Below, in pieces: positions 1 through 64,000 of a DNA stretch of 64,000 nucleotides (positions within the stretch are counted from its first letter, which is position 1; every line of letters starts with the position of its first letter). Where the stretch lies: assembly GCA_964603935.1 (NCBI GenBank), contig CAZRWL010000001.1, forward strand, positions 2,306-66,305, in the 5' to 3' direction. Origin of the DNA: an uncultured Gammaproteobacteria bacterium. Its GTDB lineage: Bacteria > Patescibacteriota > Microgenomatia > Levybacterales > UBA12049. The position numbers were made by a program, and so were the translations under genes. The notes beneath the pieces were generated by a model that did not search any database, was not told the DNA's origin, and saw only the letters and a list, made by a program, of their open reading frames with translations.

Positions 1-143
1 ATTTCATTCCTGATAGTTGCAGGAGAAGCGCTCAGACTGTATTTTTTCTCCAAAGTTTCCGACCCTACAGGCTCAGCTGTAGCGATATATTCCTCTATTA
101 AACTTTTGAGAATTTCTACCTGTCTCTGCGTCAAATCATTCAT
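1..143 (-). CDS. hrcA: Heat-inducible transcription repressor HrcA, N-terminal fragment (gene continues beyond window start)
   Basis: Minus-strand translation from ATG at 143 gives MNDLTQRQVEILKSLIEEYIATAEPVGSETLEKKYSLSASPATIRNE. This matches the conserved HrcA N-terminal winged-helix region (..PVGS..L......S.ATIRNEM). Confidence 0.75.
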   Translation of the reverse strand, partial: MNDLTQRQVEILKSLIEEYIATAEPVGSETLEKKYSLSASPATIRNE

Positions 144-155
144 AGGATTTTTGGT

Positions 156-182
156 TTAGCAGTAATATAACATGAGTGCTAA
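156..182. promoter_or_regulatory. CIRCE operator (HrcA binding site) upstream of hrcA
   Basis: TTAGCAGTA-N9-GAGTGCTAA at 156-182, against the consensus TTAGCACTC-N9-GAGTGCTAA. The right half matches 9/9 and the left half 7/9. It lies 13 bp upstream of the hrcA start. Confidence 0.8.
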
Positions 183-219
183 AAAAAGTCAAGGGGCAAC
201 TGATTATTGAAGTTGCCCC
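181..219 (-). terminator. Putative intrinsic terminator (9-bp stem hairpin + T7 on minus strand)
   Basis: GGGGCAACT-gattattga-AGTTGCCCC at 193-219 forms a perfect 9-bp stem. On the minus strand it is followed by TTTTTTT (181-187). Confidence 0.4.
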
Positions 220-318
220 GCGAATCCCGTACACGCGCTCTTGCGACGCGAGGACGTAGACCTCGGGAGCAAGTAAGCGATGTAGCGGGATCAAGAGGTA
301 AAGTGATAAACTCAATGT

Positions 319-684
319 ATGAATCGGAGAAAGCGGCCTTTTTGGCTTTTGGTTACTAGCCTTTTGTCTTTAGCCGGCATTATTTTTTTAATTAATTTTT
401 ACTCCCCATCAGCGCAATTTTCCTTGCCCCTCGGAGCCTTGGCAAAGGGGGGAATTTTCAATTTTCAATTTTCAATTCTTTCTGTTTTCTTTTTATTATT
501 TTTTACTTTCCTCTTGTCTCTTATCACTTATCTCCTACGTAGTTCTCGGAGGGCTTTCTTAATTGGATTTTTGACGATAATTTATCTTATTTTCCGCATG
601 CTTAATTTAAACAGCCCCTATTTTCTGCTCCTGCTCATCGCTCTTTTCGTGAGCCTTGAACTTTTCTTCAAAAAACAAGCATAA
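319..684 (+). CDS. Hypothetical small membrane protein (3-4 predicted TM helices); contains in-frame heptamer repeat
   Basis: 121-aa ORF, strongly hydrophobic. No recognisable family. Confidence 0.3.
   Translation: MNRRKRPFWLLVTSLLSLAGIIFLINFYSPSAQFSLPLGALAKGGIFNFQFSILSVFFLLFFTFLLSLITYLLRSSRRAFLIGFLTIIYLIFRMLNLNSPYFLLLLIALFVSLELFFKKQA
453..476. repeat. Heptanucleotide tandem repeat (AATTTTC)x3.4
   Basis: gaattttcaattttcaattttcaattc, translated in-frame as FNFQFSI within ORF 319-684. Confidence 0.9.
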
Positions 685-703
685 AATCTGATAAAATAGA
701 TTT

Positions 704-2143
704 GTGAATAAATTTTATATTACAACCGCAATTCCTTATGTTAATGCAGCTCCTCACATTGGACACGCTTTAGAATTTGTTCAGGCGGATGTTCTAACGC
801 GTTATAATAGAATCAAAGGGAACGAAATTTTACTTTTGTCAGGAGCGGACGAGAACGCTTTGAAAAATGTTCAGGCTGCGGAAAAAGCAAATTTGCCAAT
901 TCAGGAATTTATTGACAAAAACAGCGCTCTTTTTGCCGATCTTGCTAAAAAATTAAACATCAACTTTGACGTATTCCAAAAAGGCAGTGATCCAAAGCAT
1001 CATTCTTCTTCTCAAGCACTGTGGAATCTTTGTAATGCAAGCGGAGATATTTATAAAAAAATTTATACAGGACTTTATTGCGTAGGCTGTGAGTTGTTTT
1101 ACGAAAAAGAAGAATTAAATGAAGGGGGGGAATGCGCTGAGCACCCGGGGAAAAAACTTGACGAAGTTTCTGAAGAAAATTATTTTTTCCGCCTTTCAAA
1201 ATATGAAACGCAAATCAAAAAATTAATTGAAGATAATACTATTAATATAATCCCGGAAAATAGAAAAAATGAAATGCTGGCTTTTGTTAAACAAGGATTA
1301 AAAGATATCAGTATTTCAAGATCAAATGAACGGGCAAAGAATTGGGGAGTTTCGGTTCCCAATGATAATGCGCAAAAAATGTATGTTTGGTTTGACGCTC
1401 TTAATATTTACCAATCAGGAATTGGGTTTGGAGCGGACGAAAAAAAATATCACAAATGGTGGCCGGCAGACTTGCATGTTATCGGCAAGGGAATTTTGCG
1501 CTTTCATGCTATTTATTGGCCGGCATTTTTATTGTCCGCCAAACTTAAACTTCCCAAAGCTATTTTTGTCCACGAATACATCACTGTCAACGGACAAAAA
1601 ATGTCCAAGACTGTCGGGAATGTTTTAGACCCAATTCCTTTGATCGAGAAATACGGCGCAGATGCTTTGCGTTATTATCTGCTTGCAAAAATATCTCCAT
1701 TTTCCGATGGCGATTTTTCCGAAGAAAAATTCAAAGAAGTTTACAATGCAGATTTAGCAAATGGAATTGGAAATACAGTATCAAGAATTGCAAAACTAGC
1801 AGAAACTTCAGGATTAAACTTTGATGAAAAGAAAATTGCTGAAAAACTATATTCAGAAGAACTCGAAGATGCTTTTGAGGAATTTAGATTTAGCGATATT
1901 TTACAAAATCTTTGGAATGTTCGTCTTTTTCTTATTAACGAACATGTTAACCAACACAATCCATGGATTGAGCTTAAAAGAGATAAAAACAAATTCAAAA
2001 TTATCTTACAAGAAGAAATTAATATGTTAAGAGAATTTGCTAGACAAATTAAACCTTTTCTCCCCGAAACTTCCGCAAAAATCGAAGAACAATTTAAGGG
2101 ACCAAAAATCTCCTCCCAAAAACCTCTATTCCCTAGAGTATAA
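704..2143 (+). CDS. metG: Methionine--tRNA ligase (class I aaRS, short form lacking C-terminal tRNA-binding domain)
   Basis: HIGH motif (AAPHIGHA) and KMSKS motif (KMSKTVGN) are present, plus MetRS-like Zn-knuckle Cys (CVGCELF..GGECAEHPG). GTG start at 704. Confidence 0.9.
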   Translation: MNKFYITTAIPYVNAAPHIGHALEFVQADVLTRYNRIKGNEILLLSGADENALKNVQAAEKANLPIQEFIDKNSALFADLAKKLNINFDVFQKGSDPKHHSSSQALWNLCNASGDIYKKIYTGLYCVGCELFYEKEELNEGGECAEHPGKKLDEVSEENYFFRLSKYETQIKKLIEDNTINIIPENRKNEMLAFVKQGLKDISISRSNERAKNWGVSVPNDNAQKMYVWFDALNIYQSGIGFGADEKKYHKWWPADLHVIGKGILRFHAIYWPAFLLSAKLKLPKAIFVHEYITVNGQKMSKTVGNVLDPIPLIEKYGADALRYYLLAKISPFSDGDFSEEKFKEVYNADLANGIGNTVSRIAKLAETSGLNFDEKKIAEKLYSEELEDAFEEFRFSDILQNLWNVRLFLINEHVNQHNPWIELKRDKNKFKIILQEEINMLREFARQIKPFLPETSAKIEEQFKGPKISSQKPLFPRV

Positions 2144-2208
2144 ATCTTCTCTCCGGAAAATATAATTTTCTAGTAAAAAATATTTATTGACACAGCATGC
2201 GAGAATGT

Positions 2209-2234
2209 GCTTTAATGATTTAAATCATTAAAGC
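2209..2234. promoter_or_regulatory. 26-bp perfect palindrome GCTTTAATGATTTAAATCATTAAAGC immediately upstream of trpR-like gene (candidate operator)
   Basis: Perfect dyad symmetry, 4 bp before the ATG at 2238. An upstream TTGACA sits at 2186-2191. Confidence 0.5.
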
Positions 2235-2237
2235 GAT

Positions 2238-2690
2238 ATGACACAGGTTTCCAGCTATCCCATTTCGAAAGAAATCGCCGACCGGATTTTTGAGATTTTT
2301 CTTAAAAGTCTTGTTAAAATACGTGATCAGAAAGAAGCGGATCAATTTATTTCTGACCTTTTAACTCCCACCGAAAAAATCATGCTTTCAAAAAGACTTG
2401 CGATTGCCTTGCTTCTGCAAAAAGATTATGACTACAGAACTATTCAAAAAATTATTAGAGTAAGCGCTGCTACTATTGCCTCTGTGAATATGGCAATCCG
2501 ATACGGAAGCGAAGGATACAGAAATCTGCTTAATAAAATTCTCAGGGAGGAAAAATTGATTAGCATTATGGAGAAATCGATTTCAAAACTCCTGTCTTTT
2601 CCGGCTAAAGCAACCAAAGGCGGAGCGGTCTGGAGATATTTAAAAGATGAGATAGATAAAAGCAGGAAGAAAAATAAGAAAGCGTTCTGA
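2238..2690 (+). CDS. TrpR/YerC/YecD-family (Trp repressor-like) DNA-binding protein
   Basis: 150 aa. The pattern LTPTEKIMLSKRLAIALLLQKDYDYRTIQKIIRVSAATIASV is typical of the YerC/YecD TrpR-like helix-turn-helix. Confidence 0.6.
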   Translation: MTQVSSYPISKEIADRIFEIFLKSLVKIRDQKEADQFISDLLTPTEKIMLSKRLAIALLLQKDYDYRTIQKIIRVSAATIASVNMAIRYGSEGYRNLLNKILREEKLISIMEKSISKLLSFPAKATKGGAVWRYLKDEIDKSRKKNKKAF

Positions 2691-2714
2691 CTTCAATGAT
2701 TTAAATCATTGAAG
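2691..2714. promoter_or_regulatory. 24-bp perfect palindrome CTTCAATGATTTAAATCATTGAAG immediately downstream of trpR-like gene (second operator copy or terminator hairpin)
   Basis: It shares the 16-bp core AATGATTTAAATCATT with the upstream palindrome and starts 1 bp after the stop codon. Confidence 0.45.
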
Positions 2715-2785
2715 CAATTAGAAAAAAAGGAATTTAGTGCTTGCAAAGAGATGCTTTTTTATACTAAGATTAATGTCGTTTTGAC

Positions 2786-3958
2786 ATGAAACATCCCAAA
2801 AAAACTGACAAGCAAAAACTCCTTATTATTTTATTTTTATGCTTAATTGTTCTTAGCGCTATTTCCTTCTTCTATTTTCTTGAGTCAAGAAAATCTCAAA
2901 ATTTCATTTTAAGCTTGAATAAGACTATAGACTCTACAAAAAAAGAATTGAGTAAGTTAAAAAACGAAGATCAATACAAGATTAACGAACAACTAAAAAC
3001 AGACATTAAATCAACCCATGATTCCTATAGCGAAACTGTTAAAGCCTATGAGAAAATCTTGGATTTAAAAGCGCAAAAGCAAGATGTTGGCGATTTGGAA
3101 AAAACTTATGCGGGAATTTTACAATATTTAACTGATCTTAATTATTCATCCGGATCCGCTCTGCTGACGGAATTAAATAACGATATAAACAAGAAATATA
3201 ACGCAATTGCTGCGACACAGAGTTCATTACCTTCAAATCAAACAGCAACTGCAAGCAATACTCCGCCATCAAGCGGATACAGTTTTCAGACAGTCAAAAC
3301 CGACAATGGAACTTTTAACGTGGCTATTATAGCAGCTGATCTTAATTCAACTAAAGTCATTATTGATACCGCATCGGATTCGGATTGCAATAATAATTGT
3401 CCGGTTATGGCTTTGGGTGATTATGCTGCCAGATCCGGAGCTTATGCGGGAATCAACGGCCCGTTTTTCTGTCCGGCAGAATATCCCAGCTGCGCAGGCA
3501 AAACTAATTCTTTTGATACTCTTTTGATGAATAAAAATAAACATTATTTTAATTCCGATAATAATAAATACAGCACCGTGCCGCTTATTTATTTTAGCGG
3601 CAATACCATGGGAGTACGGGGACAATCTTTGGATTGGGGACGGGATACGGGCGTAGATGCTGTTGTGGCTAACTTTCCTCTTTATCTTTCAGGCGGCAAT
3701 AATAATTTTGGAGGAAGTTCGGATCCTAAGATTAATAGCGCCGGCGCCCGAACTTTTGTCGCCAACAAAGGCAACTCTGTTTATATCGGTATTGTCTATA
3801 ATGCTTCAGCAGCCCAAGCAGCAGGCGTTCTTAAGACGCTTGGGATGGATAACGCTCTGGGATTGGATCAGGGAGGGTCAACTGCGCTTTGGTTCAACGG
3901 CTACAAAGCAGGTCCGGGAAGAAACATCCCCAGCGCTCTTCTTTTCGTCAGAAAATAA
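2786..3958 (+). CDS. Membrane-anchored phosphodiester glycosidase (DUF2233/NAGPA-like) family protein
   Basis: N-terminal TM helix, then a coiled-coil region, then a C-terminal domain with GINGPFF..DQGGSTALW motifs resembling DUF2233. Confidence 0.45.
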   Translation: MKHPKKTDKQKLLIILFLCLIVLSAISFFYFLESRKSQNFILSLNKTIDSTKKELSKLKNEDQYKINEQLKTDIKSTHDSYSETVKAYEKILDLKAQKQDVGDLEKTYAGILQYLTDLNYSSGSALLTELNNDINKKYNAIAATQSSLPSNQTATASNTPPSSGYSFQTVKTDNGTFNVAIIAADLNSTKVIIDTASDSDCNNNCPVMALGDYAARSGAYAGINGPFFCPAEYPSCAGKTNSFDTLLMNKNKHYFNSDNNKYSTVPLIYFSGNTMGVRGQSLDWGRDTGVDAVVANFPLYLSGGNNNFGGSSDPKINSAGARTFVANKGNSVYIGIVYNASAAQAAGVLKTLGMDNALGLDQGGSTALWFNGYKAGPGRNIPSALLFVRK

Positions 3959-4050
3959 ATATTAGAGAAGAGAAACAGGAACTCTTAATCCCATTCTAAT
4001 CAGCTTCTTGAATTGATTTCTGCAGATTTGCCTTACGCTCTCCAATTTAG

Positions 4051-4078
4051 AAAAAGAGATATCTCTTTTTATTTTTCT
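4051..4078 (+). terminator. Putative intrinsic terminator
   Basis: aaaaAGAGATATCTCTtttt palindrome followed by ATTTTTC, about 90 bp downstream of the 3958 stop. Confidence 0.4.
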
Positions 4079-4137
4079 TGCAAAAATTCTCATAGCAGCG
4101 ATCTTCATAGCTTCGATTTGCTCATTCTTCGATTCCA

Positions 4138-4180
4138 CTCAGAATCCTGAGCGAGTCGAAGGACTATGACCCTGAGCCTG
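4138..4180. repeat. Dispersed ~45-bp repeat family, copy A (intergenic)
   Basis: ctcagaatcctgagcgagtcgaaggactatgaccctgag resembles copies at 12593-12640 and 17855-17913. Shared core is CAGAATC..CTGA..CGAG.TC.AGGA..TGAC. Confidence 0.4.
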
Positions 4181-4357
4181 CCGAACGGATCATACTACCC
4201 AAATTGCTGCGTGCGCATTAGCATATAAAACCCTATTGCGCTCACCGCAATCAACAGCGATATTTCCATGCACTCATTTTAAGTTTCGGGTGTAAATATT
4301 ACTTTAAGCGCAAGTAAGAAACATGAAAGAGAAACTGATATATAATAATGGTACCCT

Positions 4358-5152
4358 ATGATTGACGTGCACTGTCATCTGAATTTTCATGCTTTTGCAA
4401 AAGATACCGATAAAGTTATCGGAAACGCATTTGCAGCCGGAGTTACCAAAATCATTAATGTGGGGACTAAAATTGACTCAAGCCAAACCGCTGTAGATTT
4501 GGCGCAAAAATACGAAAATTTATATGCAATTGTTGGAATCCATCCCCACCACGCTGATAAATTAGAAAGCAATTGGCTTGAAGAGTTGGAAGAATTAGCA
4601 AAAAAACCAAAAGTAGTGGCAATTGGCGAGATTGGAATGGATTATTATTCTTACAAATCAAATGCTATTGTTGACCCCAAATTGCAAAAAGAAGTATTCA
4701 TAAAACAGATTCAGTTGGCGCATAAACTAAATCTTCCTCTGCAAATTCATAATCGTCAGGCAGGAAAAGACATAGTGGATATACTGCTAAATCATAAGTC
4801 ATATCTCTTAAATCCCCCGGGCATGTTTCACTGCATGTCAGGAGACTTAGATTTGTTGAAAAAAGTCCTGGATTTTGGATTTTATGTTGGCTTTGATGGC
4901 AATATTACCTATAATGGTATCGCTAAAGGAGAAACAACAGCTCTATCCGAGCTGGTAGAATATGCTCCCTGCGATAGAATTGTGACTGAAACAGACAGTC
5001 CTTTTTTGACGCCCGAGCCCCACAGGGGTAGCAGAAATATACCCTCCTATGTTATAATTACAGCTAGGAAAATTGCGGAAATTAAGAAAATTCCCTTTGA
5101 AGAATTAGCCGATAATGCAATCCAAAACGCAATAAGACTCTTTAAGCTATGA
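4358..5152 (+). CDS. tatD: TatD-family metal-dependent hydrolase (DNase)
   Basis: MIDVHCHLNFHAF start, GEIGMDY motif and a D..G...FDG pattern typical of the TatD family. Confidence 0.85.
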   Translation: MIDVHCHLNFHAFAKDTDKVIGNAFAAGVTKIINVGTKIDSSQTAVDLAQKYENLYAIVGIHPHHADKLESNWLEELEELAKKPKVVAIGEIGMDYYSYKSNAIVDPKLQKEVFIKQIQLAHKLNLPLQIHNRQAGKDIVDILLNHKSYLLNPPGMFHCMSGDLDLLKKVLDFGFYVGFDGNITYNGIAKGETTALSELVEYAPCDRIVTETDSPFLTPEPHRGSRNIPSYVIITARKIAEIKKIPFEELADNAIQNAIRLFKL

Positions 5153-5195
5153 CACGTTCGACTATCGCTCAGTGTCATAGTGAGGAATTCGAACT

Positions 5196-6689
5196 ATGAC
5201 TGCTTTCTTTCAAAAAGTATTTACACGCTATCCCATAAAGACAAAAAGATTTCTGGAAATACTCCCTGGAACCGTATCTTGGACATTAATTCTTTTTCCC
5301 GTATGGGGTTCGCTTCTAATACCATATATTGTCGCATATTTTATTTTATTCTTTGATGTTTATTGGTTTTACAAATCATTCTCGCTTGCAATCATGGCTT
5401 TCATCGCATCCAGGAAGATAAAAAAATCGGAAAATGAAAATTGGTTTAATAAAATTAAAACTCTTAAGAATTACCAAAAAATTAGCCATGTGGTAATAAT
5501 CCCGAATTATACCGAAACTGTAGGTAAGTTAAGAACAACTCTTAATTCAATTGCGTCCCAAACATTCCCTGCAAAAAGAATATTTGTAGTTCTAGGAATG
5601 GAAGAAAGAGAAAGTCAGGGAGCAGAACGAGCCAAAATACTAATTCGGGAATTTAAGAGCATATTTGGAGGAATATATGCTACGTATCATCCTGATATTC
5701 CAGGTGAAGTAAAAGGAAAATCGTCAAATCAGTCGTTTGCATCAAAAGAAATTTACAAAAAACTTATTCTTAAAAAAATCATTGATATAAATTATGCAAC
5801 CATATCTTCTGTTGACGCTGATTCGATTTTCGATAAACAATATTTTTCTTATTTGACATACGAATTTTTAACCGATCCCAAGCCGTACAATAGATTTTGG
5901 CAATCGGCAAATGTTAATCACAATAATTTTTGGAATGTGCCCGCGCCAATAAGAATTATCTCTTTTTTCGGTTCTCTTTGGAGAACGGCAGTATTAGTGC
6001 AGGGAGACAGGCTTATTTCCAATTCAACTTATTCGCTATCTTTCGCTCTACTTAAGAAAATAGACTTTTGGGATACGGACGTTATTCCGGAAGACTATAG
6101 AATTTTCTTCAAGGCGTTTTACAAACTTAACGGCAATGTATGGGCAAAGCCAATATTCCTAAAAACATCTATGGATTCTCCGCGGTCATCCAATTTTCTC
6201 AAAAGTCTTAAGAGTAAATATCAGCAAGAGCAAAGATGGTCTTGGGGCGCTTCCGATGACCCCGTATTTATTAAATGGTGGTTCACTGTCCCCAACGTCC
6301 CTTTTGCAAGAAAAACAATTATGCTTTTCCATGTTCTGTTTGATCATTTCCTTTGGCCTGTAAATTGGTTCATTATCACTATTTCCGCAAACATCATAAC
6401 TCTTGTAAATCCTATTTTTTCAAGAACAACTATTGGGTATATGTTACCTCGTTTGGCAGGATTTATTTTAACTTCTTGCACAATAGCTTTTATCTCCATG
6501 ATTATTATTGATTTCAGAAACAGACCAAAAGATCCTTCCGTTTCTAAAATTCGTCAATTTATTTTTCCTCTGGAATTCATCCTTCTGCCAATCGTAGGAT
6601 TTTTTCTATCCACTCTTCCTGCTTTAATCTCTCATACTCGGCTTATGTTTGGAAAAAGAATGGAATATAAAGTCACGGAAAAATTATGA
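5196..6689 (+). CDS. Processive family-2 glycosyltransferase (CesA/chitin-synthase-like) integral membrane protein
   Basis: VVIIPNYTE start of the GT-A domain, DAD(S) DxD motif, QQEQRWSWG (QxxRW) motif, N- and C-terminal TM helices. Confidence 0.65.
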   Translation: MTAFFQKVFTRYPIKTKRFLEILPGTVSWTLILFPVWGSLLIPYIVAYFILFFDVYWFYKSFSLAIMAFIASRKIKKSENENWFNKIKTLKNYQKISHVVIIPNYTETVGKLRTTLNSIASQTFPAKRIFVVLGMEERESQGAERAKILIREFKSIFGGIYATYHPDIPGEVKGKSSNQSFASKEIYKKLILKKIIDINYATISSVDADSIFDKQYFSYLTYEFLTDPKPYNRFWQSANVNHNNFWNVPAPIRIISFFGSLWRTAVLVQGDRLISNSTYSLSFALLKKIDFWDTDVIPEDYRIFFKAFYKLNGNVWAKPIFLKTSMDSPRSSNFLKSLKSKYQQEQRWSWGASDDPVFIKWWFTVPNVPFARKTIMLFHVLFDHFLWPVNWFIITISANIITLVNPIFSRTTIGYMLPRLAGFILTSCTIAFISMIIIDFRNRPKDPSVSKIRQFIFPLEFILLPIVGFFLSTLPALISHTRLMFGKRMEYKVTEKL

Positions 6690-8161
6690 CCCTTACAAAA
6701 ATTCTAAAAGGACTTGAGAGAAGCAAAGAATTCTGGTTTGCTATTTTAACCTTATTCTTATTCTTTATACTAAGACTCCCTTCACTTTTTGAACCTCTTT
6801 GGTACGGAGATGAAGGAATATATCAAACAATAGGATCCTCGTTGAATCATGGAAAGTTGCTTTATTCGGAGGTATTCGATAACAAACCGCCTCTTTTGTA
6901 TTGGCTATATTCCTTTCTTCGCTCCGATCAGTTCAGCGTAAGGCTTGCATCTCTTATGTTTGGCGCGCTTTCTGTCGGAGCATTTTTCCTATTATCAAGA
7001 AGGCTTTTCAAAGGCAAAAATAGTGCTTCTTGTCTGGCAACTCTTGTTTTTGCTATTTTATTTGGCTTACCAACGTTAGAAGGAAATATCGCAAATGCGG
7101 AAAACTTTATGCTGCTACCAATCCTAGTTGCTGCGTTCATAATTTCAAATTTCAAATTTCACCTGTCCCCAGCGGGGGAAATTTCAAATTTCAAATTATT
7201 TATAGCCGGGACTTTCCTGGGTATTGCTTTTCTTTTCAAGATTGTCGCAATTTTTGATCTAGCTGCTTTTACCATTTTTTATTTTATCGCTAATTATAAT
7301 TTACTAAAAAAGGGCGTTAAAATACGATCTATTATTGTCGGATTTGCGCTTCCAATACTTCTTATTGCTTTGTTTTTTATCCTTAATGGAACATTTGCAG
7401 ACTTTATAAGAGCTGCATTTATCTCTAATATCTCTTATGTTAGTTATGGAAACAGAATTGGCGCATTCCCCATTATTCTTTTTATAAAATTGATTATTTT
7501 AGGAATTTTTATTCTATATGTCTTTAAGGAAAAAGAGAAAATTAGTCAAGTTTATCTTTTTATTCTGACTTGGTTCGCATTCTCATTGTTCAACGCTTAC
7601 TTTCCCCAACGCCCATACACTCATTATCTATTAATTTTAATTCCAAGCCTATCTCTTCTGATAGGGTTAATTTTATTTGATAAAAAGTATCGAAAAACTA
7701 TAGCTGTTATTTTTTTAATAGCTTTATTAATTGTAATAAAAGGATTTGGTATTCCAAAATTTCACAAAAGCATTAACTATTATCAAAATTTCCTATCTTA
7801 TGCTAAAGGCGAAAAGACAATGAGCTCGTATCAGGAATTTTTTGACCGAAATACGCCATTTGATTATGAAATAGCGCGTTTTATTAAGCCCAAACTTACC
7901 AAGAACGAGACTATTTTTGTTTGGGGAAACAATGCTCAATTATATCAATTGACCAACACAATTGCTCCAGCAAAATATACTGTTGCATATCACACATCAA
8001 ATTATAGCGATGGAGAAATAAACACAAAAACAATGATTGAAAAAGCAAGACCAAAATTTATCGTATTAATGCCTAATCAGAAAGCACTTCCTTTTTCGCT
8101 TATAGGTTATTTTCAAATAATAGAAATTAACAAAACAATAATATATGAGAGATTTTTTTAA
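6686..8161 (+). CDS. GT-C fold membrane glycosyltransferase (ArnT/PMT, family 39/83-like)
   Basis: About 11 TM helices. PLWYGDEGIY and DNKPPLLYWL motifs are typical of polyprenyl-phosphate-sugar dependent GT-C enzymes. Confidence 0.55.
   Translation: MTLTKILKGLERSKEFWFAILTLFLFFILRLPSLFEPLWYGDEGIYQTIGSSLNHGKLLYSEVFDNKPPLLYWLYSFLRSDQFSVRLASLMFGALSVGAFFLLSRRLFKGKNSASCLATLVFAILFGLPTLEGNIANAENFMLLPILVAAFIISNFKFHLSPAGEISNFKLFIAGTFLGIAFLFKIVAIFDLAAFTIFYFIANYNLLKKGVKIRSIIVGFALPILLIALFFILNGTFADFIRAAFISNISYVSYGNRIGAFPIILFIKLIILGIFILYVFKEKEKISQVYLFILTWFAFSLFNAYFPQRPYTHYLLILIPSLSLLIGLILFDKKYRKTIAVIFLIALLIVIKGFGIPKFHKSINYYQNFLSYAKGEKTMSSYQEFFDRNTPFDYEIARFIKPKLTKNETIFVWGNNAQLYQLTNTIAPAKYTVAYHTSNYSDGEINTKTMIEKARPKFIVLMPNQKALPFSLIGYFQIIEINKTIIYERFF
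7141..7197. repeat. Heptamer repeat (AATTTCA)x3 - hairpin (TCCCCagcGGGGA) - (AATTTCA)x2.7
   Basis: aatttcaaatttcaaatttca cctgTCCCCagcGGGGAa atttcaaatttcaaatt, in-frame inside the GT-C gene, giving peptide ISNFKFHLSPAGEISNFKLF. Confidence 0.9.
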
Positions 8162-8498
8162 AGAAATAACGCAGGATAAAACCGTAACTTTAGTATACTT
8201 TATCAACGGATTTTTTATTATTTCGTCCGTTGTTCTTGTTTTATTTTTCTACAGACGCTTCCCCCCATTGATTCCAATTTTCAATCAGCTGCCATGGGGC
8301 GAGCAAAGACTGGGAACAACAATAACTATATTTATACCCATATTTGTGTCGCTGTCAATTTTGGTAAGCAATATTTTTATTTCGGCTTTAATCTACAAAA
8401 ATATTCCCCTCGCTGCCCGCATGCTCGCAGCCATTAGCCTTCTTATAGGAATACTTACGCTGCTTCTTGTTGTAAAAACTATTGCATTGACTGCTTGA
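8145..8498 (+). CDS. Hypothetical small membrane protein
   Basis: 117-aa hydrophobic ORF. No family recognised. Confidence 0.3.
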   Translation: MRDFFKEITQDKTVTLVYFINGFFIISSVVLVLFFYRRFPPLIPIFNQLPWGEQRLGTTITIFIPIFVSLSILVSNIFISALIYKNIPLAARMLAAISLLIGILTLLLVVKTIALTA

Positions 8499-8499
8499 T

Positions 8500-9549
8500 A
8501 TGACAATATTTTTTTCTTTTCTAACAGCATTTATTGCGACTATCATCGCAACACCTTTATCTATATTCATTATGAAAAAGATGAATATTATTGATGATCC
8601 AAAAATCCATAAGCATCCCGCAATAATTCATAAAAAACCTATTCCCCGAGGCGGAGGAATTCCTCTTTTTGCAGGAACTGTCTTGGCTGCAATATTTTTT
8701 CTGCCTCTTCCCAAAACCATGATTATGCTTTTCATCGCAGGATTTATTGCGCTTCTAATCGGCATTATAGATGATAAATATGATATTTCCCCATACTTAC
8801 GATTTCTTTCAAATATTGCAGTTGCAGGAATTGTCGTTGGAAGCGGAATAACTATTCCTTTCGTAACAAATCCATTGGGAGGAATATTGTATCTTGATTC
8901 AATGAGTCTCCCTTTTGGGCTCAAACTTCCCGACATGATTGCGATGCTTTGGATTATCTGGGTTATGAATATGTTAAACTGGAGCAAAGGAGTTGACGGC
9001 CAAATGCCCGGAATTGTAGCAATATCGGCAATCGTAATAGGACTCCTTGGTATTCGTCTCGCAGATCCCAGCCACACAAATCAAGTAAGCATAATGCTTT
9101 CTTTTATTATAGCCGGAGCATCGCTTGGATTCTTAGTATTTAATTATCATCCGGCGAGGATATTTCCCGGATATGGCGCCACTGCTATTTATCTCTTGCT
9201 TGGCGCGGCTTCTATTTTGTCCGGAGCAAAACTAGCAACAGCTATATTGGTAATGGGAGTGCCAATGGTGGATGGCGCATTCACGATAATACGCCGTCTT
9301 TTAACAGGGCGTTCTCCTTTCTGGCATGACAAAAAACATCTCCACCATCTGCTCTTAAGTCTTGGCATGGGACAGAAGCGTATCGCATTGTTTTATTGGA
9401 CAATCTCTGCTATATTAGGAGCGCTTGCTTTGGTTTTGTCAAGTCAAGCTAAGGCTTTTGCGATTATAATGCTTTTAATTGTATTAGGCGGAACATTGCT
9501 TTTTCTGCATTATGCTCTTGAAAACACCTATGACAAAAATCGCCTATAA
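8500..9549 (+). CDS. MraY/WecA-family (GT4) polyprenyl-phosphate N-acetylhexosamine-1-phosphate transferase
   Basis: About 10 TM helices. Motifs IIDDP, NMLNWSKGVDG (NxxNxxDGxDG) and the general MraY/WecA topology. Confidence 0.65.
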   Translation: MTIFFSFLTAFIATIIATPLSIFIMKKMNIIDDPKIHKHPAIIHKKPIPRGGGIPLFAGTVLAAIFFLPLPKTMIMLFIAGFIALLIGIIDDKYDISPYLRFLSNIAVAGIVVGSGITIPFVTNPLGGILYLDSMSLPFGLKLPDMIAMLWIIWVMNMLNWSKGVDGQMPGIVAISAIVIGLLGIRLADPSHTNQVSIMLSFIIAGASLGFLVFNYHPARIFPGYGATAIYLLLGAASILSGAKLATAILVMGVPMVDGAFTIIRRLLTGRSPFWHDKKHLHHLLLSLGMGQKRIALFYWTISAILGALALVLSSQAKAFAIIMLLIVLGGTLLFLHYALENTYDKNRL

Positions 9550-10477
9550 TACATTGCGATTGCTTAGGCCAAGGCAGTGGATAAAAAATACTGCAATATT
9601 TGCTGCGATAACATTTTCAGGCGATCTTTTCGAATGGGCAATCTTACAAAAAGTGCTATTTGCTTTTTTCGTATTCTGCGCCTTATCTTCCGCAAGCTAC
9701 ATAATCAATGATATTTTCGATGCAAAAAACGATAGGCTTCATCCATTCAAACGGTTTAGACCTATTGCAAGTAAAAACCTGACAACAAATTACGCATTAG
9801 CGTTTGCATTTTTTTTAATATTTATTTCTTTTGTATTGGGTATTATGGTCAATCCGGCATTTTTCATTATTCAAATTATATATTTGCTGACTCAATTCCT
9901 TTATTCCGCCTCCCTTAAATTAATTGCCGTTGTAGATATTCTGGCAATAGCTTTAGGGTACATATTGAGAGTTTATGCCGGAGAATTAGCCGGAGGATTT
10001 CACATATCGGTATGGCTTTTATTGACAACTATTTCCCTTTCGCTTTTTCTGGCAATTGGAAAAAGAAGATCGGAATTAACACTTGTTTCTCAAATTAAAT
10101 CCGTAAACATATCCGATGTGAGAAAAACCCTATCTCATTATTCCGAACGCTTATTGGATGTTTACGCCTCTATTTTCGCAACATCTACATTTGTTTCCTA
10201 TTCGCTTTTTACTTTTCTGGAAAATCCGCGGGGATTCAAACTCGGGCTTAGCATTTTTTTGCCTGATTTTTTGCCGGCCTTTTTCCAAAGAAAGTGGCTC
10301 ATGATAACAATAGTCCCTGTTGTTTACGGACTCATGAAATATCTTCAGGATATCTACGAAAAACACGAAGGTGAAAGCCCGGAAAGAGTATTGTTGTCAG
10401 ACAAGTCCTTGCTTGCATCCGTAATTATCTGGATTGTCTTAGTTATTACCATAATCTACTTAATCGGTCCCAATTAG
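9512..10477 (+). CDS. UbiA-family prenyltransferase resembling decaprenyl-phosphate 5-phosphoribosyltransferase (DPPR synthase)
   Basis: RPRQWIKN N-terminus, NDIFDAKNDRLHPFKRFRPIAS (NDxxDxxxD plus KRFRPIA) as in Rv3806c-type enzymes, 8-9 TM helices. The start may be the ATG at 9530. Confidence 0.65.
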   Translation: MLLKTPMTKIAYNTLRLLRPRQWIKNTAIFAAITFSGDLFEWAILQKVLFAFFVFCALSSASYIINDIFDAKNDRLHPFKRFRPIASKNLTTNYALAFAFFLIFISFVLGIMVNPAFFIIQIIYLLTQFLYSASLKLIAVVDILAIALGYILRVYAGELAGGFHISVWLLLTTISLSLFLAIGKRRSELTLVSQIKSVNISDVRKTLSHYSERLLDVYASIFATSTFVSYSLFTFLENPRGFKLGLSIFLPDFLPAFFQRKWLMITIVPVVYGLMKYLQDIYEKHEGESPERVLLSDKSLLASVIIWIVLVITIIYLIGPN

Positions 10478-10484
10478 TTTTACT

Positions 10485-11351
10485 ATGAAATTAGAACACG
10501 CAGACAAGCTTAAAAAAGTAATCCAATATTTTAATACAAAAGAGTCTAAATGGGGATATGCGCTTCTCCTAAAGGGAACTAAGCATTTTGGATATTACCC
10601 GAAAGGAAAAGAAAAAATTTCTATGTCTCAGGCTCAAGGATTAATGGAAGACAAACTCGCAGAAAAGCTTGGTTTGCCAGCTAACTCTCTCGTGTTGGAT
10701 GCCGGAAGCGGTGAGGGAAATGTGGCAATTAATCTTGCAAAAAAATATGGACTGCGTATTTATGGAGTTGATTTGTTAGATTTTGCCGTAAACAAAGCAA
10801 GTTCTAAATCCAAAGAACTTAACTTACAAAATAAAGTAAAATTTAAACTTGGAGATTATACCAGATTAGACTTTCCCGATGAAACCTTCGACGGTGTCTA
10901 TACAATGGAAACTTTGGTACACGTCCCCGACTACAAGAAAGCTCTTAAGGAATTCTATCGAGTTCTAAAACCAAATGGAAAACTTGTTCTTTTCGAATAC
11001 TCGATGTGTTCCAAGAAAAATCTTACGCCAAAAGAACTAAAAATTGTAGATATTTTAGACATGGTTAATGAAGAATCAGGAATGCATAGCTTGCCTCATT
11101 TTCTTCACAATAAATTTCCTGAAGTACTGAAAAATGCCGGTTTTAATCATGTTACCGTAAGCAATATTACCTCCAATATTATGCCCATGCTAAAAACATT
11201 TTATTTGATTGCATATGCGCCTTACATGCTTATTAAATTCTTAGGGTTGCAACGAAAATTTATCAATGCAACATCTGCAGTTGAAGGCTACAGGAATATA
11301 AAAAAAGGTGATTTTTGGCGTTATAATATAATTTCAGCAGTAAAAAAATAG
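10485..11351 (+). CDS. Class I SAM-dependent methyltransferase
   Basis: VLDAGSGEGNVAINLAKKYGLRIYGVDL SAM-binding motif I. Confidence 0.65.
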   Translation: MKLEHADKLKKVIQYFNTKESKWGYALLLKGTKHFGYYPKGKEKISMSQAQGLMEDKLAEKLGLPANSLVLDAGSGEGNVAINLAKKYGLRIYGVDLLDFAVNKASSKSKELNLQNKVKFKLGDYTRLDFPDETFDGVYTMETLVHVPDYKKALKEFYRVLKPNGKLVLFEYSMCSKKNLTPKELKIVDILDMVNEESGMHSLPHFLHNKFPEVLKNAGFNHVTVSNITSNIMPMLKTFYLIAYAPYMLIKFLGLQRKFINATSAVEGYRNIKKGDFWRYNIISAVKK

Positions 11352-11358
11352 TCGGCCG

Positions 11359-12195
11359 TTACTCTTTAACAGCGTAGGAGGCGCTTACCCATCCCTTTTT
11401 TCCATCATTAAGTTTTATTTCAAGCCAGTCTTCTTCCTCGGAAACTAATTCATAGCTTTCTCCGGGCTTTACCTGGGCTATTTCAGAAGATGTAACAGAA
11501 TTGCCCTCTCTAACTCTTAAAAATCCTGTTGGAGTATTTAGGATTAAAACTCGGGAAACCACAACGGTTGGAGAAAGCAAGGCTTCCGATGATGCCAAAG
11601 GAATGCCGGGTAAATCAGGACTTATACCTAAAAAAATAAAAGAATTAAGCCTAAATCCCAGAGCTGTTTTAATTTTTATAGACTTTTCCTTATAGCCATC
11701 GCGAGTAATCCTAATATCATGATCAGACTCGCTAACTTGTTTCAGAAGTAAAGGCGTTACCCCAACGGGACTACTGTCCAAAAAGACATTTGCCTTGTCA
11801 GGCAGAGAAATTACCAGCAGCTCCACATCTTTTTTATTGCCCAAAGGAGACAGACTGATGATGCTCCCATCGCTTCCTCCGCTATTCGCAAATGTTCTAT
11901 CGATAACTGTCAGTGTCCCTTTATTGATGGTAACTTTGTCTTCAAAAGGTCTGTAGTTCCCATCCATTGGCGCTAATTTAACATCATAATCGCCGATAGA
12001 TAACATGTGATCTAAATCACAAATACAAAGAGGTGTAGTTCCTACTAATTTATTTTCCAAATAAACTTTGCTTTTGGGAACAGAAGTAACCTGAAGCGCT
12101 CCTTTGCCTGTTTTTTTATCCAAGAAAAACAAAATGCCGGAAAAAATAACTATCGCAATCAAAAGCGGCGCTAAAAATAACAAAGCTCTTTTCAT
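11359..12195 (-). CDS. Membrane-anchored PEGA-domain / bacterial SH3 (SH3b) domain protein
   Basis: N-terminal TM helix, two PEGA-like segments (..KVYLENKLVGTTPL.., ..NVFLDSSPVGVTPL..), and a C-terminal SH3_3-like region (VKPGESYELVSEEEDWLEIKLNDGKKGWV). Confidence 0.5.
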   Translation of the reverse strand: MKRALLFLAPLLIAIVIFSGILFFLDKKTGKGALQVTSVPKSKVYLENKLVGTTPLCICDLDHMLSIGDYDVKLAPMDGNYRPFEDKVTINKGTLTVIDRTFANSGGSDGSIISLSPLGNKKDVELLVISLPDKANVFLDSSPVGVTPLLLKQVSESDHDIRITRDGYKEKSIKIKTALGFRLNSFIFLGISPDLPGIPLASSEALLSPTVVVSRVLILNTPTGFLRVREGNSVTSSEIAQVKPGESYELVSEEEDWLEIKLNDGKKGWVSASYAVKE

Positions 12196-12232
12196 AAAAG
12201 TAGAGATAATTATATCATGCTATAATTTATTC

Positions 12233-12568
12233 ATGTTAATAAATTACGGTGATTTTAAGAAAGTGGATATTAGAGTCGGAAAAATTATAAAAGCGGAAGA
12301 TTTTCCGCAAGCTCGAAAACCGGCTTATAAACTAACTATTGATTTTGGAGCGGAAATTGGAATTAAAAAATCCAGTGTTCAAATTGTTGATCTTTATAAA
12401 AAAGAAGAACTGCAAGGCTTATTGATTATGGGAGTTATAAATTTCCCTTCAAAACAAATCGGTCCTTTCATGTCTGAAGTTCTAACAGTCGGAGTTGCAA
12501 ATGAAGAAGGTCAAGTAGTCCTAGTCCGCCCGGATAAAAATGCCAAACTCGGTTCTAAACTTTTCTAG
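12233..12568 (+). CDS. CsaA/Trbp111-type tRNA-binding domain protein
   Basis: FKKVDIRVGKIIKAEDFPQARKPAYKLTIDFG matches the MetRS C-terminal-like tRNA-binding fold. The ORF track's N-terminal extension from 12104 is rejected. An ATG at 12233 is preceded by TATAAT at 12222-12227. Confidence 0.7.
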   Translation: MLINYGDFKKVDIRVGKIIKAEDFPQARKPAYKLTIDFGAEIGIKKSSVQIVDLYKKEELQGLLIMGVINFPSKQIGPFMSEVLTVGVANEEGQVVLVRPDKNAKLGSKLF

Positions 12569-12574
12569 TCTAAT

Positions 12575-12592
12575 AAAAATCCCCTTTCGGGG
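12575..12592 (-). terminator. Putative intrinsic terminator for minus-strand RhuM gene
   Basis: CCCC-tttc-GGGG hairpin at 12581-12592, followed on the minus strand by TTTTTATT. Confidence 0.4.
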
Positions 12593-12640
12593 AATTCTGA
12601 GAACCGAGATCCTGAAATAAATTCAGGATGACATTTTAAT
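12593..12640. repeat. Dispersed ~45-bp repeat family, copy B (intergenic, contains ATCCTGAA-ataa-ATTCAGGAT hairpin)
   Basis: gaattctgagaaccgagatcctgaaataaattcaggatgacatt. The lepA copy looks like this one with the hairpin loop deleted (gaaccgag + ttcaggatgaca). Confidence 0.5.
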
Positions 12641-12664
12641 AAACCAGTAGTCCATTTTTCTCAA

Positions 12665-13219
12665 TCATTTTTTAATTCTTTTCAAAAGTTTTTTAACTTC
12701 TTTATCAAAGTCGGAAATATAATTTTTGTCCTGTACTTTTTTATATTTTTCGTATTCGCCAAGAGCAAGAGTTTCTGCAACTTCGTGGCTTATTTTTCCG
12801 GCATTGGTTAAAATCTCATATTCACTAAACTTCAAAAAAGCATTTAGCTTTTCTGTCCAATCTTTCATCGTCATTGCCTTTCCCCTTGCCGCCTGCATTT
12901 CCGCATAATCCAAATACATATTGCCGATACGATTAAGATGGGCCAATTCTTTTTTGTCCAGATAATTTTTCCCATCTTCGGCAGTATGTGCAAATTTTGC
13001 ACTAACTGAATCTTTATCTAACTCATTCTCAATAAAAATGTTCTTTAGGTGTTTGGTGACAACGCTTCTCTCGACATCAAAAAGTTCCGCTATCCTTTTT
13101 TGCGTCAACCAGATATTTTCCCTAGCATAGAGCACCTCAATATTTACTGCTCCGTCTGGAGATTGATAGAAAGCGATTTGATTATCCGGTATTTTTCTAA
13201 CTGAATATTTCCGATTCAT
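12665..13219 (-). CDS. RhuM-family virulence/mobile-element-associated protein
   Basis: 184 aa. NIEVLYARENIWLTQKRIAELFDVERSVVTKHLKNIF matches the RhuM (PF13310) signature. Confidence 0.6.
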   Translation of the reverse strand: MNRKYSVRKIPDNQIAFYQSPDGAVNIEVLYARENIWLTQKRIAELFDVERSVVTKHLKNIFIENELDKDSVSAKFAHTAEDGKNYLDKKELAHLNRIGNMYLDYAEMQAARGKAMTMKDWTEKLNAFLKFSEYEILTNAGKISHEVAETLALGEYEKYKKVQDKNYISDFDKEVKKLLKRIKK

Positions 13220-13242
13220 TGAAGCTCATTATAACAAAACCA

Positions 13243-13266
13243 CAAAAAAACCGCCTTTCAGCGGTA
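13243..13266 (-). terminator. Intrinsic terminator downstream of groEL
   Basis: Minus strand reads ACCGC-tgaaag-GCGGT followed by TTTTTTT. Confidence 0.7.
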
Positions 13267-13305
13267 CAATTATTTTTAACTTTGCACTTTAAATTTTGAA
13301 CTTAT

Positions 13306-14967
13306 TTAATAGTCCATTCCGCCCATGCCCCCTGGCATCCCGCCCGGCATTGGAGATTCTTTTTTCTCCGGAAGATCGGTAACAAGCGCCTCTGTCGTAA
13401 GGATCATAATTGCCACAGAGATTGCATTTTGAATTGCAGTTCTGACAACTTTCAAAGGATCAATAATTCCTTCTTTGAGCATATCCACAGGCTTGGCAGT
13501 TTCAACCGAATCCAAAGTCATGATGTTAAATCCCTGACCGGAAGCGCTTATTTGCCGAGCCTTAGCAATTAGTTGCCCCGCGTCCACTCCTGCATTTTCC
13601 ATAAGCTTTACGAATGGAGACTCCAAGGCTTTTTTGACAATTTCAAACCCAAACACTTCGTCTCGGGATGAACTTGCTTTTTCCAAATCTTTTATGGTCA
13701 TTCTTCCTGAAATATCCAAAAGCGCAACTGCTCCTCCAGGAACAATTCCCTCCTCCAAAGCTGCTTTTGTTGCTGCTACCGCATCATTAACTCTTTCTTT
13801 TCTGTCTTTCATCTCCACTTCCGTTGCTGCGCCGACATTGATAACCGCAACTCCGCCGGACATCTTGGCCAATCTTTCCTGCAATTTTTCTTTATCAAAA
13901 TCTGAGGTTGAATCGGCAATGGCTGTCCTTATCTGAGCAACTCTGGCGGTAATTTTAACTTTAAGCCCTTTTCCTCCAATAATTCTTGCGTTGTCTTTGT
14001 CTGCCCATACTTTATCTGCGCGTCCGCAATCTTCAATGGTAACCGAGTCAAATTTCCGTCCGGTGTCATCCGAGATAACAGTTCCGCCTGTTAAAATTGC
14101 TATGTCTTCCAGCATTTCTTTTCTTCTGTCTCCAAATCCCGGAGCTTTAATAGCTAAAGCATTAAATGTGCCTCTTAATTTATTCACCACCAAAGTTGCC
14201 AAAGCTTCACCGTCTATCTCATCGGCAATAATTACCAAATTTTTGGAAACTTTGACCAGATTTTCCAGGAAAGGCAGAAGCTCATTAAGAGCGGAGATTT
14301 TTTTGTCGGTGATTAAAATATACGGATCTTCAATTTCCGCTTCCATTTTATCGGAATTTGTTACCAAATAAGCAGAGGCATAACCTTTGTCAAATTCCAT
14401 TCCCTCTTTATATTCGATCTCCGTTGACAATCCTTTTCCTTCTTCAACTGTTACAACTCCGTCTTTCCCAACTTTTTTCAACGCTTCCGCGATAAGATTT
14501 CCCAACTGGGAATCGCCTGCTGAAATTGTCGCAACATTGGCAATATCGGTTTGCTTGATTGCTTTGCCCATTTTCTTAAGTTCGGAAACTACAAACTCAC
14601 TGGCTTTTTCAAGTCCTCTTCTCATAACCATGGGATTTGATCCGGCGGTGATCATTTTTATTCCCTCCGTTACTATTGCGTGGGCTAAAACAGTGGATGT
14701 GGTTGTTCCGTCTCCCGCAACATCTGCAGTTTTTGAAGCTGCTTCTTTGACGAGTTGCGCGCCCATATTTTCAAATGGGTTTTCCAACTCTATTTCTTTT
14801 GCTACAGTTACGCCATCATGAATAACATTTGGCGCTCCCCATTTTTTATCCAATGCGACATTGCGTCCTTTAGGGCCAAGTGTCGTTGCCACAGCTTTGG
14901 CCAGCTGGTCTACGCCTTTTTTGAGTAATTCCCGCGCTTCTGCACTGTATTTAATTTGCTTTGCCAT
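13306..14967 (-). CDS. groL: Chaperonin GroEL (Cpn60)
   Basis: [12 protein letters not shown].. start, [13 protein letters not shown] and the C-terminal [10 protein letters not shown] tail. Confidence 0.95.
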
Positions 14968-14968
14968 A

Positions 14969-15268
14969 TTAATTCAAAATTGCCAATATATCTTCCTGTC
15001 CGACCATTGTCCACTCTTCACCTTCTACTTTAACCTCTGTTCCGCCCCATTTTTTATACATCACTTTTTGTCCGACTTTTACGACGACCGGATGTTTTTC
15101 TCCTTTTGGCCCGATTTTTCCTTCTCCAACGGCCATAATTAAGCCCATTTGCGGTTTTTCTTTTGCGCTGTCGGGAAGAATTATTCCGCTTGCGGTCTTG
15201 GCTTCTGCCTCCAAAGGCTTAATCAAAACATTGTCAAAAAGCGGTTTTATGTTAATTTTCTTTGCCAT
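14969..15268 (-). CDS. groS: Co-chaperonin GroES (Cpn10)
   Basis: [42 protein letters not shown]. The stop is 1 bp from the groEL start. Confidence 0.9.
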
Positions 15269-15271
15269 AAC

Positions 15272-15298
15272 TTATCACTCGTTAAATACGACTGACAA
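15272..15298. promoter_or_regulatory. Degenerate CIRCE-like inverted repeat between groES promoter and start
   Basis: Plus strand reads TTATCACTC-N9-GACTGACAA, about 14/18 against the CIRCE consensus. It sits between the predicted -10 and the groES ATG, as in classical groESL operons. An hrcA fragment is present in the window. Confidence 0.45.
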
Positions 15299-15327
15299 TT
15301 TATACAACAAAACTAAAATCATGTCAA
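15299..15327 (-). promoter_or_regulatory. Putative sigma70-like promoter for groES-groEL
   Basis: Minus strand reads TTGACA (plus 15322-15327), then a 17-nt spacer, then TATAAA (plus 15299-15304). Confidence 0.45.
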
Positions 15328-15395
15328 TAACCTATAGTTATAACCGTTGTTGACATGCTCTTTATTTCTTTATACGATAATTTATAGGAATTATT

Positions 15396-16301
15396 ATGTC
15401 CATTTTTTCGTCATACAAAAAAATATTTTTATTAGGCTTCATGGTTATGGTTCTGGTAATAACTCCTCTTTTCGTATTTGTAGCTCAGCAAAACCAGCAA
15501 ACAAAAAGCAAAGCATCCGCATCCACCACTCTTGCTTTTGAACCTATATCTTCCGCAGTAAAAGTAGGGGAGATTTTAACTTTAAATGTCATATTGGACC
15601 CGGGAAAAAGCACATCATCTCCAAATTTAGTCTCTTTTGTAAAACTAGTCATTAACTTTGACCCGAGAAAATTTACAGCTGAAAACACATGCCTTACCGA
15701 AAACACTGTTGCCAACACCTTAACTACCAAATTGGAAGGGCCGATATGCGAACCAGGAAAAGCATCTATTTCTTTGTCTATCGGCGCTGATCCTGCCAAG
15801 GTCGTAACAGAAGTAACCAAAATTGCCGTACTTCAGCTTAAAGCTTTATCCCCAACTGAAGGCAATAATCCCAGCAGTATCACATTTGATATTTCCAACA
15901 ATAATACCCAAGTTTTGTCAATTGCATCAACAGACAAAACAAGCGAAAATGTGCTAAATTTATTATCAACCAGCACGCCTGCTTCGATAACCATTAACCC
16001 CGCGCCATCTGCTCCCGGAGCTAGTCCAACTCCAACCCCAACTCCTACTCCAGCTACTGCCCCATCCGCATCCGCTGGAAGCGCTCCTGCTGCTCCTCAA
16101 ACAGGAGATGCCGTTGTTAACGCAGGAACGCCTGAAGCAATTGCTCCGACTGCTGCTCCTGAGATAATTGCTCTAGCTCCGCAGCCCCCACCTACCGAAA
16201 TAGTCCTTCCCCCAACAGGTCCTGAAGAAAACATATTGGGAATTGGGGCAATTGGGATAATACTTACAATTATAGGCAGCGCTTTATTTATGCTCCTTTA
16301 G
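15396..16301 (+). CDS. Cell-surface protein with cohesin-like domain, Pro/Thr/Ala-rich linker and C-terminal LPXTG-type anchor (LPPTG + TM)
   Basis: N-terminal signal anchor, a cohesin-like beta domain, PTPTPTP linker, then ..IVLPPTGPEENILGIGAIGIILTIIGSALFMLL at the C-terminus. Confidence 0.55.
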   Translation: MSIFSSYKKIFLLGFMVMVLVITPLFVFVAQQNQQTKSKASASTTLAFEPISSAVKVGEILTLNVILDPGKSTSSPNLVSFVKLVINFDPRKFTAENTCLTENTVANTLTTKLEGPICEPGKASISLSIGADPAKVVTEVTKIAVLQLKALSPTEGNNPSSITFDISNNNTQVLSIASTDKTSENVLNLLSTSTPASITINPAPSAPGASPTPTPTPTPATAPSASAGSAPAAPQTGDAVVNAGTPEAIAPTAAPEIIALAPQPPPTEIVLPPTGPEENILGIGAIGIILTIIGSALFMLL

Positions 16302-18109
16302 TTGTTTTCTTCAATCATCGAAAGAAGAGCTTCTTGGGGAATAGAAATTTTTGCCTGCTCGATCATTCGCGATTTTCCTTTTTTCTGGGCTTCTAATAAT
16401 TTATCCTTTCTTCTTCTGTCCCCGCCTGACATTTTCGCCAAAACATCTTTCCTGAAAGGAGGTATTTCTTCCCGAGTAACAATCTCTCCGTTCATAACCC
16501 CTTGAATAATTTGTCTGAATTGCTGTCTAGGCAAAGAGTTTTTAAGTCTTTCAGCTTTCTTCCTCACCGCACTAACTGCCTCGTCTTTGTATGCAAGCTC
16601 AGACAAGACATCTATTGCAATATCATTCACTTTTATTTCTACCTTTGCCAAATCTGCTTCTTTATATGATGTAACTTCATAATCTAGGCTTGCAAATCCT
16701 TCCGACGCGGATTTCAGATCTGAAGAAATTCCTCTAATAAACATGCTGAATGGCATATCATAAGATAATACCGCATAGGACTCATGGTAATTTAAGTCCA
16801 AAAGATTGCCCTTTCTGGTCTGGCAAATATTCATTACCGGACCGACATACTCTTTTGGCGTATAAACTACAAGCTTCATGTATGGTTCAAGCATTATTCC
16901 GTCAGGTGTTTTTTCGTATAAGACTTGGGGCATTGTCAGCAATATTTCAAGATTAAATTCCTGTTTTATTCTTTCTTTAACAATCTGCGCATGCAAAAGC
17001 CCCAGAAAGCCTATTCTAAATCCGCTTCCCAAATATGACGAGTACTCCTCAGTGTAGGTTAAAGCCGTATCGTTCAAAGTTAATTTTGCTAAAGATTCTC
17101 TTAAGTAAACAAAATCATTCGTATCCTTAGGATATGCTCCAAAGAACACCATAGGTTTTGGAATCTTATATCCCGCCAACGCTTCAACTTTTCCATCTTC
17201 CATCTTCCATCTTCCATCTTCAGCCGTTACTGTGTCTCCAACGCGCACTTTTCTAATATCTTTTATTCCTGTAATAACATAGCCGATTTCGCCTGTTGAT
17301 AAGCTTCCCGAAGATATCAAGTGAGGAGAAAAATAACCTAAATCAGTTACTTCTGTTTGAATATTATTCTGATAGAGCTTGAGACTGTCTCCTTTATTCA
17401 AATGTCCGTCAACAATCCTGACGTACGCGACTACTCCGCGGAATTCGTCATAGACCGCATCGAAAATCAAACCGCGAAGAGGCTTATCTTTTTCTCCAAT
17501 TGGGGGCGGCAGTTTTTTTACAATCGTATCTAATAATAAATCCACATTTTTGCCGGTTTTGGCCGAAATATATATTATTTCCTCTTTTTTAAACCCAAAG
17601 GTCTCTATTAATTCTTGAGCTGTCATTTCTGTCCGGGCGCTTTCCAAATCTATTTTATTAACAACAGGAATCATTATCAAATTCTGTTTTTGAGCTTCTC
17701 TAAAATGAGCAACAGTCTGCGCCTGAATGCCTTGTGTCGCATCAACCAATAAAATAGCTCCCTCGCAAGCAGCCAGAGTTCGGGAAACTTCGTAGGAAAA
17801 ATCAACATGCCCGGGAGTATCTATCAAGTTCAAAATGCATTCCTCACTCATATTGTCATTCTGACGAATGTCAGAATCTAGATACTGAACCGAGTTCAGG
17901 ATGACACGCGACTTATACCTCATTCTTACCGGCGCTAATTTGATTGTAATTCCCCGCTTACGGCTGATTGGATTCTGGTCCAGAAATTGCTCCTGCATCT
18001 TATCTTTTTTGACAGTACCTGTTATTTCCAAAAACCTATCCGCAAGAGTAGATTTCCCGTGATCCACATGGGCAATAATCGCAAAATTCCTGATCTGTTT
18101 CTGCTCCAT
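16298..18109 (-). CDS. lepA: Translation elongation factor 4 (LepA) with ~19-aa in-frame insertion in G domain
   Basis: NFAIIAHVDHGKSTL, IDTPGHVDFSYEV and the LepA C-terminal domain are all present. An extra segment SRVILNSVQYLDSDIRQNDNMSEEC lies between G1 and G2, relative to E. coli LepA. Confidence 0.9.
   Translation of the reverse strand: MEQKQIRNFAIIAHVDHGKSTLADRFLEITGTVKKDKMQEQFLDQNPISRKRGITIKLAPVRMRYKSRVILNSVQYLDSDIRQNDNMSEECILNLIDTPGHVDFSYEVSRTLAACEGAILLVDATQGIQAQTVAHFREAQKQNLIMIPVVNKIDLESARTEMTAQELIETFGFKKEEIIYISAKTGKNVDLLLDTIVKKLPPPIGEKDKPLRGLIFDAVYDEFRGVVAYVRIVDGHLNKGDSLKLYQNNIQTEVTDLGYFSPHLISSGSLSTGEIGYVITGIKDIRKVRVGDTVTAEDGRWKMEDGKVEALAGYKIPKPMVFFGAYPKDTNDFVYLRESLAKLTLNDTALTYTEEYSSYLGSGFRIGFLGLLHAQIVKERIKQEFNLEILLTMPQVLYEKTPDGIMLEPYMKLVVYTPKEYVGPVMNICQTRKGNLLDLNYHESYAVLSYDMPFSMFIRGISSDLKSASEGFASLDYEVTSYKEADLAKVEIKVNDIAIDVLSELAYKDEAVSAVRKKAERLKNSLPRQQFRQIIQGVMNGEIVTREEIPPFRKDVLAKMSGGDRRRKDKLLEAQKKGKSRMIEQAKISIPQEALLSMIEENN
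17855..17913. repeat. Dispersed ~45-bp repeat family, copy C, inserted in-frame within lepA; two adjacent perfect hairpins
   Basis: ATTCTGAC-gaat-GTCAGAAT (17858-17877) and CTGAAC-cga-GTTCAG (17885-17899), then ttcaggatgaca shared with 12628-12639. Confidence 0.5.
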
Positions 18110-18131
18110 AAGACACGTATTATACTCTATT

Positions 18132-19796
18132 CTAAGAAGTGGGGCGGGTGCCGTCTATAACTTCATCGCTTTTACCTAAAATTTCTTTCCAGTTACCGAC
18201 TTTCTTGAAAATTAACAAAAACGTACTTGCTTCTTTAACATTCAAAAGCCATGTCAGAAAAAGGTAAAAAGAAAGTCCGATAAAACTCGATATACCCGTA
18301 AGGAGAATTAAGTTAACGGTACGAGTGGTATCAAACACCAGCTGATCTAATAATTTTATCGGCATATATAATGCTATGCCTGTAAAAAAACCGGCCAAAA
18401 AAATCTTGAATGCCGGGAAAAAAAGCTGTATTTTCGGAAATCCGCCGACTCTTTTGTCCAGAAGAACAATTAATATAAAAAGCTGAAGTATATTTGCCAA
18501 TGTAAAGGCAATAGCTACACTTTCTATACTCATATTTCCGATAACAACAAAATAATAACCCAAAATTACAAGCAAAAGCGTTGAGAAAGCACTGATAATA
18601 AGGGGCATAATCGAATTGTGCAGAGCGTAAAACGCTCTATAAAAAAGGACAATTAAAGCCTGTGCGAAAATAGACAAAGATAAAAAAGCCAGGATATGGC
18701 CGGTCAAAACAGTGGCAGGCCAATCAAATTTATCCGCTCCATACGCAAGTCTCACAATCGGTACGCGCAAAACAAGAATAATTGCGGAAAGCGGCAAAAT
18801 CAAATACAGCATTTGATTAAAACTCGTAGCAAAAGTCATTTTAAAATCACTAAGACTGTTTTTCTCTCTTGAAAGAACAGGAAATGCGGCCTGGGCTATA
18901 CTAACTCCAACAAGAGAAACCGGAGCAAACATCAGGGTTTTTGCCGCGTCAAAAAGTAAATGCATGCGTCCGGGCTCAACCATAAACGCAATAATAGCGG
19001 CAAGAAAAATTGTCCCCGCCTGTTGCACGGCAACCTGAATTGTACGGGGCCACATAAGCATAACTATTTTCCTGAGTCCTCTTGATTTAAGAAAATTAAT
19101 TGTCGGAGTAAAGGAAAATCCTACTTTTTTAGCAAGAGGAATTTGAAAGACGACAAAAATAAAAGCTCCCATGATAACTCCAAGCGGAATAGCATAAATT
19201 CCAAAAGGCCGGTGAAACAGCAGAATACCTATTATTATTCCCACATTATAAAATGCGGCGGCAATGCCCGGAATAAAAAAATGACTGTAAGACTGAAGCA
19301 ATGCGCTAAAAAATGTTCCTATTACGTATATAAGCTGACCGATAATAATGATCCGGGTCAGATTAACCATTAAGGCCATATCTTGTGATGAGAAATTTTG
19401 TCCTCCGTTGAAGATTGAAAGTATTTGAGAAGCAAATAAAACCAGAATCAAAGAAAAAACCGCAAAAATAGCAAGTCCTGCCATAAGAAGAGTAGATGCC
19501 ATTTTATGCGCGTCTTTTTCGCTCCCTTTGGTTAAATATTCTGAAAAAACAGGTATAAAAGATGACGTTAGCGCTGCCGCGATAGTCAGCTGAAAAATAG
19601 TGTCGGGAAGAATTGAAGCGTAATTATAAATACCCAAAGTATTTGACGCTCCGAAAATAGAAAATGACAGTCGTGCGCGAAATACCCCCAGGACTTGAGA
19701 CAAAACAACAGTTGCCATAATAACAAAAGCAGCGGTTAAAATATTTGTCTGGCGGGCAAGCAAAATATCGAGGCTTTTTTTTATAAAATTCGGCAT
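18132..19796 (-). CDS. murJ: Lipid II flippase MurJ (MviN)
   Basis: 554 aa with 14 predicted TM helices. MurJ-like N-terminus (..LLARQTNILTAAFVIMATVVLSQVLGVFR..). Confidence 0.8.
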   Translation of the reverse strand: MPNFIKKSLDILLARQTNILTAAFVIMATVVLSQVLGVFRARLSFSIFGASNTLGIYNYASILPDTIFQLTIAAALTSSFIPVFSEYLTKGSEKDAHKMASTLLMAGLAIFAVFSLILVLFASQILSIFNGGQNFSSQDMALMVNLTRIIIIGQLIYVIGTFFSALLQSYSHFFIPGIAAAFYNVGIIIGILLFHRPFGIYAIPLGVIMGAFIFVVFQIPLAKKVGFSFTPTINFLKSRGLRKIVMLMWPRTIQVAVQQAGTIFLAAIIAFMVEPGRMHLLFDAAKTLMFAPVSLVGVSIAQAAFPVLSREKNSLSDFKMTFATSFNQMLYLILPLSAIILVLRVPIVRLAYGADKFDWPATVLTGHILAFLSLSIFAQALIVLFYRAFYALHNSIMPLIISAFSTLLLVILGYYFVVIGNMSIESVAIAFTLANILQLFILIVLLDKRVGGFPKIQLFFPAFKIFLAGFFTGIALYMPIKLLDQLVFDTTRTVNLILLTGISSFIGLSFYLFLTWLLNVKEASTFLLIFKKVGNWKEILGKSDEVIDGTRPTS

Positions 19797-19832
19797 GTTG
19801 TTTTTTATAGTATAGCATGTTAAAATAGCACA

Positions 19833-20102
19833 ATGCCGGTAATAAAATCTGCTAAGAAAAAATTGCGGGTCGATAGAAAAAGACAGTCAGCCAACAAAAA
19901 AGTAAAAGCAGCTATTGAATCGTTTATCAAAAAAGCTGAAAAAAAACCAACCCCTAAGGGTGTGCAGGAAGCTTTCAGTGTTATAGACAAAGGTGTTAAG
20001 CTCAATGTAATCCACAAGAATAAAGCATCCCGAATAAAATCCAGATTGTCAAGACTCTTGAAGCCAGCCAAAACAAAAGAAACTAAAAAGAGCAAGAAAT
20101 AG
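19833..20102 (+). CDS. rpsT: 30S ribosomal protein S20
   Basis: MPVIKSAKKKLRVDRKRQSANKKVKAAIESFIKKA.. basic helical protein typical of S20. Confidence 0.85.
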   Translation: MPVIKSAKKKLRVDRKRQSANKKVKAAIESFIKKAEKKPTPKGVQEAFSVIDKGVKLNVIHKNKASRIKSRLSRLLKPAKTKETKKSKK

Positions 20103-20115
20103 CCTCAACTAGACT

Positions 20116-20144
20116 TTGACAAAAGCGCCTAATTCCCCTAGACT
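20116..20144 (+). promoter_or_regulatory. Putative promoter TTGACA-N17-TAGACT upstream of pilN-like gene
   Basis: ttgaca at 20116-20121 and tagact at 20139-20144. The ATG is at 20154. Confidence 0.35.
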
Positions 20145-20153
20145 AAATTTAGT

Positions 20154-20684
20154 ATGTCAAATAGTCTGCCCTCGATAAATTTAGTCCGAAATAAAAAAAT
20201 TCCCCTTATTGACAGGTTTATGGATTGGGCGCTAACAATAGGCCGTCTAATCGTAATCCTTACCGAAGTAATAGCGCTGTTAACTTTTCTTTATAGATTT
20301 TCTTTGGATGAAAAGCTTATCGATCTTCATTCTTTAATCAAGCAAAAACAAACCGTAATTTCATTTCAAAAACAAGATGAAGATAAATACAGAAACTTGC
20401 AGGACCGCATCGCCTTGGCCTCGGATTATTCGGAAAAAATTACCAAGACTAACAGGGTCATTTTGGACATTATTAATCTAATACCGCAGGGAATAAAAAT
20501 TAGCGATTTAAACTTTAATAAGGACAGAATAACTATAAATTTAGATATGGCTTCTGCCTCAATGCTGAAGAATTTCGTAAATCCTCTTAAGAACTACTCC
20601 GAAGTAAAATCCGTAAGCATCGACAGTATTGAAAAAAAACCGGATATCGGCCTTTTGGCTTCCGTAACAGTTATGCTTAAATAA
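20154..20684 (+). CDS. PilN-like type IV pilus assembly membrane protein
   Basis: N-terminal SINLV (INLLP-like) motif, a single TM helix, then a coiled-coil periplasmic region. Followed by a PilO-like gene. Confidence 0.4.
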   Translation: MSNSLPSINLVRNKKIPLIDRFMDWALTIGRLIVILTEVIALLTFLYRFSLDEKLIDLHSLIKQKQTVISFQKQDEDKYRNLQDRIALASDYSEKITKTNRVILDIINLIPQGIKISDLNFNKDRITINLDMASASMLKNFVNPLKNYSEVKSVSIDSIEKKPDIGLLASVTVMLK

Positions 20685-20689
20685 AAAAT

Positions 20690-21292
20690 ATGCAAGATAT
20701 AGACAAGGATATAATAAAGCTTAAATATTTCCGGACGCTGCCATATCTAAATCAGGAAAGAACACAAAAATTTTTTGGCATAACATTGACCATTCTTGCT
20801 TTAATGTTCTTTGGATTCTTTGCTGTTAATCCAACAATTTCAGCTATTTTAAAATTAAAAAAAGAAGTTGCGGACAGCGAATTTGTTTATAGTCAATTAG
20901 GCGATAAGCTAAAAAATTTAAGCCAATTAAGAAATCGATATGATAACCTTCAGAGCGACCTTAACGTCATAACGGACTCTATTCCAATAGAACCAAATGC
21001 ACATCTGCTCTTTGCGCAGATACAAACCATCGCCTTACAATCAAATATTAAAATAAAAACTCTTAACAATTACGAAGTAGAGGTAATCAAAAACAATAAA
21101 ATATCCGGGAAAAAGTATTATTCTTACTCTTTTAATATTTCGGGAGAGGGATCTTTTGAGAATATATCCAAATTTATTTCAGCTATTACGGGGATGCAAA
21201 GAATTATAAGCATTGACTCTTTTACGATAGTTGACAAAAACAGCCAGTCGTTAGGATTTACTATTCAAGGAACAACTTTTTTTAAAGAATAG
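20690..21292 (+). CDS. PilO-like type IV pilus assembly membrane protein
   Basis: Short cytoplasmic N-terminus, one TM helix, then a coiled coil and a C-terminal alpha/beta region. Synteny with the pilN-like gene. Confidence 0.35.
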   Translation: MQDIDKDIIKLKYFRTLPYLNQERTQKFFGITLTILALMFFGFFAVNPTISAILKLKKEVADSEFVYSQLGDKLKNLSQLRNRYDNLQSDLNVITDSIPIEPNAHLLFAQIQTIALQSNIKIKTLNNYEVEVIKNNKISGKKYYSYSFNISGEGSFENISKFISAITGMQRIISIDSFTIVDKNSQSLGFTIQGTTFFKE

Positions 21293-21296
21293 GAAT

Positions 21297-21557
21297 ATGA
21301 AGAAAGCAGATGTTTTAATAATTTTAATTTTATTATTTGCTGTTGTTTCAGCCTGGATTATTTCCAATATCTACCATAGCGCAACAAGCTCAACGATATC
21401 CGAAGCTCTCAACAAAAACATATTGCCTATTGATCCAACTTTTAACGAAAACGCAATTAACAGTCTTAAGCAGAGACAAAAAATAGATCCCTCTTTCGAA
21501 CTGAAAAACGAAACGGAGGCGCCAACAGCATCCCAAGCAGGAGAACAAGCATTATGA
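21297..21557 (+). CDS. Hypothetical small membrane-anchored protein
   Basis: 86 aa, N-terminal TM helix. Overlaps the next gene by 4 bp (operon). Confidence 0.3.
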   Translation: MKKADVLIILILLFAVVSAWIISNIYHSATSSTISEALNKNILPIDPTFNENAINSLKQRQKIDPSFELKNETEAPTASQAGEQAL

Positions 21558-22897
21558 AAAATAAATTATTCAACAAAAGAATTCCGACTATTTTTGGCAT
21601 TGGCTTTGTAATATTGGGAATAGCATTAACGGCTATTGTTGCCAATAATCAAACCGGTCTTAAAAGTAAGGCTTCAAATTCGCAAAACCCTCAAGACATA
21701 AAAATTACTAACTTATCAGACAAATCTTTTACCATAACATATCAAACAGACGCTGTTGTTACAGGCTCCGTTAATTATGGCAGAGATAAAAACTTAGGCA
21801 ACATGGAATTAGAAGATTTGGATAAGGAGAAAGGGAATTTCTCTCCTAAGAATATTCATAGTATAACGGTAAAAAAACTGCTGCCTAAAACAAAATATAA
21901 TCTCGTTATAATTTCCGGCCAGAATACATTCCTAGATAATGGGTCGCCATTCAGAATAACAACTGCCCCAAATATTGCCTCCCCATCAGCAGGACAATAT
22001 ACGGTAAAAGGGAAAGTTTTACTGCCTAACGGAAATCCTCCCGATGAAGCGCTTGTTTATTTACGCACGCAAAATTCACAGCTTTTGTCCGCTCCTGTTG
22101 CGAAAAACGGAGAATTTGATTTTTCTTTAAAATCTTTGCGATCTGAAAATTTTACATCCTATTTAGATTTAAATGAAAATACGGTTTTAGAGATCACGGC
22201 TGTTGCTAGCGGATCTTTGAAGTCATCTGTTTTAACCTCTTTGAACAAAAAAGATTCTATGCCAACAATAACGTTGTCCAACAATTATGATTTCACGAGC
22301 GATATTGCTCCCATTGCTTCTCAATCAGGGGAAGAAAAATCTTCAGGCTTCCCTACTATTGCCCCCAAAGAAACAGGTCTTACCCCCCAAATTTTAACTC
22401 CTAAAGAAAATCAATCTTTTACCAACCAACAGCCTCAATTTCAGGGAAAAAGCTTACCTAACGAAAAAGTAGAAATTATAATTCATTCAGATGAAAATAT
22501 ACAAATTCAAATAACAGCAGACAGTAACGGTAATTGGACGTACCAGCCTCCAAATAATCTTTCTCCGGGAGCACATACGATAACTATAAAAACCCGCGAC
22601 TCCTCCGGGATACTAAAGACTTTAACGCAATCATTTATTGTTTTCGCCGCAGAAACAACTCCCCCTACCCTACAACCTATTCCAACCCTACAACCTTCTC
22701 CCACAGTTATTCTAATGCCAATTACCGCTCCAGCATTTAGCCCAACTCCCATTCCATTCGCAATTCTTCCACCTATGACATCGAAAGACGGTCTTCCGCC
22801 AACAGGAAGCTCTACCTTAACACCGCTGACTATCGGAGGCGTTATCGCAACTATAGCAGGAATAGCATTATTTTTAATAACGCGCTCTATGTTATGA
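21554..22897 (+). CDS. Cell-surface protein with C-terminal LPXTG-type sorting signal (LPPTG + TM + RS)
   Basis: N-terminal TM or signal, beta-rich domains, a PTLQP repeat linker, then ..DGLPPTGSSTLTPLTIGGVIATIAGIALFLITRSML. Confidence 0.55.
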   Translation: MKNKLFNKRIPTIFGIGFVILGIALTAIVANNQTGLKSKASNSQNPQDIKITNLSDKSFTITYQTDAVVTGSVNYGRDKNLGNMELEDLDKEKGNFSPKNIHSITVKKLLPKTKYNLVIISGQNTFLDNGSPFRITTAPNIASPSAGQYTVKGKVLLPNGNPPDEALVYLRTQNSQLLSAPVAKNGEFDFSLKSLRSENFTSYLDLNENTVLEITAVASGSLKSSVLTSLNKKDSMPTITLSNNYDFTSDIAPIASQSGEEKSSGFPTIAPKETGLTPQILTPKENQSFTNQQPQFQGKSLPNEKVEIIIHSDENIQIQITADSNGNWTYQPPNNLSPGAHTITIKTRDSSGILKTLTQSFIVFAAETTPPTLQPIPTLQPSPTVILMPITAPAFSPTPIPFAILPPMTSKDGLPPTGSSTLTPLTIGGVIATIAGIALFLITRSML

Positions 22898-22898
22898 T

Positions 22899-24548
22899 AT
22901 GCAAGTCTTTGTTAAAAACCACAAATTGTTATTTTATTTGCTTTTATTAACCGCTGTTGGCGGATTTTTTCGCTTTTATAATCTTGATTGGGATAATGGC
23001 AATTTTTTCCATCCGGACGAGAGAAATATATCCAATGCAGTTTCAAGAATTAAATTTTTCTCTCAATTAAATCCTGATTTTTTCGCGTATGGGGGATTTT
23101 TGATCTATTTATACAGGATAACAGGAGATATTTTGTATAAGATTACAAATAATTCTAATTGGGTTTATGACTGGGGACACATAAATATTATTGGAAGATT
23201 TTACTCCGCTTTATTCTCTACAATAACTATTCCTTTAGTTTTTTTTCTGGCTAAAAATATTTTTAATAAATATACCGCAATGATAGCAGCCGCGCTAACT
23301 GCTTTTACTGTTTCTTTTATCCAGATTTCTCATTTCAGCATTACGGAAAATCTCTTAACACTGATGGCTGTTTTAATTTGCTTTCTTGCTGTCAAATTAT
23401 TAGAAACAGGAAAGCTTATAAATTATATTTTATGTGCGATTGCAATCGGCATTGCTGCTGCAACCAAAACAACAGCTTTATCTTTTATAATATTTCCTTT
23501 AATTGCTCATTTCCTATCTATTACAAAACAGCCATATAATTTCATAAAGAGAGTTTGCTTTTTATTTGTCTTTTTATTAACAAGCTTTATTATCTTCAGT
23601 ATCTTATCTCCCTACACCTTTATAAAGTGGGATAAATTTATGGAGTCGATGAAATACGAATCGGGCGTAGCTTTAGGAACTCTCCCCGTCCCTTATACTC
23701 TTCAATTTACCAATACATCCCCTTATCTTTTTCAGCTTCAAAATTTCTTATGGCAATTGGGCCCAATTTCTTATTTACTAATTCCTTCTTTTATTCTATT
23801 TGTATTTCTTGCTATAAAAACAAGGAATCCCAAATTTATTTTGTTCATCTCTTTCCCTTTAATTTATTTTTTATATGTCGGTTATTGGCATACGAAATTT
23901 ATTAGATTTATGCTTCCGATTTTTCCTTTCATAATTATATTAATAAGCTATTCTCTATTTGCATTGCAAAAGAAAACTAAAACCTTGGGAAAACTCTTTC
24001 TTATTATTTCCATTCTCTCCTCAATTATTTGGGCTCTCGCATTTTTCTCAATCTACACAAAAGAGCAAACCAGAATTAATGCTTCTAAATGGATATATGA
24101 AAATATTCCAGACGGAAGCAAAATCCTAGGAGAACATTGGGATGATGGATTACCCACTACGATAGGCTCTTCTTATCCAAGTAAATACAATATTGAACAG
24201 CTAACTATTTACGAACCGGACAATCAAGCAAAAATTGATTATTATGTAAAAAAATTATCCTCTGCCGATTATATTATCATTAACAGCAAAAGACTTTACG
24301 GAACATTAATTAATCTACAGGATAAATACCCCATAACAAGCCGCTATTATAAATTATTATTTAACGGCAGATTGGGATATGAAAAAATTAAAGAATTTAA
24401 GTCCTACCCCTCAATCTTTGGCTTTGAAATAAACGATGATGCAAGCGAAGAAACCTTCCAAGTCTACGACCACCCAAAAGTAATGGTATTTAAAAATACT
24501 GCTTACCTCTCAGGAAAACAATTAGCTGAAATACTCCAAACAAAGTAG
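22899..24548 (+). CDS. GT-C fold membrane glycosyltransferase (family 39/PMT-like)
   Basis: About 12 TM helices. Conserved FHPDERN loop motif plus a C-terminal soluble domain. Confidence 0.45.
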   Translation: MQVFVKNHKLLFYLLLLTAVGGFFRFYNLDWDNGNFFHPDERNISNAVSRIKFFSQLNPDFFAYGGFLIYLYRITGDILYKITNNSNWVYDWGHINIIGRFYSALFSTITIPLVFFLAKNIFNKYTAMIAAALTAFTVSFIQISHFSITENLLTLMAVLICFLAVKLLETGKLINYILCAIAIGIAAATKTTALSFIIFPLIAHFLSITKQPYNFIKRVCFLFVFLLTSFIIFSILSPYTFIKWDKFMESMKYESGVALGTLPVPYTLQFTNTSPYLFQLQNFLWQLGPISYLLIPSFILFVFLAIKTRNPKFILFISFPLIYFLYVGYWHTKFIRFMLPIFPFIIILISYSLFALQKKTKTLGKLFLIISILSSIIWALAFFSIYTKEQTRINASKWIYENIPDGSKILGEHWDDGLPTTIGSSYPSKYNIEQLTIYEPDNQAKIDYYVKKLSSADYIIINSKRLYGTLINLQDKYPITSRYYKLLFNGRLGYEKIKEFKSYPSIFGFEINDDASEETFQVYDHPKVMVFKNTAYLSGKQLAEILQTK

Positions 24549-24572
24549 TACAATAGGTTTTATCCTAAGATT

Positions 24573-25121
24573 ATGAATGTTGGATTTGATTTGGACAGGA
24601 TATTTATACACAGTCCTCCTTTTGTTCCAGGAAAAATTGTTGACAGATTTTACAAAGGGAAACAAGATGGAAAACTAAAATATCGTATCCCCGGACGACT
24701 TGAGAAATTGATGAGAATTTTCAGCCATCATTCAATCTTCCGGCCGCCAATTGTCAAAAATGTGAATTATGTTAAAAATTTAGCATTAGCAAATACCCAT
24801 AAGTATTATCTTATCTCAAGCAGATTTAACTTCTTAAAGAAGAGAACCTCCAAGCTTATTCAACGTTATGAATTAGACAGAATATTTAATGCAATGTATT
24901 TCAATTATTCAGACGATCAACCGCATAATTTTAAAAATAAAGTAGTAGAAGAACTAAAATTGGACATGTATGTTGATGATGATTTGCAGCTTTTGAGACA
25001 CTTAGCAAGTAATAATTCCAAAACCAAATTTTTCTGGTTTAATAAAAAAATAAATCAAAAATTATCAAACAATCTCTTCGCCATTAGCAATCTTTCCGAA
25101 ATATTCCTAAACAAAGACTAA
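24573..25121 (+). CDS. HAD-superfamily hydrolase-like protein (5'(3')-deoxyribonucleotidase-like)
   Basis: GFDLDRIF (DxD motif I) near the N-terminus and MYVDDD near the C-terminus. Confidence 0.35.
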   Translation: MNVGFDLDRIFIHSPPFVPGKIVDRFYKGKQDGKLKYRIPGRLEKLMRIFSHHSIFRPPIVKNVNYVKNLALANTHKYYLISSRFNFLKKRTSKLIQRYELDRIFNAMYFNYSDDQPHNFKNKVVEELKLDMYVDDDLQLLRHLASNNSKTKFFWFNKKINQKLSNNLFAISNLSEIFLNKD

Positions 25122-25125
25122 ATCC

Positions 25126-27477
25126 ATGAATTTTTCCGACTTTTTATCCGTTGTGCAATGGTGGACAGTAATTTTTATTATTGGAGCTATTTTTATTCCA
25201 ATAACGAATTTAATTCTTTCAAATTTTTTTGACAAAGGCTATATTTTTTCAAAAATTATAGGGACAGCTGCAATAAGTTACGCTGTTTTTGTTCTCGGAT
25301 TTTTAAAAATCCTCCCCTTCACTCAAGCAACAATCTTTATTGTAATTGCCTTATTTGCAGGTATAAATATACTAATTTTCAAAAAAAAAATAAAGTTAGC
25401 AATTAAACAATTTGACAATGAAGCAATTAAAATAATTATCTTCGAAGAGGCTCTTTTTTTGGGAGTTCTATTTTTCTGGTCTTTTATTCACGCTCATCAG
25501 CCAGACATTCATGGTTTGGAAAAATACATGGATTACGGATTTATTAATTCGATATTGAGAGCCAAATATTTCCCGCCTCTAGATATGTGGTTTACTCCAT
25601 TCTCAATTAATTATTATTATTTCGGCCATTTAGTTACAGCCGTGCTAACAAAATTGTCCCTCCTTCCCTCACCAATTACTTTTAACCTAATGCTCTCGAC
25701 AATTTCTGCGCTATCTTTTGTTTCCGCTTTCTCAATCGGAGCTAATCTTTTCAAGATTTTAATGAACAAGGGACGGGTGGCAAAAGAGGAAGGGCTCCCG
25801 ACCCCACTTCGCTTGAAAGCTTCGAGGGGCAAAACAACGCTAGAGTCAGCGGGCTTGCCAGCCGTAGCTTTAGCGAAGGTTGGAGGGAAACTTTTGACAG
25901 GACCCGTCCTCGCAGGACTTTTGACGGCATTTATTTTAAACTTTGCGGGAAATTTACATACCCTGCATCTATTCTTTAAGCCTTATCTTAATGAAAATCC
26001 TGTGCCTTTTTGGAATTTAATATTCTCCCCCCAAACATTCCCCAATAATTATTGGTATCCAAATGCAACGCGTTTTATTGAAAATACGATCCACGAATTT
26101 CCCATTTATTCCTCTGTTGTTTCCGATCTTCACGGCCACTTCCTGGATCTCCCTTTTGTTTTACTAACAATAGCCATTCTCTTATCGCTAGTACTAAAAT
26201 CGCAAATCACAAATCACAAATCACAAATAAACCTTAATGTTCAAAATTCAAAACGTTTTGGATTTTTTAATTTTAGAAATTTGAATTTATTTGGAACTTG
26301 GAATTTTGAATTTAGAATTTTATTGCTGGCATTTTTGCTGGCAATAATGTATATGACGAATGCTTGGGACGGAATAATCTATTTCATACTAGCTACTCTT
26401 ATTATTGGCTATACTATTCTAAAATCACTAATTAATCCTTCAGAAATTAAAAATGCAAAATTCAAAAATTTTATTACTTTATTTATTCCCAAGATTTTAT
26501 TATTAGGATTCTTCTTTTTTCTATTCTCTCTACCCTTTAATTTAAATTTCAAGCCTTTTGCTTCCGCAATTGGCATACTTTGCGCGCCGGATTTCTTAGT
26601 GCGTTTGGAAAAATTCGGACCTTTCATTTTTGAAGCGAATCATTGCCAGCACTCTCCCGTATGGCAGTTATTTATTCTTTATGGCTTCTTTTACTTTTGG
26701 GTAGTTTCGTTCGTTATATTTCTTTTTAAAAATTTAAAAACAAAAATTGAAAATTTATCAGTATCCGATATATTCGTTGGAATTCTGATAATATTATCTA
26801 CCCTGCTTATTATTATCCCTGAATTTATCTATGTAAAAGATATTTATCCCGCGCACTACCGCGCCAATACGATGTTCAAGCTCGTTTATGAATCCTTCAT
26901 TATGCTTTCGTTAGCCTCGGGCTACATCGTAATAAGAATAATTAATAGTTTCAAATTTGTTTATTTGTTTATTGGCAGTATTGGATTATTCCTCGTAATG
27001 GTCTATCCTTATTTTGCGATTAAATCTTATTTTGGAGATTTAAAGGCTTACTCCGGACTTAATGGAACAAACTACCTTAAGCCGCTTTATCCTCAGGACT
27101 ACGATGCTATTTTATGGATAAATAAAAATATCAAAGGACAACCTGTAATTTTGGAAGCTCAAGGCGACTCGTACACGGATTATGGACGTATATCTACTAA
27201 TACCGGATTGCCGACAGTTTTGGGCTGGACTGTTCACGAATGGCTTTGGCGCGGCGCCTATGATATTCCAGCCCCAAGAATTGCGGAAATCGCAGAAATG
27301 TATGAGTCTAAAAACCCTAAGGAAACAAAAAAATTATTAAAAAAATATAACGTATCGCTTGTATTTTTGGGCGACCTTGAACGGCAAAAATATCTCAATC
27401 TTAACGAAGAGAAATTTAACTCATTTGGAAAAATAATTTACCAAAACAACCAGACAAAAATTTACAAAATTAATTAG
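25126..27477 (+). CDS. Large polytopic membrane protein of the YYY (TIGR03662/DUF2298) family
   Basis: SINYYYFGH motif and more than 15 TM helices. Contains a GC-rich insert (25765-25920) and variant heptamer repeats (26197-26320). Confidence 0.55.
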   Translation: MNFSDFLSVVQWWTVIFIIGAIFIPITNLILSNFFDKGYIFSKIIGTAAISYAVFVLGFLKILPFTQATIFIVIALFAGINILIFKKKIKLAIKQFDNEAIKIIIFEEALFLGVLFFWSFIHAHQPDIHGLEKYMDYGFINSILRAKYFPPLDMWFTPFSINYYYFGHLVTAVLTKLSLLPSPITFNLMLSTISALSFVSAFSIGANLFKILMNKGRVAKEEGLPTPLRLKASRGKTTLESAGLPAVALAKVGGKLLTGPVLAGLLTAFILNFAGNLHTLHLFFKPYLNENPVPFWNLIFSPQTFPNNYWYPNATRFIENTIHEFPIYSSVVSDLHGHFLDLPFVLLTIAILLSLVLKSQITNHKSQINLNVQNSKRFGFFNFRNLNLFGTWNFEFRILLLAFLLAIMYMTNAWDGIIYFILATLIIGYTILKSLINPSEIKNAKFKNFITLFIPKILLLGFFFFLFSLPFNLNFKPFASAIGILCAPDFLVRLEKFGPFIFEANHCQHSPVWQLFILYGFFYFWVVSFVIFLFKNLKTKIENLSVSDIFVGILIILSTLLIIIPEFIYVKDIYPAHYRANTMFKLVYESFIMLSLASGYIVIRIINSFKFVYLFIGSIGLFLVMVYPYFAIKSYFGDLKAYSGLNGTNYLKPLYPQDYDAILWINKNIKGQPVILEAQGDSYTDYGRISTNTGLPTVLGWTVHEWLWRGAYDIPAPRIAEIAEMYESKNPKETKKLLKKYNVSLVFLGDLERQKYLNLNEEKFNSFGKIIYQNNQTKIYKIN
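26197..26320. repeat. Variant heptamer repeats (AAATCAC)x4 followed by AATTTTGAATTT-type degenerate units
   Basis: aaatcgcaaatcacaaatcacaaatcacaaataaa ... ttgaatttatttggaacttggaattttgaatttagaatttt, in-frame, giving peptide KSQITNHKSQIN... Confidence 0.8.
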
Positions 27478-28540
27478 AGGGAATTTCTGGAACATGACAA
27501 TTGCCGACTGTTATTTCACAAGCGACAAACTTCTGGATCTCTGAAAAATTATCGTTCCCAACTCTTGGAATTAAAACCCACTGATTTTCATAAACTGAAG
27601 ATATTGGAGGATTTACCAAAAGACCGGGTCTCTCTTCCTGATTGTCTCCGTAATCCAATACAGCGCTTTCTATTTTCGCTTCTCTCATTTTATTTGCAAG
27701 CTTTATGAAATCATCTATTTCCCCCTCTTTTATATTTGTGTCTATACTGCCTTTCAAAGCTCCATAGACACTAACTATTTTTGCCGGATTAAGTAAAAAA
27801 TTTATGGAAAAAATTTTATCTTTCACTGCCTTTATTACCTGTTCCTGTCTTTTGGATCGTGCGAAATCCGTTCCATTTGATCCTTCCGCATGTCTGGATC
27901 TCACAAATTCAAGAGCTGCTTCTCCGTCTATATGGGTAACTCCCTTATCAAAATGCAGATGTTTGTACCTGCAGATAAATTTTTCCTGAATCTCTATTTC
28001 GGCAGAAATGGTAGCAACAAACGTCCCAATATCTTCATCGGAATATCCACAGGAATCATTTTCTCTTCCTGCTATGGGATACTTATAGTCATCAAAAGTG
28101 CTTTGAACATCAATGTCTATACCCCCAAGAATATCTAGAGTTTTGACAAAGCCGTCAAAATCAATTTTCACCGTATAGTCAATTGCATGCCCTATTACCT
28201 TCTTGACAACTGCGTTAGATAGCAAAATTCCCCCGCCCTTTTGTTTTGCTTCGGCTGTGGAATACGCAGTGTTAATTCTGGCATTTAAGTCGGTTATCCA
28301 TAAATCTCTTGGAACAGAAACCAGAGTGACTTTGTTATTTTCAGGATCAAGGCTTGCAAAAATCATAGTGTCTGTTAAATCAGGTCCTTGATGAATACCT
28401 CCTCCAACCCCTAACAAAAGAATGTTAATTCTGTCTTGAGTTTTCTTAAGGTCTATATTTTTATTGAAAGCCGTTTCTCCGACTTTCCCAAGAAATATCA
28501 AAAATAAAATTGAAAAAATTATCAATATTTTTTTATGCAT
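27470..28540 (-). CDS. LytR-CpsA-Psr (LCP) family cell-wall glycopolymer phosphotransferase
   Basis: N-terminal TM helix, NILLLGVGGG..DLTDTMIFASLDP..VSVPRDLW LCP core. Confidence 0.75.
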   Translation of the reverse strand: MHKKILIIFSILFLIFLGKVGETAFNKNIDLKKTQDRINILLLGVGGGIHQGPDLTDTMIFASLDPENNKVTLVSVPRDLWITDLNARINTAYSTAEAKQKGGGILLSNAVVKKVIGHAIDYTVKIDFDGFVKTLDILGGIDIDVQSTFDDYKYPIAGRENDSCGYSDEDIGTFVATISAEIEIQEKFICRYKHLHFDKGVTHIDGEAALEFVRSRHAEGSNGTDFARSKRQEQVIKAVKDKIFSINFLLNPAKIVSVYGALKGSIDTNIKEGEIDDFIKLANKMREAKIESAVLDYGDNQEERPGLLVNPPISSVYENQWVLIPRVGNDNFSEIQKFVACEITVGNCHVPEIPSN

Positions 28541-29198
28541 TTTTTATAATTTCCAAAAATTCTAAGACACCAAGACTTGCTGTTCCAACCCCTACGCCGT
28601 CTATATGAGGCATTGCGGTAAAAGATGATACATTTCCGGGATTCACGCTCCCGCCATACAAAACAACTTTTACGGGATTGTTACTCTTTGTAAATTCAGC
28701 AACTTCATTGGCATTACGAGGATTATCCGGAATGCCCGTACCAATTGCCTCTATTGGCTCGTATAGCACAATATCTGTATTTTTGGGTACAAACGTATTT
28801 CTGCTTTGAATGCAAAAAATTGAAATTAAATTATTGGCTTTGGCTAAATTAACTTTACGTTCCAACATCTCATCGTTTTCTAAAAAATTTTTTCTTCTTT
28901 CGGAATGTCCAATAATTACATAGTCCGCTAATTCCTTTATTTGCTTTGCGTTGATTTCGCCGGTATACGCTCCTTCACTAAAAGGCGAGATGTTTTGCGC
29001 TCCCAGCTTTATATTCAATTTGTGATTTAAGATATAAGATTTAAGAATGGGAAGAAGCGTAAAAGGCGGACAAATAATGATTTCCTTCCCTGAAATTGAA
29101 AATTGAAAATTGAAAATTGAAAATTTATGGAGCCAATCTTTAGCTTCAGATTCGGTTTTATTGGACTTCCAATTGGCAATAATATAGAGTTTTTTCAT
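28533..29198 (-). CDS. tpiA: Triosephosphate isomerase with in-frame heptamer-repeat insertion
   Basis: ANWKSN, IIGHSERR, YEPIEAIGTG and YGGSV motifs. The inserted loop FSIFNFQFSISGKE is encoded by (GAAAATT)n at 29091-29126. Confidence 0.85.
   Translation of the reverse strand: MKKLYIIANWKSNKTESEAKDWLHKFSIFNFQFSISGKEIIICPPFTLLPILKSYILNHKLNIKLGAQNISPFSEGAYTGEINAKQIKELADYVIIGHSERRKNFLENDEMLERKVNLAKANNLISIFCIQSRNTFVPKNTDIVLYEPIEAIGTGIPDNPRNANEVAEFTKSNNPVKVVLYGGSVNPGNVSSFTAMPHIDGVGVGTASLGVLEFLEIIKNA
29091..29126. repeat. Heptanucleotide tandem repeat (GAAAATT)x5 (= AATTTTC on coding strand) inside tpiA
   Basis: tgaaattgaaaattgaaaattgaaaattgaaaattt. Confidence 0.9.
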
Positions 29199-29233
29199 GC
29201 TATAATTACAAAGCCGCGGATTTATTATACGCT

Positions 29234-31099
29234 ATGAATAAGGACTTTCTCAAGGACTTAAACCCTGAGCAGCAAAAGGCAGTTTTAGCTACTGAGGGTC
29301 CAATTATTATTCTGGCAGGCGCGGGCTCGGGAAAAACCCGTGTTCTAACTTACAAAGTCATGTACTTAACAAAAGAGAAAGATGTAAATCCTTTTAATAT
29401 TCTCATGATAACTTTTACCAATAAAGCAGCCAATGAGATGAAAGAACGCGTGCGGCAATCTCTTACTAATGACCAAAGACTAACGACTAGAGACCAGCCT
29501 GCAATCGCTACTTTTCATTCTCTCTGCGCGAAAATCTTAAGAATTGAAGGTAAATACATAGGTCTTCCCCCGCAATTTGCGATTTACGATACTCAAGACC
29601 AAATAGATGCAGTAAAAGAAGCTATGAGAAGGCTTGACATATCAATAAAAGATTACAAACCGTCATCAGTCTTAGCCAATATATCTCAAGCAAAAAATGA
29701 ACTTATAAACGAATCCGAATATCCAAAATACGCAAGGGGTAATTTTCAGGAAAAAGTTGCAAAAATTTATTTTATTTACCAAAAAGTTTTGTCTGAAAAT
29801 AGCGCGCTTGATTTTGACGATCTTCTTGCAAAAACGGTATTTTTATTTGAAAACAATCCTCGAATTCTTCAGAAATATCAGAATCGTTTTCAGTACATAT
29901 TAATTGACGAATATCAGGATACAAACAAAGCGCAATATATTTTGACCAAATATTTAGCTAAAAAATGGAATAATATTTGCGTTGTAGGAGATTTCTCTCA
30001 AAGCATTTATTCATGGAGAGGCGCTGACTTTACCAATCTCACTCGTTTTAAGGAAGATTTCAAAAATACGAAAACATTTTCCCTTTCTCAAAACTATCGC
30101 TCTACACAAAAAATCTTGGATGCTGCATCATCTGTAATCTCTAAAAATACTACTCATCCAGTTCTGACTCTTTGGACGGAAAATTCGGAAGGTGAAGAAG
30201 TTTCAATCTTTGAAGCGCGAAATGAACAACAGGAAATAGAATTTATTGTAAATCAAATTTCAACCCTTCGGCTCCGCTCAGAGCAAGATTTTAAATATTC
30301 GAATATTGCGGTACTGTATAGAACCAATGCTCAATCGCGAATTTTGGAAGAAATTTTCCTGCATAACAGCATTCCCTATATACTTATTGGGGGAACAAGG
30401 TTTTATGAAAGAAAAGAAATTAAAGACGTACTTGCTTATTTAAGAAATCTTAACAACAAAAGCGATAAAATTTCATTAAAGCGCATAGAAAAAATTGGCA
30501 AAAGAAAAATGGAAAAATATTTAGAATTTTCCCGTGAACGGGATCCCGATGCTTCGGGACAAGAAACTATCGAGCTTCTAGACGACGTCCTTAAACAAAC
30601 AGAATATCTTAAATTGTATGACGAAAAAGACGAAGAAGATAGACAAAGACTGGAGAATATTAAGGAACTTCGCTCTGTTGCCCTCAATTTTCCAGACTTA
30701 ACAAATTTCCTGGAAAATGTTTCCCTCGTAGAACAAGAGTATTTACCTGATAACGCCAATGGTCAAAACAAAAAAGATGCGGTAACTTTTATGACTTTAC
30801 ACGCAGCAAAAGGCTTGGAATTCCCTTATGTATTTATGATTGGGATGGAAGAAGGGTTATTTCCCCATTCCCGGTCGCTAATGGACAAACATGCGCTTGA
30901 AGAAGAGAGAAGACTTTGTTATGTTGGAATGACCAGAGCTCGCGAAAGACTTTTTTTAACTTATGCCAGAAGAAGAATTTTCTTTGGACAGAAAATTTCA
31001 AATGTTATTTCCAGATTCGTGTTGGAATTGCCAAGAAATGTAATCGAACAAAATATTCATGCAATCAGCAAGGAAAGCGATACGCAAGATTATTTATGA
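29234..31099 (+). CDS. pcrA: UvrD/PcrA-family ATP-dependent DNA helicase
   Basis: Walker A AGAGSGKT, LNPEQQKAV, and helicase motifs through the C-terminal domain. Confidence 0.85.
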   Translation: MNKDFLKDLNPEQQKAVLATEGPIIILAGAGSGKTRVLTYKVMYLTKEKDVNPFNILMITFTNKAANEMKERVRQSLTNDQRLTTRDQPAIATFHSLCAKILRIEGKYIGLPPQFAIYDTQDQIDAVKEAMRRLDISIKDYKPSSVLANISQAKNELINESEYPKYARGNFQEKVAKIYFIYQKVLSENSALDFDDLLAKTVFLFENNPRILQKYQNRFQYILIDEYQDTNKAQYILTKYLAKKWNNICVVGDFSQSIYSWRGADFTNLTRFKEDFKNTKTFSLSQNYRSTQKILDAASSVISKNTTHPVLTLWTENSEGEEVSIFEARNEQQEIEFIVNQISTLRLRSEQDFKYSNIAVLYRTNAQSRILEEIFLHNSIPYILIGGTRFYERKEIKDVLAYLRNLNNKSDKISLKRIEKIGKRKMEKYLEFSRERDPDASGQETIELLDDVLKQTEYLKLYDEKDEEDRQRLENIKELRSVALNFPDLTNFLENVSLVEQEYLPDNANGQNKKDAVTFMTLHAAKGLEFPYVFMIGMEEGLFPHSRSLMDKHALEEERRLCYVGMTRARERLFLTYARRRIFFGQKISNVISRFVLELPRNVIEQNIHAISKESDTQDYL

Positions 31100-32031
31100 A
31101 AGACGATTTGCCCAGTCATCCCCTGCAATCAAAGGAATGGGGAGAATTTAGAAAAAAAACAGAAGTCAAAGTAATTAGAATAGGTGGAGTTCAAATGACA
31201 GTCCACAAAATTCCCCATATGCCTTGGACAATCGGCTATGTACCAAAAGGACCTTTGCCTACGCAAGATATGATTTCCGATCTCAAAAAAATTGGCAAAC
31301 AGGAAAAATGCATTTTTATTCAACTAGAACCCAACGCCTCAAAAATTTCAAATTTCAAATTTCAAATTTCAAATTTGGGGCTTCGGCCGTCTGTTCATCC
31401 TCTTTTTACCAAATATACCTTCATTCTTGATCTGACAAAATCAGAAGAAGAATTATTAAAAGCAATGCATCCGAAAACTCGTTACAACATCAAAGTAGCG
31501 CTTAAACATGGTGTTAAAATTGTTGAAGATAATTCGGACGGGACATTTGAAACTTATTTAGATCTCACAAAAGAAACAACCAAGCGTCAAGGTTTTTATG
31601 CACACACAGAAATGTACCATCAGCTAATGTGGGATACTCTTAAAAATAAGATAGCTCACTTACTTTTGGCAAAATATGGGAAGCAAACGCTGGCGGCGTG
31701 GATTTTATTTGTTTACAAAGATACCCTTTATTACCCATATGGAGCTTCCTCAAGCTTACATAGAGAAACAATGGCATCCAATCTAATGATGTGGGAAGCA
31801 ATAAGGTTTGGAAAAAAATTAGGTCTTAAAAGATTTGACATGTGGGGAGCGCTAGAGCCAAATCCGGACAAGAATGATTCCTGGTATGGATTTCACAAAT
31901 TTAAAGAAGGGTATGGACCGCAACATGTGGAGTTTTTAGGAAGCTTCGACCTGATTATAAACCCCGTGCTTTATCAACTCTATAAAATATTAGACAAGAT
32001 TAGATGGATATTTCTAGGGCTTAAAAAATGA
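31096..32031 (+). CDS. FemAB-family peptidoglycan interpeptide-bridge aminoacyltransferase (start corrected; ATGA overlap with helicase stop)
   Basis: PLQSKEWGEFRK N-terminus and FemX-like GNAT-fold C-terminal half. The upstream extension of ORF 30916 lies inside the helicase gene and is rejected. Contains the in-frame repeat peptide KISNFKFQISNLG. Confidence 0.7.
   Translation: MKDDLPSHPLQSKEWGEFRKKTEVKVIRIGGVQMTVHKIPHMPWTIGYVPKGPLPTQDMISDLKKIGKQEKCIFIQLEPNASKISNFKFQISNLGLRPSVHPLFTKYTFILDLTKSEEELLKAMHPKTRYNIKVALKHGVKIVEDNSDGTFETYLDLTKETTKRQGFYAHTEMYHQLMWDTLKNKIAHLLLAKYGKQTLAAWILFVYKDTLYYPYGASSSLHRETMASNLMMWEAIRFGKKLGLKRFDMWGALEPNPDKNDSWYGFHKFKEGYGPQHVEFLGSFDLIINPVLYQLYKILDKIRWIFLGLKK
31341..31376. 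repeat. Heptanucleotide tandem repeat (AAATTTC)x5 inside FemAB-family gene
   Basis: aaaaatttcaaatttcaaatttcaaatttcaaattt, followed by ggggcttcggcc. Confidence 0.9.
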
Positions 32032-33395
32032 AAAGAATTATTCCTCTTTTTTTCTCAATTTCTCTTTTTTTAATAATAAAAATTGCCAACAATAGCGTTC
32101 GTCTTTCAGACACAAATATATATTTCAATATTGCCTACCAGATATCTCAAGGCAAACTTCTTTATAAAGACATATTTTTCTCTAATTTTCCTTTTTTTTC
32201 CTACGCGTCTTCTTTTTATTATATGTTGAGCGGAAAAAATATAGATTTTTTTTATCTTACATCTGCCATCGAAGTTTCCGTAATTACAATCTTCATATAT
32301 CTTATTGTTTATAGAAAAACGACAGACTATATGGTCTCAATAATAAGTTCTCTTTTGTATATTTTCTCCTTCATTGTCCTTTCGACCTCCGATCATCAGA
32401 CAGGAATCTTCACTGCTTCCCTGTTCGCAATATTGAGCTACTATTTTTTCCAAGAAAAAAAGATGCTGCTGTCGGGAATTTTTATTGCCATATCTTTTCT
32501 TACAAAAGCCTATCTTCTGCCCATCCTAATCTCCTTTTACATGTATTTAACGATCAAAAAAGAATGGAAAAAATCATTAAAATTCAGCATAGGATTGGGA
32601 GCAGTAGGATTAATAATATTGTTACCCTTTTTAATACAAGCTCCCAAAGCTTTTTTCTCCGATATATTTGGCTTTTCTTTAACTCGTCCGATTGGTCTTT
32701 CAAAAATAAACATAATGTGGTTTTTCATAGTAAAAGACTTTCCGCTTTTTGTTTTGTTATTGTTCAACATAATCAACATTAGAAGAAATGTCCTGTTTGG
32801 CTTAATGTCAATTTTGTCTATTATCTTTTTCGCAGGCTATAAAGACATCTATTATCTTTATCTTAATTTCCTGACACCCTTTCTCTGCATTTCTTTTTAT
32901 GAATTAGATTATTTCTTTAAAAATAAATTGAATTTACAGAAAATGGTAATTCCAACTATAATTTTAGCTTTCCTGTTATATAATTTGATTACCTACTTAA
33001 GCGCATATAGAAATTTAGGAAAACTTCCGGAAATTAATAAAGTTATAGGAATAATCCTTGAAGAAAAACCTGATTTTTTGTTTGGAGTAAATGATATTAC
33101 TCCGCTGCTGCTTTCGCTTACTAAAATTCCACCCCTTGAAAATGTCAGCGATGCACACGAATATTTTTTTACAAAGGGCGTTTATGACAGAAAACTCTTA
33201 ACAGAGAAAGCAATCTCGAACAAAACTGTTGTCATTGCTCATGGAGCAAATTATCCTCAATATGGAATCCAACAGGACATATTAGATAATATTTTTATAA
33301 AAGATTCTATCTATGAATCTTGCAAGATTATCCTAAGCGTTCCGGTTCAAGCTGAAGGAGATACCAACAGAATAAATCTATTTAAATGCTATTAA
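32028..33395 (+). CDS. Polytopic membrane protein, probable GT-C-like glycosyltransferase
   Basis: About 12 TM helices and a 4-bp overlap with the FemAB-family gene. No sharp motif, so the assignment is weak. Confidence 0.3.
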   Translation: MKRIIPLFFSISLFLIIKIANNSVRLSDTNIYFNIAYQISQGKLLYKDIFFSNFPFFSYASSFYYMLSGKNIDFFYLTSAIEVSVITIFIYLIVYRKTTDYMVSIISSLLYIFSFIVLSTSDHQTGIFTASLFAILSYYFFQEKKMLLSGIFIAISFLTKAYLLPILISFYMYLTIKKEWKKSLKFSIGLGAVGLIILLPFLIQAPKAFFSDIFGFSLTRPIGLSKINIMWFFIVKDFPLFVLLLFNIINIRRNVLFGLMSILSIIFFAGYKDIYYLYLNFLTPFLCISFYELDYFFKNKLNLQKMVIPTIILAFLLYNLITYLSAYRNLGKLPEINKVIGIILEEKPDFLFGVNDITPLLLSLTKIPPLENVSDAHEYFFTKGVYDRKLLTEKAISNKTVVIAHGANYPQYGIQQDILDNIFIKDSIYESCKIILSVPVQAEGDTNRINLFKCY

Positions 33396-33919
33396 ACTTT
33401 ATATAAATAGATATTATTTGCTTTATCGTAAGCAACAAGAGGCAAATTAGTTTTATATCTAAAACTTACCAATAAAGTCCCGCTTCTTAACTCCTTTAAA
33501 AATTTTGGCCTGAGTCTTTCCAGAGCTTTGGGAACAAGATAAACAAAAACTACGGATGCTGAAGAAATATTTACATGATGAAAATTTTTCTTAATAATTC
33601 TTACTTTCTCATCTAATCCGTTTAGTCTAAATCTAAGCTTGGAGAATAAGTATCGTAGAGGATCGATCTCTATACCAACTCCCCGCGCTCCAAATTCTTT
33701 TGCTGCAATGCTAAGAGCTGTCCCATCACCGCATCCCAAATCACAAACGACATCTTTCTTGCCAACTTTTGCCAACCGGCACATCGCGCGGGCTACCTTC
33801 TTATTTGTTCTCCACCAGGGAGCCCACGGACTGTCCGGCGGCCAAACCCAAGATAAGAGTACCAGAAGAAAAATTATTATTAATAATAAAACTATATTTA
33901 TAATCCACCACAATGTCAT
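33392..33919 (-). CDS. Membrane-anchored class I SAM-dependent methyltransferase
   Basis: N-terminal TM helix, then VVCDLGCGDGTALSIAAKEFGARGVGIEID motif I. Confidence 0.6.
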   Translation of the reverse strand: MTLWWIINIVLLLIIIFLLVLLSWVWPPDSPWAPWWRTNKKVARAMCRLAKVGKKDVVCDLGCGDGTALSIAAKEFGARGVGIEIDPLRYLFSKLRFRLNGLDEKVRIIKKNFHHVNISSASVVFVYLVPKALERLRPKFLKELRSGTLLVSFRYKTNLPLVAYDKANNIYLYKV

Positions 33920-33920
33920 A

Positions 33921-34226
33921 TTAAATTTTAAACATCACCCTCCCAACAATGTCTTTTTTTCTCACCCAGCCAAAATGCCTGCTATCTGTGCTTTCTCTCC
34001 TGTTGTCTCCGGTAACAAAAAAGATGTCTCCGTCAGCTGACGGCTTTATTTTTGCGATTCGTTTTATTATAAACTTTTCTCTCTTCAAAACAACAACATC
34101 TCTAATCCTGGGTTTATTTAAGAGATATGAAAGTCTATTCACCAAAATCCTATCGCCCACTCTAAATGCAGGAGTCATGCTATTACCTTTAATTTGAAAT
34201 TTAAAAAGAGGGAGTAAGCTAAACAC
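33921..34226 (-). CDS. sodX: S26-family signal-peptidase-like protease, putative Ni-SOD maturation peptidase SodX
   Basis: GNSMTPAF (catalytic Ser box), KRIAK (Lys box) and GDNRRESTDSRHFGWV (SPase box E). Immediately downstream of, and co-oriented with, a Ni-SOD precursor gene. Confidence 0.65.
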   Translation of the reverse strand: MFSLLPLFKFQIKGNSMTPAFRVGDRILVNRLSYLLNKPRIRDVVVLKREKFIIKRIAKIKPSADGDIFFVTGDNRRESTDSRHFGWVRKKDIVGRVMFKI

Positions 34227-34663
34227 TATTTCGCTTTAGACTTTACAAATATTCCTGCTATTTCATCTACCGCTTTCACCAATTCCTGGGCGGCTTGTAA
34301 ATTTACTTCCTGTTTATTCTTAGAACAAAGTTTTGCTGCTTGCCAAAATTTTTCGTGCAGATTAGAGAATCGAACTAAATGTTCAGGCTTAAAATAATCA
34401 GTCCATAATATTAAAAGTTCCTCTTTGCATCTTCTCGCATGTTCTTCTTTGGTTAGAACACAACGGACAAATTTACTTCTATCATTAACTGTGGGTTTCT
34501 CCGCAGGCAAGTCTTGAATTAATTGCACCATTTTTAAAACTGTTTGCGCTGCAATTTGGGCTGACTTCGGATCATAAATTCCGCAAGGCACATCACAATG
34601 AGCATAAGCTATCCTTACCGGAAGAAACTTTGAGATTATTATAGATATACTTCTCGGAATCAT
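34226..34663 (-). CDS. sodN: Nickel superoxide dismutase precursor (SodN) with N-terminal propeptide
   Basis: The propeptide MIPRSISIIISKFLPVRIAYA is followed by the Ni-hook HCDVPCGIYDP (His1-Cys2-x-x-Pro-Cys6-Gly-x-Tyr). About 120 aa of helical bundle follow. Confidence 0.8.
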   Translation of the reverse strand: MIPRSISIIISKFLPVRIAYAHCDVPCGIYDPKSAQIAAQTVLKMVQLIQDLPAEKPTVNDRSKFVRCVLTKEEHARRCKEELLILWTDYFKPEHLVRFSNLHEKFWQAAKLCSKNKQEVNLQAAQELVKAVDEIAGIFVKSKAK

Positions 34664-34708
34664 ATGACAATATAATACTAATCTCTTTTGAAAAAACTGT
34701 CAATTCGC

Positions 34709-35788
34709 CTAATCATCATTTAAATCTCTCTCAAATCTTACAAAACGCTTTATCGCTTCTGCAAATGGTACGATTGTCAATAAATATCTTAAAAAAATAA
34801 GCTGCTGAAGTACGTATGCAAAAATTCCGGAAATGTAAAATTTGCCCATTGCAAATGTGGCAAAATGGCCTCCCAAAGGAATTACATATCCCATATCTCG
34901 ATAGTCGAAAACTAAAAGAGGTTCGTTTCTGATAGATCTTAGTATGTTTTCTGCCGCAATCTTACCCATCTCTATAGCCTTCGGGGCAACACCAGGGAAA
35001 ATTGCATCTCCTATTGCAAAAACGTTCTTTAAGTTTTTTACTGCAAGGTTTTCGTCAATTTCAATCTTGCCTAAAAGATTATTCGATTTAACTCCTCCGG
35101 TCCAGACAAATACATCGTAAGGAAGCGTTTCTTCCCCTTTCAATTCAATTGCTTCTTTGGAAACTTTTTTTATATGCTTTCCAAACAGGAGATTCACTCC
35201 GCTTCTTTCCAATCTTTTCTTAGCGAGCATGGAAATTCCTTCCCCTAGCTCCTTTAACAGCATGGTTGAACCTTGAATAAGCGTAATGCCCAAATGACCT
35301 TTATGAATTGCCAGTTCGCAGGCAAGTTCTGTTCCCGAAAATCCTCCTCCACCTATTATAATTGTTTTGGCAATTTTCAAGGCATTTTTTATTTTCGTTG
35401 CGTCTTCCAATGTTTTCAGCGGAATTCCGTATTCCTTAATTCCGGGTATACCAAAGTCTGCAGATTCGCTTCCTAGCGCAAAAACCAAATAGTCATAAGA
35501 ATACTCCCCGTTGTTATCCAGGAAGATTTTTTGGCGCTCTGTATCTATTTTTTCAACATTTCCTTTAACCACTTCAAAGGCATTATTAAATATAGATTTG
35601 TATGGAATGGTTGCATTCCTTTCCGACTCTTCTGCAGCCGCAACCTCATAAAGCGACGGGGTAAAGGTATGAGAACTATTCCTGTCAATAATAATTACAT
35701 TTAAATCATAAGATCTGATTTTATTTTTAAGAGTAAGAGCAGTTCTTATTCCCGCAAATCCCCCTCCCAAAATAATAACTCTTTTCAT
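34709..35788 (-). CDS. FAD-dependent pyridine nucleotide-disulfide oxidoreductase (type II NADH dehydrogenase-like)
   Basis: N-terminal MKRVIILGGGFAGI Rossmann motif and a second GGGFSGTE dinucleotide-binding motif. Confidence 0.6.
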   Translation of the reverse strand: MKRVIILGGGFAGIRTALTLKNKIRSYDLNVIIIDRNSSHTFTPSLYEVAAAEESERNATIPYKSIFNNAFEVVKGNVEKIDTERQKIFLDNNGEYSYDYLVFALGSESADFGIPGIKEYGIPLKTLEDATKIKNALKIAKTIIIGGGGFSGTELACELAIHKGHLGITLIQGSTMLLKELGEGISMLAKKRLERSGVNLLFGKHIKKVSKEAIELKGEETLPYDVFVWTGGVKSNNLLGKIEIDENLAVKNLKNVFAIGDAIFPGVAPKAIEMGKIAAENILRSIRNEPLLVFDYRDMGYVIPLGGHFATFAMGKFYISGIFAYVLQQLIFLRYLLTIVPFAEAIKRFVRFERDLNDD

Positions 35789-35857
35789 CTATACCTTTCC
35801 TATCTTATCTATTCCATAAACTTTTCTCAAGATGTATACTGTAAAACAGAGGATTAT

Positions 35858-36799
35858 ATGATGCCTAATCATTTTGACGCTATATGTGTCGGGAATGCAA
35901 AAATAGACACTTTCCTTACGCTCCATGAGGCAAATTCCCACCTTCGCTTAATAAAAGATACTAATGAACTTTGTATAAAATTCGGAGAAAAAATAACTGT
36001 TGACAAAGCGGAAATCCTGCTTGGGGGAAATGCAGCGAATGTGGCGGTTGGCATCTCTCGTCTTGGATTAAATGCAGGCATTGTCGCAGAAATAGGTAAA
36101 GACGAATTTGCGCAGAAAATAATAAATACCTTGTCCAAGGAAAAAGTTGATGTCTCAAATGTTACCCAAACAGAAGGAGCGCAATCCTCTTTTTCCACGA
36201 TCATTAATTTTAAAAACGAAAGGACAATTTTCTCAGAACACGTAAAAAGACTGCATAATTTCGACCTTGACAATCTTTCAGCAAAATGGGTTTACTTAAC
36301 CTCTTTGGGAGAGGAATGGCGAAACGCCTACAATAAAGTCTTCCATTTCGTTAAAGAAAAACAGTGTTTACTCGCTTTTAATCCCGGTACACTGCAAATC
36401 AAAAGCGGTAAAAATAGCATAGAAAATCTCTTATCGATTACAAATCTCCTTTTTGTAAACAAGGAAGAAGGAGAAGAATTACTAAATTATCCTAAGGGGC
36501 AAAATACAATTCAAGAAATCATTGTAAATTTACAAAAACTCGGACCAAAGATAGTCGTGGTTACGGATGGAAAAAACGGATCTTACGCGATTGATGAAAA
36601 AGATGAAATTTTTAAGCAAGGGATAACTAAGGAAATAAAGGTTGTGGAAAAAACCGGAGCAGGAGATGCTTATTCATCGGGTTTCCTTTCCTCAATGATA
36701 CGCAATAAATCAATTACGGATGCTATGATCTGGGGCGCGAAAAATTCAGCGTCTGTTATACGTAAAGTCGGCGCTCAAGCCGGACTTCTTTATGATTGA
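35858..36799 (+). CDS. PfkB-family carbohydrate/nucleoside kinase (ribokinase-like)
   Basis: GGNAANVAVG and TGAGDAYSSGF motifs. Confidence 0.75.
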   Translation: MMPNHFDAICVGNAKIDTFLTLHEANSHLRLIKDTNELCIKFGEKITVDKAEILLGGNAANVAVGISRLGLNAGIVAEIGKDEFAQKIINTLSKEKVDVSNVTQTEGAQSSFSTIINFKNERTIFSEHVKRLHNFDLDNLSAKWVYLTSLGEEWRNAYNKVFHFVKEKQCLLAFNPGTLQIKSGKNSIENLLSITNLLFVNKEEGEELLNYPKGQNTIQEIIVNLQKLGPKIVVVTDGKNGSYAIDEKDEIFKQGITKEIKVVEKTGAGDAYSSGFLSSMIRNKSITDAMIWGAKNSASVIRKVGAQAGLLYD

Positions 36800-37652
36800 C
36801 AATCTAGGGTACAAAAAAAATCTTTTCATACTTCCATTCGACCACAGAGCATCATTTGCGAAAATGTTTGGATTTGCAAATTTAACTCTTGAGGAAAAAA
36901 ATTATATTGTTTCTGCCAAAAAACTTATCTATGAAGCTTTCAGAATGTCTCTCTCTCAAGGAATTTCAAAGAAAGAAGCCGCAATCTTGGTTGACGAAGA
37001 ATACGGAGATGAAATTTTAAAAGATGCCGGAAATCAAGGGATTACAACTATTTTAACTGCGGAAAAAAGCGGGCTCGCCTCGCCGCGAAGCGGGCAAGAA
37101 GGATTTAGCTTTGAGTATGGAGATAAATTTGCGCAGCATTTAGAAAAATATAAACCTACTTTTGCAAAAGCATTGATTCGATATAAACCGAATGCAGATT
37201 GGGTTAATTTAAAAGTCCTTTCGGATTATTGCCATACTCACGGATATAAGTTTTTGCTGGAAATGTTAATGGGATTAGACATTCCTAATGCGCAAAATTT
37301 TTTACCCGCAATCGAGGAGCTCAAAGAATTAGGTATTGAGCCTGATGTCTGGAAATTAGAAGGAATGGAAAATAAAAATGACTATGAACTTGTTGTTGCA
37401 AAAATTAGAGAAGGAGAAAGACAAAATGTAGGACTTGTCATCTTGGGACGCGGAGAAAGCAAGGAAAAAGTAGAACAGTGGATAATGGCTGGAAAAGATG
37501 TAAGCGGAGTGATAGGATTTGCAGTGGGCCGGACAATTTTTGCGGATTCCCTGAAAAAATACAAAGATGGTAAAATAGATAAAAATAAAGCAATAGAAAA
37601 AATTAGCGATAATTTTTTACATTTTTACCATATTTTTATAAATAAACAATGA
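36792..37652 (+). CDS. Conserved protein, possibly DUF2090/aldolase-like TIM-barrel partner of PfkB kinases
   Basis: LPFDHRASF N-terminus. Overlaps the PfkB gene by 8 bp. Assignment is from memory of the PfkB plus DUF2090 architecture and is weak. Confidence 0.3.
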   Translation: MIDNLGYKKNLFILPFDHRASFAKMFGFANLTLEEKNYIVSAKKLIYEAFRMSLSQGISKKEAAILVDEEYGDEILKDAGNQGITTILTAEKSGLASPRSGQEGFSFEYGDKFAQHLEKYKPTFAKALIRYKPNADWVNLKVLSDYCHTHGYKFLLEMLMGLDIPNAQNFLPAIEELKELGIEPDVWKLEGMENKNDYELVVAKIREGERQNVGLVILGRGESKEKVEQWIMAGKDVSGVIGFAVGRTIFADSLKKYKDGKIDKNKAIEKISDNFLHFYHIFINKQ

Positions 37653-38104
37653 AGATTTATTTGGGGACAGACCATGCGGGATTTGAGCTGAAGGAACAAA
37701 TTAAAGAATACCTCATTCAAGAACATTATGATGTTGTTGATTGCGGCGCTTACTCATTTGATAAAAATGATGACTATCCGGACTTTATCGGTAAAGTTGG
37801 AGAGAATGTTTCGAAAGATTTAAGCTCTCGCGGCGTTGTACTGGGGAAATCAGGGGCAGGAGAGTGCATTGTGGCTAATAAATATAAAAATGTGCGGGCA
37901 TTTCTTGCAGTCAATGAAAAAAATGTTAGGCTTGCAAGAGAACATAATGATGCAAATGTTATTTCTGTCGGATCAGAAATTGTTTCCCCTACCGAGACCA
38001 AAACGCTTATAAAACTTTTCCTTGAAACTCCATTTCCGGGAGACGAGCGCCATGCAAGAAGAATTAATAAAATTAAAGCGATTGAAGGAAGTCAGACTTC
38101 CTGA
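37649..38104 (+). CDS. rpiB: Ribose-5-phosphate isomerase B (RpiB/LacAB family)
   Basis: MKIYLGTDHAGFELKEQIKEYL..GKSGAGECIVANK. Confidence 0.85.
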   Translation: MKIYLGTDHAGFELKEQIKEYLIQEHYDVVDCGAYSFDKNDDYPDFIGKVGENVSKDLSSRGVVLGKSGAGECIVANKYKNVRAFLAVNEKNVRLAREHNDANVISVGSEIVSPTETKTLIKLFLETPFPGDERHARRINKIKAIEGSQTS

Positions 38105-38109
38105 AAAAA

Positions 38110-39387
38110 ATGTTAATTAAAAATTTTGATGCATTAAATTCCACTCCCCAAAGAAAAATCTGCCTGGAGCTCATAGAAGCAGCGCTTGAGTCAATTCAAC
38201 CCAAAAATGTAATTAAAAAAAATATTTCCTTAAAAGAAAGTGTTCTAAAAATTCAGGATAAAACTTTTAATTTAAAAGACTTTGATCGAGTTTTTCTTAT
38301 TGGTTTTGGAAAAGGATCTGCCGGTATTTCCAAAAGAATTGAAACCATACTTAAGGAAAAACTAACTGAAGGTTACATTATCGATACAACTTCTGAGGAA
38401 TTTGCAAAAATAAAATTTACTCAAGGCGCTCATCCATTGCCCTCCGAGACAAATCTTGACTTTACAAAAAAAATAATTCAACAATTTAACAACCTGACAA
38501 TTAAAGACTTAGCTATCGTTGTAATTGCCGGAGGCGGGTCCGTGCTGTTTGAAAATCCATATAAAATTAATCTTGAAAAATTGACTGAAGTAAATAATGC
38601 CTTACTTAAATCCGGAGCAAATATTATAGAAATGAATATCGTAAGACAACATTTGTCAGATGTTAAAGGAGGAGGTCTTGCTAAAATTCTATATCCGTCA
38701 ACAGTTGTAAGCTTAATTTTTTCTGATGTCCCAGGAAACGATATTTCCTATATTGCGTCCGGCCCGACAGTAAAAAATCATACAACAATTTCAGATGCCC
38801 TCGATATTCTCAAAAAATACAATCTTGAAAAGGAGTTGAATTTGCCGGCCGATTCATTTACGGAAAATCCAAAAGAAGATAAATATTTTGAAAAAGTTAA
38901 TAATTTAATAATCTTAAGCAATCAAACTGCACTGCAGACAATGAAGAAAAAGGGAGAAGAATTGGGATTTGCTGCCAGAATTTACTCGGATAAATTTGAA
39001 TCAGATGCCAAAACCGCAGGTAAAACATTAATTGACGCAGTAAATTCTGATGAAATTTTGCTAGTTGGCGGAGAAACAACTGTAAAAGTTTTGAATAAAG
39101 GAGGACAGGGAGGAAGAAATCAAGAGTTAGTTTTGGCTGCGCTTGCATCAATCGATGAAAGGACAACAATTGTTTCCTTTGATTCTGACGGATGGGATAA
39201 CTCTTCTTTCGCAGGAGCTATTGGAGATTTACTGACAATTCAAAAAGCTAAGGAATTAAACATTGTTCCCGATGTTTTCTCACAGGAAAATAACAGCTTT
39301 CTCTTCTTTGAAAAAACAGGCGACGGAATTATTACAGACCGCCTTCCCTCCAACGTGTCCGACCTCATGATTGTTCTGAAAAAATAA
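38110..39387 (+). CDS. Glycerate kinase (MOFRL/GckA family, glycerate 2-kinase)
   Basis: GFGKGSAG, AGGGSVLFENP, LVGGETTVKV and GGQGGRNQEL motifs of DUF4147 plus MOFRL. Confidence 0.7.
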   Translation: MLIKNFDALNSTPQRKICLELIEAALESIQPKNVIKKNISLKESVLKIQDKTFNLKDFDRVFLIGFGKGSAGISKRIETILKEKLTEGYIIDTTSEEFAKIKFTQGAHPLPSETNLDFTKKIIQQFNNLTIKDLAIVVIAGGGSVLFENPYKINLEKLTEVNNALLKSGANIIEMNIVRQHLSDVKGGGLAKILYPSTVVSLIFSDVPGNDISYIASGPTVKNHTTISDALDILKKYNLEKELNLPADSFTENPKEDKYFEKVNNLIILSNQTALQTMKKKGEELGFAARIYSDKFESDAKTAGKTLIDAVNSDEILLVGGETTVKVLNKGGQGGRNQELVLAALASIDERTTIVSFDSDGWDNSSFAGAIGDLLTIQKAKELNIVPDVFSQENNSFLFFEKTGDGIITDRLPSNVSDLMIVLKK

Positions 39388-39405
39388 TTCTGTTACTATA
39401 GATTA

Positions 39406-40248
39406 ATGATTGCAACTCCGGAAAAAATAAAAGATCTTGATCTTAAAGCAGATAAAATAAGACAGCTTATTATTGAAATGCTTTTGGAGGCAGGCTCGGG
39501 ACATTCGGCAGGACCCTTGGGAATGGCAGATATCTTTACTGCTTTTTATTTTCATATTCTAAACCATGATCCTAAAAACCCAAGTTTGCCTGACCGAGAC
39601 AGATTAGTTTTATCCAACGGACACATTTGTCCCGTTCAATATGCAGCTATGGCTTTAGCAGGATATTTCCCCATTGAGGAATTAAAAACTTTGCGAAAAA
39701 TAAATTCCCGGCTGCAAGGACATCCCCACAGAACCTCCCTTCCGGGAATTGAAACAACTTCCGGACCCCTTGGTGAAGGATTATCTCAAGCGATCGGAAT
39801 TGCCTTAGCCGGAAGACTGGATAATAAAAATTACAAAGTGTACTGCTTAACATCAGATGGCGAACATGAAGAAGGAAATACTTGGGAAGCGGTGATGTTT
39901 GCCGCGAAAAATAAGTTAAATAATTTAATTCAAGTTATAGACCGCAATTATATTCAAATTGATGGCAACACGGAAAATGTTATGCCTCTTGATCTCCTAA
40001 AAGCAAAATACGAATCATTTAATTGGAACGTTATTGAAGTAGACGGAAATGATATTAAGAGTTTTATTGAGGCAGTTGAAAAAGCAAAATTAGCAACAGA
40101 CAAACCCACCATTATAATTGCCAAAACAATTCCGGGAAAAGGAGTAAGCTTTATGGAAAATGATTATCATTGGCATGGCAAACCGCCAAACAAAGAAGAA
40201 GCAAAGAAAGCTCTCGAAGAGCTTCGTAGTTCAAAATTTAAAATTTAA
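39406..40248 (+). CDS. Transketolase, N-terminal (TPP-binding) subunit
   Basis: GSGHSAGPLGMADI, LSNGH and GEHEEGNTWEA motifs. Split tkt. Confidence 0.85.
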   Translation: MIATPEKIKDLDLKADKIRQLIIEMLLEAGSGHSAGPLGMADIFTAFYFHILNHDPKNPSLPDRDRLVLSNGHICPVQYAAMALAGYFPIEELKTLRKINSRLQGHPHRTSLPGIETTSGPLGEGLSQAIGIALAGRLDNKNYKVYCLTSDGEHEEGNTWEAVMFAAKNKLNNLIQVIDRNYIQIDGNTENVMPLDLLKAKYESFNWNVIEVDGNDIKSFIEAVEKAKLATDKPTIIIAKTIPGKGVSFMENDYHWHGKPPNKEEAKKALEELRSSKFKI

Positions 40249-40257
40249 AATTATACT

Positions 40258-41250
40258 ATGTTGAATCCTGATTTGAAACTTAACCAAAAATTATTTGATG
40301 CTGACGCAGAAATTAAACCTACCCGCGCAGGTTATGGAGAAGGACTTTTGGAGCTTGGCGGAAAAAATCCCAATATTGTTGCTCTTTGCGCTGATTTAAC
40401 AGAATCAACCTACGCTCATCTTTTTGCGGAGAAATATCCCGAAAGATTTTTCCAAGTCGGAGTTGCCGAGCAAAATATGGCTGCAATCGCAGCGGGTCTT
40501 GGAGTAAGCGGAAAAATTCCCTTTATTTCTTCGTACGCAACTTTTTCTCCGGGCAAAAACTGGGAAACTATCAGAACAACTATTGCCTATAACAACTCTA
40601 ATGTGAAAATTGCCGGACACCACGCAGGAATAATGACCGGTCCGGATGGCGCAACTCACCAGGCAACCGAGGACATTGCAAGCATCAGATCCTGGCCGAA
40701 TATAAAAATTCTTGCTCCTTGCGACAGTATTGAGGCAAAAAAAGCAACAATTGCAGCCGGAGAAACAAACGGCCCTGTTTATCTCAGATTCTCCAGAGAT
40801 AAAACTCCAATAATCACAACGCAGGATTCGCCTTTTGAAATAGGTAAGATTCAAATTTTTTGGACTAGTGATACTCCAATTGCAACAATTCTTGCAATGG
40901 GCTACATGCTCCATTACGCGCTGGTTGCTGCAAAGGAGTTAGAGCAAGAAGGAGTTAGAGTGCTGGTTGCAAATGCTTCAACTGTCAAACCTTTGGATGA
41001 AGAAGCTGTTTTTTCCCTTGCTAAAAGGACCGGCGCTTTTGTTACAGTTGAGGATCACCAGGTTATGGGCGGACTGGGAGGAACGATCGCAGAATATTTG
41101 GCTAAAAATGTTCCAACACCAATGGAATTTATCGGTCTTCAGGACACCTTTGCGGAATCAGGAAATCCAAAAGAATTAATTGAAAAGTATGGAATGGGAG
41201 TTCAGGCAATAAAACAAGCAGTGAAAAAAGTAATCGCCAGAAAAATATAA
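40258..41250 (+). CDS. Transketolase, C-terminal (pyrimidine-binding + C-terminal domain) subunit
   Basis: GVAEQNMAAIAAGL and PDGATHQATEDIA motifs. Confidence 0.85.
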   Translation: MLNPDLKLNQKLFDADAEIKPTRAGYGEGLLELGGKNPNIVALCADLTESTYAHLFAEKYPERFFQVGVAEQNMAAIAAGLGVSGKIPFISSYATFSPGKNWETIRTTIAYNNSNVKIAGHHAGIMTGPDGATHQATEDIASIRSWPNIKILAPCDSIEAKKATIAAGETNGPVYLRFSRDKTPIITTQDSPFEIGKIQIFWTSDTPIATILAMGYMLHYALVAAKELEQEGVRVLVANASTVKPLDEEAVFSLAKRTGAFVTVEDHQVMGGLGGTIAEYLAKNVPTPMEFIGLQDTFAESGNPKELIEKYGMGVQAIKQAVKKVIARKI

Positions 41251-41333
41251 TTTTCAATTTGAAATTTAAAATTTGAAATGAAAATTTAATTTTAAAAATT
41301 CAATGAAAATTAAAAATTGAAAATTTAAAATTA
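41251..41333. repeat. Degenerate A/T heptamer repeat tract (GAAATTT/GAAAATT-like units) in intergenic region
   Basis: ttttcaatttgaaatttaaaatttgaaatgaaaatttaattttaaaaattcaatgaaaattaaaaattgaaaatttaaaatt. Confidence 0.6.
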
Positions 41334-42986
41334 ATGGAAAATAATCTTATTGATCAAATCAAAACCATAATCAAAGGGGATGTCTTAGGAGATGAAAAAA
41401 CTCTTCAGGAATATTCCCATGATGCCAGTCTTTTTGAAGTAAAACCCCAAGCAGTCGTCTTCCCAAAAGACGTGGAGGATATAAAAAAACTGGTTAAATT
41501 TGTATCGGAAAATAAGAAAAGCAATCCCTCGCTTTCTCTAACCGGAAGATCTGCGGGAACAGATATGGGAGGAGGGTCTATCAATGATTCTATCATTGTG
41601 GAATTTAATAAATATTTTAATCATACCCCGCAAATAAACGGTACTGTTGCCACAACAGAACCCGGTGTTTTTTATCGGGATTTTGAAAAAGAAACATTAA
41701 AACACAACCTTATTTTTCCTTCTTATCCTGCGTCCAGAGAAATCTGCGCAATGGGCGGAATTTTGAATAATAATTCCGGCGGAGAAAAATCACTGCAATA
41801 TGGAAAAACAGAAAAATACATTGAGGCAATGAAAGTTGTATTAAGTGATGGAAATATTTACGAGTTCAAAAAACTCTCAGAACAGGAGCTCCAAGAAAAA
41901 ATATCGCTCAAAACATTTGAAGGCAAAATTTACAGAAAGATATATAAACTCATTATTGATAACCAAGATAAGATTAGCAAAGCCAAACCTAATGTTTCTA
42001 AAAATTCCGCAGGATACTATCTATGGAATGTTTACGACAGGGAGAAGAAAACTTTTGACCTAACGCAGTTATTTGTCGGAGCACAAGGGACATTAGGACT
42101 TCTGACGGAAGCAAAGGTTAAGCTTGTCCCCGTACCCATACACCGGGAGATGGAAATTATTTTCCTGCGCGATCTTGCACATTTAGGAGAGATTATTGAT
42201 GCAGCCTTATCTTTGCAGCCGGAAAGTTTTGAGTCATATGACGATAACACGCTAAAACTGTCTCTGAGATATTTCCCTGAATTCGCTCACCAGCTGGGCA
42301 TTGCCGGACTTATCCAGGCAGGCATAGCGTTTCTGCCGGCATTTTTACAAATGCTTATCGGCAGACTTCCAAAATTGGTTCTGCAAATTGATTTTGCCGG
42401 AAATGATCTTAGCGAACTTAAGAAAAAAATAGATACTCTGCATGCAAAGCTTAAACCCTTTCACCCTCAAACACGTATCGCAATTGACGATCAGGAAAAA
42501 AAATATTGGCTGGTCAGACGGGAAAGTTTTAATTTGCTGCGCAAAAAAATCAGAAACAAACACACCGCGCCTTTTATTGATGATTTCGTAATCAACCCGC
42601 ATCAAATTGCAGAAGTCATTCCAAAAGTAACTTCAATTTTGAAAAAATATCCGGAATTTATTTTCACTGTGGCAGGTCATGTCGGCAATGGAAATTTCCA
42701 TATTATTCCATTGGCTGATATTACAAACAAAAAAGTACGTCAGGCCATCCCAATTATTGCCGACAAGACTTACGATATTATTGCCGAATATAAAGGTTCT
42801 ATAACCGGAGAGCATAATGATGGACTTATCCGTACCCCCTATTTGAAACAAATGTATGGCGAAAAAATAATAAAAATTTTCGAAGAGGTTAAAAATATTT
42901 TCGATCCCCAAAACATCTTTAATCCCAGAAAAAAAGTTTTTGGAGATTTGGATTTCGCCCTAAACCACATCAGAGAAAATTGGTAA
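41334..42986 (+). CDS. FAD-linked oxidase (GlcD/D-lactate dehydrogenase family)
   Basis: FAD-binding PCMH-type N-terminus (LTGRSAGTDMGGGS) and a C-terminal FAD-oxidase domain. Confidence 0.6.
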   Translation: MENNLIDQIKTIIKGDVLGDEKTLQEYSHDASLFEVKPQAVVFPKDVEDIKKLVKFVSENKKSNPSLSLTGRSAGTDMGGGSINDSIIVEFNKYFNHTPQINGTVATTEPGVFYRDFEKETLKHNLIFPSYPASREICAMGGILNNNSGGEKSLQYGKTEKYIEAMKVVLSDGNIYEFKKLSEQELQEKISLKTFEGKIYRKIYKLIIDNQDKISKAKPNVSKNSAGYYLWNVYDREKKTFDLTQLFVGAQGTLGLLTEAKVKLVPVPIHREMEIIFLRDLAHLGEIIDAALSLQPESFESYDDNTLKLSLRYFPEFAHQLGIAGLIQAGIAFLPAFLQMLIGRLPKLVLQIDFAGNDLSELKKKIDTLHAKLKPFHPQTRIAIDDQEKKYWLVRRESFNLLRKKIRNKHTAPFIDDFVINPHQIAEVIPKVTSILKKYPEFIFTVAGHVGNGNFHIIPLADITNKKVRQAIPIIADKTYDIIAEYKGSITGEHNDGLIRTPYLKQMYGEKIIKIFEEVKNIFDPQNIFNPRKKVFGDLDFALNHIRENW

Positions 42987-43607
42987 CTAAACTTCCTTAG
43001 TTTTTCTTCTTTTCGCGTAAAGTATGTAGGGAATAATGCTTAATAAATTGGTGATTGCCACCAGATAAAATAAAAATGCAAATCCATATCTGTTCGCTAC
43101 AAATCCTCCGATTGTTGCAGACATGGCCATTCCCATAAATACGAATCCGTCATAGATGCTCCATTCCGCTACTTCTTTGTCTTTATCAAGATGCGTTGAA
43201 AAAAGAGAATTTTTTGCAGGCGAAGCAATTCCCAATCCCATACCAATAACACCATAAAAAACAAATACCGAGGAAACATTTTTTGTCAGGGCAAAACCCA
43301 GATACCCAAGACTGACAAGAAAAATCCCGATAATTGATACTGCAAATTTCTGTATATCTTTTGACTTGGCTAAATACCTTCCGCTAACCAACTCGAAAAT
43401 AACTCTTACGATAAGGTAGGCGCTGAAAGATGATGCGGCAATTTCGGTATTTCCTCCGGATATTTCAGTGGCGGCAAAAATAGCAAAAATCGGAGTGATT
43501 GCATTCCATGAAGACCAGAGAAATATCTCGGAAATAATAAATGCCTTCACGATGGAATTCATGTGGAAATCCGAAGGCTTTCTTCCGATAAAAATTTCTT
43601 TTATCAT
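42987..43607 (-). CDS. Six-TM membrane protein, MFS-half-like
   Basis: 206 aa with 6 TM helices and a basic C-terminus. Confidence 0.3.
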   Translation of the reverse strand: MIKEIFIGRKPSDFHMNSIVKAFIISEIFLWSSWNAITPIFAIFAATEISGGNTEIAASSFSAYLIVRVIFELVSGRYLAKSKDIQKFAVSIIGIFLVSLGYLGFALTKNVSSVFVFYGVIGMGLGIASPAKNSLFSTHLDKDKEVAEWSIYDGFVFMGMAMSATIGGFVANRYGFAFLFYLVAITNLLSIIPYILYAKRRKTKEV

Positions 43608-43677
43608 TTGCTAGAATTAGCATATCACAAAATTCCAAAAAATATTCATTTTTGATAAGATAAGCCAGAGAAAACAA

Positions 43678-44451
43678 ATGAAACTTATATCTTTAAATAT
43701 TTGGGGAGGCAAAATCTATAAACCTCTTTTGGATTTTATTCAAATGCAGTCGCAAACAACTGATATTTTTTGCTTTCAGGAAGTTTTCCAAAACAATGCC
43801 GGCATAGCGGAAAGTTCCGGATATAAAACGGATATTTTAAGCGATCTTGCCTATACTCTGAACGACTTTCAGGAATATTTCGCTAAAACTTTTACAGGTT
43901 ACGACATGATAAAACTTGTTGATTTTGAACTTAATTTTGGCTTGGCAATGTTTGTAAAAAAATACATCAAAGTTTTGTCTTACGATAAGACATTGATTCA
44001 CAAGGCAGAAGGAGGAGTAAGAAGAAGAAAGGGTTATTTTGAAACTTCAAGAAGTATCCAAACCATACAATTTCAACAAAACAATAAAATATTCAATGTG
44101 TATAATCTGCATGGGCTATGGGTTCCCGATTCTTTAGGTAAAAGAGACAATGAAGAAAGAATTCAGCAGTCAAAAAGAATAGAGGATTTTATGCAAAAAC
44201 AAGCAGGCTTAAAAATTATGGCCGGAGATTTTAATTTGGATCCGGATACCCAAAGCCTAAAAATATTAGAAAAAAATTTAAAAAATTTAGTTAAAGAGTA
44301 TAATATTCCGACAACGAGAAGTAGTCTCTATACGAGAGGCCATAAATTTGCGGATTATATTTTGGTTTCGCAGGGAATTAAAGTAATTGACTTTCAAGTT
44401 CCAAATACTTCTGTTTCCGACCACCTCCCAATGATTCTGGAATTTACTTAG
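43678..44451 (+). CDS. Endonuclease/exonuclease/phosphatase (EEP) family protein
   Basis: MKLISLNIWGG N-terminus and a C-terminal SDHLP motif. Confidence 0.55.
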   Translation: MKLISLNIWGGKIYKPLLDFIQMQSQTTDIFCFQEVFQNNAGIAESSGYKTDILSDLAYTLNDFQEYFAKTFTGYDMIKLVDFELNFGLAMFVKKYIKVLSYDKTLIHKAEGGVRRRKGYFETSRSIQTIQFQQNNKIFNVYNLHGLWVPDSLGKRDNEERIQQSKRIEDFMQKQAGLKIMAGDFNLDPDTQSLKILEKNLKNLVKEYNIPTTRSSLYTRGHKFADYILVSQGIKVIDFQVPNTSVSDHLPMILEFT

Positions 44452-44484
44452 CAATTCCAGGCAAAATGTAGTATAATTTCAGAT

Positions 44485-45156
44485 ATGATTCCCAGTATTT
44501 TGGTGGTTGATGACGATGAAGGAATTCGCGAATATTTAAAAGATATTCTCACAGAAAACGGCTATTCCGTAAGAGTTGTCGCAGACGGAATAAGCGCTCT
44601 GAAGACGATAAAAAAATCCCAGCCTGATTTGATAATCCTTGATCTTAATCTTCCCGACATGAGCGGAGAAGGAGTTTGTCTTGAAGTAAGGAAAGACTAC
44701 CCATCTTTGCCTATCATCATGCTCACAGCCAAGGACGATATCAAGGACAAGGTCGAGGGGCTGAAAATGGGAGCGGATGATTATATCACCAAACCTTTTA
44801 TCGCAGACGAATTTATCGCGCGGGTTAAAGCAAGATTAAGAAACAATACTCAAGGAAAGTCTAATTTAAAAGTTGCGGATTTAGAGCTTGATAATAAAAA
44901 ATTCCAGGTAACCCGCGCAGGCAAGATTATTAATTTTACCCCGCAAGAATTCCGGCTGCTGGAATACCTTATGCTGAATAAAGGCGTTGTTCTGACAAGG
45001 GAAATGATTTTGAACAGAATTTGGCTTTATTCTCCCGACATAGAAAGCAGAGTTGTTGACGTATATATCGGATACTTAAGGAAGAAGATAGATAGCGGTC
45101 ATAACCAAAAGCTCGTCCATTCCGTCAGGGGATTTGGATATACTATAAAAGACTAG
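44485..45156 (+). CDS. OmpR-family two-component response regulator
   Basis: Receiver domain (VVDDDEGI .. DLIILDLNLPDMSG .. MLTAKDD..K) plus a winged-helix trans_reg_C domain. Confidence 0.85.
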   Translation: MIPSILVVDDDEGIREYLKDILTENGYSVRVVADGISALKTIKKSQPDLIILDLNLPDMSGEGVCLEVRKDYPSLPIIMLTAKDDIKDKVEGLKMGADDYITKPFIADEFIARVKARLRNNTQGKSNLKVADLELDNKKFQVTRAGKIINFTPQEFRLLEYLMLNKGVVLTREMILNRIWLYSPDIESRVVDVYIGYLRKKIDSGHNQKLVHSVRGFGYTIKD

Positions 45157-45460
45157 CTGATCTGAAAATATTGTAAAAATCCCAGACGAAAGTTTTCCTG
45201 AGAAATACCTTTACGGCATAAATTATTTCCATTCGTATCACCTCTTTTCTAAGGAAGGGTAAAGTTATGATCTGAAAGTAAAAGTTTTCTAGGGGAGAAC
45301 GCAATTTTTGTCTCGGCCCTGATCCTTACTTTCTAATCCTTAACCTTACCCTCCTTCTTTACTAAATCCTATGCCCTGCCTCTCTAACCTGTCTTATCTA
45401 CAATTAAATAATACATTCGCAAAATAAGAATGGATATCGAAAAATGGTAAGAAATTTGTA

Positions 45461-45472
45461 AAACCGGTTTTA
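45461..45472 (-). terminator. Possible terminator hairpin AAAACCGGTTTT downstream of giant gene
   Basis: 12-bp palindrome, 10 bp after the minus-strand stop at 45482. Confidence 0.3.
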
Positions 45473-45481
45473 TTGAAGATT

Positions 45482-48400
45482 TTAGAAATTCAGCTTATGC
45501 AGTTTCCTGTAGAATAGCTCTCTGTTCAAGACTAGGACTGATGTGATCATCAAGACAATCAGGATAAGCATAATGTTCTTAGCAGGAAAACCTTTAGCTG
45601 TTTGAGTCTTGCCTTGAGGTGTTTCTTTTTCCTGAGTTGCCCCTAGAACTTCTTTTTCATTCTGACCTATTTGATCTAATTGAGTAATTAAGTTATCATC
45701 TGCTAAATCAGAAATAGTATTGCTGTTTCCCTCCCCATTTGCCGTAACTGTGGAAGTTGTATTTGAAGAAGCAGACGACAGAGTGGGAGTGGGAGTTGGA
45801 GCAGCAGTTACAACAACAGGAGCAACGGTTTGAGTAGTAGCTATATAATAGGAAGCTTTGGTTGCCTGAAACGTGCATGTCCCATCCGCAACAACACATT
45901 TGTGAGGCGGGAGAATGCCGTCATTTGTCCAGTTGTCCGTACCTGTTCTTGAGCGCAAAACACTGAGCGTTTGACCGTTAAGAGCGGTTCCTACAAAAAT
46001 ATTTAATGTGATGGGATTGCTGAACGAAAGTCCATGATTTGGAATACCCCATTGCAGCTTGCCGTTAACCACTATCCCCTCGCCTACTCCTGTTATAGAG
46101 TCGCTTGTAGGTTCAATCGCTGTGAGAGCGGCAATATCCAGATTGCTTCCGTCGATCTTGGTAATTTCTGTTCCGTCAGGCACTGTTACGAAACTTGTTC
46201 CTCCGTTAACAGTAACGTTAACAACAGATGTTCCTAAGGAAATTACTTTGGAAGTGATTGTCTCTCCGTTTAGGGGAGCAAATTTACCCTGTCCGTCAAT
46301 ACTTTTGAAAACCGCATTGCCAAAGCTTAATCCTTCGATTTGGTCTCCTCCGGAAATGGTAACAGCGTGCTTCCCATTTCCTCCTCTTGGCGTGGATAAT
46401 TCCCAGTTGCTTTGCAGAATTTCCCTGACATTGTATGATCCGGGAATTAAATCGGAGAATTGATAGTTACCAAATGCATCGGTTACGGTTGAGAATTCCC
46501 CTGTATCCAATATACTATTGTCGTTGGCATCCAGGAAAATCGTCCAGCCGGAAAGCGCTAATTCATTTACATCTTTGACCCGATTTATATTTGCATCCTG
46601 AAAGACTATTCCGCTAATTGCGCCTTTCTTGTCTTCATCAGGCACAACTACGTCCAAAGGAGCAGTTACCGTAATAGCTGCAGCTATGGGACTTATTCTT
46701 TTGGCAGGACCAAAACTATACGCCCGCAGGAAAACCTGATGCGAGGGGTGCGAGGTATAAGTTTGATTTTGGTCAACAAAAGGAGATGTTTGATTTATGT
46801 GTTCGCGGATATCATCCGAAGTTCCCATAATCCCGTCAGGTCCGGGTAAATTGGTTGCGCGGGTTAAGACCATGAAGTTGGAATGGCTTAACGGATTGAA
46901 AAGAGGATCATCCGGCATAAGAGGTACGAACACTGTGCCGCTTTTTCCCTTGTTAACCAGGTCAAGACCATGATCAAAAAACTGGCCGAATAGAATAAAC
47001 CATGAATTGAATGATGCGGACAAACCCATATCCGGAGCAACATTTGGAATAAATAGAGTGCCTGCAAAAGGATCGGGCAAGGTAAGTTCTCCTGCGGCGG
47101 CAACAGCTGCGGGATTGCTTGGGGTTTGATCAACAATCAAATTGCTGATCAAACGCGGTTTGGAATCAAACACAAAACCATTGGTTTGAGCGTAAGATGT
47201 TAAGTCCCCTACCTTTAACGGTCCCGGCCCATCCAGGTCAATACTAACTATTTCTCCCTCTCTAAATATCGGAGTTGTCAAACGGGGGAATATCCGGTCT
47301 GCTGCGCCAAAACTTGATTGGCCGGGCACAATATTATTCCATGATCCGTCAATCGTACGAAGACCCCAAGGCAAAGTATCTTTGGGGATTAGATTCAATA
47401 ACGGTGTGCCCGCCGCATGAGCTTCCGCAATCCTGATTTGGTCTAAAATGAATTGCAGGTCAGATCTTATCAGGGTCAGTCCTGATCCGCCAAGGAAACT
47501 GCTGCCTGCAGATATTGCCAAAATACCCTTAAGCTTCGGAGATTCTACTTTGTTAAGACCATGCTCCAGATCTATTGTCTGATCGGCAAACTGTAATTTT
47601 TCAATGTTGCGGATTGTGTCTATGCCATTGTTTTCTTTGCCCCCATTGTCAGCTCTATTATCGGTTACTGTTATTCTGCCCTGAGCATCAGGCAAGCTAA
47701 TAGTATAGTCGGCAAAATTACCTGAAAATACGGCTGTGTCAATATCATTTTCGGCAGTACCCGATACCAATATTTCACGGATTATTCTGATTTGACCCGG
47801 ATTTATTTTGCCTTCAAAGATCGCTTCCTGAAGCTCTGTCATGCTGTCAGCAGTCAGAATTTCAATGCCGGGATCATTGCTGTCTCTTACGCTAAGACGC
47901 GCATTAAGCCATGCGTCCCCGTCTATAAGATCGTTTCCGCCGCGTCCCTCAATAATATCGTTTCCGCCCCCGCCCAGAATAATATTACCGCCGGAAAAAG
48001 AGGTAATATCGTCTCCAAGCAAACTTTGCAAACCGTCAATCAGCGCAATTTGACCTGCATTATTTAATGAATTGTTTTGGCCGGAGTTACCGTCAATTTT
48101 TGAGAGTTCAATGCTGCCAAGATTGTCTCCCCGCAGAATGTCGTTGAATTGTCCGCCTGATAAACCTTCGACCGAATCGAAGCGGTCGCGAAGAGTATCT
48201 ACTTCCGGCAACATTAAGCCTTTGAAAAACATATCCGCGTTAGCCGGCTGAGGATCATTTTTATAAGTAACCCAGTCAAAACCCTGCATGCCTTCATTGC
48301 GTTCAATACCCGGATCGGAAAGCATAATGTCATCTCCTGATTCGGAGTCGTAATCGTCGTCTCCTCCGCCACCTATAATAACATCATTGCCGATAGTTGA

Positions 48401-51400
48401 GCTGTTTTGAAACGGATTGCCGTTATCGCCCTGAAGCAGATCGGCCTGCGCTCCGCCTTCAATCCAATCATCGCCTTCATTGCCAAACACCGTATCGGCA
48501 GCATCCCCTGCCAAAATAAAATCATTCCCCTCTCCGCCAAAAATCTCTTTGGGATCTCTTCCTCCGACAACAAAGTCATGGCCTGATCCTCCCAGGATAA
48601 GATCAATACCCGAACCCGCATTAATCACATCATTGCCCTCTCCGCCCTTGATATTGTCGTCGCCAAAGATGTCGGTCAAAATATCATCCCCTGTTCCTCC
48701 GATTATAAAATCATTGCCCTCTCCGCCTTCCAGACGGTCGTTTCCGCCATCTCCCCACAGTGTATCGTCTCCTTCGCTTGAGCGCATTTTGTCATTACCT
48801 TCGGTTCCTCCCATAACAATGTGCTCAATACCTGTATAGCGGATAGTGCCGTCAGGCATGATAATTGTGTCTGAGGGAAGCGTTGACGGATCCAGGGGAT
48901 CTATGTCAGCCGCTTCAATATTAAAAGCCGGATGGGAGAAAATGTCATGCGGCGGATGCTTTATTCCGGAAGTATTACGCATCGCAAGTTCCGCAAACGA
49001 GTTTTGCTCAAGCTGAGTAAGAAAATTTAATCCTGCGTTGCGGGACAAATAGTAAAGCCTGTCGCCGTCCTGCAGTTTTTCCATCTGCGTTTCAAAAACA
49101 AAGTTAAAAGTAGAACCCAGAAGTCCGCCGAACGGCATTTGTTTTTCCGCAAGACCGCCTATCCAAAAATCAACATCATTAACACCGGTAATAATCCCCT
49201 TATCCGTGCTTGCCCATGCGCCCGTACTATTTAAGAAATCAAGACGATCCTCCGGCGCTCCCTCACCGCCAAGCACCAATAGTGTTGCTGCTGCGCGTTT
49301 GTCCGCAAGAGTTACGGCGTCCGTAATGGCCGTGTGCGTGCCATACGCGGCAATAAAATTAATTAAAGACTCCGGATGTCTAATGCCAAGTTTAAATTCT
49401 ACCCAGCTGCCATAGGGTTTTAAAGCAGGGTCGCCTGCAGTTGCCAAAAAGAATTGAGCGCGGGCCGAATTAAGAGACGGAATACCCGTATCACGGCCCC
49501 TTGCTAAATTTATCGTGGCAAGGTCCAAGGGTAATCCCAATAGATTATTGCGCAGTGACTCTGTTACAAATTCGTCAATTTCGCTGCCAACCTGTCCAAT
49601 CATACCAGCTGCAATAGCTCCGGCCGCCGCATCCGGAGTTGTTCCGCTTTCTAAAAATTCCAGAGGATTTAAGAAAGCCTGAATCAAACCGATATCATTA
49701 CTTGTGCCATCCGGATTAGTGCGGGCGATTGTATCGGTCAGCATGGTGTGGCCAAAGCGGTAAACCGTATGAGCGAACTCGGCTGCAATTGCAGGATCAA
49801 TATCCGTATGATAACCGCTGAATACATTAACCTGCGGCTGAATTTTGCGCGCGAATTCCTCGAATACCAAATGCTGATATTGCATTTCCGTGCCGAATTT
49901 AGCTGCTTGAAACAAACGCTCGCCATTCCAGGAAAGACCGTTAATTGCCTCTTGAGTTATTGGGAAAACTGCAGGCACGGTACCGGGCATAAGCCATTGA
50001 GTTAAGAATTCCAGATCGCCCGTATCCAAAATTACATTCTTAGTATATTCAACCAGACGATTATGTTCGGAATGAAAAATATGATGAACAGAGGTAAGGC
50101 CGATATTTTCATTAACCCTGCCGTCTCCTGCTATAAAATGAGCGTCTAAAAGTTCGTTATCATAGGTACCAGGTTCGGATAATCCGATAACGCTATCCGA
50201 ATCGGGTTTAAGCGGTACGCCTCTGGTATTTACAGGATTGGCGTCATGAGCAATATCAGCCAGGAAAGGATGTCCGCTTCGTATTGCGCCTGTAGCATCA
50301 ACCGGAGATAAGGGATTCCCTTCTACTAAAATTGGGGAATCTGCGGGGCTTAATCCGGGCATCACCAACTGAGGAAAACCGCTTACGCCTTTTAAGAAAT
50401 TTCCGTATGCGTCAACAGCCAAAAGGGGCAGGTCAAGAACATCAAGATCATCGAGTAAAATACCCAGCATGTTTTTCGCCTGAGCTTTAACCTCTGCCCA
50501 GGTAGCCATTCCTCCTCCAAGATTGCGGCTTTCAATCAGCCGTCCCGTCGCAACCGGAGCATTTACTCCATCGGATACTAAAATGTCAAATGTAAATGCG
50601 CCTGCTATTGTAGGTGTCCAGGAAAAAACTCCGCTTACGGGATCTATAGTTGCGCCTTCCGGAGCGTCATTTCCCAGTGAAAATGTCAAAATGTCGCTAT
50701 CAGCATCCGTGGCGGCAACAGTGAAGGAAACAGGCGTGCCAAGCGTGATAGACAGATTTGGAATTGGCGCGATTACAGGAGGAGTGTTTGCCGGAGAAGG
50801 CAAGGGGGCGGGTTCAGGGATTGGCAAAGGCGTTGGTAAAGGTTCGGGCGCGGGTATTGCATTAACTGTTACAGCAGTTGATCCTGTTACTTCTGCGCTA
50901 ACGGCGGTAATTATCGTTACACCTTCGGAAAGAGCAGTAAATGAACCTGTTGAGGAGTTTATTAATCCCACCGCAATATTAGAACTTGTCCACGTAACTG
51001 CTGCTGCAATCGGATTGCCGAATTGATCAAGAGCAGCTGCGCTAAACGCCTGAACTGCTCCAACATTAATCGCAGGAGCTGCAGGACTAACGTTAATTAC
51101 AGCTAAAACAGGTTGAACTGTAACTGTTGTTGATCCGCTAACTGCTCCGCTAGTGGCGGTAATTGTAGTTATGCCGCCTTTAAGAGGAGTGAATACTCCG
51201 GTTGCGGAATCAATTGTTCCAACCAGAGGATCAGAGCTTGTCCACGATACTGCTGCTGCAATCGGATTGCCGAATTGATCAAGAGTAGCTGCGCTAAATG
51301 CCTGAACTGCTCCCACATTGATTATTGGCAAAACAGGAACTACATTAATTGTGTTTAAGACTGGGGCTTCCGCTGCCACATTGATTGTTCTTATTACCTG

Positions 51401-52933
51401 TGTTGCGGTATTTCCCGCGGCATCAGATACATTGTAAGTAATAGTGAATGTTCCGACTGCCGATGTATTAATAGGCAAGCCTGTGGTTATAATACTAGCT
51501 GTAATATCTCCGTCAACATTGTCTATGGCTGTTGCGCCGGCATCAACATAAACAGTGTTTCGTATGACTTCTACCGGGCTTGTTCCATTAAGTGTAATAA
51601 CCGGAGCAATTGTATCAGCGGGAGGAACAGGCGCCGGAGGCAAGGGAGCAACTATCACATTGACTGTTCTGATAACCGGGATCGCTGCATTTCCTGCCGA
51701 ATCTATAGCAGTATATGTAACTGTGTATTCTCCTATAACTGCCGTATTAACAGTACTGACGGAATTAACTTCAACAGCCGTATCAACATTGTCTGCAGCA
51801 GTTGCGCCCGCGTCAATATAAACAGTGTTTTGTACTATTTCTACAGGATTTTCTCCGTTGAGCGTAATAACCGGAGCAGTTACGTCAGCAGGAGGGGGAG
51901 GAGGTTCAGGAGGCAAAGGGACAGCAATTACATTAACAGTCCTTATAACAGGAGCAGCGCTGTTGCCCGCAGTATCAGCTGCTGTATAGACAACAGTGTA
52001 GGCGCCGATTACGCTTGTATTTACAGAATTTACTACATTAACCGTAACTTCCGGATCAACGTTATCAGCAGCGGTTGCGCCGGCATCAGTATAAGTTTCC
52101 CCAACAAACACGCTGACAGGATTGTCGCCAAGCATAGTAATAATAGGAGCAACGGTGTCGGTGGGCGCGGGCGGTGTAGATGGCGTATCATCAACAGGCG
52201 GAGTCGGTGTGGGAGGAGTAGGTTCAGATGCTGAAACAAAAAGAGAAGATTCTATTCTGGTCTGCGCAGCTGAAGTTTGTCCGTCTTCAAATATTAATAA
52301 TGTTTTCCCGGCATTACAATCCGCGATACAATGATCAAATATTTGCACTACAAGATAAGCATTGTTGAATTCAAATTGGCTCTGCGAGGCAGCAAAACTA
52401 AGCTGTTCATCATTATTGTTCCACCAGTCCGGTCCTTCAATGTCAAATAGGAAAACAGCATCTGTCAAACTCGTATTGCTTGGGCTTGAGTAAACGTTAA
52501 TATGGGGCTTTGAAAATTCTCCTCCTGTATTGTCATCTTTATGGATTACGAATTTCCAGCTGCCTGCTTGAAAACTGCCATTAAGAGGCGTCTCGCTTAT
52601 CCACGAAGCGGAATCAACCGGCGGAGCGTGAGACGGCTCTGTTGATGGAAAAATGTGCTGGTGATTAACTTTTCCAGGATGAAAATGCCGAAAAGAAGGA
52701 GTGTTAGTGCTGTTGATGGATGAGACTTGAGAATTACCCAACGTTGGAGCGGTAGTACTCAAAACATGACTATTGGTAAGCGCAGCTGTTTGATTATGGA
52801 AATAAAATATTTTGCTTTCGCCGCCCGATGGCGCAGGGGGTACAGCTTGAGCAAAAGCCAAAAAACTATTTGAAAAAGTTATAGTTAAGGCTAAGAAAAC
52901 TGATAAAATTTTTGATAAAATAGTTTTATTCAC
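45482..52933 (-). CDS. Giant (2483 aa) surface protein
   Basis: Domain order: signal peptide, 3x DUF5011-type Ig-like repeats, 2x Big_2, a cadherin-like repeat, peroxidase C-terminal half, RTX block, peroxidase N-terminal half, SdrD-B/CnaB-like repeat, a conserved C-terminal module, a Pro/Thr linker and a C-terminal TM anchor. Peroxidase C-half spans about aa 880-1310 (FIAGDGRVNEN..HHIFHSEHNRLV, RGRDTGIPS, DGDRLYY). RTX Ca-binding nonapeptide block spans about aa 1375-1680 (GGEGNDFIIGGTGDD...). Peroxidase N-half spans about aa 1855-2075 (RTIDGSWNN, PRLISN, FGQFFDHGLD, VDQNQTY). Confidence 0.8.
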   Translation of the reverse strand: MNKTILSKILSVFLALTITFSNSFLAFAQAVPPAPSGGESKIFYFHNQTAALTNSHVLSTTAPTLGNSQVSSINSTNTPSFRHFHPGKVNHQHIFPSTEPSHAPPVDSASWISETPLNGSFQAGSWKFVIHKDDNTGGEFSKPHINVYSSPSNTSLTDAVFLFDIEGPDWWNNNDEQLSFAASQSQFEFNNAYLVVQIFDHCIADCNAGKTLLIFEDGQTSAAQTRIESSLFVSASEPTPPTPTPPVDDTPSTPPAPTDTVAPIITMLGDNPVSVFVGETYTDAGATAADNVDPEVTVNVVNSVNTSVIGAYTVVYTAADTAGNSAAPVIRTVNVIAVPLPPEPPPPPADVTAPVITLNGENPVEIVQNTVYIDAGATAADNVDTAVEVNSVSTVNTAVIGEYTVTYTAIDSAGNAAIPVIRTVNVIVAPLPPAPVPPADTIAPVITLNGTSPVEVIRNTVYVDAGATAIDNVDGDITASIITTGLPINTSAVGTFTITYNVSDAAGNTATQVIRTINVAAEAPVLNTINVVPVLPIINVGAVQAFSAATLDQFGNPIAAAVSWTSSDPLVGTIDSATGVFTPLKGGITTITATSGAVSGSTTVTVQPVLAVINVSPAAPAINVGAVQAFSAAALDQFGNPIAAAVTWTSSNIAVGLINSSTGSFTALSEGVTIITAVSAEVTGSTAVTVNAIPAPEPLPTPLPIPEPAPLPSPANTPPVIAPIPNLSITLGTPVSFTVAATDADSDILTFSLGNDAPEGATIDPVSGVFSWTPTIAGAFTFDILVSDGVNAPVATGRLIESRNLGGGMATWAEVKAQAKNMLGILLDDLDVLDLPLLAVDAYGNFLKGVSGFPQLVMPGLSPADSPILVEGNPLSPVDATGAIRSGHPFLADIAHDANPVNTRGVPLKPDSDSVIGLSEPGTYDNELLDAHFIAGDGRVNENIGLTSVHHIFHSEHNRLVEYTKNVILDTGDLEFLTQWLMPGTVPAVFPITQEAINGLSWNGERLFQAAKFGTEMQYQHLVFEEFARKIQPQVNVFSGYHTDIDPAIAAEFAHTVYRFGHTMLTDTIARTNPDGTSNDIGLIQAFLNPLEFLESGTTPDAAAGAIAAGMIGQVGSEIDEFVTESLRNNLLGLPLDLATINLARGRDTGIPSLNSARAQFFLATAGDPALKPYGSWVEFKLGIRHPESLINFIAAYGTHTAITDAVTLADKRAAATLLVLGGEGAPEDRLDFLNSTGAWASTDKGIITGVNDVDFWIGGLAEKQMPFGGLLGSTFNFVFETQMEKLQDGDRLYYLSRNAGLNFLTQLEQNSFAELAMRNTSGIKHPPHDIFSHPAFNIEAADIDPLDPSTLPSDTIIMPDGTIRYTGIEHIVMGGTEGNDKMRSSEGDDTLWGDGGNDRLEGGEGNDFIIGGTGDDILTDIFGDDNIKGGEGNDVINAGSGIDLILGGSGHDFVVGGRDPKEIFGGEGNDFILAGDAADTVFGNEGDDWIEGGAQADLLQGDNGNPFQNSSTIGNDVIIGGGGDDDYDSESGDDIMLSDPGIERNEGMQGFDWVTYKNDPQPANADMFFKGLMLPEVDTLRDRFDSVEGLSGGQFNDILRGDNLGSIELSKIDGNSGQNNSLNNAGQIALIDGLQSLLGDDITSFSGGNIILGGGGNDIIEGRGGNDLIDGDAWLNARLSVRDSNDPGIEILTADSMTELQEAIFEGKINPGQIRIIREILVSGTAENDIDTAVFSGNFADYTISLPDAQGRITVTDNRADNGGKENNGIDTIRNIEKLQFADQTIDLEHGLNKVESPKLKGILAISAGSSFLGGSGLTLIRSDLQFILDQIRIAEAHAAGTPLLNLIPKDTLPWGLRTIDGSWNNIVPGQSSFGAADRIFPRLTTPIFREGEIVSIDLDGPGPLKVGDLTSYAQTNGFVFDSKPRLISNLIVDQTPSNPAAVAAAGELTLPDPFAGTLFIPNVAPDMGLSASFNSWFILFGQFFDHGLDLVNKGKSGTVFVPLMPDDPLFNPLSHSNFMVLTRATNLPGPDGIMGTSDDIREHINQTSPFVDQNQTYTSHPSHQVFLRAYSFGPAKRISPIAAAITVTAPLDVVVPDEDKKGAISGIVFQDANINRVKDVNELALSGWTIFLDANDNSILDTGEFSTVTDAFGNYQFSDLIPGSYNVREILQSNWELSTPRGGNGKHAVTISGGDQIEGLSFGNAVFKSIDGQGKFAPLNGETITSKVISLGTSVVNVTVNGGTSFVTVPDGTEITKIDGSNLDIAALTAIEPTSDSITGVGEGIVVNGKLQWGIPNHGLSFSNPITLNIFVGTALNGQTLSVLRSRTGTDNWTNDGILPPHKCVVADGTCTFQATKASYYIATTQTVAPVVVTAAPTPTPTLSSASSNTTSTVTANGEGNSNTISDLADDNLITQLDQIGQNEKEVLGATQEKETPQGKTQTAKGFPAKNIMLILIVLMITSVLVLNRELFYRKLHKLNF

Positions 52934-52953
52934 TTAATTATTGGATAAAAAAA

Positions 52954-55900
52954 TTACTTAAGCTTTCTATAAGAAAGCCTGTAATAGCTAAGACCCAAAA
53001 CTGTCAGCACCAATAACATTTGTACCGGCCAATTTTTCAGAATGCCCAGAATAAATTTTTCCACATCTTTTGGTGAAGGCAAACTCAAAACTCCAGATTC
53101 CTGTACTTGGGTTCCCTGTTTGTCTTCTTCGGATTGAGTAGTACCCAAAACTGTTTGGTTAAATTCCGAAGTAGATGCTGAACCAGGAACAACAGAGAGT
53201 TCATTGGAGAAATCTCCGGGCATGCAGTTATTAATCGCTTGAATTCTGAAGTAATATGGGGTGCCTGAAGACAAATCGCTTACGGTATAAGATGTGGCAT
53301 TTTTATCTCCGATATTTGTATTGCCGAACTGCATGGAGCCGGAAGAAAGTCCATACACTAACAAGTAGTGAGTTACGGGATCGTTTGCTTTGGCCCAAGT
53401 CAGGGTAACTTCATCGGATGCATTTGTAGTAACTGCGGAAAGCAGAATTGGCAGGCTTGCCGGTTTAGCATCCGAGCAGGCGGATGAAGAACTAACTGAC
53501 GTGAAGGAGGCGTTATTAGATGATTGGGATGATGCAGTAACAACAGGCGCAGAAGTTGGAGTTGCGGCCGGAACTGGCGCAGCATGGGATACGGCATAGA
53601 AAGATGCTTTTGTAGTCTGGAAAGAGCAGATTCCTGATGCGATTACACAGGTGGCAGGAGCCGCAATTCCGTCATTTGTCCATCCTGAAACTCCGGAAAC
53701 CGAACGCTGTATATCTAATGTTTGTCCATCAAGCGAAGTTCCAACGAAAATATTTAAAGTGATTGCGGGATTAAATGACAGACTTATGTTAGGAATACCC
53801 CACTGTAATACTCCATCAACAACCGCATTCTCAAGTCCCAAAATAGAACTTGCGGCAGGAATAGATGAGGCAAGAAGCGACATGTCAAAAGGTGTGCCGT
53901 CAACTCTGGTAATTATCGTACCGTCGGGAATGATTATTGCGCTTGTTCCGCCATTTCCCTCAACCGTAATAGTTGATTCTCCGCGGGATACAACCGAGGT
54001 AGTTCCTCCCGAAGCTCCGCCTGTTGAGACAAATCTGCCCTGATTTCCGATATTGAATATCTGCGCGTTACCAAAGTCGTTGTTGATGGATGCGGAGTTA
54101 TTGGCAATTGCTATAGCATGTTTGCTGCCTGAAGGAGAGGTCTGTTCCCAATTGCTCTGTACGAGTTCCCGTATATCGTACGTTCCGTCCGTAAAATCTG
54201 CGAATTGATACTCGCCATTTGCGTCTGTTATAACCGAAATCTCACCGCTGTCCAAAATTCCGTTGTTGTTGGTATCTGAAAACACTATCCATCCGGAAAT
54301 TCCTGTTTCGCCCATGTCTTTAATTCCATTGGCGTTAAGATCATCGAAAACAGTACCTGTTACGGATTGTCTTAATGAATTGGTAAGCGTGCAGATTATA
54401 TTTTCTCCGGCATCAAGATCAACTGTTGCCATGCGAGCCCCTGCATCAACAGTTGTTCCGTTGTCGGAATCTATGCAGCTGATATTTAGAATCCAATTTG
54501 ACGCGGAATCTTCCCTTAGTTCATACGAACCCTGCGCAATATCTGAAAATACTCTGACATTAGATAATTCATTTAGGCTGTTTCCGTCATCATCCAAAGA
54601 GAATCTTTCATCAAAACTGCCGTTCTCTGTTATTCTTAGTCTGAATCCAAAATCCTGCGCGCCGTTAGGTATTGTGTTTTCGATAATGGTAATCGTACCG
54701 GTTGCAGGAACAGGAATTGCAGTTACGTTAACTGTTCTGGTTACGGGGGTTGCCGCATTACCTGCGCTATCCGATACATTGTAAGTAACTGTAAAAGTGC
54801 CGGGAACAATAGTTGAAATTGGCAGTCCTGTTGTAGCAATAGCCAGAGTCAAGTCTCCGTCAATATTATCCAAAGCTGTAGCGCCGGCATCGGTATAGAC
54901 AGTGCCGATTAAGATGTTAACCGAGTTTGCTCCAAGAAGAGTAATCACAGGAGCTGTAACATCAGCAACAGGAGCTGCCGCAACTACATTCACTGTTCTT
55001 GTTACCGCAGTCGCAGCATTTCCCGCAGCATCAGACACATTGTAGACAACAGTAAATATTCCAACTGCTGATGTGTCAATTGGCAAACCTGTGGTTACAA
55101 TACCGGCTGTAATATCTCCATCAACATTGTCCAAAGCTGTAGCGCCGGCATCGGTATAGACAGTGCCGATTAAGATGTTAACAGAATTTGCGCCTGTGAT
55201 GGTAATGACCGGAGCCACAGTGTCAGCAACCACATTGACTGTTCTGGTTACTTGAGTTGCAGCATTTCCGGCTGCGTCTGAAACATTGTAGGTAACAGTG
55301 TAAGTACCAATTACTGCCGTATTAACAGGATTAACGGTAACAATATTGGCTGTGATATTTCCATCGACATTGTCCAAAGCGGTAGCTCCGGCATCAATGT
55401 AGGGAATACCTGCAACTACATTTACAGAGTTTGCGCCAAGAAGGGTAATAACCGGAGCTGTGGTATCAATGCCGGTTACGTTCACGGTTCTAGTCGCGGT
55501 AGCTGTATTGCCTGATCTATCGGTTGCAGAATACGTCACGGTCTTCGCGCCTACTATAGATGTGTCAACAGGCAGTCCTGTAGTTGTAACCGTTACTATT
55601 CCGTCGAAATCATCGGTTGCGGTTGCGCCGGCATCAACATAAACCGAATTCTGCGCAACTTCAACAGGATTTACGCCATTTAGTGTAATAACAGGTGCTT
55701 GTGTATCCGCCAATCTTCCGCTGACTGCGAAAAGGTCGGTTGTGAAATTCGACAACCCGGGACCTGTAACAGAGAATGAGTTTTGTCCGATAGGGCTTCC
55801 TATTACCGTATGTTCAATGCCCGGATTTCCAACATATCTTCTGCCGGGATTGGCAGCGTTAACTAGTAATGGATCTGTAAGACTGGAGTTTGCGCTAAAT

Positions 55901-58900
55901 GTATCCCATGTTAAGTATGGTCCAACTTGTCCGTTAAGCGCTGTGGAAAAGTTGGGTGTAGCTATTTGATCGCAGGTAACTCCTCCTCCCGCAAAGCATC
56001 CTATGTCATCGGTAACATTAATTACTCCGACCTCATCTGCAACTTCATCCACGTTTCCATATGGATGATGAATGGTATAGGTTTCGCCGGGTACTAACCC
56101 TGTAAGTCTGTATCTTAACCTGTTTTGTACGGATTGTTCTCCGTCAACAGCATCTTCTCCTGCAAACGCCGCCTCAACTGCCAGGACAATAAGCGCTGTT
56201 TGAGTTCCATTGTCTATTGCCGCTTCGGCAGACCACCAGAATCCTTCGGCTCCAAAGCCGATTTGCTCTGAAAAAGGATTTTCAGGATCAACAGGATCGG
56301 AGATACCGAATCCGTCAGTTGCTTCCATTAAATCCAATGCCAGACCATTGGAATCTTTATACCAGATCGGGAAACCTGCTATAAGACCGCCTGCAGGCGC
56401 AACCGGACCGACTTCGACCAGGCCTCCCGGAAGAGTATCTGCTACATTTACTGTTCTAGTCTTGACAGCAGTATTTCCCGCAGCATCGGCTACAGTATAA
56501 GTAACAGTGTTTGCTCCAACAATTGTGGTGTTAATCGGCAAACCGGTTGTGACAATACTGGCCGTAATATCTCCGTCAACATTGTCTATGGCAGTTGCTC
56601 CTGCGTCATTATAAGCTGCTCCAACGAATACGTTAACCGGATCTGCTCCAAGCAAAGTGATTACAGGCGCTGTAATATCTGATGTCACATTAACAGTTCT
56701 GGTTGCAGGTGCCGCAGGGTTTCCCGCGCTATCTGACACATTGTAAGTTACCGTGAATGTTCCGATTGCCGAAGTATCAATTGGAAGTCCTGCGGTTACA
56801 ATACTTCCTGTAATATTTCCGTCAACATCATCCAAAGCTGTTGCCCCTGCATCGATGTAGGGAGTTCCAACAACTACACTTACCGTATTTATTCCAAGCA
56901 GAGTGATTATGGGAGCTGTAGTATCAACTGCGCCGCCGGCTACAACTATATTAACAGTTCTAGTTACAGCAGCTGTATGTCCGGTGCTGTCAGTTACAGT
57001 ATACGTAACTGTTTTTGCTCCCAAAGTTGCAGTATCAACAGGCAGCCCTGTAACAACAATGCTTCCGGTTAAGTTTCCGTCAAGATCGTCAAGCGCTGTT
57101 GCTCCGGCGTCAATGTAAGTTGTGTTTTGAAGAACGTTTACGGAGCTATTTCCGAACAAAGTGATTACGGGCGCTCCTGCATCCGCCAGTCTTCCTGAGA
57201 CTGCAAAGAGTTCTGTTTCTATTGAATCAATTCCTTCTCCTCCGACATTGGGACCTTCAACGCGGAAGATATTATTGTTGGTTGGGCTTCCGGTTACCTC
57301 ATGCTCTATAGCTGGATTTCCAACGTATCTTCTGCTTGGATTTGCAGCATTAGTAAGCTGAGGATCAGTAAGATTAGGATCTGCATTGAAAGTCGTCCAG
57401 GTTAAGAATGGTCCGACCTGGCCGTTAAGTGGTGTAGAAAAGTTAGGAGCAGCTGCTTGATTGCATGTAACTCCTCCTCCCGCAAAGCATCCTATGTCAT
57501 CGGTAACATTGATTACTCCGACCTCATCTGCAACTTCATCTACGCTGCCGAAAGGATGAGTGATGGTGTAAGTTTCGCCCGGCACTAACCCGTCAATTCT
57601 GTATCTGACTCTGTTTTGCACCGATTGTTCTCCGTCAACTGCCTCTTCTCCGGCAAACGCTGCTTCAAGAGCCAGCACCAGTATGGTGCGCGTGCCTATC
57701 GGGCGGTCTATTCCCGCTTCCGCAGACCACCAGAATCCTTCAGCGTTGAAACCTACTGTCTGGGAGAAAGGATTGGCAGGATCAACAGGATCGGAGATAC
57801 CGAATCCGTCAGCCGCTTCCATTAAATCCAATGCCAGACCATTGGAATCTTTATACCAGATCGGGAAACCTGCTATAAGACCGCCTGCAGGCGCAATTGG
57901 ACCGACTTCTACGAGTCTGTCAGTTGGCGCGGGTATTACATTCGCTGTTCCTTTTGTGGGAGCAGTGAAAATTGCCCATTCGGAAACTCCGTCTGTTTTT
58001 CTGCCGACTGACTCGCCAACTAAAGGATAATGGTCAATGGCAAAACCCGGAGAAGTCAGAGATACGGTAACAGTATCTACAGTTGATCCCAATTCATTGG
58101 ACAAGCTGATTGTCTCGGGAGCAACATTGCTTAACCAGCCTGCCGGCGCTTCAAAAACAACTCTTCCTGCAGCCGCAACAGTCCCCAACGCAGACAAATT
58201 TTGCGGATTATTAGCGGAATTATTGATCATCCAGCCTGTTCCATTGGCTAAATCTACAGGAGAAGTGCTGTTGTTAAAAAGCTCAACCCATTCTGCTCCT
58301 GACGCAGGATTTGGCATAATTTCATTAATCAAAACTCTTTGAATAGTATCCGGAGCGGGCGCTGTAACTACGAAAACTGTAAAGTGGTTCAAACCTTTAA
58401 TAGTAATAGTGTCCGGAGATTTTTCTTCTTTTGGCTCTTCAACTTTTTGCGCGCTATTTAATTGATCAATATTTTCCGCTGATTTTATTTCGACATTTTC
58501 GGACTGTACATTTTCCGGCAGAGGCAAAGTCAAATCATATGCGAAAGTCCCATCCGTCATTGTTGAGGTAATATCATAAGCAGTATCGGACAAAGCTTTG
58601 GTTTGCTCTTTCTGTTCTTGAGTTAATTTAATTTCTTTAATTGTTAATTTGCCTGAGGAATCCGGCAATTTTGTAAACGCGATTTTTACCTTATCGTTTT
58701 GAGGAGCAGCATACTCTTTGTTTAATTCAACATTTTCCGTTGTTCCCCAACTATTAGCGTCCAAAACACTCCACAATGGGTTTGCCGAAGACTCGGCGGT
58801 TTGAGAAGGAGTCAAATCGATAGCTGCATCCGGGGAAACATTTTCGGATGGAATTTCTTCTGTTTCTGTTCCAAGAATTTCTTGAGGAGTCGCTGTTGGT

Positions 58901-59304
58901 TCCTGAACTGCCGGCTGCTCCTCTTGGGTTAAACCGGTTTCTGCGGATGGTGTTGGAGTTTGGGTTGGAGCTATTGCTTGAGGATCTGAAGGAATTACAT
59001 CGGTATTGTCAGGAACAGGAGTTGTGTCTAAAACAGGAGCAGTATCTGAAGCTGGAACTGGAACTGGAACTGGAGTTTCCGACGGAGCAACTTCTGGTGT
59101 TAAATTACCTGTTGGTAAAGTCGCTGGCTCAGGGTTTGGGTTAACAACCGGAATATTAGTATCCGCAACTGCTTCCTGAGCAAACGCAGTGTAAGTAAGC
59201 GTACCGGGCAAAACCAAATTAGCAATCAGCGAAAAGATGATTAATCTGAAAAATAATTTTTGCAAGAACTTTATTTTCATTTTGTATAACGCCCTTAGAA
59301 ACAT
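52954..59304 (-). CDS. Giant (2116 aa) surface protein
   Basis: Domain order: signal peptide, Glu/Pro/Thr-rich region, lamin-tail-like domain, then two copies of [~330-aa unknown module + 3x DUF5011 Ig-like repeats], an SdrD-B/CnaB-like repeat, a C-terminal module shared with the 2483-aa paralog, and a C-terminal TM anchor. The lamin-tail-like motif is INEIMPNPASGAEWVELFN..VDLANGTGW. The shared C-terminal module reads ..LQWGIPN.SLSF.P.ITLNIFVGT.L.GQTL... Confidence 0.8.
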   Translation of the reverse strand: MFLRALYKMKIKFLQKLFFRLIIFSLIANLVLPGTLTYTAFAQEAVADTNIPVVNPNPEPATLPTGNLTPEVAPSETPVPVPVPASDTAPVLDTTPVPDNTDVIPSDPQAIAPTQTPTPSAETGLTQEEQPAVQEPTATPQEILGTETEEIPSENVSPDAAIDLTPSQTAESSANPLWSVLDANSWGTTENVELNKEYAAPQNDKVKIAFTKLPDSSGKLTIKEIKLTQEQKEQTKALSDTAYDITSTMTDGTFAYDLTLPLPENVQSENVEIKSAENIDQLNSAQKVEEPKEEKSPDTITIKGLNHFTVFVVTAPAPDTIQRVLINEIMPNPASGAEWVELFNNSTSPVDLANGTGWMINNSANNPQNLSALGTVAAAGRVVFEAPAGWLSNVAPETISLSNELGSTVDTVTVSLTSPGFAIDHYPLVGESVGRKTDGVSEWAIFTAPTKGTANVIPAPTDRLVEVGPIAPAGGLIAGFPIWYKDSNGLALDLMEAADGFGISDPVDPANPFSQTVGFNAEGFWWSAEAGIDRPIGTRTILVLALEAAFAGEEAVDGEQSVQNRVRYRIDGLVPGETYTITHPFGSVDEVADEVGVINVTDDIGCFAGGGVTCNQAAAPNFSTPLNGQVGPFLTWTTFNADPNLTDPQLTNAANPSRRYVGNPAIEHEVTGSPTNNNIFRVEGPNVGGEGIDSIETELFAVSGRLADAGAPVITLFGNSSVNVLQNTTYIDAGATALDDLDGNLTGSIVVTGLPVDTATLGAKTVTYTVTDSTGHTAAVTRTVNIVVAGGAVDTTAPIITLLGINTVSVVVGTPYIDAGATALDDVDGNITGSIVTAGLPIDTSAIGTFTVTYNVSDSAGNPAAPATRTVNVTSDITAPVITLLGADPVNVFVGAAYNDAGATAIDNVDGDITASIVTTGLPINTTIVGANTVTYTVADAAGNTAVKTRTVNVADTLPGGLVEVGPVAPAGGLIAGFPIWYKDSNGLALDLMEATDGFGISDPVDPENPFSEQIGFGAEGFWWSAEAAIDNGTQTALIVLAVEAAFAGEDAVDGEQSVQNRLRYRLTGLVPGETYTIHHPYGNVDEVADEVGVINVTDDIGCFAGGGVTCDQIATPNFSTALNGQVGPYLTWDTFSANSSLTDPLLVNAANPGRRYVGNPGIEHTVIGSPIGQNSFSVTGPGLSNFTTDLFAVSGRLADTQAPVITLNGVNPVEVAQNSVYVDAGATATDDFDGIVTVTTTGLPVDTSIVGAKTVTYSATDRSGNTATATRTVNVTGIDTTAPVITLLGANSVNVVAGIPYIDAGATALDNVDGNITANIVTVNPVNTAVIGTYTVTYNVSDAAGNAATQVTRTVNVVADTVAPVITITGANSVNILIGTVYTDAGATALDNVDGDITAGIVTTGLPIDTSAVGIFTVVYNVSDAAGNAATAVTRTVNVVAAAPVADVTAPVITLLGANSVNILIGTVYTDAGATALDNIDGDLTLAIATTGLPISTIVPGTFTVTYNVSDSAGNAATPVTRTVNVTAIPVPATGTITIIENTIPNGAQDFGFRLRITENGSFDERFSLDDDGNSLNELSNVRVFSDIAQGSYELREDSASNWILNISCIDSDNGTTVDAGARMATVDLDAGENIICTLTNSLRQSVTGTVFDDLNANGIKDMGETGISGWIVFSDTNNNGILDSGEISVITDANGEYQFADFTDGTYDIRELVQSNWEQTSPSGSKHAIAIANNSASINNDFGNAQIFNIGNQGRFVSTGGASGGTTSVVSRGESTITVEGNGGTSAIIIPDGTIITRVDGTPFDMSLLASSIPAASSILGLENAVVDGVLQWGIPNISLSFNPAITLNIFVGTSLDGQTLDIQRSVSGVSGWTNDGIAAPATCVIASGICSFQTTKASFYAVSHAAPVPAATPTSAPVVTASSQSSNNASFTSVSSSSACSDAKPASLPILLSAVTTNASDEVTLTWAKANDPVTHYLLVYGLSSGSMQFGNTNIGDKNATSYTVSDLSSGTPYYFRIQAINNCMPGDFSNELSVVPGSASTSEFNQTVLGTTQSEEDKQGTQVQESGVLSLPSPKDVEKFILGILKNWPVQMLLVLTVLGLSYYRLSYRKLK
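54935..57915. repeat. ~1.49-kb tandem duplication inside the 2116-aa gene (two near-identical copies)
   Basis: Near-identical DNA recurs at a 1490-bp offset (the run ctcctcctcccgcaaagcatcctatgtcatcggtaacatt.. at about 55981 and about 57471). Matching near-identical reverse-strand ORFs lie at 56210-56500 and 57683-58030. Copy boundaries are approximate. Confidence 0.75.
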
Positions 59305-59374
59305 AAAACTATCACAGCATATCGCGGCAGAGTAAGAACGAAATGATTAGACGGTAAAAGTTTTGTAAGAAGTT

Positions 59375-60586
59375 TTAATTAAGGCTTGTGATTTTTGGGG
59401 CAAAATTTGAAGGTGTAAGATTATCTTTCTTTAACTTCAGAACAAAAACTAATCCTTTCGGCTTGTTATTTCTAACCTTTATTTCACCATCATACCTTTT
59501 CAGAGTTTTCTCTACTATATATAACCCCAAACCCGTGTGGCCTGTTTTACCATATACAAATCCTTCTTTGAAAAGATTGTTTTTTACAGAGTCCGGAATT
59601 CCTATTCCGTAATCAGCGATACTCACCTCAACAGCGTCCTTCATATTCTTTATCTCAATGTCTATTCTCTTTGTCCTGCCATGAGAAGAAGCATTTCGAA
59701 TAATATTTTCTATCACTGATGTTATCGCCTGATCTGCCAAAACCACCCCGCTGCCTTTTATCTCAAATTTAATTGCCGGAAAATATGAGCAAATTTCCTC
59801 TACTACTTCCCGCAATTTGTAAGGAACTAATGGTTCTCCTGTTGAAACAGCGCGCTCAAGAGACCCTATCTGCTGGATCAAATGCGCGCTGCGGTCAACA
59901 GCGGCATGCATATTCTTAAGCGTTTTTTCTTTTCTCTTTCCTTCCGTATAAAGTTGCATATTCCCCTTGACAACAGTCAGATTATTCAAAACATCATGTC
60001 TGAGAATTTTATTCAGGAGCCTTAAAACATCATTCAGTTCATTAACTTTCGCCTCTGCTTTGATCTTGGCTTTCAGAGCCCGGCTAAGCTCATGAATATT
60101 AATCTCCTGCTCAGCCCATGCGCTAAAACTCTTCAGCAGTAACTCTTCTTCTTTATTCAAATAACGGGGCTTGTAATCTTTTATGCAGAAAGCTCCTATT
60201 CTCCTGCCGTCTGCTGCTCTAAGCGGCACTCCCGCATAAAATCTAATATACGGCTTACCAATTACCATTGGATTTCCTGCAAATTTTGAGTCTTTTTTTG
60301 CATCAGGTATAATGAAGGTGTCGTCAGCAAGCATGGCGTGTCCGCAAAAAGAGATGGCTCTTTTTCCCTCCCGATTGAGCAAACCCTGACATGATTTAAA
60401 CCATTCTCTGTGGGAATCTACCAAAGTAACTGTTGATATCGGCACTTTAAATAAAGAAAGAGCCAGTCTGGTAATGCGATCGAATCTTTCTTCCGGAGGC
60501 GTATCCAATATTTGCAGCGCGCTTAAAGATTCAAGGCGTTTTTCTTCATCGGGCGGTATTGGCGCTTTTTGATAAGACGGTTGCAT
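59375..60586 (-). CDS. Cytoplasmic GAF-domain sensor histidine kinase
   Basis: No TM helices. GAF-like region (FCGHAMLADDTFIIPD..GVPLRAADGRRIGAFCI), a HisKA-like helix (LRHDVLNNL), and HATPase_c G-boxes (DYGIGI, GLGLYIV). Confidence 0.75.
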   Translation of the reverse strand: MQPSYQKAPIPPDEEKRLESLSALQILDTPPEERFDRITRLALSLFKVPISTVTLVDSHREWFKSCQGLLNREGKRAISFCGHAMLADDTFIIPDAKKDSKFAGNPMVIGKPYIRFYAGVPLRAADGRRIGAFCIKDYKPRYLNKEEELLLKSFSAWAEQEINIHELSRALKAKIKAEAKVNELNDVLRLLNKILRHDVLNNLTVVKGNMQLYTEGKRKEKTLKNMHAAVDRSAHLIQQIGSLERAVSTGEPLVPYKLREVVEEICSYFPAIKFEIKGSGVVLADQAITSVIENIIRNASSHGRTKRIDIEIKNMKDAVEVSIADYGIGIPDSVKNNLFKEGFVYGKTGHTGLGLYIVEKTLKRYDGEIKVRNNKPKGLVFVLKLKKDNLTPSNFAPKITSLN

Positions 60587-60623
60587 TATAATCTGAAGTA
60601 TACCACAAACTGCCGCAATTTCC

Positions 60624-61241
60624 CTAGAAGCCTAATTTCTCTTTGACTAAAATTATTGTAATTCTGCCTTGCGTAATTTCTTTGTTGACTATCAAGATTT
60701 TGTTAACCGCGCTTCCCGGCACCCCATAAGCTTTTTTGGCTCTTTCACTTTCCAAGGGAAGAGTGTGCTCGTAAATGCGTCTTATGCCTTCATCTGTGTT
60801 TTTAACAACTTTTTGAGATCCGACTACCCAGATGACGCGCCCTGCGGCATAAGCGTATGCCGGCAATTGACTGCCTGTATTGGAAGCAATTAAGACATGT
60901 CCGTCTTGGGTAACAGCGTGCGCGCTTCCGATGGCAAATTGGGGCGCTGCGCCCAGACGATTCATTTCCTGCGCCTCGGTTTTTCTATCCATTGCATAAA
61001 GCCTGTCTCTGACCGGCTTGAACTTTCCATCCGGTTTATTTATTTCCTCTGATAATCCAATAGCATCCAAGGTCACGGAAGTCATTGTCATAACTTCACT
61101 TCCCTGCGGAATAAGCTCCAAGACTTTTTCTTTGGCTTTTTTACCGCTGTCAACAGTTAACGCTTCTATTCCATTTTGCTGCAAAGCCTGTATGGTATTT
61201 TGTATTGTTTGCGCGCTGGCTAATTTATCCCAGTTAGTCAT
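60624..61241 (-). CDS. LUD-domain (LutC/YkgG-like) protein
   Basis: VLIASNTGSQL...GRVIWVVGSQKVV pattern resembling the LUD domain. Confidence 0.45.
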   Translation of the reverse strand: MTNWDKLASAQTIQNTIQALQQNGIEALTVDSGKKAKEKVLELIPQGSEVMTMTSVTLDAIGLSEEINKPDGKFKPVRDRLYAMDRKTEAQEMNRLGAAPQFAIGSAHAVTQDGHVLIASNTGSQLPAYAYAAGRVIWVVGSQKVVKNTDEGIRRIYEHTLPLESERAKKAYGVPGSAVNKILIVNKEITQGRITIILVKEKLGF

Positions 61242-61243
61242 AA

Positions 61244-61516
61244 TTAAGCAACTATTTTACTTATATCTATGCCAAGATTTTTTAGATATTTTTTATCTAC
61301 GCTGTAAAAATGGCTTGCCCCCTCTTTTCTGGCTTTTAATATATTTGCGTTAGAAAGTTTTCCGAAATGATGGGAAAGAGTCGGCTGGGAAAGAGGAAAT
61401 TTACTCAAAAGCTTTTTGCAGGAAAGTTCCTTTCCGTTATTTAAGATGTATTTAACAATATTTATTCTGGTTGTATCGGAAAGGGCTTTGAACAATTTAA
61501 CGACTTGTTTTTTCAT
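61244..61516 (-). CDS. ArsR/SmtB-family transcriptional regulator
   Basis: 90 aa. LSDTTRINIVKYIL..LSQPTLSHHFGKL winged HTH. Confidence 0.7.
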   Translation of the reverse strand: MKKQVVKLFKALSDTTRINIVKYILNNGKELSCKKLLSKFPLSQPTLSHHFGKLSNANILKARKEGASHFYSVDKKYLKNLGIDISKIVA

Positions 61517-61580
61517 GATTTAATTATAGAAATATTTGAATAATTCAATATTACTACGCGGTTTAATTTTTGTCAAGAGG

Positions 61581-62009
61581 CTATGAGCGAATAAATTTAG
61601 TAAACTCTGCCCAGTCTTTTCCGAGATAGTGTTTCCTTAACTCTCCTGTTTGGACAAACCCCATTTTTTTATAAAATTCGATCTCTCCCCACTCTTTACC
61701 TGTTAACAGAAATAATTTATGCGCTCCTTTTTCTCTTGCTATCTTTTCTGCTTTTGACATCAAGGCTTTTCCTATGCCGCGTTCTCGATGCTCATGGGAA
61801 ACAATTATTGTTACTATTTCCATAACTCCGGCTTTTAATAAATAATGAAGCATTCCGACTGTTGTTTCATTTTCCAATACGCTAATATAGTTATTTTCCT
61901 CTTTCCATCTTCCGGATTTACCAAAATGTTTTTCATCCGCTATTACCCATTCTTTATCGCTGAAATTTTTCATCTCTAATGTTTTACGCTTGGTTATCCT
62001 AAATTTCAT
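61581..62009 (-). CDS. GNAT-family N-acetyltransferase
   Basis: IVSHEHRERGIGKALMSKAEKIAREKG acetyl-CoA binding motif A. Confidence 0.7.
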   Translation of the reverse strand: MKFRITKRKTLEMKNFSDKEWVIADEKHFGKSGRWKEENNYISVLENETTVGMLHYLLKAGVMEIVTIIVSHEHRERGIGKALMSKAEKIAREKGAHKLFLLTGKEWGEIEFYKKMGFVQTGELRKHYLGKDWAEFTKFIRS

Positions 62010-62045
62010 GAGGCTATTATAGCAAAACAGAGAATTAGAAGATAA

Positions 62046-62417
62046 CTATTTTTCATTCTTCCAGGGAGACATGAGCTGGAAGTAGTTGCCGTCAGGATCA
62101 GCCAAAGTTGCTATCCACATCCCTTCCATTTCACCCATTTCATAAGGCTCTTTTATTACCTTGGCGCCGGCTGATTTGATTCTTTCAAATTCTTCTTTCA
62201 CTTTTTCCGTTTCCAAATTAAGTATTATCCTTTGCGGCTCTTTTGCATTACCCTTAACCTCCGAATGCTCCCCGATAGTCAGATAGGTCTTGCCTATTTG
62301 CCATCCATACCAATTATCTTCCATCATGTCCGCTTTTTTACCGAAAACTTTTGCGTAAAGTTCTGCCAAAACTTTTGGCTGTCGTGAGCCTATCATTACA
62401 GAATTAAAATTCAGCAT
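62046..62417 (-). CDS. VOC-family (glyoxalase/bleomycin-resistance fold) protein
   Basis: 123 aa with a paired beta-alpha-beta-beta-beta module pattern and DPDGNYFQL at the C-terminus. Confidence 0.55.
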   Translation of the reverse strand: MLNFNSVMIGSRQPKVLAELYAKVFGKKADMMEDNWYGWQIGKTYLTIGEHSEVKGNAKEPQRIILNLETEKVKEEFERIKSAGAKVIKEPYEMGEMEGMWIATLADPDGNYFQLMSPWKNEK

Positions 62418-62569
62418 AATTTATTACCACCTCCTTTTCTGCGTGAAGGATATTTTAATTTTAGGAAAAATTCAGTGAGAATTATTACAAAAATGGAGAT
62501 TTTAGGCTTGTTCCTATAGTTAAAAACATTGCTCCTAAGGACATCGTAATAAAGTTAAGCATATCATGT

Positions 62570-63121
62570 TTAAGGGAAAAATAATCTTACGAGAACCGCT
62601 AGTCCATTCATAGAGACGTGTAACATTGTTGTCGTATAAAATGCTTTCCATTTTGACTCATCCTTTTTGATTAAATACACCCAAGATAACAATATACCTG
62701 CTGGGATAATAGTTAAAATTGCTAACAATTCTAAATGAATTAAGGCAAATATAATTGCGGATACAAGTATTAATAAAACCTTTTTCTTTGTAAATATTGA
62801 TAAGAATTGCATTGCGAAATTTTGAAAAATCATTGTTTCAAAAGGCGGGAAAATAACCATTGAAATTATTGCTAATTTGCCTAAGCTCATTGTTGTAGTA
62901 AAACTTTGGTCAACAAAGAAATTGTCAATTAAATTTAAGCCAACCCCAGAAATTAACCCAACCGGTATAAGAATAAATATTAACACAAGAACCGCTACGC
63001 CAATTTTTGCTATCAAACCCAAAAGGGTAAATTCAACTATTAATCTAAAGGTTGAATAATTTTTAGCGTTATCGAAATATTTTGTTATTAAATTTAGTAG
63101 CCTATTTAGAATTGTCTTCAT
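62570..63121 (-). CDS. CPBP-family intramembrane metalloprotease (CAAX protease/Abi)
   Basis: TM protein with FETMIFQ (EExxxR-like), FALIH (FxxxH) and HVSMN (HxxxN/D) motifs. Confidence 0.55.
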   Translation of the reverse strand: MKTILNRLLNLITKYFDNAKNYSTFRLIVEFTLLGLIAKIGVAVLVLIFILIPVGLISGVGLNLIDNFFVDQSFTTTMSLGKLAIISMVIFPPFETMIFQNFAMQFLSIFTKKKVLLILVSAIIFALIHLELLAILTIIPAGILLSWVYLIKKDESKWKAFYTTTMLHVSMNGLAVLVRLFFP

Positions 63122-63196
63122 ATATATTTTAACTTTGGCACATTAAGCGCCAACTGGCCTTCCAATATTAGCATGCTTCGAATTAAGTTTCAGAAA

Positions 63197-63475
63197 CTAT
63201 TTATTGAAGAATTCTTTTAGCATGGTTCTCAATGTGGTTTTGCCTTTTGTGGTTTTAAAATATTTTTCTCTCCTTTTTGCGTCTTTTATATCCCTATACG
63301 CTTCATAATGAATAAGCTCGAATGGCGCATAAGGTTTCGTGGAAAATTCCTCTTTATCGTTGTGTTGCAAAAATCTTTTCTTTAAGTCTGTTGTAAAACC
63401 CGTATAGATAAAATTACGACTGAGGCTTTTTAGGATGTATACGTAATAAAATTTCATTGCTTGAGACAATGCCAT
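63197..63475 (-). CDS. Small GIY-YIG nuclease-family protein (YhbQ/UPF0213-like)
   Basis: MKFYYVYILKSLSRNFIYTGFTTDLKKRFLQHN.. is a GIY-YIG catalytic motif with no extra domains. The start may be 63475 or 63457. Confidence 0.7.
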   Translation of the reverse strand: MALSQAMKFYYVYILKSLSRNFIYTGFTTDLKKRFLQHNDKEEFSTKPYAPFELIHYEAYRDIKDAKRREKYFKTTKGKTTLRTMLKEFFNK

Positions 63476-63570
63476 GCGACATATCTCTTTGGGGACGTAC
63501 CAGTCGGTACATCCCTACCTCACCACTCATTGGCGAAGCGATGAACCCGAATGCAATGAGTGGTTCGTTG

Positions 63571-63850
63571 CTCCCCCGAGAGGACTCGGACCTCTAACCT
63601 TGTCCTTACAAAATTCCTTCTGTTACCAAAAGGTTTGGACTATCTCATCCCCCTACCATTTGATAGGGGATCGGGTATATAGTCTCTACACATTTACCAC
63701 ATTCAGTTTGCATGAACGTGGACTTAGCTCGGGATTACCCTTCGATAAACTCAGGGTTTCCCCGAATTAGCCCGATTTTTCATCCCAAATTACTTTGGGA
63801 AGCTGCGTTATGGTTCACAGGGACCTGCTCTACCATTGAGCTACAGGGGA
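63571..63850 (-). tRNA. tRNA-Asn(GUU) interrupted by a 208-nt group I intron in the anticodon loop (exons 63850-63817 and 63608-63571, minus strand)
   Basis: Acceptor stem UCCCCUG/CGGGGGA, D-arm UA-GCUC-AAUGGUA-GAGC, T-arm AGAGG-UCCGAGU-CCUCU. The spliced anticodon loop is CUGU|UAA, giving anticodon GUU. The U1-A72 start resembles E. coli tRNA-Asn. CCA is not encoded. Confidence 0.65.
63609..63816 (-). ncRNA. Group I intron (small, IC3-like) within tRNA-Asn
   Basis: The 5' exon ends with U, forming P1 CUGU/GCAG with a U.G wobble at the splice site. The intron ends with G. R-like GUAGAGACUAUA and S-like GAGAUAGUCC elements form a perfect 6-bp P7 (GACUAU/AUAGUC). P/Q-like elements are UUCGGGGAAACC and AAUCCCGAGC. 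Confidence 0.6.
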
Positions 63851-64000
63851 ACGAAACAAATTAAAAATTAAAAGTGCAAAATGAAAAATTAATTTCTGGT
63901 TAAGATTTTATCATTAATGACATCTGAAATCCAGCCCTCAACCTTTCTAGTCAGGATGTAATTGAAGAGTATTCAAAGTGTATTTGTATCGTTGACTAGA

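Follow-up and report, generated by a model that had tools for sequence, protein, structure and literature searches.

The tpiA gene in the window (the whole stretch of 64,000 nucleotides of DNA analyzed here) contains a perfect heptanucleotide repeat tract that is real and lies far beyond chance expectation, and that encodes a segment common to every triosephosphate isomerase (TIM), with no insertion into the enzyme. In Levybacteria, a heptamer tract of similar length but made of other units occupies this site in most tpiA orthologues; the coding array has kept its position while evolving in concert. The tract probably belongs to a clade-wide class of slippage-driven coding heptanucleotide simple sequence repeats (SSRs) in Levybacteria-like CPR bacteria, a placement based on how relatives are labelled.

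The tpiA gene and the segment encoded by the tract

The gene, its two heptamer tracts and a candidate promoter are located as follows.

28533..29198, minus strand: tpiA, triosephosphate isomerase of the short CPR type (list of open reading frames (ORFs), Pfam, phmmer, AlphaFold2 and Foldseek)
29093..29125, minus strand: 4.7 perfect copies of the heptanucleotide AATTTTC, as read in the coding sense (TRF, codon view, secondary structure of the model)
29024..29046, minus strand: second, degenerate heptamer tract in tpiA, GATTTAA x3.3, 87% match (TRF, alignment)
29224..29253, minus strand: sigma-70-like promoter match for tpiA, TTGAGA-18-TATAAT, 11/12 (consensus match only)

By all sequence criteria applied, the 221 amino acid (aa) product is a bona fide TIM, in agreement with the original prediction, which had identified the gene from the intact motifs ANWKSN, IIGHSERR, EPIEAIGTG and YGGSV. 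The Pfam profile PF00121 covers residues 5-220 (profile positions 2-244 of 245) and scores 188.4 bits (cutoff 20.1), and the phmmer search against the PDB matches 7r9b with E=4e-41. With the NCBIfam model TIGR00419, the score (118 bits) does not reach the strict equivalog cutoff (130.6), as would fit a short and divergent TIM. The catalytic residues, namely the lysine of NWK, the histidine of GHSERR and the glutamate of YEPxxAIGTG, are all present, as is the phosphate-binding YGGS, and residues N9, K11, H98, E100, E147 and G182-G183 are the same in 33/33 aligned relatives. Most probably, the protein is an ordinary short CPR-type TIM with normal activity. The promoter match lies within the 5' end of a divergent gene for a UvrD/PcrA-like helicase (29234-31099), which is separated from tpiA by a spacer of 35 bp.

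The tract consists of 33 bases with a period of 7 and a 100% match (TRF); its coding strand has four copies of AATTTTC, then AATTT and, after this, a unit short of one base. Thus, the in-frame heptamer tract described in the original prediction as (GAAAATT)5 is present, but with 4.7 perfect copies rather than five full units. Similarly, residues K25-S36 (KFSIFNFQFSIS) are indeed encoded by the tract, but the G-K-E that follows S36 is not, although the entire segment had been ascribed to it. The expected number of runs of at least 26 lag-7 matches per 64 kb is 6e-11, and six tracts of at least three copies were observed in the window compared to none in 100 Markov-1 simulations. The degenerate tract encodes part of the peptide ILKSYILNHK in helix alpha2, which is kept in many relatives, with a similar tract in the TIM gene of locus L019, and may be a fossil of a heptamer array.

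The original prediction viewed the tract as the source of an extra loop after the first beta/alpha unit and proposed to locate it with an AlphaFold model. In the model (pLDDT 91.4, strands alternating with helices), alpha1 comprises residues 16-30, the following loop residues 31-37 and beta2 residues 38-43, so that the tract-encoded residues map to the last 1.5 turns of alpha1 and the canonical alpha1-beta2 loop of a (beta/alpha)8 barrel with no added element after beta1/alpha1. Foldseek aligns the model to 7r9b with a TM score of 0.90, rmsd of 1.9 A and 36% identity, and to 6bve also with a TM score of 0.90.

The extra-loop reading fails because homologues fill the same alignment columns (214-223 aa in the relatives of the tpiA product) and the net excess over them is only 0-2 aa. 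The span from NWK to CPP is 37 aa in the window TIM versus 35 aa in five same-register relatives from the clade, and the NWK..CPPF count, which is one residue longer, is 36-38 for most of 120 homologues, all of which (120/120) were called as TIM ORFs of 206-233 aa. By hand count of alignments, the NWK..CPP span is 35 aa in 1b9b from T. maritima and longer in 7r9b; in the tract region, the window TIM is 7 aa shorter than 7r9b and exceeds 1b9b by 2 aa, 6bve by 1 aa and the clade consensus by about 2 aa. The closest solved structure, 7r9b, is a TIM of about 220 aa from Candidatus Roizmanbacteria with the same fold and the loop-6 motif Y(E/D)PxEAIGTG; its alpha1-beta2 connection, although 7 aa longer, includes no obvious heptamer-derived peptide. 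In TIM barrels, the alpha1-beta2 segment faces away from the active site, on the 'stability face' formed by the alpha-to-beta loops. For the enzyme, these results imply neither an added loop nor any pointer to a glycolytic on/off switch, and they call for caution in the annotation and structural alignment of CPR proteins, where what looks like a low-complexity 'insert' may be a homologous segment that repeats have rewritten.

The two shortest homologues, P0090 and P0091 (206 aa), lack 13 N-terminal residues; these were rejected as products of a frameshift in the tract given that the truncation is upstream of the tract, not within it.

Turnover of the tract in orthologous genes

The presence of a repeat tract in an essential glycolytic enzyme had been considered unusual; in this clade, it is the norm. 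The comparison of tract length in related genomes that had been suggested as a check yielded tracts of similar length at the same tpiA site with differing units: ATTTTCA in the window, AATTACG x4.4 in L002, ATTTACG x4 in L007 (from the chromosome CP066685.1), AATTCAG x4.4 in L003, AATTAGG in L001, AATTTCC in L012, L016 and L103, ATTTCAA in L019, and AAATCTC in L009. The array keeps its codon register among orthologous tpiA genes that share only 50-75% identity; the identity between units is 0.96 within a gene versus 0.70 between genes of the same register, with positions 1, 3 and 4 of the unit invariant. The encoded peptides are chemically unlike (ITNYELRITN, IQNSEFRIQN, IRNYELGIRE), and the I/F/L positions that come from the A-TT core are the only ones kept. 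The pattern shows that non-triplet repeats can last for long evolutionary times in essential genes, with the register fixed and the sequence turning over in concert.

The copy number is close to constant among the tpiA orthologues (about 4.4-4.7). The sister genes L100 and L101 (80% nucleotide identity) differ by one exact 21-nt indel, which is located within the tract, and each of the two sister-gene indels resolved at the DNA level measures exactly 21 nt, equivalent to 3 units or 7 aa; differences of 7 aa were also found in the protein pairs P0116/P0067, P0008/P0044 and P0080/P0108. Multiples of 21 nt are the steps seen, as allowed by the reading frame. Among the orthologues compared and in two pairs of independent same-strain assemblies, no single-unit variants were seen; the tracts are identical within both pairs, although consensus assemblies hide minority alleles. 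The original prediction that slippage by one unit would inactivate tpiA holds arithmetically, but there is no sign that such a switch is used, the indels being 21-nt steps.

Two further observations complicate the history of the site. The closest relatives of the window gene, L017 (75% aa identity, with LKIEDLRLVN in this segment) and L018, contain a degenerate or different tract, and the AATTTTC unit is polyphyletic on an unsupported neighbor-joining tree of TIM. In addition, exact 21-nt GC-rich palindromic inserts are found within the tpiA tracts of several lineages (L102 compared to L103, L005, L015, L014 and L008). Two of nine GC hairpins are associated with a tract, against 0.3 expected, and both cases are in tpiA; next to tracts at non-tpiA loci, no GC palindromes were found in the sampled DNA. 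The GC palindromes of different tpiA tracts resemble each other.

Heptamer tracts in other genes of the window and the clade

Similar tracts were detected at several other sites in the window.

453..477, plus strand: (AATTTTC)x3.6 in a membrane-like ORF of 121 aa (319-684), encoding GIFNFQFSI (TRF, repeat search)
7136..7197, plus strand: AAATTTC tracts at 7136-7161 and at 7179-7197, both within the gene of a PMT_2 glycosyltransferase (6686-8161) (TRF)
17191..17221, minus strand: (GAAGATG)x4.4 in the LepA/EF4 gene (16298-18109), encoding EDGRWKMEDGK (TRF)
26197..26321, plus strand: loop-encoding tracts in the gene of a DUF2298 membrane protein (25126-27477) (TRF)
31343..31376, plus strand: (AAATTTC)x4.9 in a FemAB-like ORF (about 31100-32027), encoding KISNFKFQISNL (TRF; FemAB synteny in L016 and L103)
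41256..41342, no strand assigned: degenerate AATTTGA/AAAATTA arrays between the transketolase C-terminal gene and the FAD-oxidase gene (TRF)

The presence of such tracts in the LepA, FemAB-like, PMT_2 and DUF2298 genes also contradicts the notion that their toleration by tpiA is exceptional. The tract at 453..477, which is preceded by a GC-rich hairpin, is 100% complementary to the tpiA tract. The two tracts in the PMT_2 gene encode ISNFKFH and EISNFKL, and the tracts in the DUF2298 gene encode KSQITNHKSQI and FFNFRNLNLFGTWNFEFRIL; orthologues of the DUF2298 protein have loop tracts at the same site with different units. The LepA tract adds 6 aa to the linker between domains II and III relative to the Aquifex LepA. 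The arrays at 41256..41342 are one of the few intergenic examples.

The excess is specific to period 7. Perfect tracts of at least three copies number six at period 7 in the window versus none at periods 4, 5 and 8-12; in 90 kb of ingroup DNA, the counts for periods 5 to 9 are 1, 2, 39, 5 and 0, that is, 39 period-7 tracts compared to 0-5 at each other period from 5 to 12. In the outgroup, 12 period-7 tracts were found in 409 kb, 5 of the 12 in one cyanobacterium-like locus. Accordingly, the tract density is about 15 times higher in the clade than in the outgroup loci. A metagenome contig scan with the broad YEPxxAIGTG pattern gave almost only generic TIMs with 30-39% identity, of use only as an outgroup control. 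Among 43 non-redundant tracts, 40 are inside long open frames, and the lengths range from 21 to 43 nt, with a mode at 32-36; the units are AT-rich and contain no stop codons in any of the three frames. The unit AAATTTC is found at no fewer than four (at least 4) loci of the window and also in L001, L009 and L019. The possibility of one private unit per genome was ruled out given that units vary among loci within one genome. The repeat search across the whole window revealed no flanking similarity and no larger repeat family beyond the tracts themselves, and literature searches returned no report of heptanucleotide or heptamer repeats in CPR, Levybacteria or Microgenomates. The same repeat search also returned internal repeats of two giant ORFs.

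Possible origins of the tracts

Under the slippage scenario that we favor, a process acting at the DNA level, either slippage during replication or repair with misalignment inside the array, would generate the arrays and keep them homogeneous, while selection would let through only those changes that keep the frame (multiples of three units), involve units free of stops in all three frames and are located in structurally tolerant segments. In tpiA, the A-TT core of the units could provide the I/F/L residues needed by the helix end and the loop, the tract itself most likely having no dedicated function. The pattern also shows how mutational bias at the DNA level can set which residues occupy helix ends and loops, and it offers a natural system to measure the rates of slippage and homogenization under frame constraint. 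Against this scenario, the period of 7 and the narrow length range (about 4.4-5 copies) are not explained by simple slippage; furthermore, a length-neutral mode of homogenization has to be postulated because slippage by a single unit would cause a frameshift. It is possible, although on balance rather unlikely, that an active, lineage-specific DNA process other than generic slippage writes and continually re-homogenizes arrays in coding sequences, each about 33 nt long and built from 7-nt units, with the 21-nt GC-rich palindromes as its second product. Such a process could stem from an unusual property of the replicase or of repair, or from a small templated or mobile element. If true, it would be a genome-wide generator of variation in protein loops and linkers, and core enzymes (TIM, LepA) would have carried such arrays at fixed sites since the divergence of the clade.

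The polyphyly of AATTTTC, the degenerate or different tracts in L017 and L018 and the identical unit at 453-477 make re-seeding or ectopic conversion possible. This could be the work of a dispersed selfish micro-element, with tracts and 21-nt GC palindromes seeded in frame at tolerant coding sites and the tpiA tract of the window recently re-seeded, for example, from 453-477. The occurrence of AATTTTC in the same coding sense at that site, with the same peptide IFNFQFSI, the recurrence of AAATTTC within the window and in three other loci, and the exact palindromic inserts in tpiA tracts of several lineages all fit this possibility. We nevertheless consider it unlikely: nothing besides the tracts themselves is shared in the flanks or as a larger family in the window, unit sequences vary strongly from locus to locus within a genome, the hairpin-tract association is limited to tpiA, and the preservation of the tpiA site and register over deep divergence fits inheritance in situ. 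Rickettsia palindromic elements (RPEs), in-frame selfish DNA of about 100-150 bp in protein-coding genes, are dispersed and have a conserved sequence. The tracts resemble RPEs in that repetitive DNA is tolerated in frame in housekeeping genes at surface-exposed sites, and the 21-nt palindromes are reminiscent of them, but only the periodicity is shared among the tracts, with no conserved element sequence. A phase-variable contingency locus, in which highly frequent gain or loss of single units close to the start of tpiA would turn TIM on and off, is compatible with a unit that is indivisible by 3 and lies within the 5' coding region, and has a precedent in NeuO of the E. coli K1 prophage CUS-3, where a heptanucleotide repeat (AAGACTC) is likewise located in the 5' coding region and is 'on' only at copy numbers that are multiples of three, three units forming a 7-aa block and only frame-preserving copy numbers giving the full-length protein (PMC3046976). 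However, the long, hypervariable NeuO array, with 2-93 copies, is a phase switch and forms an N-terminal extension that the surface-modifying enzyme can do without, whereas the tpiA tract has 4.7 copies within the fold of a housekeeping enzyme and a constant length in orthologues. The near-constant copy number with exact three-unit indels, the calling of all 120 homologues as TIM ORFs, the identity of tracts between same-strain assemblies (with the reservation on minority alleles noted above) and the identical tract types in the LepA, FemAB-like, PMT_2 and DUF2298 genes render phase variation very improbable.

A role as a nucleic-acid element, acting either on the divergent helicase gene (as promoter, UP element or operator) or on tpiA translation (as a controlling mRNA structure), is suggested by the short intergenic spacer, the TTGAAA hexamers on the plus strand of the tract and one 9/12 promoter-like match. 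Yet such matches occur at chance level (2 found versus 1.1 +/- 1.1 in shuffled sequences), the tract is kept where a LAGLIDADG-like or RT gene replaces the helicase upstream, folding of the mRNA gives z = +0.44 and leaves the tract unpaired, and Rfam and tRNA scans detected nothing at or near the tract; because the units are completely different in relatives, no motif is conserved. We regard this role as extremely unlikely. If the hydrophobic peptide FSIFNFQFSIS had been selected because it gained an interaction, for example with a membrane or a partner, this would account for a segment that is unusually aromatic and hydrophobic for a protein surface and recurs in a membrane-like ORF; however, selection at the protein level cannot yield a DNA period of 7 nt that is read in each of the three frames, and the orthologous peptides share only the positions supplied by A-TT, so that this explanation has very little to recommend it. 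Finally, simple repeats can misassemble, and the window protein is known from one contig, but the 33-nt tract is shorter than the read length and the frame is intact. The original prediction was to be abandoned if close relatives lacked the insert and reads revealed a misassembly; instead, relatives have the equivalent segment, and therefore the tract is not an artefact, with equivalent same-site tracts coming from independent assemblies from NCBI, JGI, ENA and Logan. An assembly or sequencing artefact is effectively excluded.

Many bacterial genomes have an excess of heptameric SSRs, for which a hypothesis of slippage linked to the polymerase footprint has been put forward (PMC4692102). Our best reading is that the tracts are a new, mostly intragenic variant of this known excess, and the pattern bears on the heptamer preference in bacteria, which is an open question in the SSR literature (PMC4692102). 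Borg aaTRs (PMC9879509) are pervasive, perfect, fast-evolving intragenic tandem repeats of independent origins that create new peptide segments. The tracts described here differ from aaTRs in the 7-nt unit, in the reading of each array in three frames and in encoding an ordered helix end and loop in TIM. Borg intragenic units are reportedly multiples of 3 nt and give rise to disordered regions. The Xanthomonas GGGAATC, Nostoc GGGGA(T/C)T and cyanobacterial STRR repeats are similar to the present tracts in that period 7 exceeds the neighboring periods and that the arrays are short and dispersed and vary in length and sequence at the same locus between related genomes. However, repeats of the Xanthomonas and Nostoc type are strongly intergenic, G-rich and form G-quadruplexes, in contrast to the tracts described here, 40/43 of which are in ORFs, with AT-rich, stop-free units, tightly limited lengths of 21-43 nt and positions fixed in orthologous proteins over deep divergence. 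STRR-like arrays were also observed in one outgroup locus, L039.

The tpiA tract and the TIM fold

ORF 28533..29198 on the minus strand specifies a protein of 221 aa that is spanned in its entirety by the Pfam TIM match (188 bits, cutoff 20) and contains the TIM motifs named in the original prediction; residues N9, K11, H98, E147 and G182-G183 are unchanged across 33 aligned relatives. Within this gene, Tandem Repeats Finder detects a period-7 array at 29093-29125 (4.7 copies, 100% match), which reads on the coding strand as (AATTTTC)x4 + AATTT followed by a unit one base short, and encodes K25-S36, KFSIFNFQFSIS. Given that about 6e-11 such runs are expected per 64 kb and that the window contains 6 tracts of at least 3 copies compared to 0 in Markov-1 simulations, the tract is not a chance occurrence. 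Thus, the ORF, its TIM identity and the heptamer tract are all real, the previously given (GAAAATT)5 being a slight overstatement of the copy number.

The claim that the tract inserts an extra loop into TIM does not hold. Of the best 120 homologues, several come under the names Candidatus Levybacteria, Levyibacteriota or Patescibacteria, and most have 214-223 aa; the columns of the tract residues are occupied in all sequences of the 33-homologue alignment, with the consensus F-K-I-x-D-L-x-F-T-N-KEIIICPP. The NWK..CPP span comprises 37 aa in the window TIM and 35 aa in five same-register relatives; for NWK..CPPF, a count one residue longer, most of the 120 homologues have 36-38 aa. Compared to solved structures, the tract region is 7 aa shorter than in the closest one, 7r9b, the TIM of Candidatus Roizmanbacteria (Foldseek TM 0.90, rmsd 1.9 A), 2 aa longer than in Thermotoga maritima (1b9b) and 1 aa longer than in Synechocystis (6bve). 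In a confident AlphaFold2 model made from the homologue alignment (pLDDT 91.4, pTM 0.90), beta1 spans residues 4-9, alpha1 16-30, the following loop 31-37 and beta2 38-43; therefore, the tract encodes the last 1.5 turns of helix alpha1 and the ordinary, canonical alpha1-beta2 connection. In TIM barrels, the alpha-to-beta loops and the catalytic beta-to-alpha loops occupy opposite faces, so that tolerance of sequence change is expected at the former. All in all, the window TIM looks ordinary for its clade.

A degenerate heptamer tract at 29024-29046 (-) underlies the conserved ILKSYILNHK peptide (helix alpha2) of the same protein, and the tpiA gene of the related locus L003 carries a third tract (3402-3436, EQIKNLKLKIKNC) near residue 135, an indication that old tracts end up as fixed, ordinary stretches of protein.

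Unit turnover and length changes at a shared site

Codon-level comparison of the tract segment showed that related tpiA loci carry heptamer tandem tracts at one shared site, in the same register wherever the spans are equal.

Repeat units of the tpiA tract in the window and related loci (L handles)
Window: ATTTTCA
L011: AATTTTC (one mismatch)
L002: AATTACG x4.4, perfect
L007: ATTTACG x4, perfect
L003: AATTCAG x4.4, perfect
L001: AATTAGG
L012, L016, L103: AATTTCC
L019: ATTTCAA
L009: AAATCTC
L017: degenerate AGATTAA

Five genes of identical span all follow the arrangement 8 nt + 4x7 nt + 9 nt exactly. With the degenerate L017 tract excluded, unit identity is 0.96 within a gene vs 0.70 between genes at the same position, and the A-TT core (unit positions 1, 3 and 4) never changes whereas positions 2, 5, 6 and 7 vary. 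Because the 7-nt periodicity is read in three frames, it reflects a DNA-level process rather than protein-level selection. The tract is thus a positionally conserved array undergoing concerted evolution, and the recurrent I/F/L residues of its peptide are supplied by the A-TT core. The neighborhoods differ among relatives: a reverse transcriptase (RVT_1) and a bAvd-like gene, a DGR accessory pair, lie directly upstream of tpiA in L018 (343-1679), and LAGLIDADG-like ORFs take the place of the upstream helicase in L011 and L017.

The TIM protein spans form classes 7 aa apart. The related loci L100 and L101 (80% identical DNA) differ within the tract by a single exact 21-nt indel, that is, three units, the step expected of a heptamer array under reading-frame constraint. 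A second recurrent event is the insertion of exact or near-exact 21-nt GC-rich palindromes, encoding ..S-A-G.. or P-A-S-type peptides, within the AT-rich tract. The L102-L103 comparison yields the palindromic insert CCCGCTTCGCAGCGAGGCGAG, and similar cores are found in L005, L015, L014 and L008, representing several lineages, each absent from the sister sequence.

A candidate in-frame palindromic element lies in another gene of the window:
25786-25911 (+): in-frame insert of ~125 nt in the DUF2298 gene

This insert has a GC content of 57% (38% for the window), is missing in the orthologues L016 and L009, has strong predicted secondary structure (-51.7 kcal/mol) and encodes ...GLPTPLRLKASRGKTTLESAGLPAVALAKVGG...; its ...LPAVALAKVGG part resembles LPLGALAKGG, which is encoded by a GC-rich hairpin immediately preceding the 453-477 tract. 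It may be an in-frame palindromic element.

A clade-wide class of coding heptamer arrays

Among perfect tandem repeats of at least 3 copies, the window contains 6 of period 7, 1 of period 6 and 0 of periods 4, 5 and 8-12. The 90 kb of ingroup (Levybacteria-like) loci contain 39 period-7 tracts, with 0-5 for each other period within 5-12; the outgroup TIM loci, 409 kb in all, contain 12 period-7 tracts, five of these from one cyanobacterium-like locus with STRR-like units. This locus (L039 3763-7282, GC 0.39) carries five long heptamer arrays of up to 77 nt, with units including AGTTGAC, GAGTTAT and CAACTGT that resemble cyanobacterial STRR repeats, and is a useful positive control for the repeat detector. 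Nearly all non-redundant tracts (40 of 43) lie within long open frames; their lengths are 21-43 nt (mode 32-36 nt), the arrays staying near 33 nt. Besides tpiA, the hosts in the window are:

121-aa membrane-like ORF, with the same unit and the same IFNFQFSI peptide as TIM
PMT_2 glycosyltransferase
LepA/EF4, 17191-17221 (-), (GAAGATG)x4.4, encoding EDGRWKMEDGK
DUF2298 membrane protein
FemAB-like gene

Compared to Aquifex LepA (2ywe), the LepA tract gives the linker between domains II and III 6 additional aa, so that here a heptamer tract really lengthens a universal translation factor. In DUF2298 orthologues, the tracts map to inter-helix loops, with different units at one site depending on the genome. 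Units also vary between loci of one genome, hence there is no single private unit per genome; AAATTTC and its relatives are favoured clade-wide.

The heptamer arrays of Xanthomonas, Nostoc and the STRR type are intergenic (PMC4692102), in contrast to the intragenic Levybacteria-like arrays, and our literature search turned up no description of heptanucleotide arrays for CPR, Levybacteria or Microgenomates. An excess of heptameric SSRs in bacteria is known; the mostly coding, positionally conserved form is new and moderately interesting for the evolution of genomes and proteins.

Origin of the arrays and other features of the window

The best-supported explanation, which fits the literature, is a slippage-prone coding SSR that is homogenised within the array and filtered by selection. 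Misalignment and repair within the array would keep the repeats homogeneous, and selection would admit frame-keeping three-unit steps, stop-free units and tolerant protein sites. Phase variation, for which the heptanucleotide repeat of neuO provides a precedent (PMC3046976), is a weakened alternative: the array is short, its copy number constant and the targets are housekeeping genes. Tracts are identical in two pairs of independent same-strain assemblies, and no single-unit variants were seen in the assemblies compared, although consensus assemblies would mask minority alleles. A possible tpiA switch is largely unsupported: one-unit slippage would, as in the original prediction, inactivate the gene, but nothing points to its use.

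A role of the tract as promoter or operator for the divergent helicase gene gains nothing from promoter-like matches, which are at chance level, and is incompatible with the unit turnover and the changed neighbours in relatives; as an mRNA structure, the tract is unremarkable (fold z = +0.44). A mobile or ectopic-conversion origin is possible, considering that AATTTTC occurs at scattered places in an NJ tree built without the tract, is lacking in L017 and L018, the closest relatives of the window, and recurs as an identical tract at 453-477. However, no element sequence was found beyond the periodicity, and the association with GC hairpins is confined to tpiA.

Further features of the window are:
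63616-63806 (-): Group I catalytic intron (Rfam RF00028, 88.6 bits, gathering score 50)
45482-52933 (-): giant ORF, 2483 aa
52954-59304 (-): giant ORF, 2116 aa
2208-2233 and 2691-2716: 26-nt inverted repeat, 92% complementary, flanking a 150-aa ORF (2238-2690)

The intron lies near the window end, beside a degenerate heptamer array (63858-63892); no tRNA genes were found in the window, and the host may be an rRNA gene that continues beyond it. The adjacent giant ORFs contain many internal direct repeats of ~250-270 nt (60-89% identity) and probably encode repeat-domain surface proteins. Each arm of the inverted repeat is itself palindromic, centred on TTTAAA.

Follow-up and report, generated by a model that had tools for sequence, protein, structure and literature searches.

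A nickel superoxide dismutase precursor gene and an adjacent SodX-type peptidase gene in a Levybacteria-like Patescibacteria genome

Introduction

The nickel superoxide dismutases (NiSOD) of Streptomyces coelicolor and S. seoulensis (1T6U, 1Q0D) carry the hook HCDxPCGxYDP at the N-terminus of the mature protein, fold as a four-helix bundle, and are made with a propeptide of 14 aa that ends in a small residue before His1. The Streptomyces sodN gene is paired with a gene for SodX, a small, anchorless S26 peptidase with a Ser/Lys dyad. Within a NiSOD clade dominated by Chloroflexota, at least three nested clusters of Patescibacteria have been described (Sutherland et al., 2021; bioRxiv 10.1101/2021.01.12.426412), and SOD genes were reported to be what chiefly sets oxic and anoxic groundwater Patescibacteria apart (Chaudhari et al., PMC8672522). 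The sodN-sodX pair is already known in Patescibacteria, both from published work and from close homologs named as such by NCBI.

Here we describe a pair of this kind found in a window of 64,000 nucleotides, the whole stretch of DNA that was analysed. A first-pass annotation, made from the letters of the sequence, had read the two genes as a NiSOD precursor and a SodX-type maturation peptidase in a CPR-like genome. Family scores, ligand register, fold, catalytic dyad, cleavage motif and gene adjacency all support this core reading, and the closest named relatives of the SodN protein, from Candidatus Levybacteria, support the assignment of the genome. The features discussed are collected in Table 1.

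Table 1. Positions of the sodN-sodX pair, its functional sites and other features within the window.
Feature	Position	Strand	Basis or remark
sodN, nickel superoxide dismutase precursor, 145 aa	34226..34663	-	family profiles, PDB alignment, AlphaFold/Foldseek
Propeptide M1-A21, 21 codons, ending I-A-Y-A; predicted removal exposes His22	34601..34663	-	homolog conservation, 1q0d alignment
Ni-hook H22-C23-D24-V25-P26-C27-G28-I29-Y30	34574..34600	-	His1, Cys2, Cys6 and Tyr9 in mature numbering
sodX-type S26 serine peptidase, 101 aa, no membrane anchor	33921..34226	-	profiles, catalytic dyad, adjacency
Catalytic Ser16 codon (GNSMTP box)	34179..34181	-	invariant in 59/59 sodN-adjacent peptidases
General-base Lys55 codon (IIKRIA box)	34062..34064	-	invariant in 59/59; aligns with KR box of 4nv4
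Promoter-like site TTGACA-17-TAGTAT	34675..34703	-	10/12 consensus match; ends 11 nt before sodN ATG
NDH-2-like flavoprotein, 359 aa	34709..35788	-	Pyr_redox_2, 156 bits; neighbour, outside the sodN-sodX unit
aKMT-like protein-lysine methyltransferase, 175 aa, N-terminal TM helix	33392..33919	-	neighbour, outside the sodN-sodX unit
Half-size MFS protein	42987..43607		transport-like
Surface protein with animal-haem-peroxidase domain, 2483 aa	45482..52933	-	
ArsR-family HTH protein	61244..61516		regulator-like

The SodN precursor

The first gene of the pair encodes a nickel superoxide dismutase precursor. Its product scored far above the cutoffs of both Pfam Sod_Ni (PF09055; 151.6 bits, E = 2e-44, cutoff 25) and the NCBIfam equivalog model TIGR02753 (154.6 bits, E = 2e-45, cutoff 90). 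The deduced protein begins with MIPRSISIIISKFLPVRIAYA, followed by HCDVPCGIYDP, a 21-aa leader thus preceding the Ni-hook. His22 aligns to residue 1 of the mature Streptomyces enzyme 1q0d (HCDLPCGVYDP; E = 4e-17), which places His1, Cys2, Cys6 and Tyr9 in register. The hook residues H, C, D, P, C and Y, the same as those of Streptomyces, are invariant in all 81 aligned SodN sequences, and HCDxPCG(I/V)Y is the form of the hook in 79 of 80 species-level loci. The first-pass annotation had pointed to this hook and to a propeptide of 21 aa ahead of it; both hold, with a significant Sod_Ni match, a conserved His1/Cys2/Cys6 register, and His22 standing as residue 1 of the mature enzyme.

The AlphaFold model of SodN, built with 29 homologs, is a helical bundle (pLDDT 85, pTM 0.74), and a Foldseek search of the PDB with this model returned NiSOD structures for all of the top 16 matches (target-normalised TM-scores of 0.88-0.94, rmsd 1.6-2.6 Å). 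Against 1T6U/3G50 the TM-score was 0.92, with an rmsd of 2.1 Å given for NiSOD structures. The predicted structure thereby shows the right-handed four-helix bundle that characterises the family. The Ni-hook itself has low pLDDT and is disordered in the metal-free model, as expected for a segment that orders upon nickel binding.

The leader is conserved as well. Its length and the (A/V)-Y-A|H motif are kept in 29 close SodN homologs; among the wider set of loci, the residue before the hook histidine (position -1) is Ala in 80 of 80, and that at -3 is Ala or Val in 73 of 79. Small residues at -3 and -1 (A/V-x-A) are the motif preferred by S26 peptidases, and this fit gives indirect support to the proposal that the SodX-type peptidase cuts the SodN leader and exposes His1.

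The alignment also contains a pair of further cysteine columns. At SodN positions 79 and 113, both residues are Cys in 35 of 82 sequences, one is Cys in 17 and neither in 30. The column pair ranks 41st of 3,081 by APC-corrected mutual information and falls into the antiparallel register (i + j = 192) that also contains the strongest long-range covarying pairs, 83/109 and 84/110 (helix-2/helix-3); C79 and C113 are probably in contact.

The adjacent peptidase and its gene model

The second gene encodes a minimal peptidase of the S26 family, with the boxes GNSMTP (Ser16), IIKRIA (Lys55) and GDNRRESTDSRHFG. It scored above the cutoffs of Pfam Peptidase_S26 (PF10502; 66.8 bits, E = 3e-18, cutoff 22.9) and of the generic signal peptidase I model TIGR02227 (74.7 bits, cutoff 47), which bears out the earlier description of this ORF as a minimal S26 peptidase with an SMTP serine box. 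Its Ser, KR and E boxes can be aligned with their counterparts in structures of signal peptidase I (4nv4). Among the 59 aligned sodN-adjacent peptidases, Ser16, Met17, Pro19, Lys55 and Gly73 never vary, and the DSR of box E hardly does. With just 15 residues ahead of the catalytic serine, the sequence leaves the enzyme without a membrane anchor.

The more specific designation of SodX was sustained in part. The SodX equivalog model TIGR02754, which we take to rest mainly on classical (Streptomyces-like) members, is matched over profile positions 2-89 of 90 with a score of 54.2 bits, below its cutoff of 63.25. The nearly full-length match, the dyad and the position beside sodN speak for SodX, and a homolog with 64% identity carries the NCBI name 'nickel-type superoxide dismutase maturation protease'. 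Because of the score under the cutoff, the protein is termed here SodX-type by architecture and context, rather than an equivalog certified by the model.

The start of this gene deserves attention. Upstream of the serine box there is a single canonical start, a GTG that shares its first base with the final base of the sodN TAG stop codon (TAGTG), giving an overlap of 1 nt. The deposited NCBI/Logan model of the same gene (P0122, 85 aa) begins instead at Met17 of the SMxP motif and omits the catalytic Ser16; the sodX models of several relatives (81 aa) likewise begin at the SMxP methionine, without the catalytic serine. A database search for an exact match to the 101-aa protein returned none, the truncated 85-aa model being the only one present. 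In two relatives (loci L002 and L005) the frame upstream of SMxP is open and conserved as protein (IPLFKFKIEGNSM versus LPLFKFQIKGNSM) and has as its first codon a GTG that overlaps with the stop of sodN (GTGA). The longer, 101-aa model is therefore correct, and the overlap points to probable translational coupling of sodN and sodX. Since automated models often begin sodX at the SMxP methionine and so delete the catalytic serine, annotation pipelines could miss or misjudge the protease.

Distribution of the gene pair

More than 5,800 SodN homologs were present in the protein collection, the closest named ones being 'superoxide dismutase, Ni' of Candidatus Levybacteria; an identical sodN is present in sequencing run SRR12113430. 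A scan of species-representative genomes for SodN yielded 80 loci, from which the adjacency and cleavage-site counts were taken. The closest of these are from Levybacteria, at 78% identity, followed by Roizman-, Curtiss- and Daviesbacteria and other Patescibacteria, while the remainder include Dehalococcoidia, Limnocylindria, other Chloroflexota, a few archaea, Acidobacteria and Leptolyngbya. SodN identity amounts to 70-83% with Levybacteria, Roizmanbacteria and other Microgenomates and to 47-58% with Dehalococcoidia and Limnocylindria. This distribution is the one already published by Sutherland et al. (2021).

A homolog of the peptidase, detected by single-sequence phmmer, adjoins sodN in 58 of the 80 loci; these are independent at the species level and span CPR, Chloroflexota, archaea and others. 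In nearly all CPR loci the peptidase gene lies directly downstream of sodN on the same strand. When all ORFs lying up to 5 kb from sodN in the 80 loci were clustered without preselection, SodN and the S26 peptidase alone recurred broadly. Two large clusters returned by this procedure were discarded as Arg-rich shadow ORFs of high-GC genomes. Redox genes were seen next to sodN in particular lineages: in eight Daviesbacteria-like loci a TrxB-like reductase gene lies directly upstream, and in eight Chloroflexota loci a NOX/FRE-type flavocytochrome gene adjoins sodN on the opposite strand, upstream in most.

The two-gene cassette and its neighbours

The first-pass annotation had also pointed to two further genes of this minus-strand run, one for an NDH-2-like flavoprotein and one for a membrane methyltransferase. 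Both genes are real. The best PDB matches of the flavoprotein are bacterial NDH-2 enzymes (4nwz, E = 5e-31 over residues 4-347; YjlD; S. aureus NDH-2), although it falls below every NCBIfam equivalog cutoff and has 359 aa versus about 400 aa in the references. The methyltransferase gene begins 1 nt past the sodX stop codon. Its product matches the PDB structures of aKMT (5fa8/5jwj; E of about 1e-24 over residues 31-156), scores 96.4 bits with NF041081 against a cutoff of 200, and carries a hydrophobic helix added at the N-terminus as well as a conserved WPPDSPWAPWWRT motif.

If the NDH-2-like, sodN, sodX and methyltransferase genes formed one oxidative-stress operon, the flavoprotein, the methyltransferase or both might act with or on NiSOD. 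The four genes are indeed tightly arranged on one strand (45 nt between the first two, 1 nt shared by sodN and sodX, and 1 nt before the methyltransferase gene), close Levybacteria relatives show the same order, the methyltransferase gene follows sodX in 7 of the 80 loci, and other CPR loci have a different Pyr_redox_2 enzyme (TrxB-like) directly upstream of sodN. The recurrence does not count as independent evidence, because the whole 20-kb region is syntenic in those genomes; NDH-2, sodN and sodX are all present in the window, L002 and L005. Against a four-gene operon, the NDH-2-like gene adjoins sodN in just one of the 80 loci, and the methyltransferase belongs to a family of 2458 homologs.

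The sampled genomic contexts of these methyltransferase homologs revealed a pattern of presence and absence at one site. Three relatives, namely L088 (a 658-kb contig), L090 and the JGI 3300075153 contig, share the backbone PfkB, methyltransferase, PMT_2/GT87, FemAB and UvrD, with a gap of 63-85 nt between the PfkB and methyltransferase genes and no sodN, sodX or NDH-2 gene there. In L089, sodN-sodX lies between the PfkB and methyltransferase genes without NDH-2. This pattern marks sodN-sodX as the functional and evolutionary unit. A functional tie of the neighbours to the pair was rejected on these grounds (adjacency in 1 of 80 and 7 of 80 loci, and a methyltransferase gene at the same slot where the pair is absent): the NDH-2-like and methyltransferase genes, neighbours and not partners, belong to the backbone or were inserted separately. 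The four-gene operon is largely refuted by this pattern and we consider it very unlikely.

The GC content across sodN-sodX (0.34-0.37) lies within that of the surrounding sequence (0.28-0.42), giving no compositional sign of recent transfer. The 45-nt spacer between the NDH-2-like gene and sodN contains a promoter-like site. TTGAC(A/T) and TAnnAT are kept upstream of sodN in L005 and L008, and variant -35/-10 hexamers occur in L089 and L009, whose upstream gene differs; the distance to sodN is the same throughout. The consensus promoter scan overall was no richer than shuffled sequence (11 sites found, 10.9 expected), so that the call for sodN is no more than suggestive. The site and its retention in relatives would suggest that the cassette has its own promoter and a near-leaderless mRNA, beginning, by prediction, some 5 nt before the ATG.

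With the sodN-sodX pair as the unit, the identity of its second member can be weighed once more. Were the S26 peptidase a general signal peptidase I that merely lies beside sodN, or were the SodN leader an export signal and the enzyme secreted, one would expect what is partly seen: a higher score with TIGR02227 (74.7 bits, above cutoff) than with TIGR02754 (54.2 bits, below cutoff), and a leader whose N-terminus is basic, whose core is partly hydrophobic and which carries an A-x-A motif. The peptidase, however, is a 101-aa protein with 15 residues before the serine and no membrane anchor; it appears to be coupled to sodN, is gained or lost with it, and adjoins it in 58 of 80 loci across phyla. 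The hydrophobic stretch of the leader is broken by Lys12 and Arg17, and characterised NiSODs are cytoplasmic. A general signal peptidase or a secreted enzyme is therefore extremely unlikely, and a SodX-type maturation peptidase remains the preferred reading.

Nickel supply and other features of the window

A Ni-dependent SOD would logically imply that this organism acquires nickel, as had been pointed out before. No nickel transporter (NiCoT, HupE/UreJ, CbiM/NikM or Nik ABC) or Ni-responsive regulator was detected by Pfam in essentially all genes of the 64-kb window. Through an identical MetRS the window could be tied to a sibling contig of GCA_016204565.1 (JACQKM010000008.1), on which the genes upstream include HrcA, GrpE, DnaK, DnaJ, ClpB and NusA; by Pfam labels, these 10 kb upstream of the window hold no transporter, for nickel or otherwise, and no Ni-responsive regulator. 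Clustering of the ORFs in the 80 loci likewise gave no recurrent metal transporter within 5 kb of sodN. The only transport- or regulator-like items in the window are the ArsR-family and MFS proteins of Table 1. That the pair is a decaying, non-functional relic, or binds a metal other than nickel, would suit the lack of a nickel transporter in the sequence searched (the 64-kb window plus 10 kb upstream) and the reduced nature of CPR genomes, but has next to no probability, since both ORFs are intact, the hook ligands and the dyad are invariant over 59-81 homologs, and SodN, being 70-83% identical across many lineages, appears to be under purifying selection.

Two further features of the window were recorded. 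The surface peroxidase locus, earlier placed about 12 kb from sodN, is real and lies at a measured distance of 10.8 kb. A complete group I intron is found at the end of the window, beside a GIY-YIG ORF; a tRNA or rRNA host was looked for there and not found.

Proposed mechanism and significance

Taken as a whole, the locus is very likely a canonical sodN-sodX module in a Levybacteria-like (CPR/Microgenomates) genome, working in the following way. SodN would be made as a 145-aa precursor, and the small cytoplasmic S26 Ser/Lys peptidase would come from the downstream gene, with its translation coupled through the overlapping TAGTG. The peptidase would cut after Ala21 in A-Y-A, in accordance with the -3/-1 small-residue rule, and the cut would free the alpha-amine of His22. 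This amine, the amide of Cys23 and the thiolates of Cys23 and Cys27 would then form the Ni-hook that binds Ni(II/III) and, held on the four-helix-bundle scaffold, dismutes superoxide. The two genes would constitute a cassette complete in itself, probably transcribed from its own promoter into a near-leaderless mRNA; related Levybacteria either have or lack it at one constant slot, between the PfkB kinase gene and the aKMT-like methyltransferase gene, presumably through gain or loss.

A more elaborate version of this mechanism combines three propositions: that a promoter-bearing, near-leaderless cassette was repeatedly gained and lost at one Levybacteria slot; that C79 and C113, in the CPR/Chloroflexota clade, provide a disulfide responsive to redox state, or else an additional metal site, that no characterised NiSOD has; and that nickel is loaded without a recognisable dedicated importer. 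We regard it as unlikely that all three hold together.

Judged from its genes, this Levybacteria-like organism is very probably able to detoxify superoxide with a nickel enzyme. This agrees with the literature, in which many CPR bacteria of groundwater are regarded as oxygen-tolerant and NiSOD as having moved between Chloroflexota, Patescibacteria and DPANN-type archaea through gene transfer. What is transferred or lost is the sodN-sodX pair alone, and the redox and methyltransferase genes around it should not be taken as its partners. The current understanding of NiSOD is unchanged by these results, which add small details of annotation and cassette structure; the minor additions are the truncated sodX models in databases and the covarying extra cysteine pair of the clade.

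Comparison with known systems

The Streptomyces enzymes share with the window SodN the hook, the four-helix bundle (TM 0.92), the small residue closing the propeptide and the pairing with an anchorless S26 Ser/Lys peptidase gene. The two differ in that identity over the mature region is about 30%, the leader is 21 aa long in the window, the loop between helix 1 and helix 2 is longer, and the clade of the window has C68, C79 and C113 where Streptomyces has Ala, Ala and Leu. In addition, the window peptidase scores below the SodX equivalog cutoff and, unlike in Streptomyces, no Nur-type regulation is evident.

The window SodN belongs to the Patescibacteria/Chloroflexota NiSOD clade of Sutherland et al. 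(2021), with the same gene pair and the same cleavage motif. Compared with the NCBI-annotated SodN and SodX of Levybacteria, nothing substantive differs; the window has an NDH-2-like gene inserted upstream, which is missing in most relatives, and its deposited sodX model is truncated.

The signal peptidases LepB and SipS (MEROPS S26A) share with the window peptidase the Ser/Lys dyad, boxes B, D and E (SMxP, KR and GDNxxxSxDSR) and a liking for substrates with small residues at -1 and -3. The window enzyme differs from them in having no TM anchor and about half the size (101 aa versus 176 aa in 4nv4 and about 250 aa in the crystallised E. coli domain, which is without its anchor), and its apparent coupling to sodN and co-inheritance with it suggest that it is dedicated to one cytoplasmic substrate.

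Start site of the sodX peptidase gene

The deposited model of the SodN-adjacent S26 peptidase gene, sodX (P0122, NCBI/Logan, 85 aa), begins at Met17 and therefore lacks the catalytic Ser16; the same start choice was made in the models of several relatives, giving proteins of 81 aa. The true start of sodX is the GTG that overlaps the sodN stop.

Features of the window discussed in this part
Feature	Coordinates	Strand	Remarks
aKMT-like protein-lysine methyltransferase	33392..33919	-	N-terminal TM helix; also in loci L088, L089, L090
sodX segment omitted from P0122	34179..34226	-	contains Ser16
SodN C113 codon	34325..34327	-	
SodN C79 codon	34427..34429	-	
SodN C68 codon	34460..34462	-	
Sugar-phosphate cluster	35858..42986	+	divergent from NDH-2/sodN run
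MFS protein, half-length	42987..43607	-	206 aa
Response regulator	44485..45156		
Giant ORF	45482..52933	-	2483 aa; animal haem peroxidase domain and repeats
Giant ORF	52954..59304	-	2116 aa; Ig-like repeats and other domains
GAF histidine kinase	59375..60586		
ArsR-family HTH	61244..61516	-	
GIY-YIG ORF	63197..63475	-	92 aa; beside group I intron
Group I intron, complete	63616..63806	-	RF00028, 88.6 bits, model positions 1-253 of 253

Genomic context of sodN

The aKMT-like methyltransferase, in which the motif WPPDSPWAPWWRT is strongly conserved, holds a fixed backbone slot in Levybacteria and belongs to a family of 2458 homologs, most of them unnamed or labelled 'RNA methylase'; its architecture, with the TM helix, is reminiscent of the FAM173/ATPSCKMT enzymes, which are anchored in membranes of eukaryotes. 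Also conserved is the sugar-phosphate cluster, which comprises genes for a PfkB kinase, a DUF2090/DeoC-like aldolase, RpiB, a MOFRL glycerate kinase-like protein, a split transketolase and an FAD-linked oxidase; its synteny is kept in every Levybacteria relative examined.

Two kinds of redox gene adjoin sodN in other genomes, and both are absent from the window. A NOX/FRE-type flavocytochrome gene (Ferric_reduct, FAD_binding_8 and NAD_binding_1 domains) lies on the opposite strand, mostly upstream, in eight Chloroflexota loci (L031, L034, L047, L050, L054, L076, L081 and L087), and a TrxB-like reductase gene lies immediately upstream on the same strand in eight Daviesbacteria-like CPR loci (L017, L018, L019, L021, L022, L024, L036 and L045). 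Among the genes of the window, just two are candidates for a link to metals or transport: the ArsR-family HTH protein, from a family of frequent metal sensors, and the half-length MFS protein. Neither is a recognised Ni system.

In the larger giant ORF, an animal haem peroxidase domain (199 bits) occurs together with repeats of the bacterial Ig-like, Big_2, RTX and SdrD_B types, and the smaller carries seven Bact_surface_Ig-like repeats together with HYR, fn3 and lamin-tail domains; the pair is flanked by the response regulator and the GAF histidine kinase. The GIY-YIG ORF beside the group I intron may encode a homing endonuclease. A host gene for the intron was sought, with no tRNA detected across the whole window (ARAGORN) and no rRNA in it (Rfam).

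Taxonomic labels and SodN cysteines

Eight loci (L009, L014, L019, L021, L022, L025, L035 and L060) come from MAGs labelled 'uncultured Gammaproteobacteria', with sodN loci 57-80% identical to Levybacteria-like SodN, and, in L009 at least, the neighbouring genes are of CPR type (the aKMT-like methyltransferase). These labels look unreliable.

Cysteines 79 and 113 of SodN occur jointly across the CPR/Chloroflexota clade; their covariation ranks 41 of 3081, and the pair falls on the register of helix-2/helix-3 contacts, where it could form a disulfide or merely a packing pair. Streptomyces NiSOD differs from the SodN of the window in lacking the cysteines at positions 68, 79 and 113.

Follow-up and report, generated by a model that had tools for sequence, protein, structure and literature searches.

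A natural circular permutation of an animal haem peroxidase domain in a large CPR surface protein

Results

The window (the whole stretch of DNA analysed, 64,000 nt) contains an open reading frame of 2483 aa situated 20 nt downstream of a paralogous surface-protein gene (Table 1). Neighbouring proteins on the same contig are labelled Candidatus Levybacteria (CPR) at NCBI; the host is a tiny groundwater bacterium. The signal-peptide-like N-terminus of the protein recurs in its orthologues P0320 and L097, and after several Ig-type repeats a He_PIG match ends at about position 83 of the 96 of its HMM (...FDILVSDGVN), which is the point where a peroxidase cassette begins. The segment behind the cassette, RISPIAAAITVTAP, is a candidate for the last beta-strand of the interrupted He_PIG domain, which is suggestive but not conclusive. 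The C-terminal scaffold domain is shared with P0320, L097 and P0160, and the closing hydrophobic helix with its basic residues is a putative membrane anchor; the neighbouring frame has an analogous tail. This neighbour consists of LTD, seven Bact_surface_Ig-like, HYR and SdrD_B domains, the same C-terminal domain, fn3 and an anchor, and as no peroxidase was found in it, it is an example of the scaffold without the cassette.

Table 1. Features of the permuted peroxidase gene and its neighbour (positions in the window).
Feature	Position (nt)	Strand	Residues (aa)	Remarks
Whole reading frame	45482..52933	(-)		2483 aa, GTG start
Signal-peptide-like N-terminal segment	52847..52933	(-)	1-29	...SFLAFAQA; read from sequence
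Ig-type scaffold repeats	50834..52147	(-)	~263-522; ~530-700	3 x Bact_surface_Ig-like; 2 x Big_2
He_PIG Ig-like domain	50561..50779	(-)	719-791	
Segment I	50144..50560	(-)	792-930	cassette start, APVATGRLIESRNLGGGMATW...
Peroxidase C-terminal half (C-half)	48914..50143	(-)	931-1340	Pfam HMM 210-530
RTX block (R)	48254..48913	(-)	1341-1560	~9 GGxGxD nonapeptides
Region T	47483..48253	(-)	1561-1817	post-RTX, conserved in peroxicins, 1 further RTX repeat
Peroxidase N-terminal half (N-half)	46700..47482	(-)	1818-2078	ends ...QVFLRAYSF(GPA)
Post-cassette segment	46658..46699	(-)	2079-2092	RISPIAAAITVTAP
SdrD_B-like scaffold domain	46370..46618	(-)	2106-2188	
Conserved C-terminal scaffold domain	45764..46336	(-)		48% identity to same region of neighbouring frame
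C-terminal hydrophobic helix, then basic residues	45518..45583	(-)		AKNIMLILIVLMITSVLVLN; read from sequence
Neighbouring paralogous surface protein	52954..59304	(-)		2116 aa

Pfam An_peroxidase (PF03098) matches the protein with 199 bits (cut-off 25) in three stretches, and a piecewise scan placed HMM positions 210-415 at aa 933-1160, 446-530 at aa 1251-1332 and 65-176 at aa 1972-2075. Since these HMM coordinates are swapped and complementary, the order is permuted relative to the family model. An earlier sequence-only reading had reported the same swap, with complementary halves and seven single-copy motifs, and all of this was reproduced. The motif search found FIAGDGRVNENIGLTSVHHIFHSEHNRLV (aa 933-961, nt 50051-50137), RGRDTGIPSLNSAR (aa 1145-1158), DGDRLYY (aa 1289-1295), RTIDGSWNN (aa 1859-1867), PRLISN (aa 1926-1931), FGQFFDHGLD (aa 1982-1991, nt 46961-46990) and VDQNQTYT (aa 2053-2060) once each, while tblastn with every segment and with whole two-module homologues found neither half a second time anywhere in the window, whole or as a fragment.

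The C-half provides the distal residues R939 and E942 (GDGRVNEN), the proximal H1062 (YRFGHT), N1142 (INLARGRDTG) and the QDGDRLYY motif. FIAGDGRVNE, formerly assigned to the proximal His region, is the distal R-x-x-E motif (PMC4420034). The N-half opens with LIRSDLQFILDQIRIAE, the sequence with which normal homologues begin, and contains the distal Q1984, D1987 and H1988, a PERCAL motif (GPDGIMGTSDD, aa 2031-2041) as well as the Ca-loop TSPFVDQNQTY. Lactoperoxidase (LPO) has a Ca-ligand Asp right after the distal His; here, and throughout the peroxicin family, that position holds a Gly. Segment I, which has lost its PERCAL loop in this copy, is a family-specific insertion carried by normal homologues straight after ...FLRAYxFxxxG; this 136-aa insertion belongs to the domain, which moves the start of the peroxidase part to about aa 792 (nt 50560) from the aa 880 or so first proposed. 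Between the halves, where about 300 aa of RTX sequence had been described, the RTX block is indeed present, but the full spacer amounts to 477 aa, including the conserved non-RTX region T. Among columns conserved to at least 95% in the family, 66 of 67 are kept in the N-half and 140 of 141 in I and the C-half (206 of 208).

Normal-order homologues are long peroxicins of the MopA/PepA type with 50-70% identity, arranged N-I-C-RTX-T, whereas the present protein is I-C-RTX-T-N. The canonical order was found at this identity in 79 genome loci and more than 100 proteins, which start exactly at the start of the N-half and run unbroken across the site of the permutation, so that close canonical homologues define a single breakpoint within about three residues (FLRAYxF / PVATGRLI). 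In many Proteobacteria, single frames of 3100-3700 aa encode two modules in a row (N-I-C-R-T-N-I-C-R-T), as reported for duplicated long peroxicins (PMC4420034, PMC3396595, PMC6247904). Residues 788-1953 of the present protein align to aa 303-1545 of one such protein (L012) in a single HSP; the cassette is therefore collinear with an out-of-phase slice of two-module proteins, which matches the textbook duplication route to permutation. In two-module homologues a linker leads into the following module; region T also holds a short remnant of it (LQFADQTIDLEHGLNKVESPKLKGILAISAGSS), and both ends of this inter-module linker survive in the T-to-N linker. The latter measures about 30-35 aa in all permuted members and about 110 aa in two-module proteins. 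One relative (P0002/L001) has lost the entire C-half.

Public data contain seven more permuted proteins (P0198, P0199, P0200, P0217, P0227, P0320 and the L097 frame), one of them known from a metagenome scan only. Four are embedded in surface proteins behind a He_PIG Ig domain, including one from a Woesearchaeota archaeon, while P0217 and P0227 are standalone secreted forms composed of a signal peptide, I to N and a stop, with both the beginning and the end of the cassette exactly at the break. The orthologues P0320 (known as protein sequence alone) and L097 come from other data sets and share 74-82% identity and the same architecture, N- and C-terminal scaffold included. Coding DNA was read for six permuted genes, this one among them, and each has an intact frame closed by a stop codon; the motifs FGQFFDHGLD, GD.R.NEN, YR[FM]GH, IN.ARGRD and QDGDR.YY are kept in 7/7 proteins searched (all but L097). 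In neighbour-joining trees built without P0320 and L097, the six permuted proteins, this one included, form one clade with bootstrap values of 83/100 (N-half) and 82/100 (I+C); these values refer to the clade and not to its placement, as the adjoining canonical groups differ between the two trees. For P0217 versus P0227, dN/dS equals 0.125 (I+C), 0.174 (RTX/T) and 0.121 (N), at dS of 0.56-0.65. The same swap is maintained under purifying selection in at least seven related proteins, from bacteria and one archaeon. The breakpoint, the conserved columns, the seven permuted relatives and the dN/dS values confirm that this is a real, conserved natural circular permutation of the animal haem peroxidase family, and neither a pair of decayed copies nor a domain in normal order.

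AlphaFold modelled the C-half confidently and the RTX block as a confident beta-roll, while the N-half, where the alignment was poor, reached a pLDDT of 25-66 in both runs. Foldseek matched the modelled C-half to lactoperoxidase 6lf7 with a probability of 1.00, and the RTX part to that of CyaA.

Discussion

The long peroxicins used for comparison constitute Family 5 within the peroxidase-cyclooxygenase superfamily; they are represented by MopA (Erythrobacter SD-21, Aurantimonas, Roseobacter AzwK-3b, P. putida GB-1) and PepA (PP_2561, P. putida KT2440). MopA binds haem, and its Mn(II) oxidation requires haem, Ca2+ and NAD+ (PMC6247904), while PepA has a Ca2+-binding domain and a weak peroxidase activity, seen after haem reconstitution (PMC3396595). 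The permuted protein resembles them in every segment (N, I, C, RTX and T), in the catalytic motifs, in the PERCAL signature G-x-D-G-x-x-[GN]-[TN]-x-D-D (PMC3396595), in being extracellular and in having hemolysin-type repeats outside the catalytic domain. However, RTX and T lie between the catalytic halves here and behind the catalytic domain there, the permuted proteins have an N-terminal signal peptide and some are anchored Ig-domain surface proteins, and they occur in CPR bacteria and a DPANN archaeon instead of in Proteobacteria, Actinobacteria and Myxococcota.

With LPO, myeloperoxidase (MPO) and a cyanobacterial LPO-like peroxidase (8s6c, 6lf7, 1cxp) the protein shares PF03098 and an aligned distal Q-x-x-D-H, R-x-x-E, proximal His and Asn, the N-half matching residues 67-165 of 8s6c and the C-half starting from residue 193. 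It differs in the order, in an identity of only about 22%, in the Asp-to-Gly change and in the insertion I, which takes the place of about 27 residues in LPO-type enzymes (8s6c 166-192). Mature MPO is cut into a light and a heavy chain just past the distal His helix, so the fold tolerates a backbone break in its N-terminal third. The RTX part resembles that of secreted RTX proteins (PF00353 with 81.9 bits, cut-off 23; about 10 GGxGxD nonapeptides; a beta-roll model matching CyaA), but it is internal, with about 900 aa after it, and the protein has an N-terminal signal peptide and a putative membrane anchor at its C-terminus, where classical RTX proteins would be expected to have a type I secretion signal.

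Natural circular permutations that arose by duplication and partial deletion are known in swaposin/saposin and in some glucanases, methyltransferases and transhydrogenases. As in those, each part is single and the breakpoints are complementary, and the existence of both canonical and tandem-duplicated relatives is what the permutation-by-duplication model predicts; unlike in those, about 480 aa (RTX and T) are kept between the old termini and the unit is also nested in another domain. In the literature searched, no permutation in the peroxidase-cyclooxygenase superfamily was reported, so the suggestion that such a peroxidase is undescribed apparently holds for this family, although the sequences were already present, unannotated, in public databases.

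Extant architectures suggest a single origin from a two-module fusion, N-I-C-R-T-N-I-C-R-T, or from tandem genes, modules being often duplicated and fused in long peroxicins (PMC4420034, PMC6247904). One repeat period would have been kept out of phase, with module 1 losing its 5' part and module 2 its 3' part, and an inter-module Ig-like linker of about 95 aa would have been deleted, giving the order I, C-half, RTX, T, short linker, N-half. Because the new termini were adjacent in the ancestral chain, they are expected to sit next to each other, and the RTX/T excursion would connect the former C- and N-termini. With its distal Gln/Asp/His helix, PERCAL motif and Ca loop, the N-half would then fold against the C-half, which supplies the distal Arg/Glu and the proximal His/Asn, and the two halves probably rebuild one haem pocket.

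It seems unlikely that the pocket is instead completed in trans, with the N-half of one chain joining the C-half of a neighbouring chain in a domain-swapped dimer or array, which would tie catalysis to surface oligomerisation. The rigid RTX beta-roll and T could reach a neighbour, AlphaFold left the N-half undocked in cis, albeit where its alignment was poor, and purifying selection on both halves would fit equally well; however, the shortened T-to-N linker looks like tightening for a cis fold-back, and termini that are adjacent by construction favour an intramolecular fold. Less probable again is an origin by fission into N and I-C-R-T genes re-fused in the opposite order. Databases do hold many short N-half-only "proteins", some on long contigs, but those inspected end at contig ends or in frameshifted or adapter-derived sequence and are not clean split genes, while duplicated intermediates collinear with the cassette are abundant and the T-to-N junction keeps remnants of the linker that follows T in canonical proteins. 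Slightly behind it, and improbable, stands a non-catalytic relic, a structural or adhesive Ca-binding spacer with no haem pocket: loss of the C-half in P0002/L001 and symbiont hosts probably devoid of haem synthesis would agree with it, but all catalytic and haem-linking residues are kept in the proteins checked, dN/dS in both halves is below that of the spacer, the halves are exactly complementary and the standalone secreted forms consist of the cassette and nothing else. An assembly or binning artefact, such as a chimeric join in a repeated two-module gene, could be feared due to the metagenome-assembled source, the absence of the exact 2483-aa product from the gene-position index and a regional GC of 45-48% against about 36% in the rest of the window, but it is effectively refuted, and excluded as far as possible without reads, by the uninterrupted 7.4-kb frame with both junctions in frame, a Logan contig from another run (L083) that is 100% identical over window positions 43227-46992 and spans the N-half-to-scaffold junction, the orthologues from other data sets, five more permuted genes independently assembled (13 contigs of several runs carry P0198 in identical form) and a cassette GC3 of 0.39-0.44, near that of the scaffold (0.30-0.37), where the locus GC of typical homologues is about 0.64.

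We therefore consider it likely that the protein carries a permuted long-peroxicin (MopA/PepA) module of duplication origin, with a rebuilt haem pocket, acting as a Ca2+- and haem-using surface oxidase or peroxidase. The module occurs in standalone secreted form, or inserted close to the end of a He_PIG domain within large surface proteins with a membrane anchor, this nested form being hosted by CPR bacteria and a DPANN archaeon. By analogy with its relatives, it may be a Ca2+- and haem-dependent extracellular enzyme on the cell surface, e.g., for Mn(II) or H2O2-linked oxidation; generation of oxidants or cross-linking of host molecules, as proposed in the sequence-only reading, is speculation. 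Haem biosynthesis is, to our knowledge, generally absent from CPR bacteria and DPANN archaea, so an active enzyme in such hosts would depend on scavenged haem.

Domain content and segment order

The whole finding is held by a single reading frame, ORF 45482-52933 (-), with a GTG start and 2483 aa. Against the Pfam An_peroxidase model (PF03098), the protein scores 199.2 bits (gathering score 25), and its separate pieces each lie above the cut-off as well (128.5, 46.8 and 38.9 bits). The canonical N-to-C order is not kept: HMM positions 210-530 come first and lie about 640 residues ahead of HMM 65-176, which come last, and the protein order is therefore reversed relative to the family model. This bears out the sequence-only reading, which had described an animal haem peroxidase with its two halves swapped along the protein; the seven motifs quoted there were each found once by motif search of the ORF, in the places where it had put them. 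By homology, the protein can stand as a member of PF03098, as a permuted variant, while NCBIfam was found to have no specific model. The exact 2483-aa product (with V or M as residue 1) is absent from the gene-position index, in which neighbours from the same 88.9-kb contig are present; the ORF was probably called with another start, or otherwise treated, in the deposited annotation.

Comparison with homologues divides the cassette into an N-half (N), a family insertion (I), a C-half (C), an RTX block (R) and a post-RTX region (T), which follow each other as I-C-R-T-N in our protein and as N-I-C-R-T in canonical genes. Some details of the sequence-only reading had to be corrected. The stretch FIAGDGRVNE, taken there as the proximal-His region, is actually the distal Arg/Glu motif, and peroxidase-derived sequence is present from about aa 792 onwards instead of from aa 880. 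The spacer between the halves does contain RTX repeats, as had been claimed, but it is 477 aa long and only about half of it is RTX.

Peroxidase model matches and segments along the 2483-aa protein
Feature	Position (aa)	Strand	Source
An_peroxidase, HMM 210-415	933-1160	-	piecewise Pfam scan
An_peroxidase, HMM 446-530	1251-1332	-	piecewise Pfam scan
An_peroxidase, HMM 65-176	1972-2075	-	piecewise Pfam scan
Segment I (family-specific insertion)	792-930		homologue comparison
Segment C	931-1340		homologue comparison
Segment R (RTX block)	1341-1560		homologue comparison
Segment T	1561-1817		homologue comparison
Segment N	1818-2078		homologue comparison

Canonical relatives and the breakpoint

The N-half used alone as a query gave more than 1600 proteins, and the genome scan for homologues gave 79 loci. 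In the canonical homologues among them, the equivalent of our aa 1820, M..FIRSDLEFILQQI.IAE, is the extreme N-terminus of the protein, and the chain runs unbroken through ...VDQNQTYTSHPSHQVFLRAYEFNAAG.PVATG.LI.NR.LG...GGMATW... and then ...AGDGR.NEN.... These N-I-C-R-T genes are 50-70% identical to ours. Across the breakpoint a canonical homologue reads FLRAYEFNAAGAPVATGKLI, while our N-half ends with FLRAYSFGPA and our segment I starts with (N)APVATGRLI; the two breakpoints therefore coincide within about 3 residues, with nothing lost or duplicated. Homologues in canonical order, parts present once each in rotated order and complementary breakpoints, i.e., the marks of a circular permutation, were thus all found.

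Route of origin and alternative explanations

Tandem peroxidase modules are present in many loci, where single ORFs of 3100-3700 aa have the form N-I-C-R-T-linker-N-I-C-R-T, and duplicated, fused peroxidase domains have been described (PMC4420034, PMC3396595, PMC6247904). Our aa 788-1953 align with aa 303-1545 of one two-module homologue (L012) in a single HSP, from I of module 1 through N of module 2, and our T-to-N junction, LQFADQTIDLEHGLNKVESPKLKGILAISAGSS/FLGGSGLTLIRSDLQF, matches, at both ends, the linker that joins the modules of the homologues, LQFNDQAVILSPGLNNQPTGQLALSAATP...(about 95 aa)...GIVSPGVHFIGSDLQF. Both matches suggest that the cassette corresponds to a single repeat period cut out of phase from a duplicated protein, with the Ig-like linker domain deleted. 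Judging from extant architectures, the protein would have followed the classical route of permutation by duplication; the single-module, fused two-module and permuted stages are all extant. The exact complementarity of the halves could reflect either a one-step event (e.g., a one-period circle that integrated) or selection that favoured a complete domain. At the DNA level, no convincing microhomology was seen at either junction at the present divergence. Nor could the donor of each half be named by comparing modules 1 and 2 of extant two-module proteins, since the closest relative of a module is the other module of its own protein.

An origin by gene fission and fusion seems highly improbable and was rejected; the short N-half-only proteins which we inspected are not real split genes. 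The presence of two decayed copies was likewise rejected. When the single segments and whole homologues were run by tblastn on all six frames of the window, no further peroxidase fragment came up, which agrees with the one copy per half counted in the sequence-only reading. Against mis-assembly, also rejected, window 41378-46992 is matched at 100% identity by three Logan contigs assembled from other runs, one of which (L083) crosses the junction at nt 46700 between the N-half and the scaffold (the non-peroxidase Ig-type part of the protein); the two other junctions are supported indirectly, by orthologues of the same architecture. Fresh contamination was dismissed because the GC3 of the cassette (0.39-0.44) only slightly exceeds that of the scaffold (0.30-0.37) and of the other genes (0.32) and differs widely from the locus GC which typical homologues show (about 0.64).

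In every host, the permuted gene is GC-richer than its flanks, which is compatible with foreign origin and/or with a Gly/Ala/Asp-rich composition. The two giant surface-protein genes of the window (46000-58000) have 43-48% GC, compared with about 36% in the remaining window; as their GC3 is only modestly raised (0.30-0.44 vs. 0.32), this gap comes mostly from amino acid composition, at codon positions 1 and 2.

Many "peroxidase" entries of 250-500 aa on long contigs are clipped gene calls with frameshifted ends, including P0049 of Pseudomonas sp. HS-2, whose tail CLLYTSRCV we take to be a translated Nextera adapter junction. P0002 (L001 10001-12700, GCA_031415295.1) is a canonical-order relative, 68% identical in the N-half and with a lipoprotein-type signal, in which the mid-segment I is joined directly to post-C-half sequence (…IRMPDGTIRYTGMEHIVMGGT…); the whole C-half including the proximal His is missing, the remaining gene is in several ORFs, and P0002 looks like a decaying copy.

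Members of the permuted clade

There are eight permuted members in all, ours included. A query with our N-half-to-SdrD_B junction found no protein spanning it. The permuted relatives carry other C-terminal domains than ours and were recovered only with an I-C-RTX-T query, which gave P0198, P0199 and P0200 (65-74% identical, same order) and the shorter P0217 and P0227; exhaustive search of representatives gave P0320 (76% identical in one collinear stretch over 1197 residues), and the metagenome scan gave the L097 ORF (2115 aa). P0217 (1314 aa) and P0227 (1329 aa), both encoded by complete genes, have a signal peptide followed by AS(I/T)DTG.LIENRNLG... and end with ...SHPSHQVFLRAYQKR and a stop; they are the permuted cassette alone. 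In ours, P0198, P0199, P0200, P0320 and L097, the cassette lies downstream of a homologous He_PIG domain, and the C-terminal domains differ.

Catalytic and calcium-binding motifs

When aligned to the LPO-type chain of 8s6c, our protein shows both distal motifs, Gln-x-x-Asp-His in FGQFFDHGLD (Q1984, D1987, H1988) and Arg-x-x-Glu in GDGRVNEN (R939, E942), of which His and Arg are catalytic while Asp and Glu ester-link the haem (PMC4420034). The proximal His is H1062 in YRFGHT, which aligns with YRVGHT of 8s6c, and its Asn partner lies in INLARGRDTG, aligned with LNIQRGRDHG. At aa 2050-2056, there is an S-P-F-V-D-Q-N loop (compare T-x-F-x-D-x-S, the loop of the LPO-type Ca2+ site). The residue after the distal His is Gly, not the Asp of the LPO-type site, and it is Gly in all aligned peroxicins; this site is incompletely conserved in ancestral families (PMC4420034). 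One PERCAL motif, GPDGIMGTSDD, is present in our N-half. The 14-residue PERCAL-type loop GADGxFGTADDxxI, which stands at the start of segment I in nearly all relatives, permuted or canonical, is missing from our protein (aa 808-812, nt about 50500-50510) and from P0200; the motif in the N-half is the only PERCAL left.

The distal QxxDH and RxxE, the proximal His, the Asn and QDGDR.YY are retained in all seven permuted proteins that the motif search covered. Our protein keeps 66/67 and 140/141 of those columns in which canonical homologues are conserved to 95% or more, and its median identity to these homologues, 0.64, is typical of the family.

Structure models

With an alignment of 39 rows, the AlphaFold model was unusable (mean pLDDT 51, pTM 0.37), while 88 rows gave a mean pLDDT of 72 and a pTM of 0.66; values above 90 were reached in the RTX/T part and over much of the C-half. 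Several C-half segments were below 50, including the proximal-His helix (model residues 180-187), and the N-half, aligned with five true rows plus misaligned ones, reached a pLDDT of 25-66. The low N-half values have a technical cause: no collinear alignment of canonical homologues is possible, and the extensions at their C-termini are wrongly aligned to our N-half. Foldseek with the 88-row model found lactoperoxidase 6lf7 (probability 1.00, 426 columns, C-half only) and CyaA RTX domains. The proposal that the two halves rebuild one haem pocket draws on sequence conservation and selection.

Selection and hosts

Neighbour-joining trees, which took in six of the eight permuted proteins (ours, P0198, P0199, P0200, P0217 and P0227), placed these in one group with both the N-half (83/100) and I+C (82/100). 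Between P0217 and P0227, dN/dS was 0.125 for I+C, 0.174 for R+T and 0.121 for N (dS about 0.6); between P0199 and P0200 it was 0.05-0.10, with dS near saturation. Taken together, the grouping of the clade, the retained motifs and columns and these ratios show equal, strong purifying selection on both halves in the permuted state, and the permuted form is inherited and selected rather than a one-off. A genuine circular permutation, in place of decayed copies, had been argued from the sequence, and the canonical homologues, complementary breakpoints, permuted clade and purifying selection on both halves now sustain that argument.

The genomic context of P0198, from a Candidatus Woesearchaeota MAG, is archaeal (NMD3, archaeal CCA-adding enzyme, RPB9-type zinc ribbon, SMC), and 13 contigs, assembled from several sequencing runs, carry P0198 in identical form. 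The neighbours of P0200 are bacterial (DUF5667, PG_binding_1), and our window is bacterial as well (LepA, MurJ, GroEL), with proteins labelled Candidatus Levybacteria by NCBI. The same cassette in an archaeal context and in a CPR bacterium implies its transfer between bacteria and archaea.

Further observations concern a Candidatus Woesearchaeota locus (L085, GCA_016184345.1), of which positions 8001-12443 compared with window 46700-50560 hold the same permuted cassette, 74% identical to ours over I-C-RTX-T. In this archaeon and in our bacterium the gene adjoins a large Bact_surface_Ig-like/HYR/Big_2 protein, and both organisms are found in runs of the series SRR121134xx.

Surface scaffold and possible nesting of the cassette

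The RTX array of GGxGxDxUx nonapeptides (81.9 bits) is internal, at aa 1376-1660 of 2483, and the sequence reads as having a signal-like peptide at its N-terminus and a hydrophobic anchor at its C-terminus. Classical RTX/type I substrates, in contrast, have a C-terminal uncleaved signal after the RTX and no N-terminal signal peptide; our protein differs on both points.

The He_PIG match ends at HMM 83-89 of 96, where the cassette begins. When the cassette was spliced out in silico, the match reached 92-95 of 96 in all four proteins tried, and the same operation also extended Big_9, PKD and Cadherin_5 matches to their ends. In 63 uninterrupted He_PIG relatives, VSDGxx is followed by 4-8 residues and then by a strand such as ETITVTV, and segments after the cassette resemble this last strand (RISPIAAAITVTAP, SNTSAAVSVTIVV, TTAAATTISVS, LSVLANITVAP). 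With a profile of uninterrupted domains, spliced constructs gained 4-8 bits, which random windows of the same Ig-rich proteins equalled in 6-30 of 150 trials. Nesting of the cassette inside a He_PIG Ig-like domain is therefore suggestive only; if true, the termini of the permuted domain, adjacent by construction, would fit insertion into a loop.

The neighbouring ORF 52954-59304 (-), 2116 aa, is a scaffold paralogue with SdrD_B, Ig repeats, an anchor and a C-terminal domain 48% identical to ours. It contains an unannotated unit of about 330 aa (VEVGP.APAGGLIAGFPIWYKDSNGLALDLMEA...NVTDDIGCFAGGGVTC...) twice, at about aa 455 and aa 905. Its stop precedes the start of the peroxidase ORF by 20 nt, so the two probably form one operon. 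Elsewhere in the window, the anticodon loop of tRNA-Asn(GUU) (63570-63850 (-)) is interrupted by a 208-nt group I intron (Rfam RF00028, 88.6 bits, 63616-63806), and ARAGORN detects this tRNA only with introns allowed.

Relation to long peroxicins and proposed function

Long peroxicins, Family 5 of the peroxidase-cyclooxygenase superfamily, include the Mn(II)-oxidising MopA proteins and P. putida PepA, and they carry PERCAL together with hemolysin-type Ca motifs (PMC4420034, PMC3396595, PMC6247904). Our protein has both PERCAL and RTX, and its best matches are peroxidase plus RTX with 50-74% identity over 1023 aa, which points to long peroxicins as the parent family. In these, the RTX is C-terminal to a complete catalytic domain, whereas in ours RTX/T lies between the C-half and the N-half.

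While the parts, order and conservation of the cassette are directly observed, its mode of action can be proposed. After Sec-type export, the I-C and N segments would fold jointly into the usual all-alpha haem domain, and the RTX beta-roll with the T domain would be a Ca2+-stabilised excursion between the former termini; our module may sit on a stalk of Ig-type domains, with the C-terminal hydrophobic helix as its tether. MopA-hp binds haem, and its Mn(II) oxidation requires haem, Ca2+, NAD+ and O2, with no stimulation by H2O2 (PMC6247904). The N-terminal domain of PepA binds Ca2+ with a KD of 12 uM and has peroxidase activity once haem is reconstituted (PMC3396595), with a high KM for H2O2 (PMC6247904). 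From this chemistry of MopA and PepA, our best guess for the function is that of an extracellular haem oxidase/peroxidase which depends on Ca; oxidation of halides and the cross-linking of host surfaces are unsupported possibilities. CPR and DPANN organisms are usually unable to make haem, so the cofactor would need scavenging, and they are not known to have respiratory chains.

A broader scenario seems to us rather unlikely, but can be stated. Here the permuted peroxicin would be a self-contained cassette, insertable into Ig loops because its termini are adjacent, and exchanged between CPR and DPANN of the same groundwater. Displayed by haem-auxotrophic episymbionts and loaded with host haem, it might carry out redox chemistry where the symbiont meets its host or a mineral, through Mn(II) oxidation, production of reactive oxygen or cross-linking.

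Novelty and significance

The family, the RTX association and duplicated forms are already known. In the literature searched, the permuted order, its conservation in a clade, the standalone and putatively nested forms and the presence in CPR and a DPANN archaeon are unreported, and measured against that literature no natural circular permutation seems to have been documented before in the animal-haem-peroxidase (peroxidase-cyclooxygenase) superfamily. The novelty suspected from the sequence holds for the permuted form, but not for the sequences themselves, which are already public, unannotated or named "hypothetical protein".

As all three stages of permutation by duplication are extant, the family offers a clean case study in protein evolution. 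The haem fold would seem to tolerate a chain that begins anew behind the Ca loop and an excursion of about 480 aa between the old termini, a tolerance useful for engineering split, insertable or sensor enzymes of the LPO/MPO type. Domain annotation will misread permuted proteins as "two peroxidase domains". P0217, the standalone form of 1314 aa, is a tractable expression target. For the organisms, the finding places a conserved, selected putative haem enzyme, with a gene common to bacteria and archaea, on CPR and DPANN surfaces, and gives a testable handle on the chemical interaction of these symbionts with their hosts or minerals.
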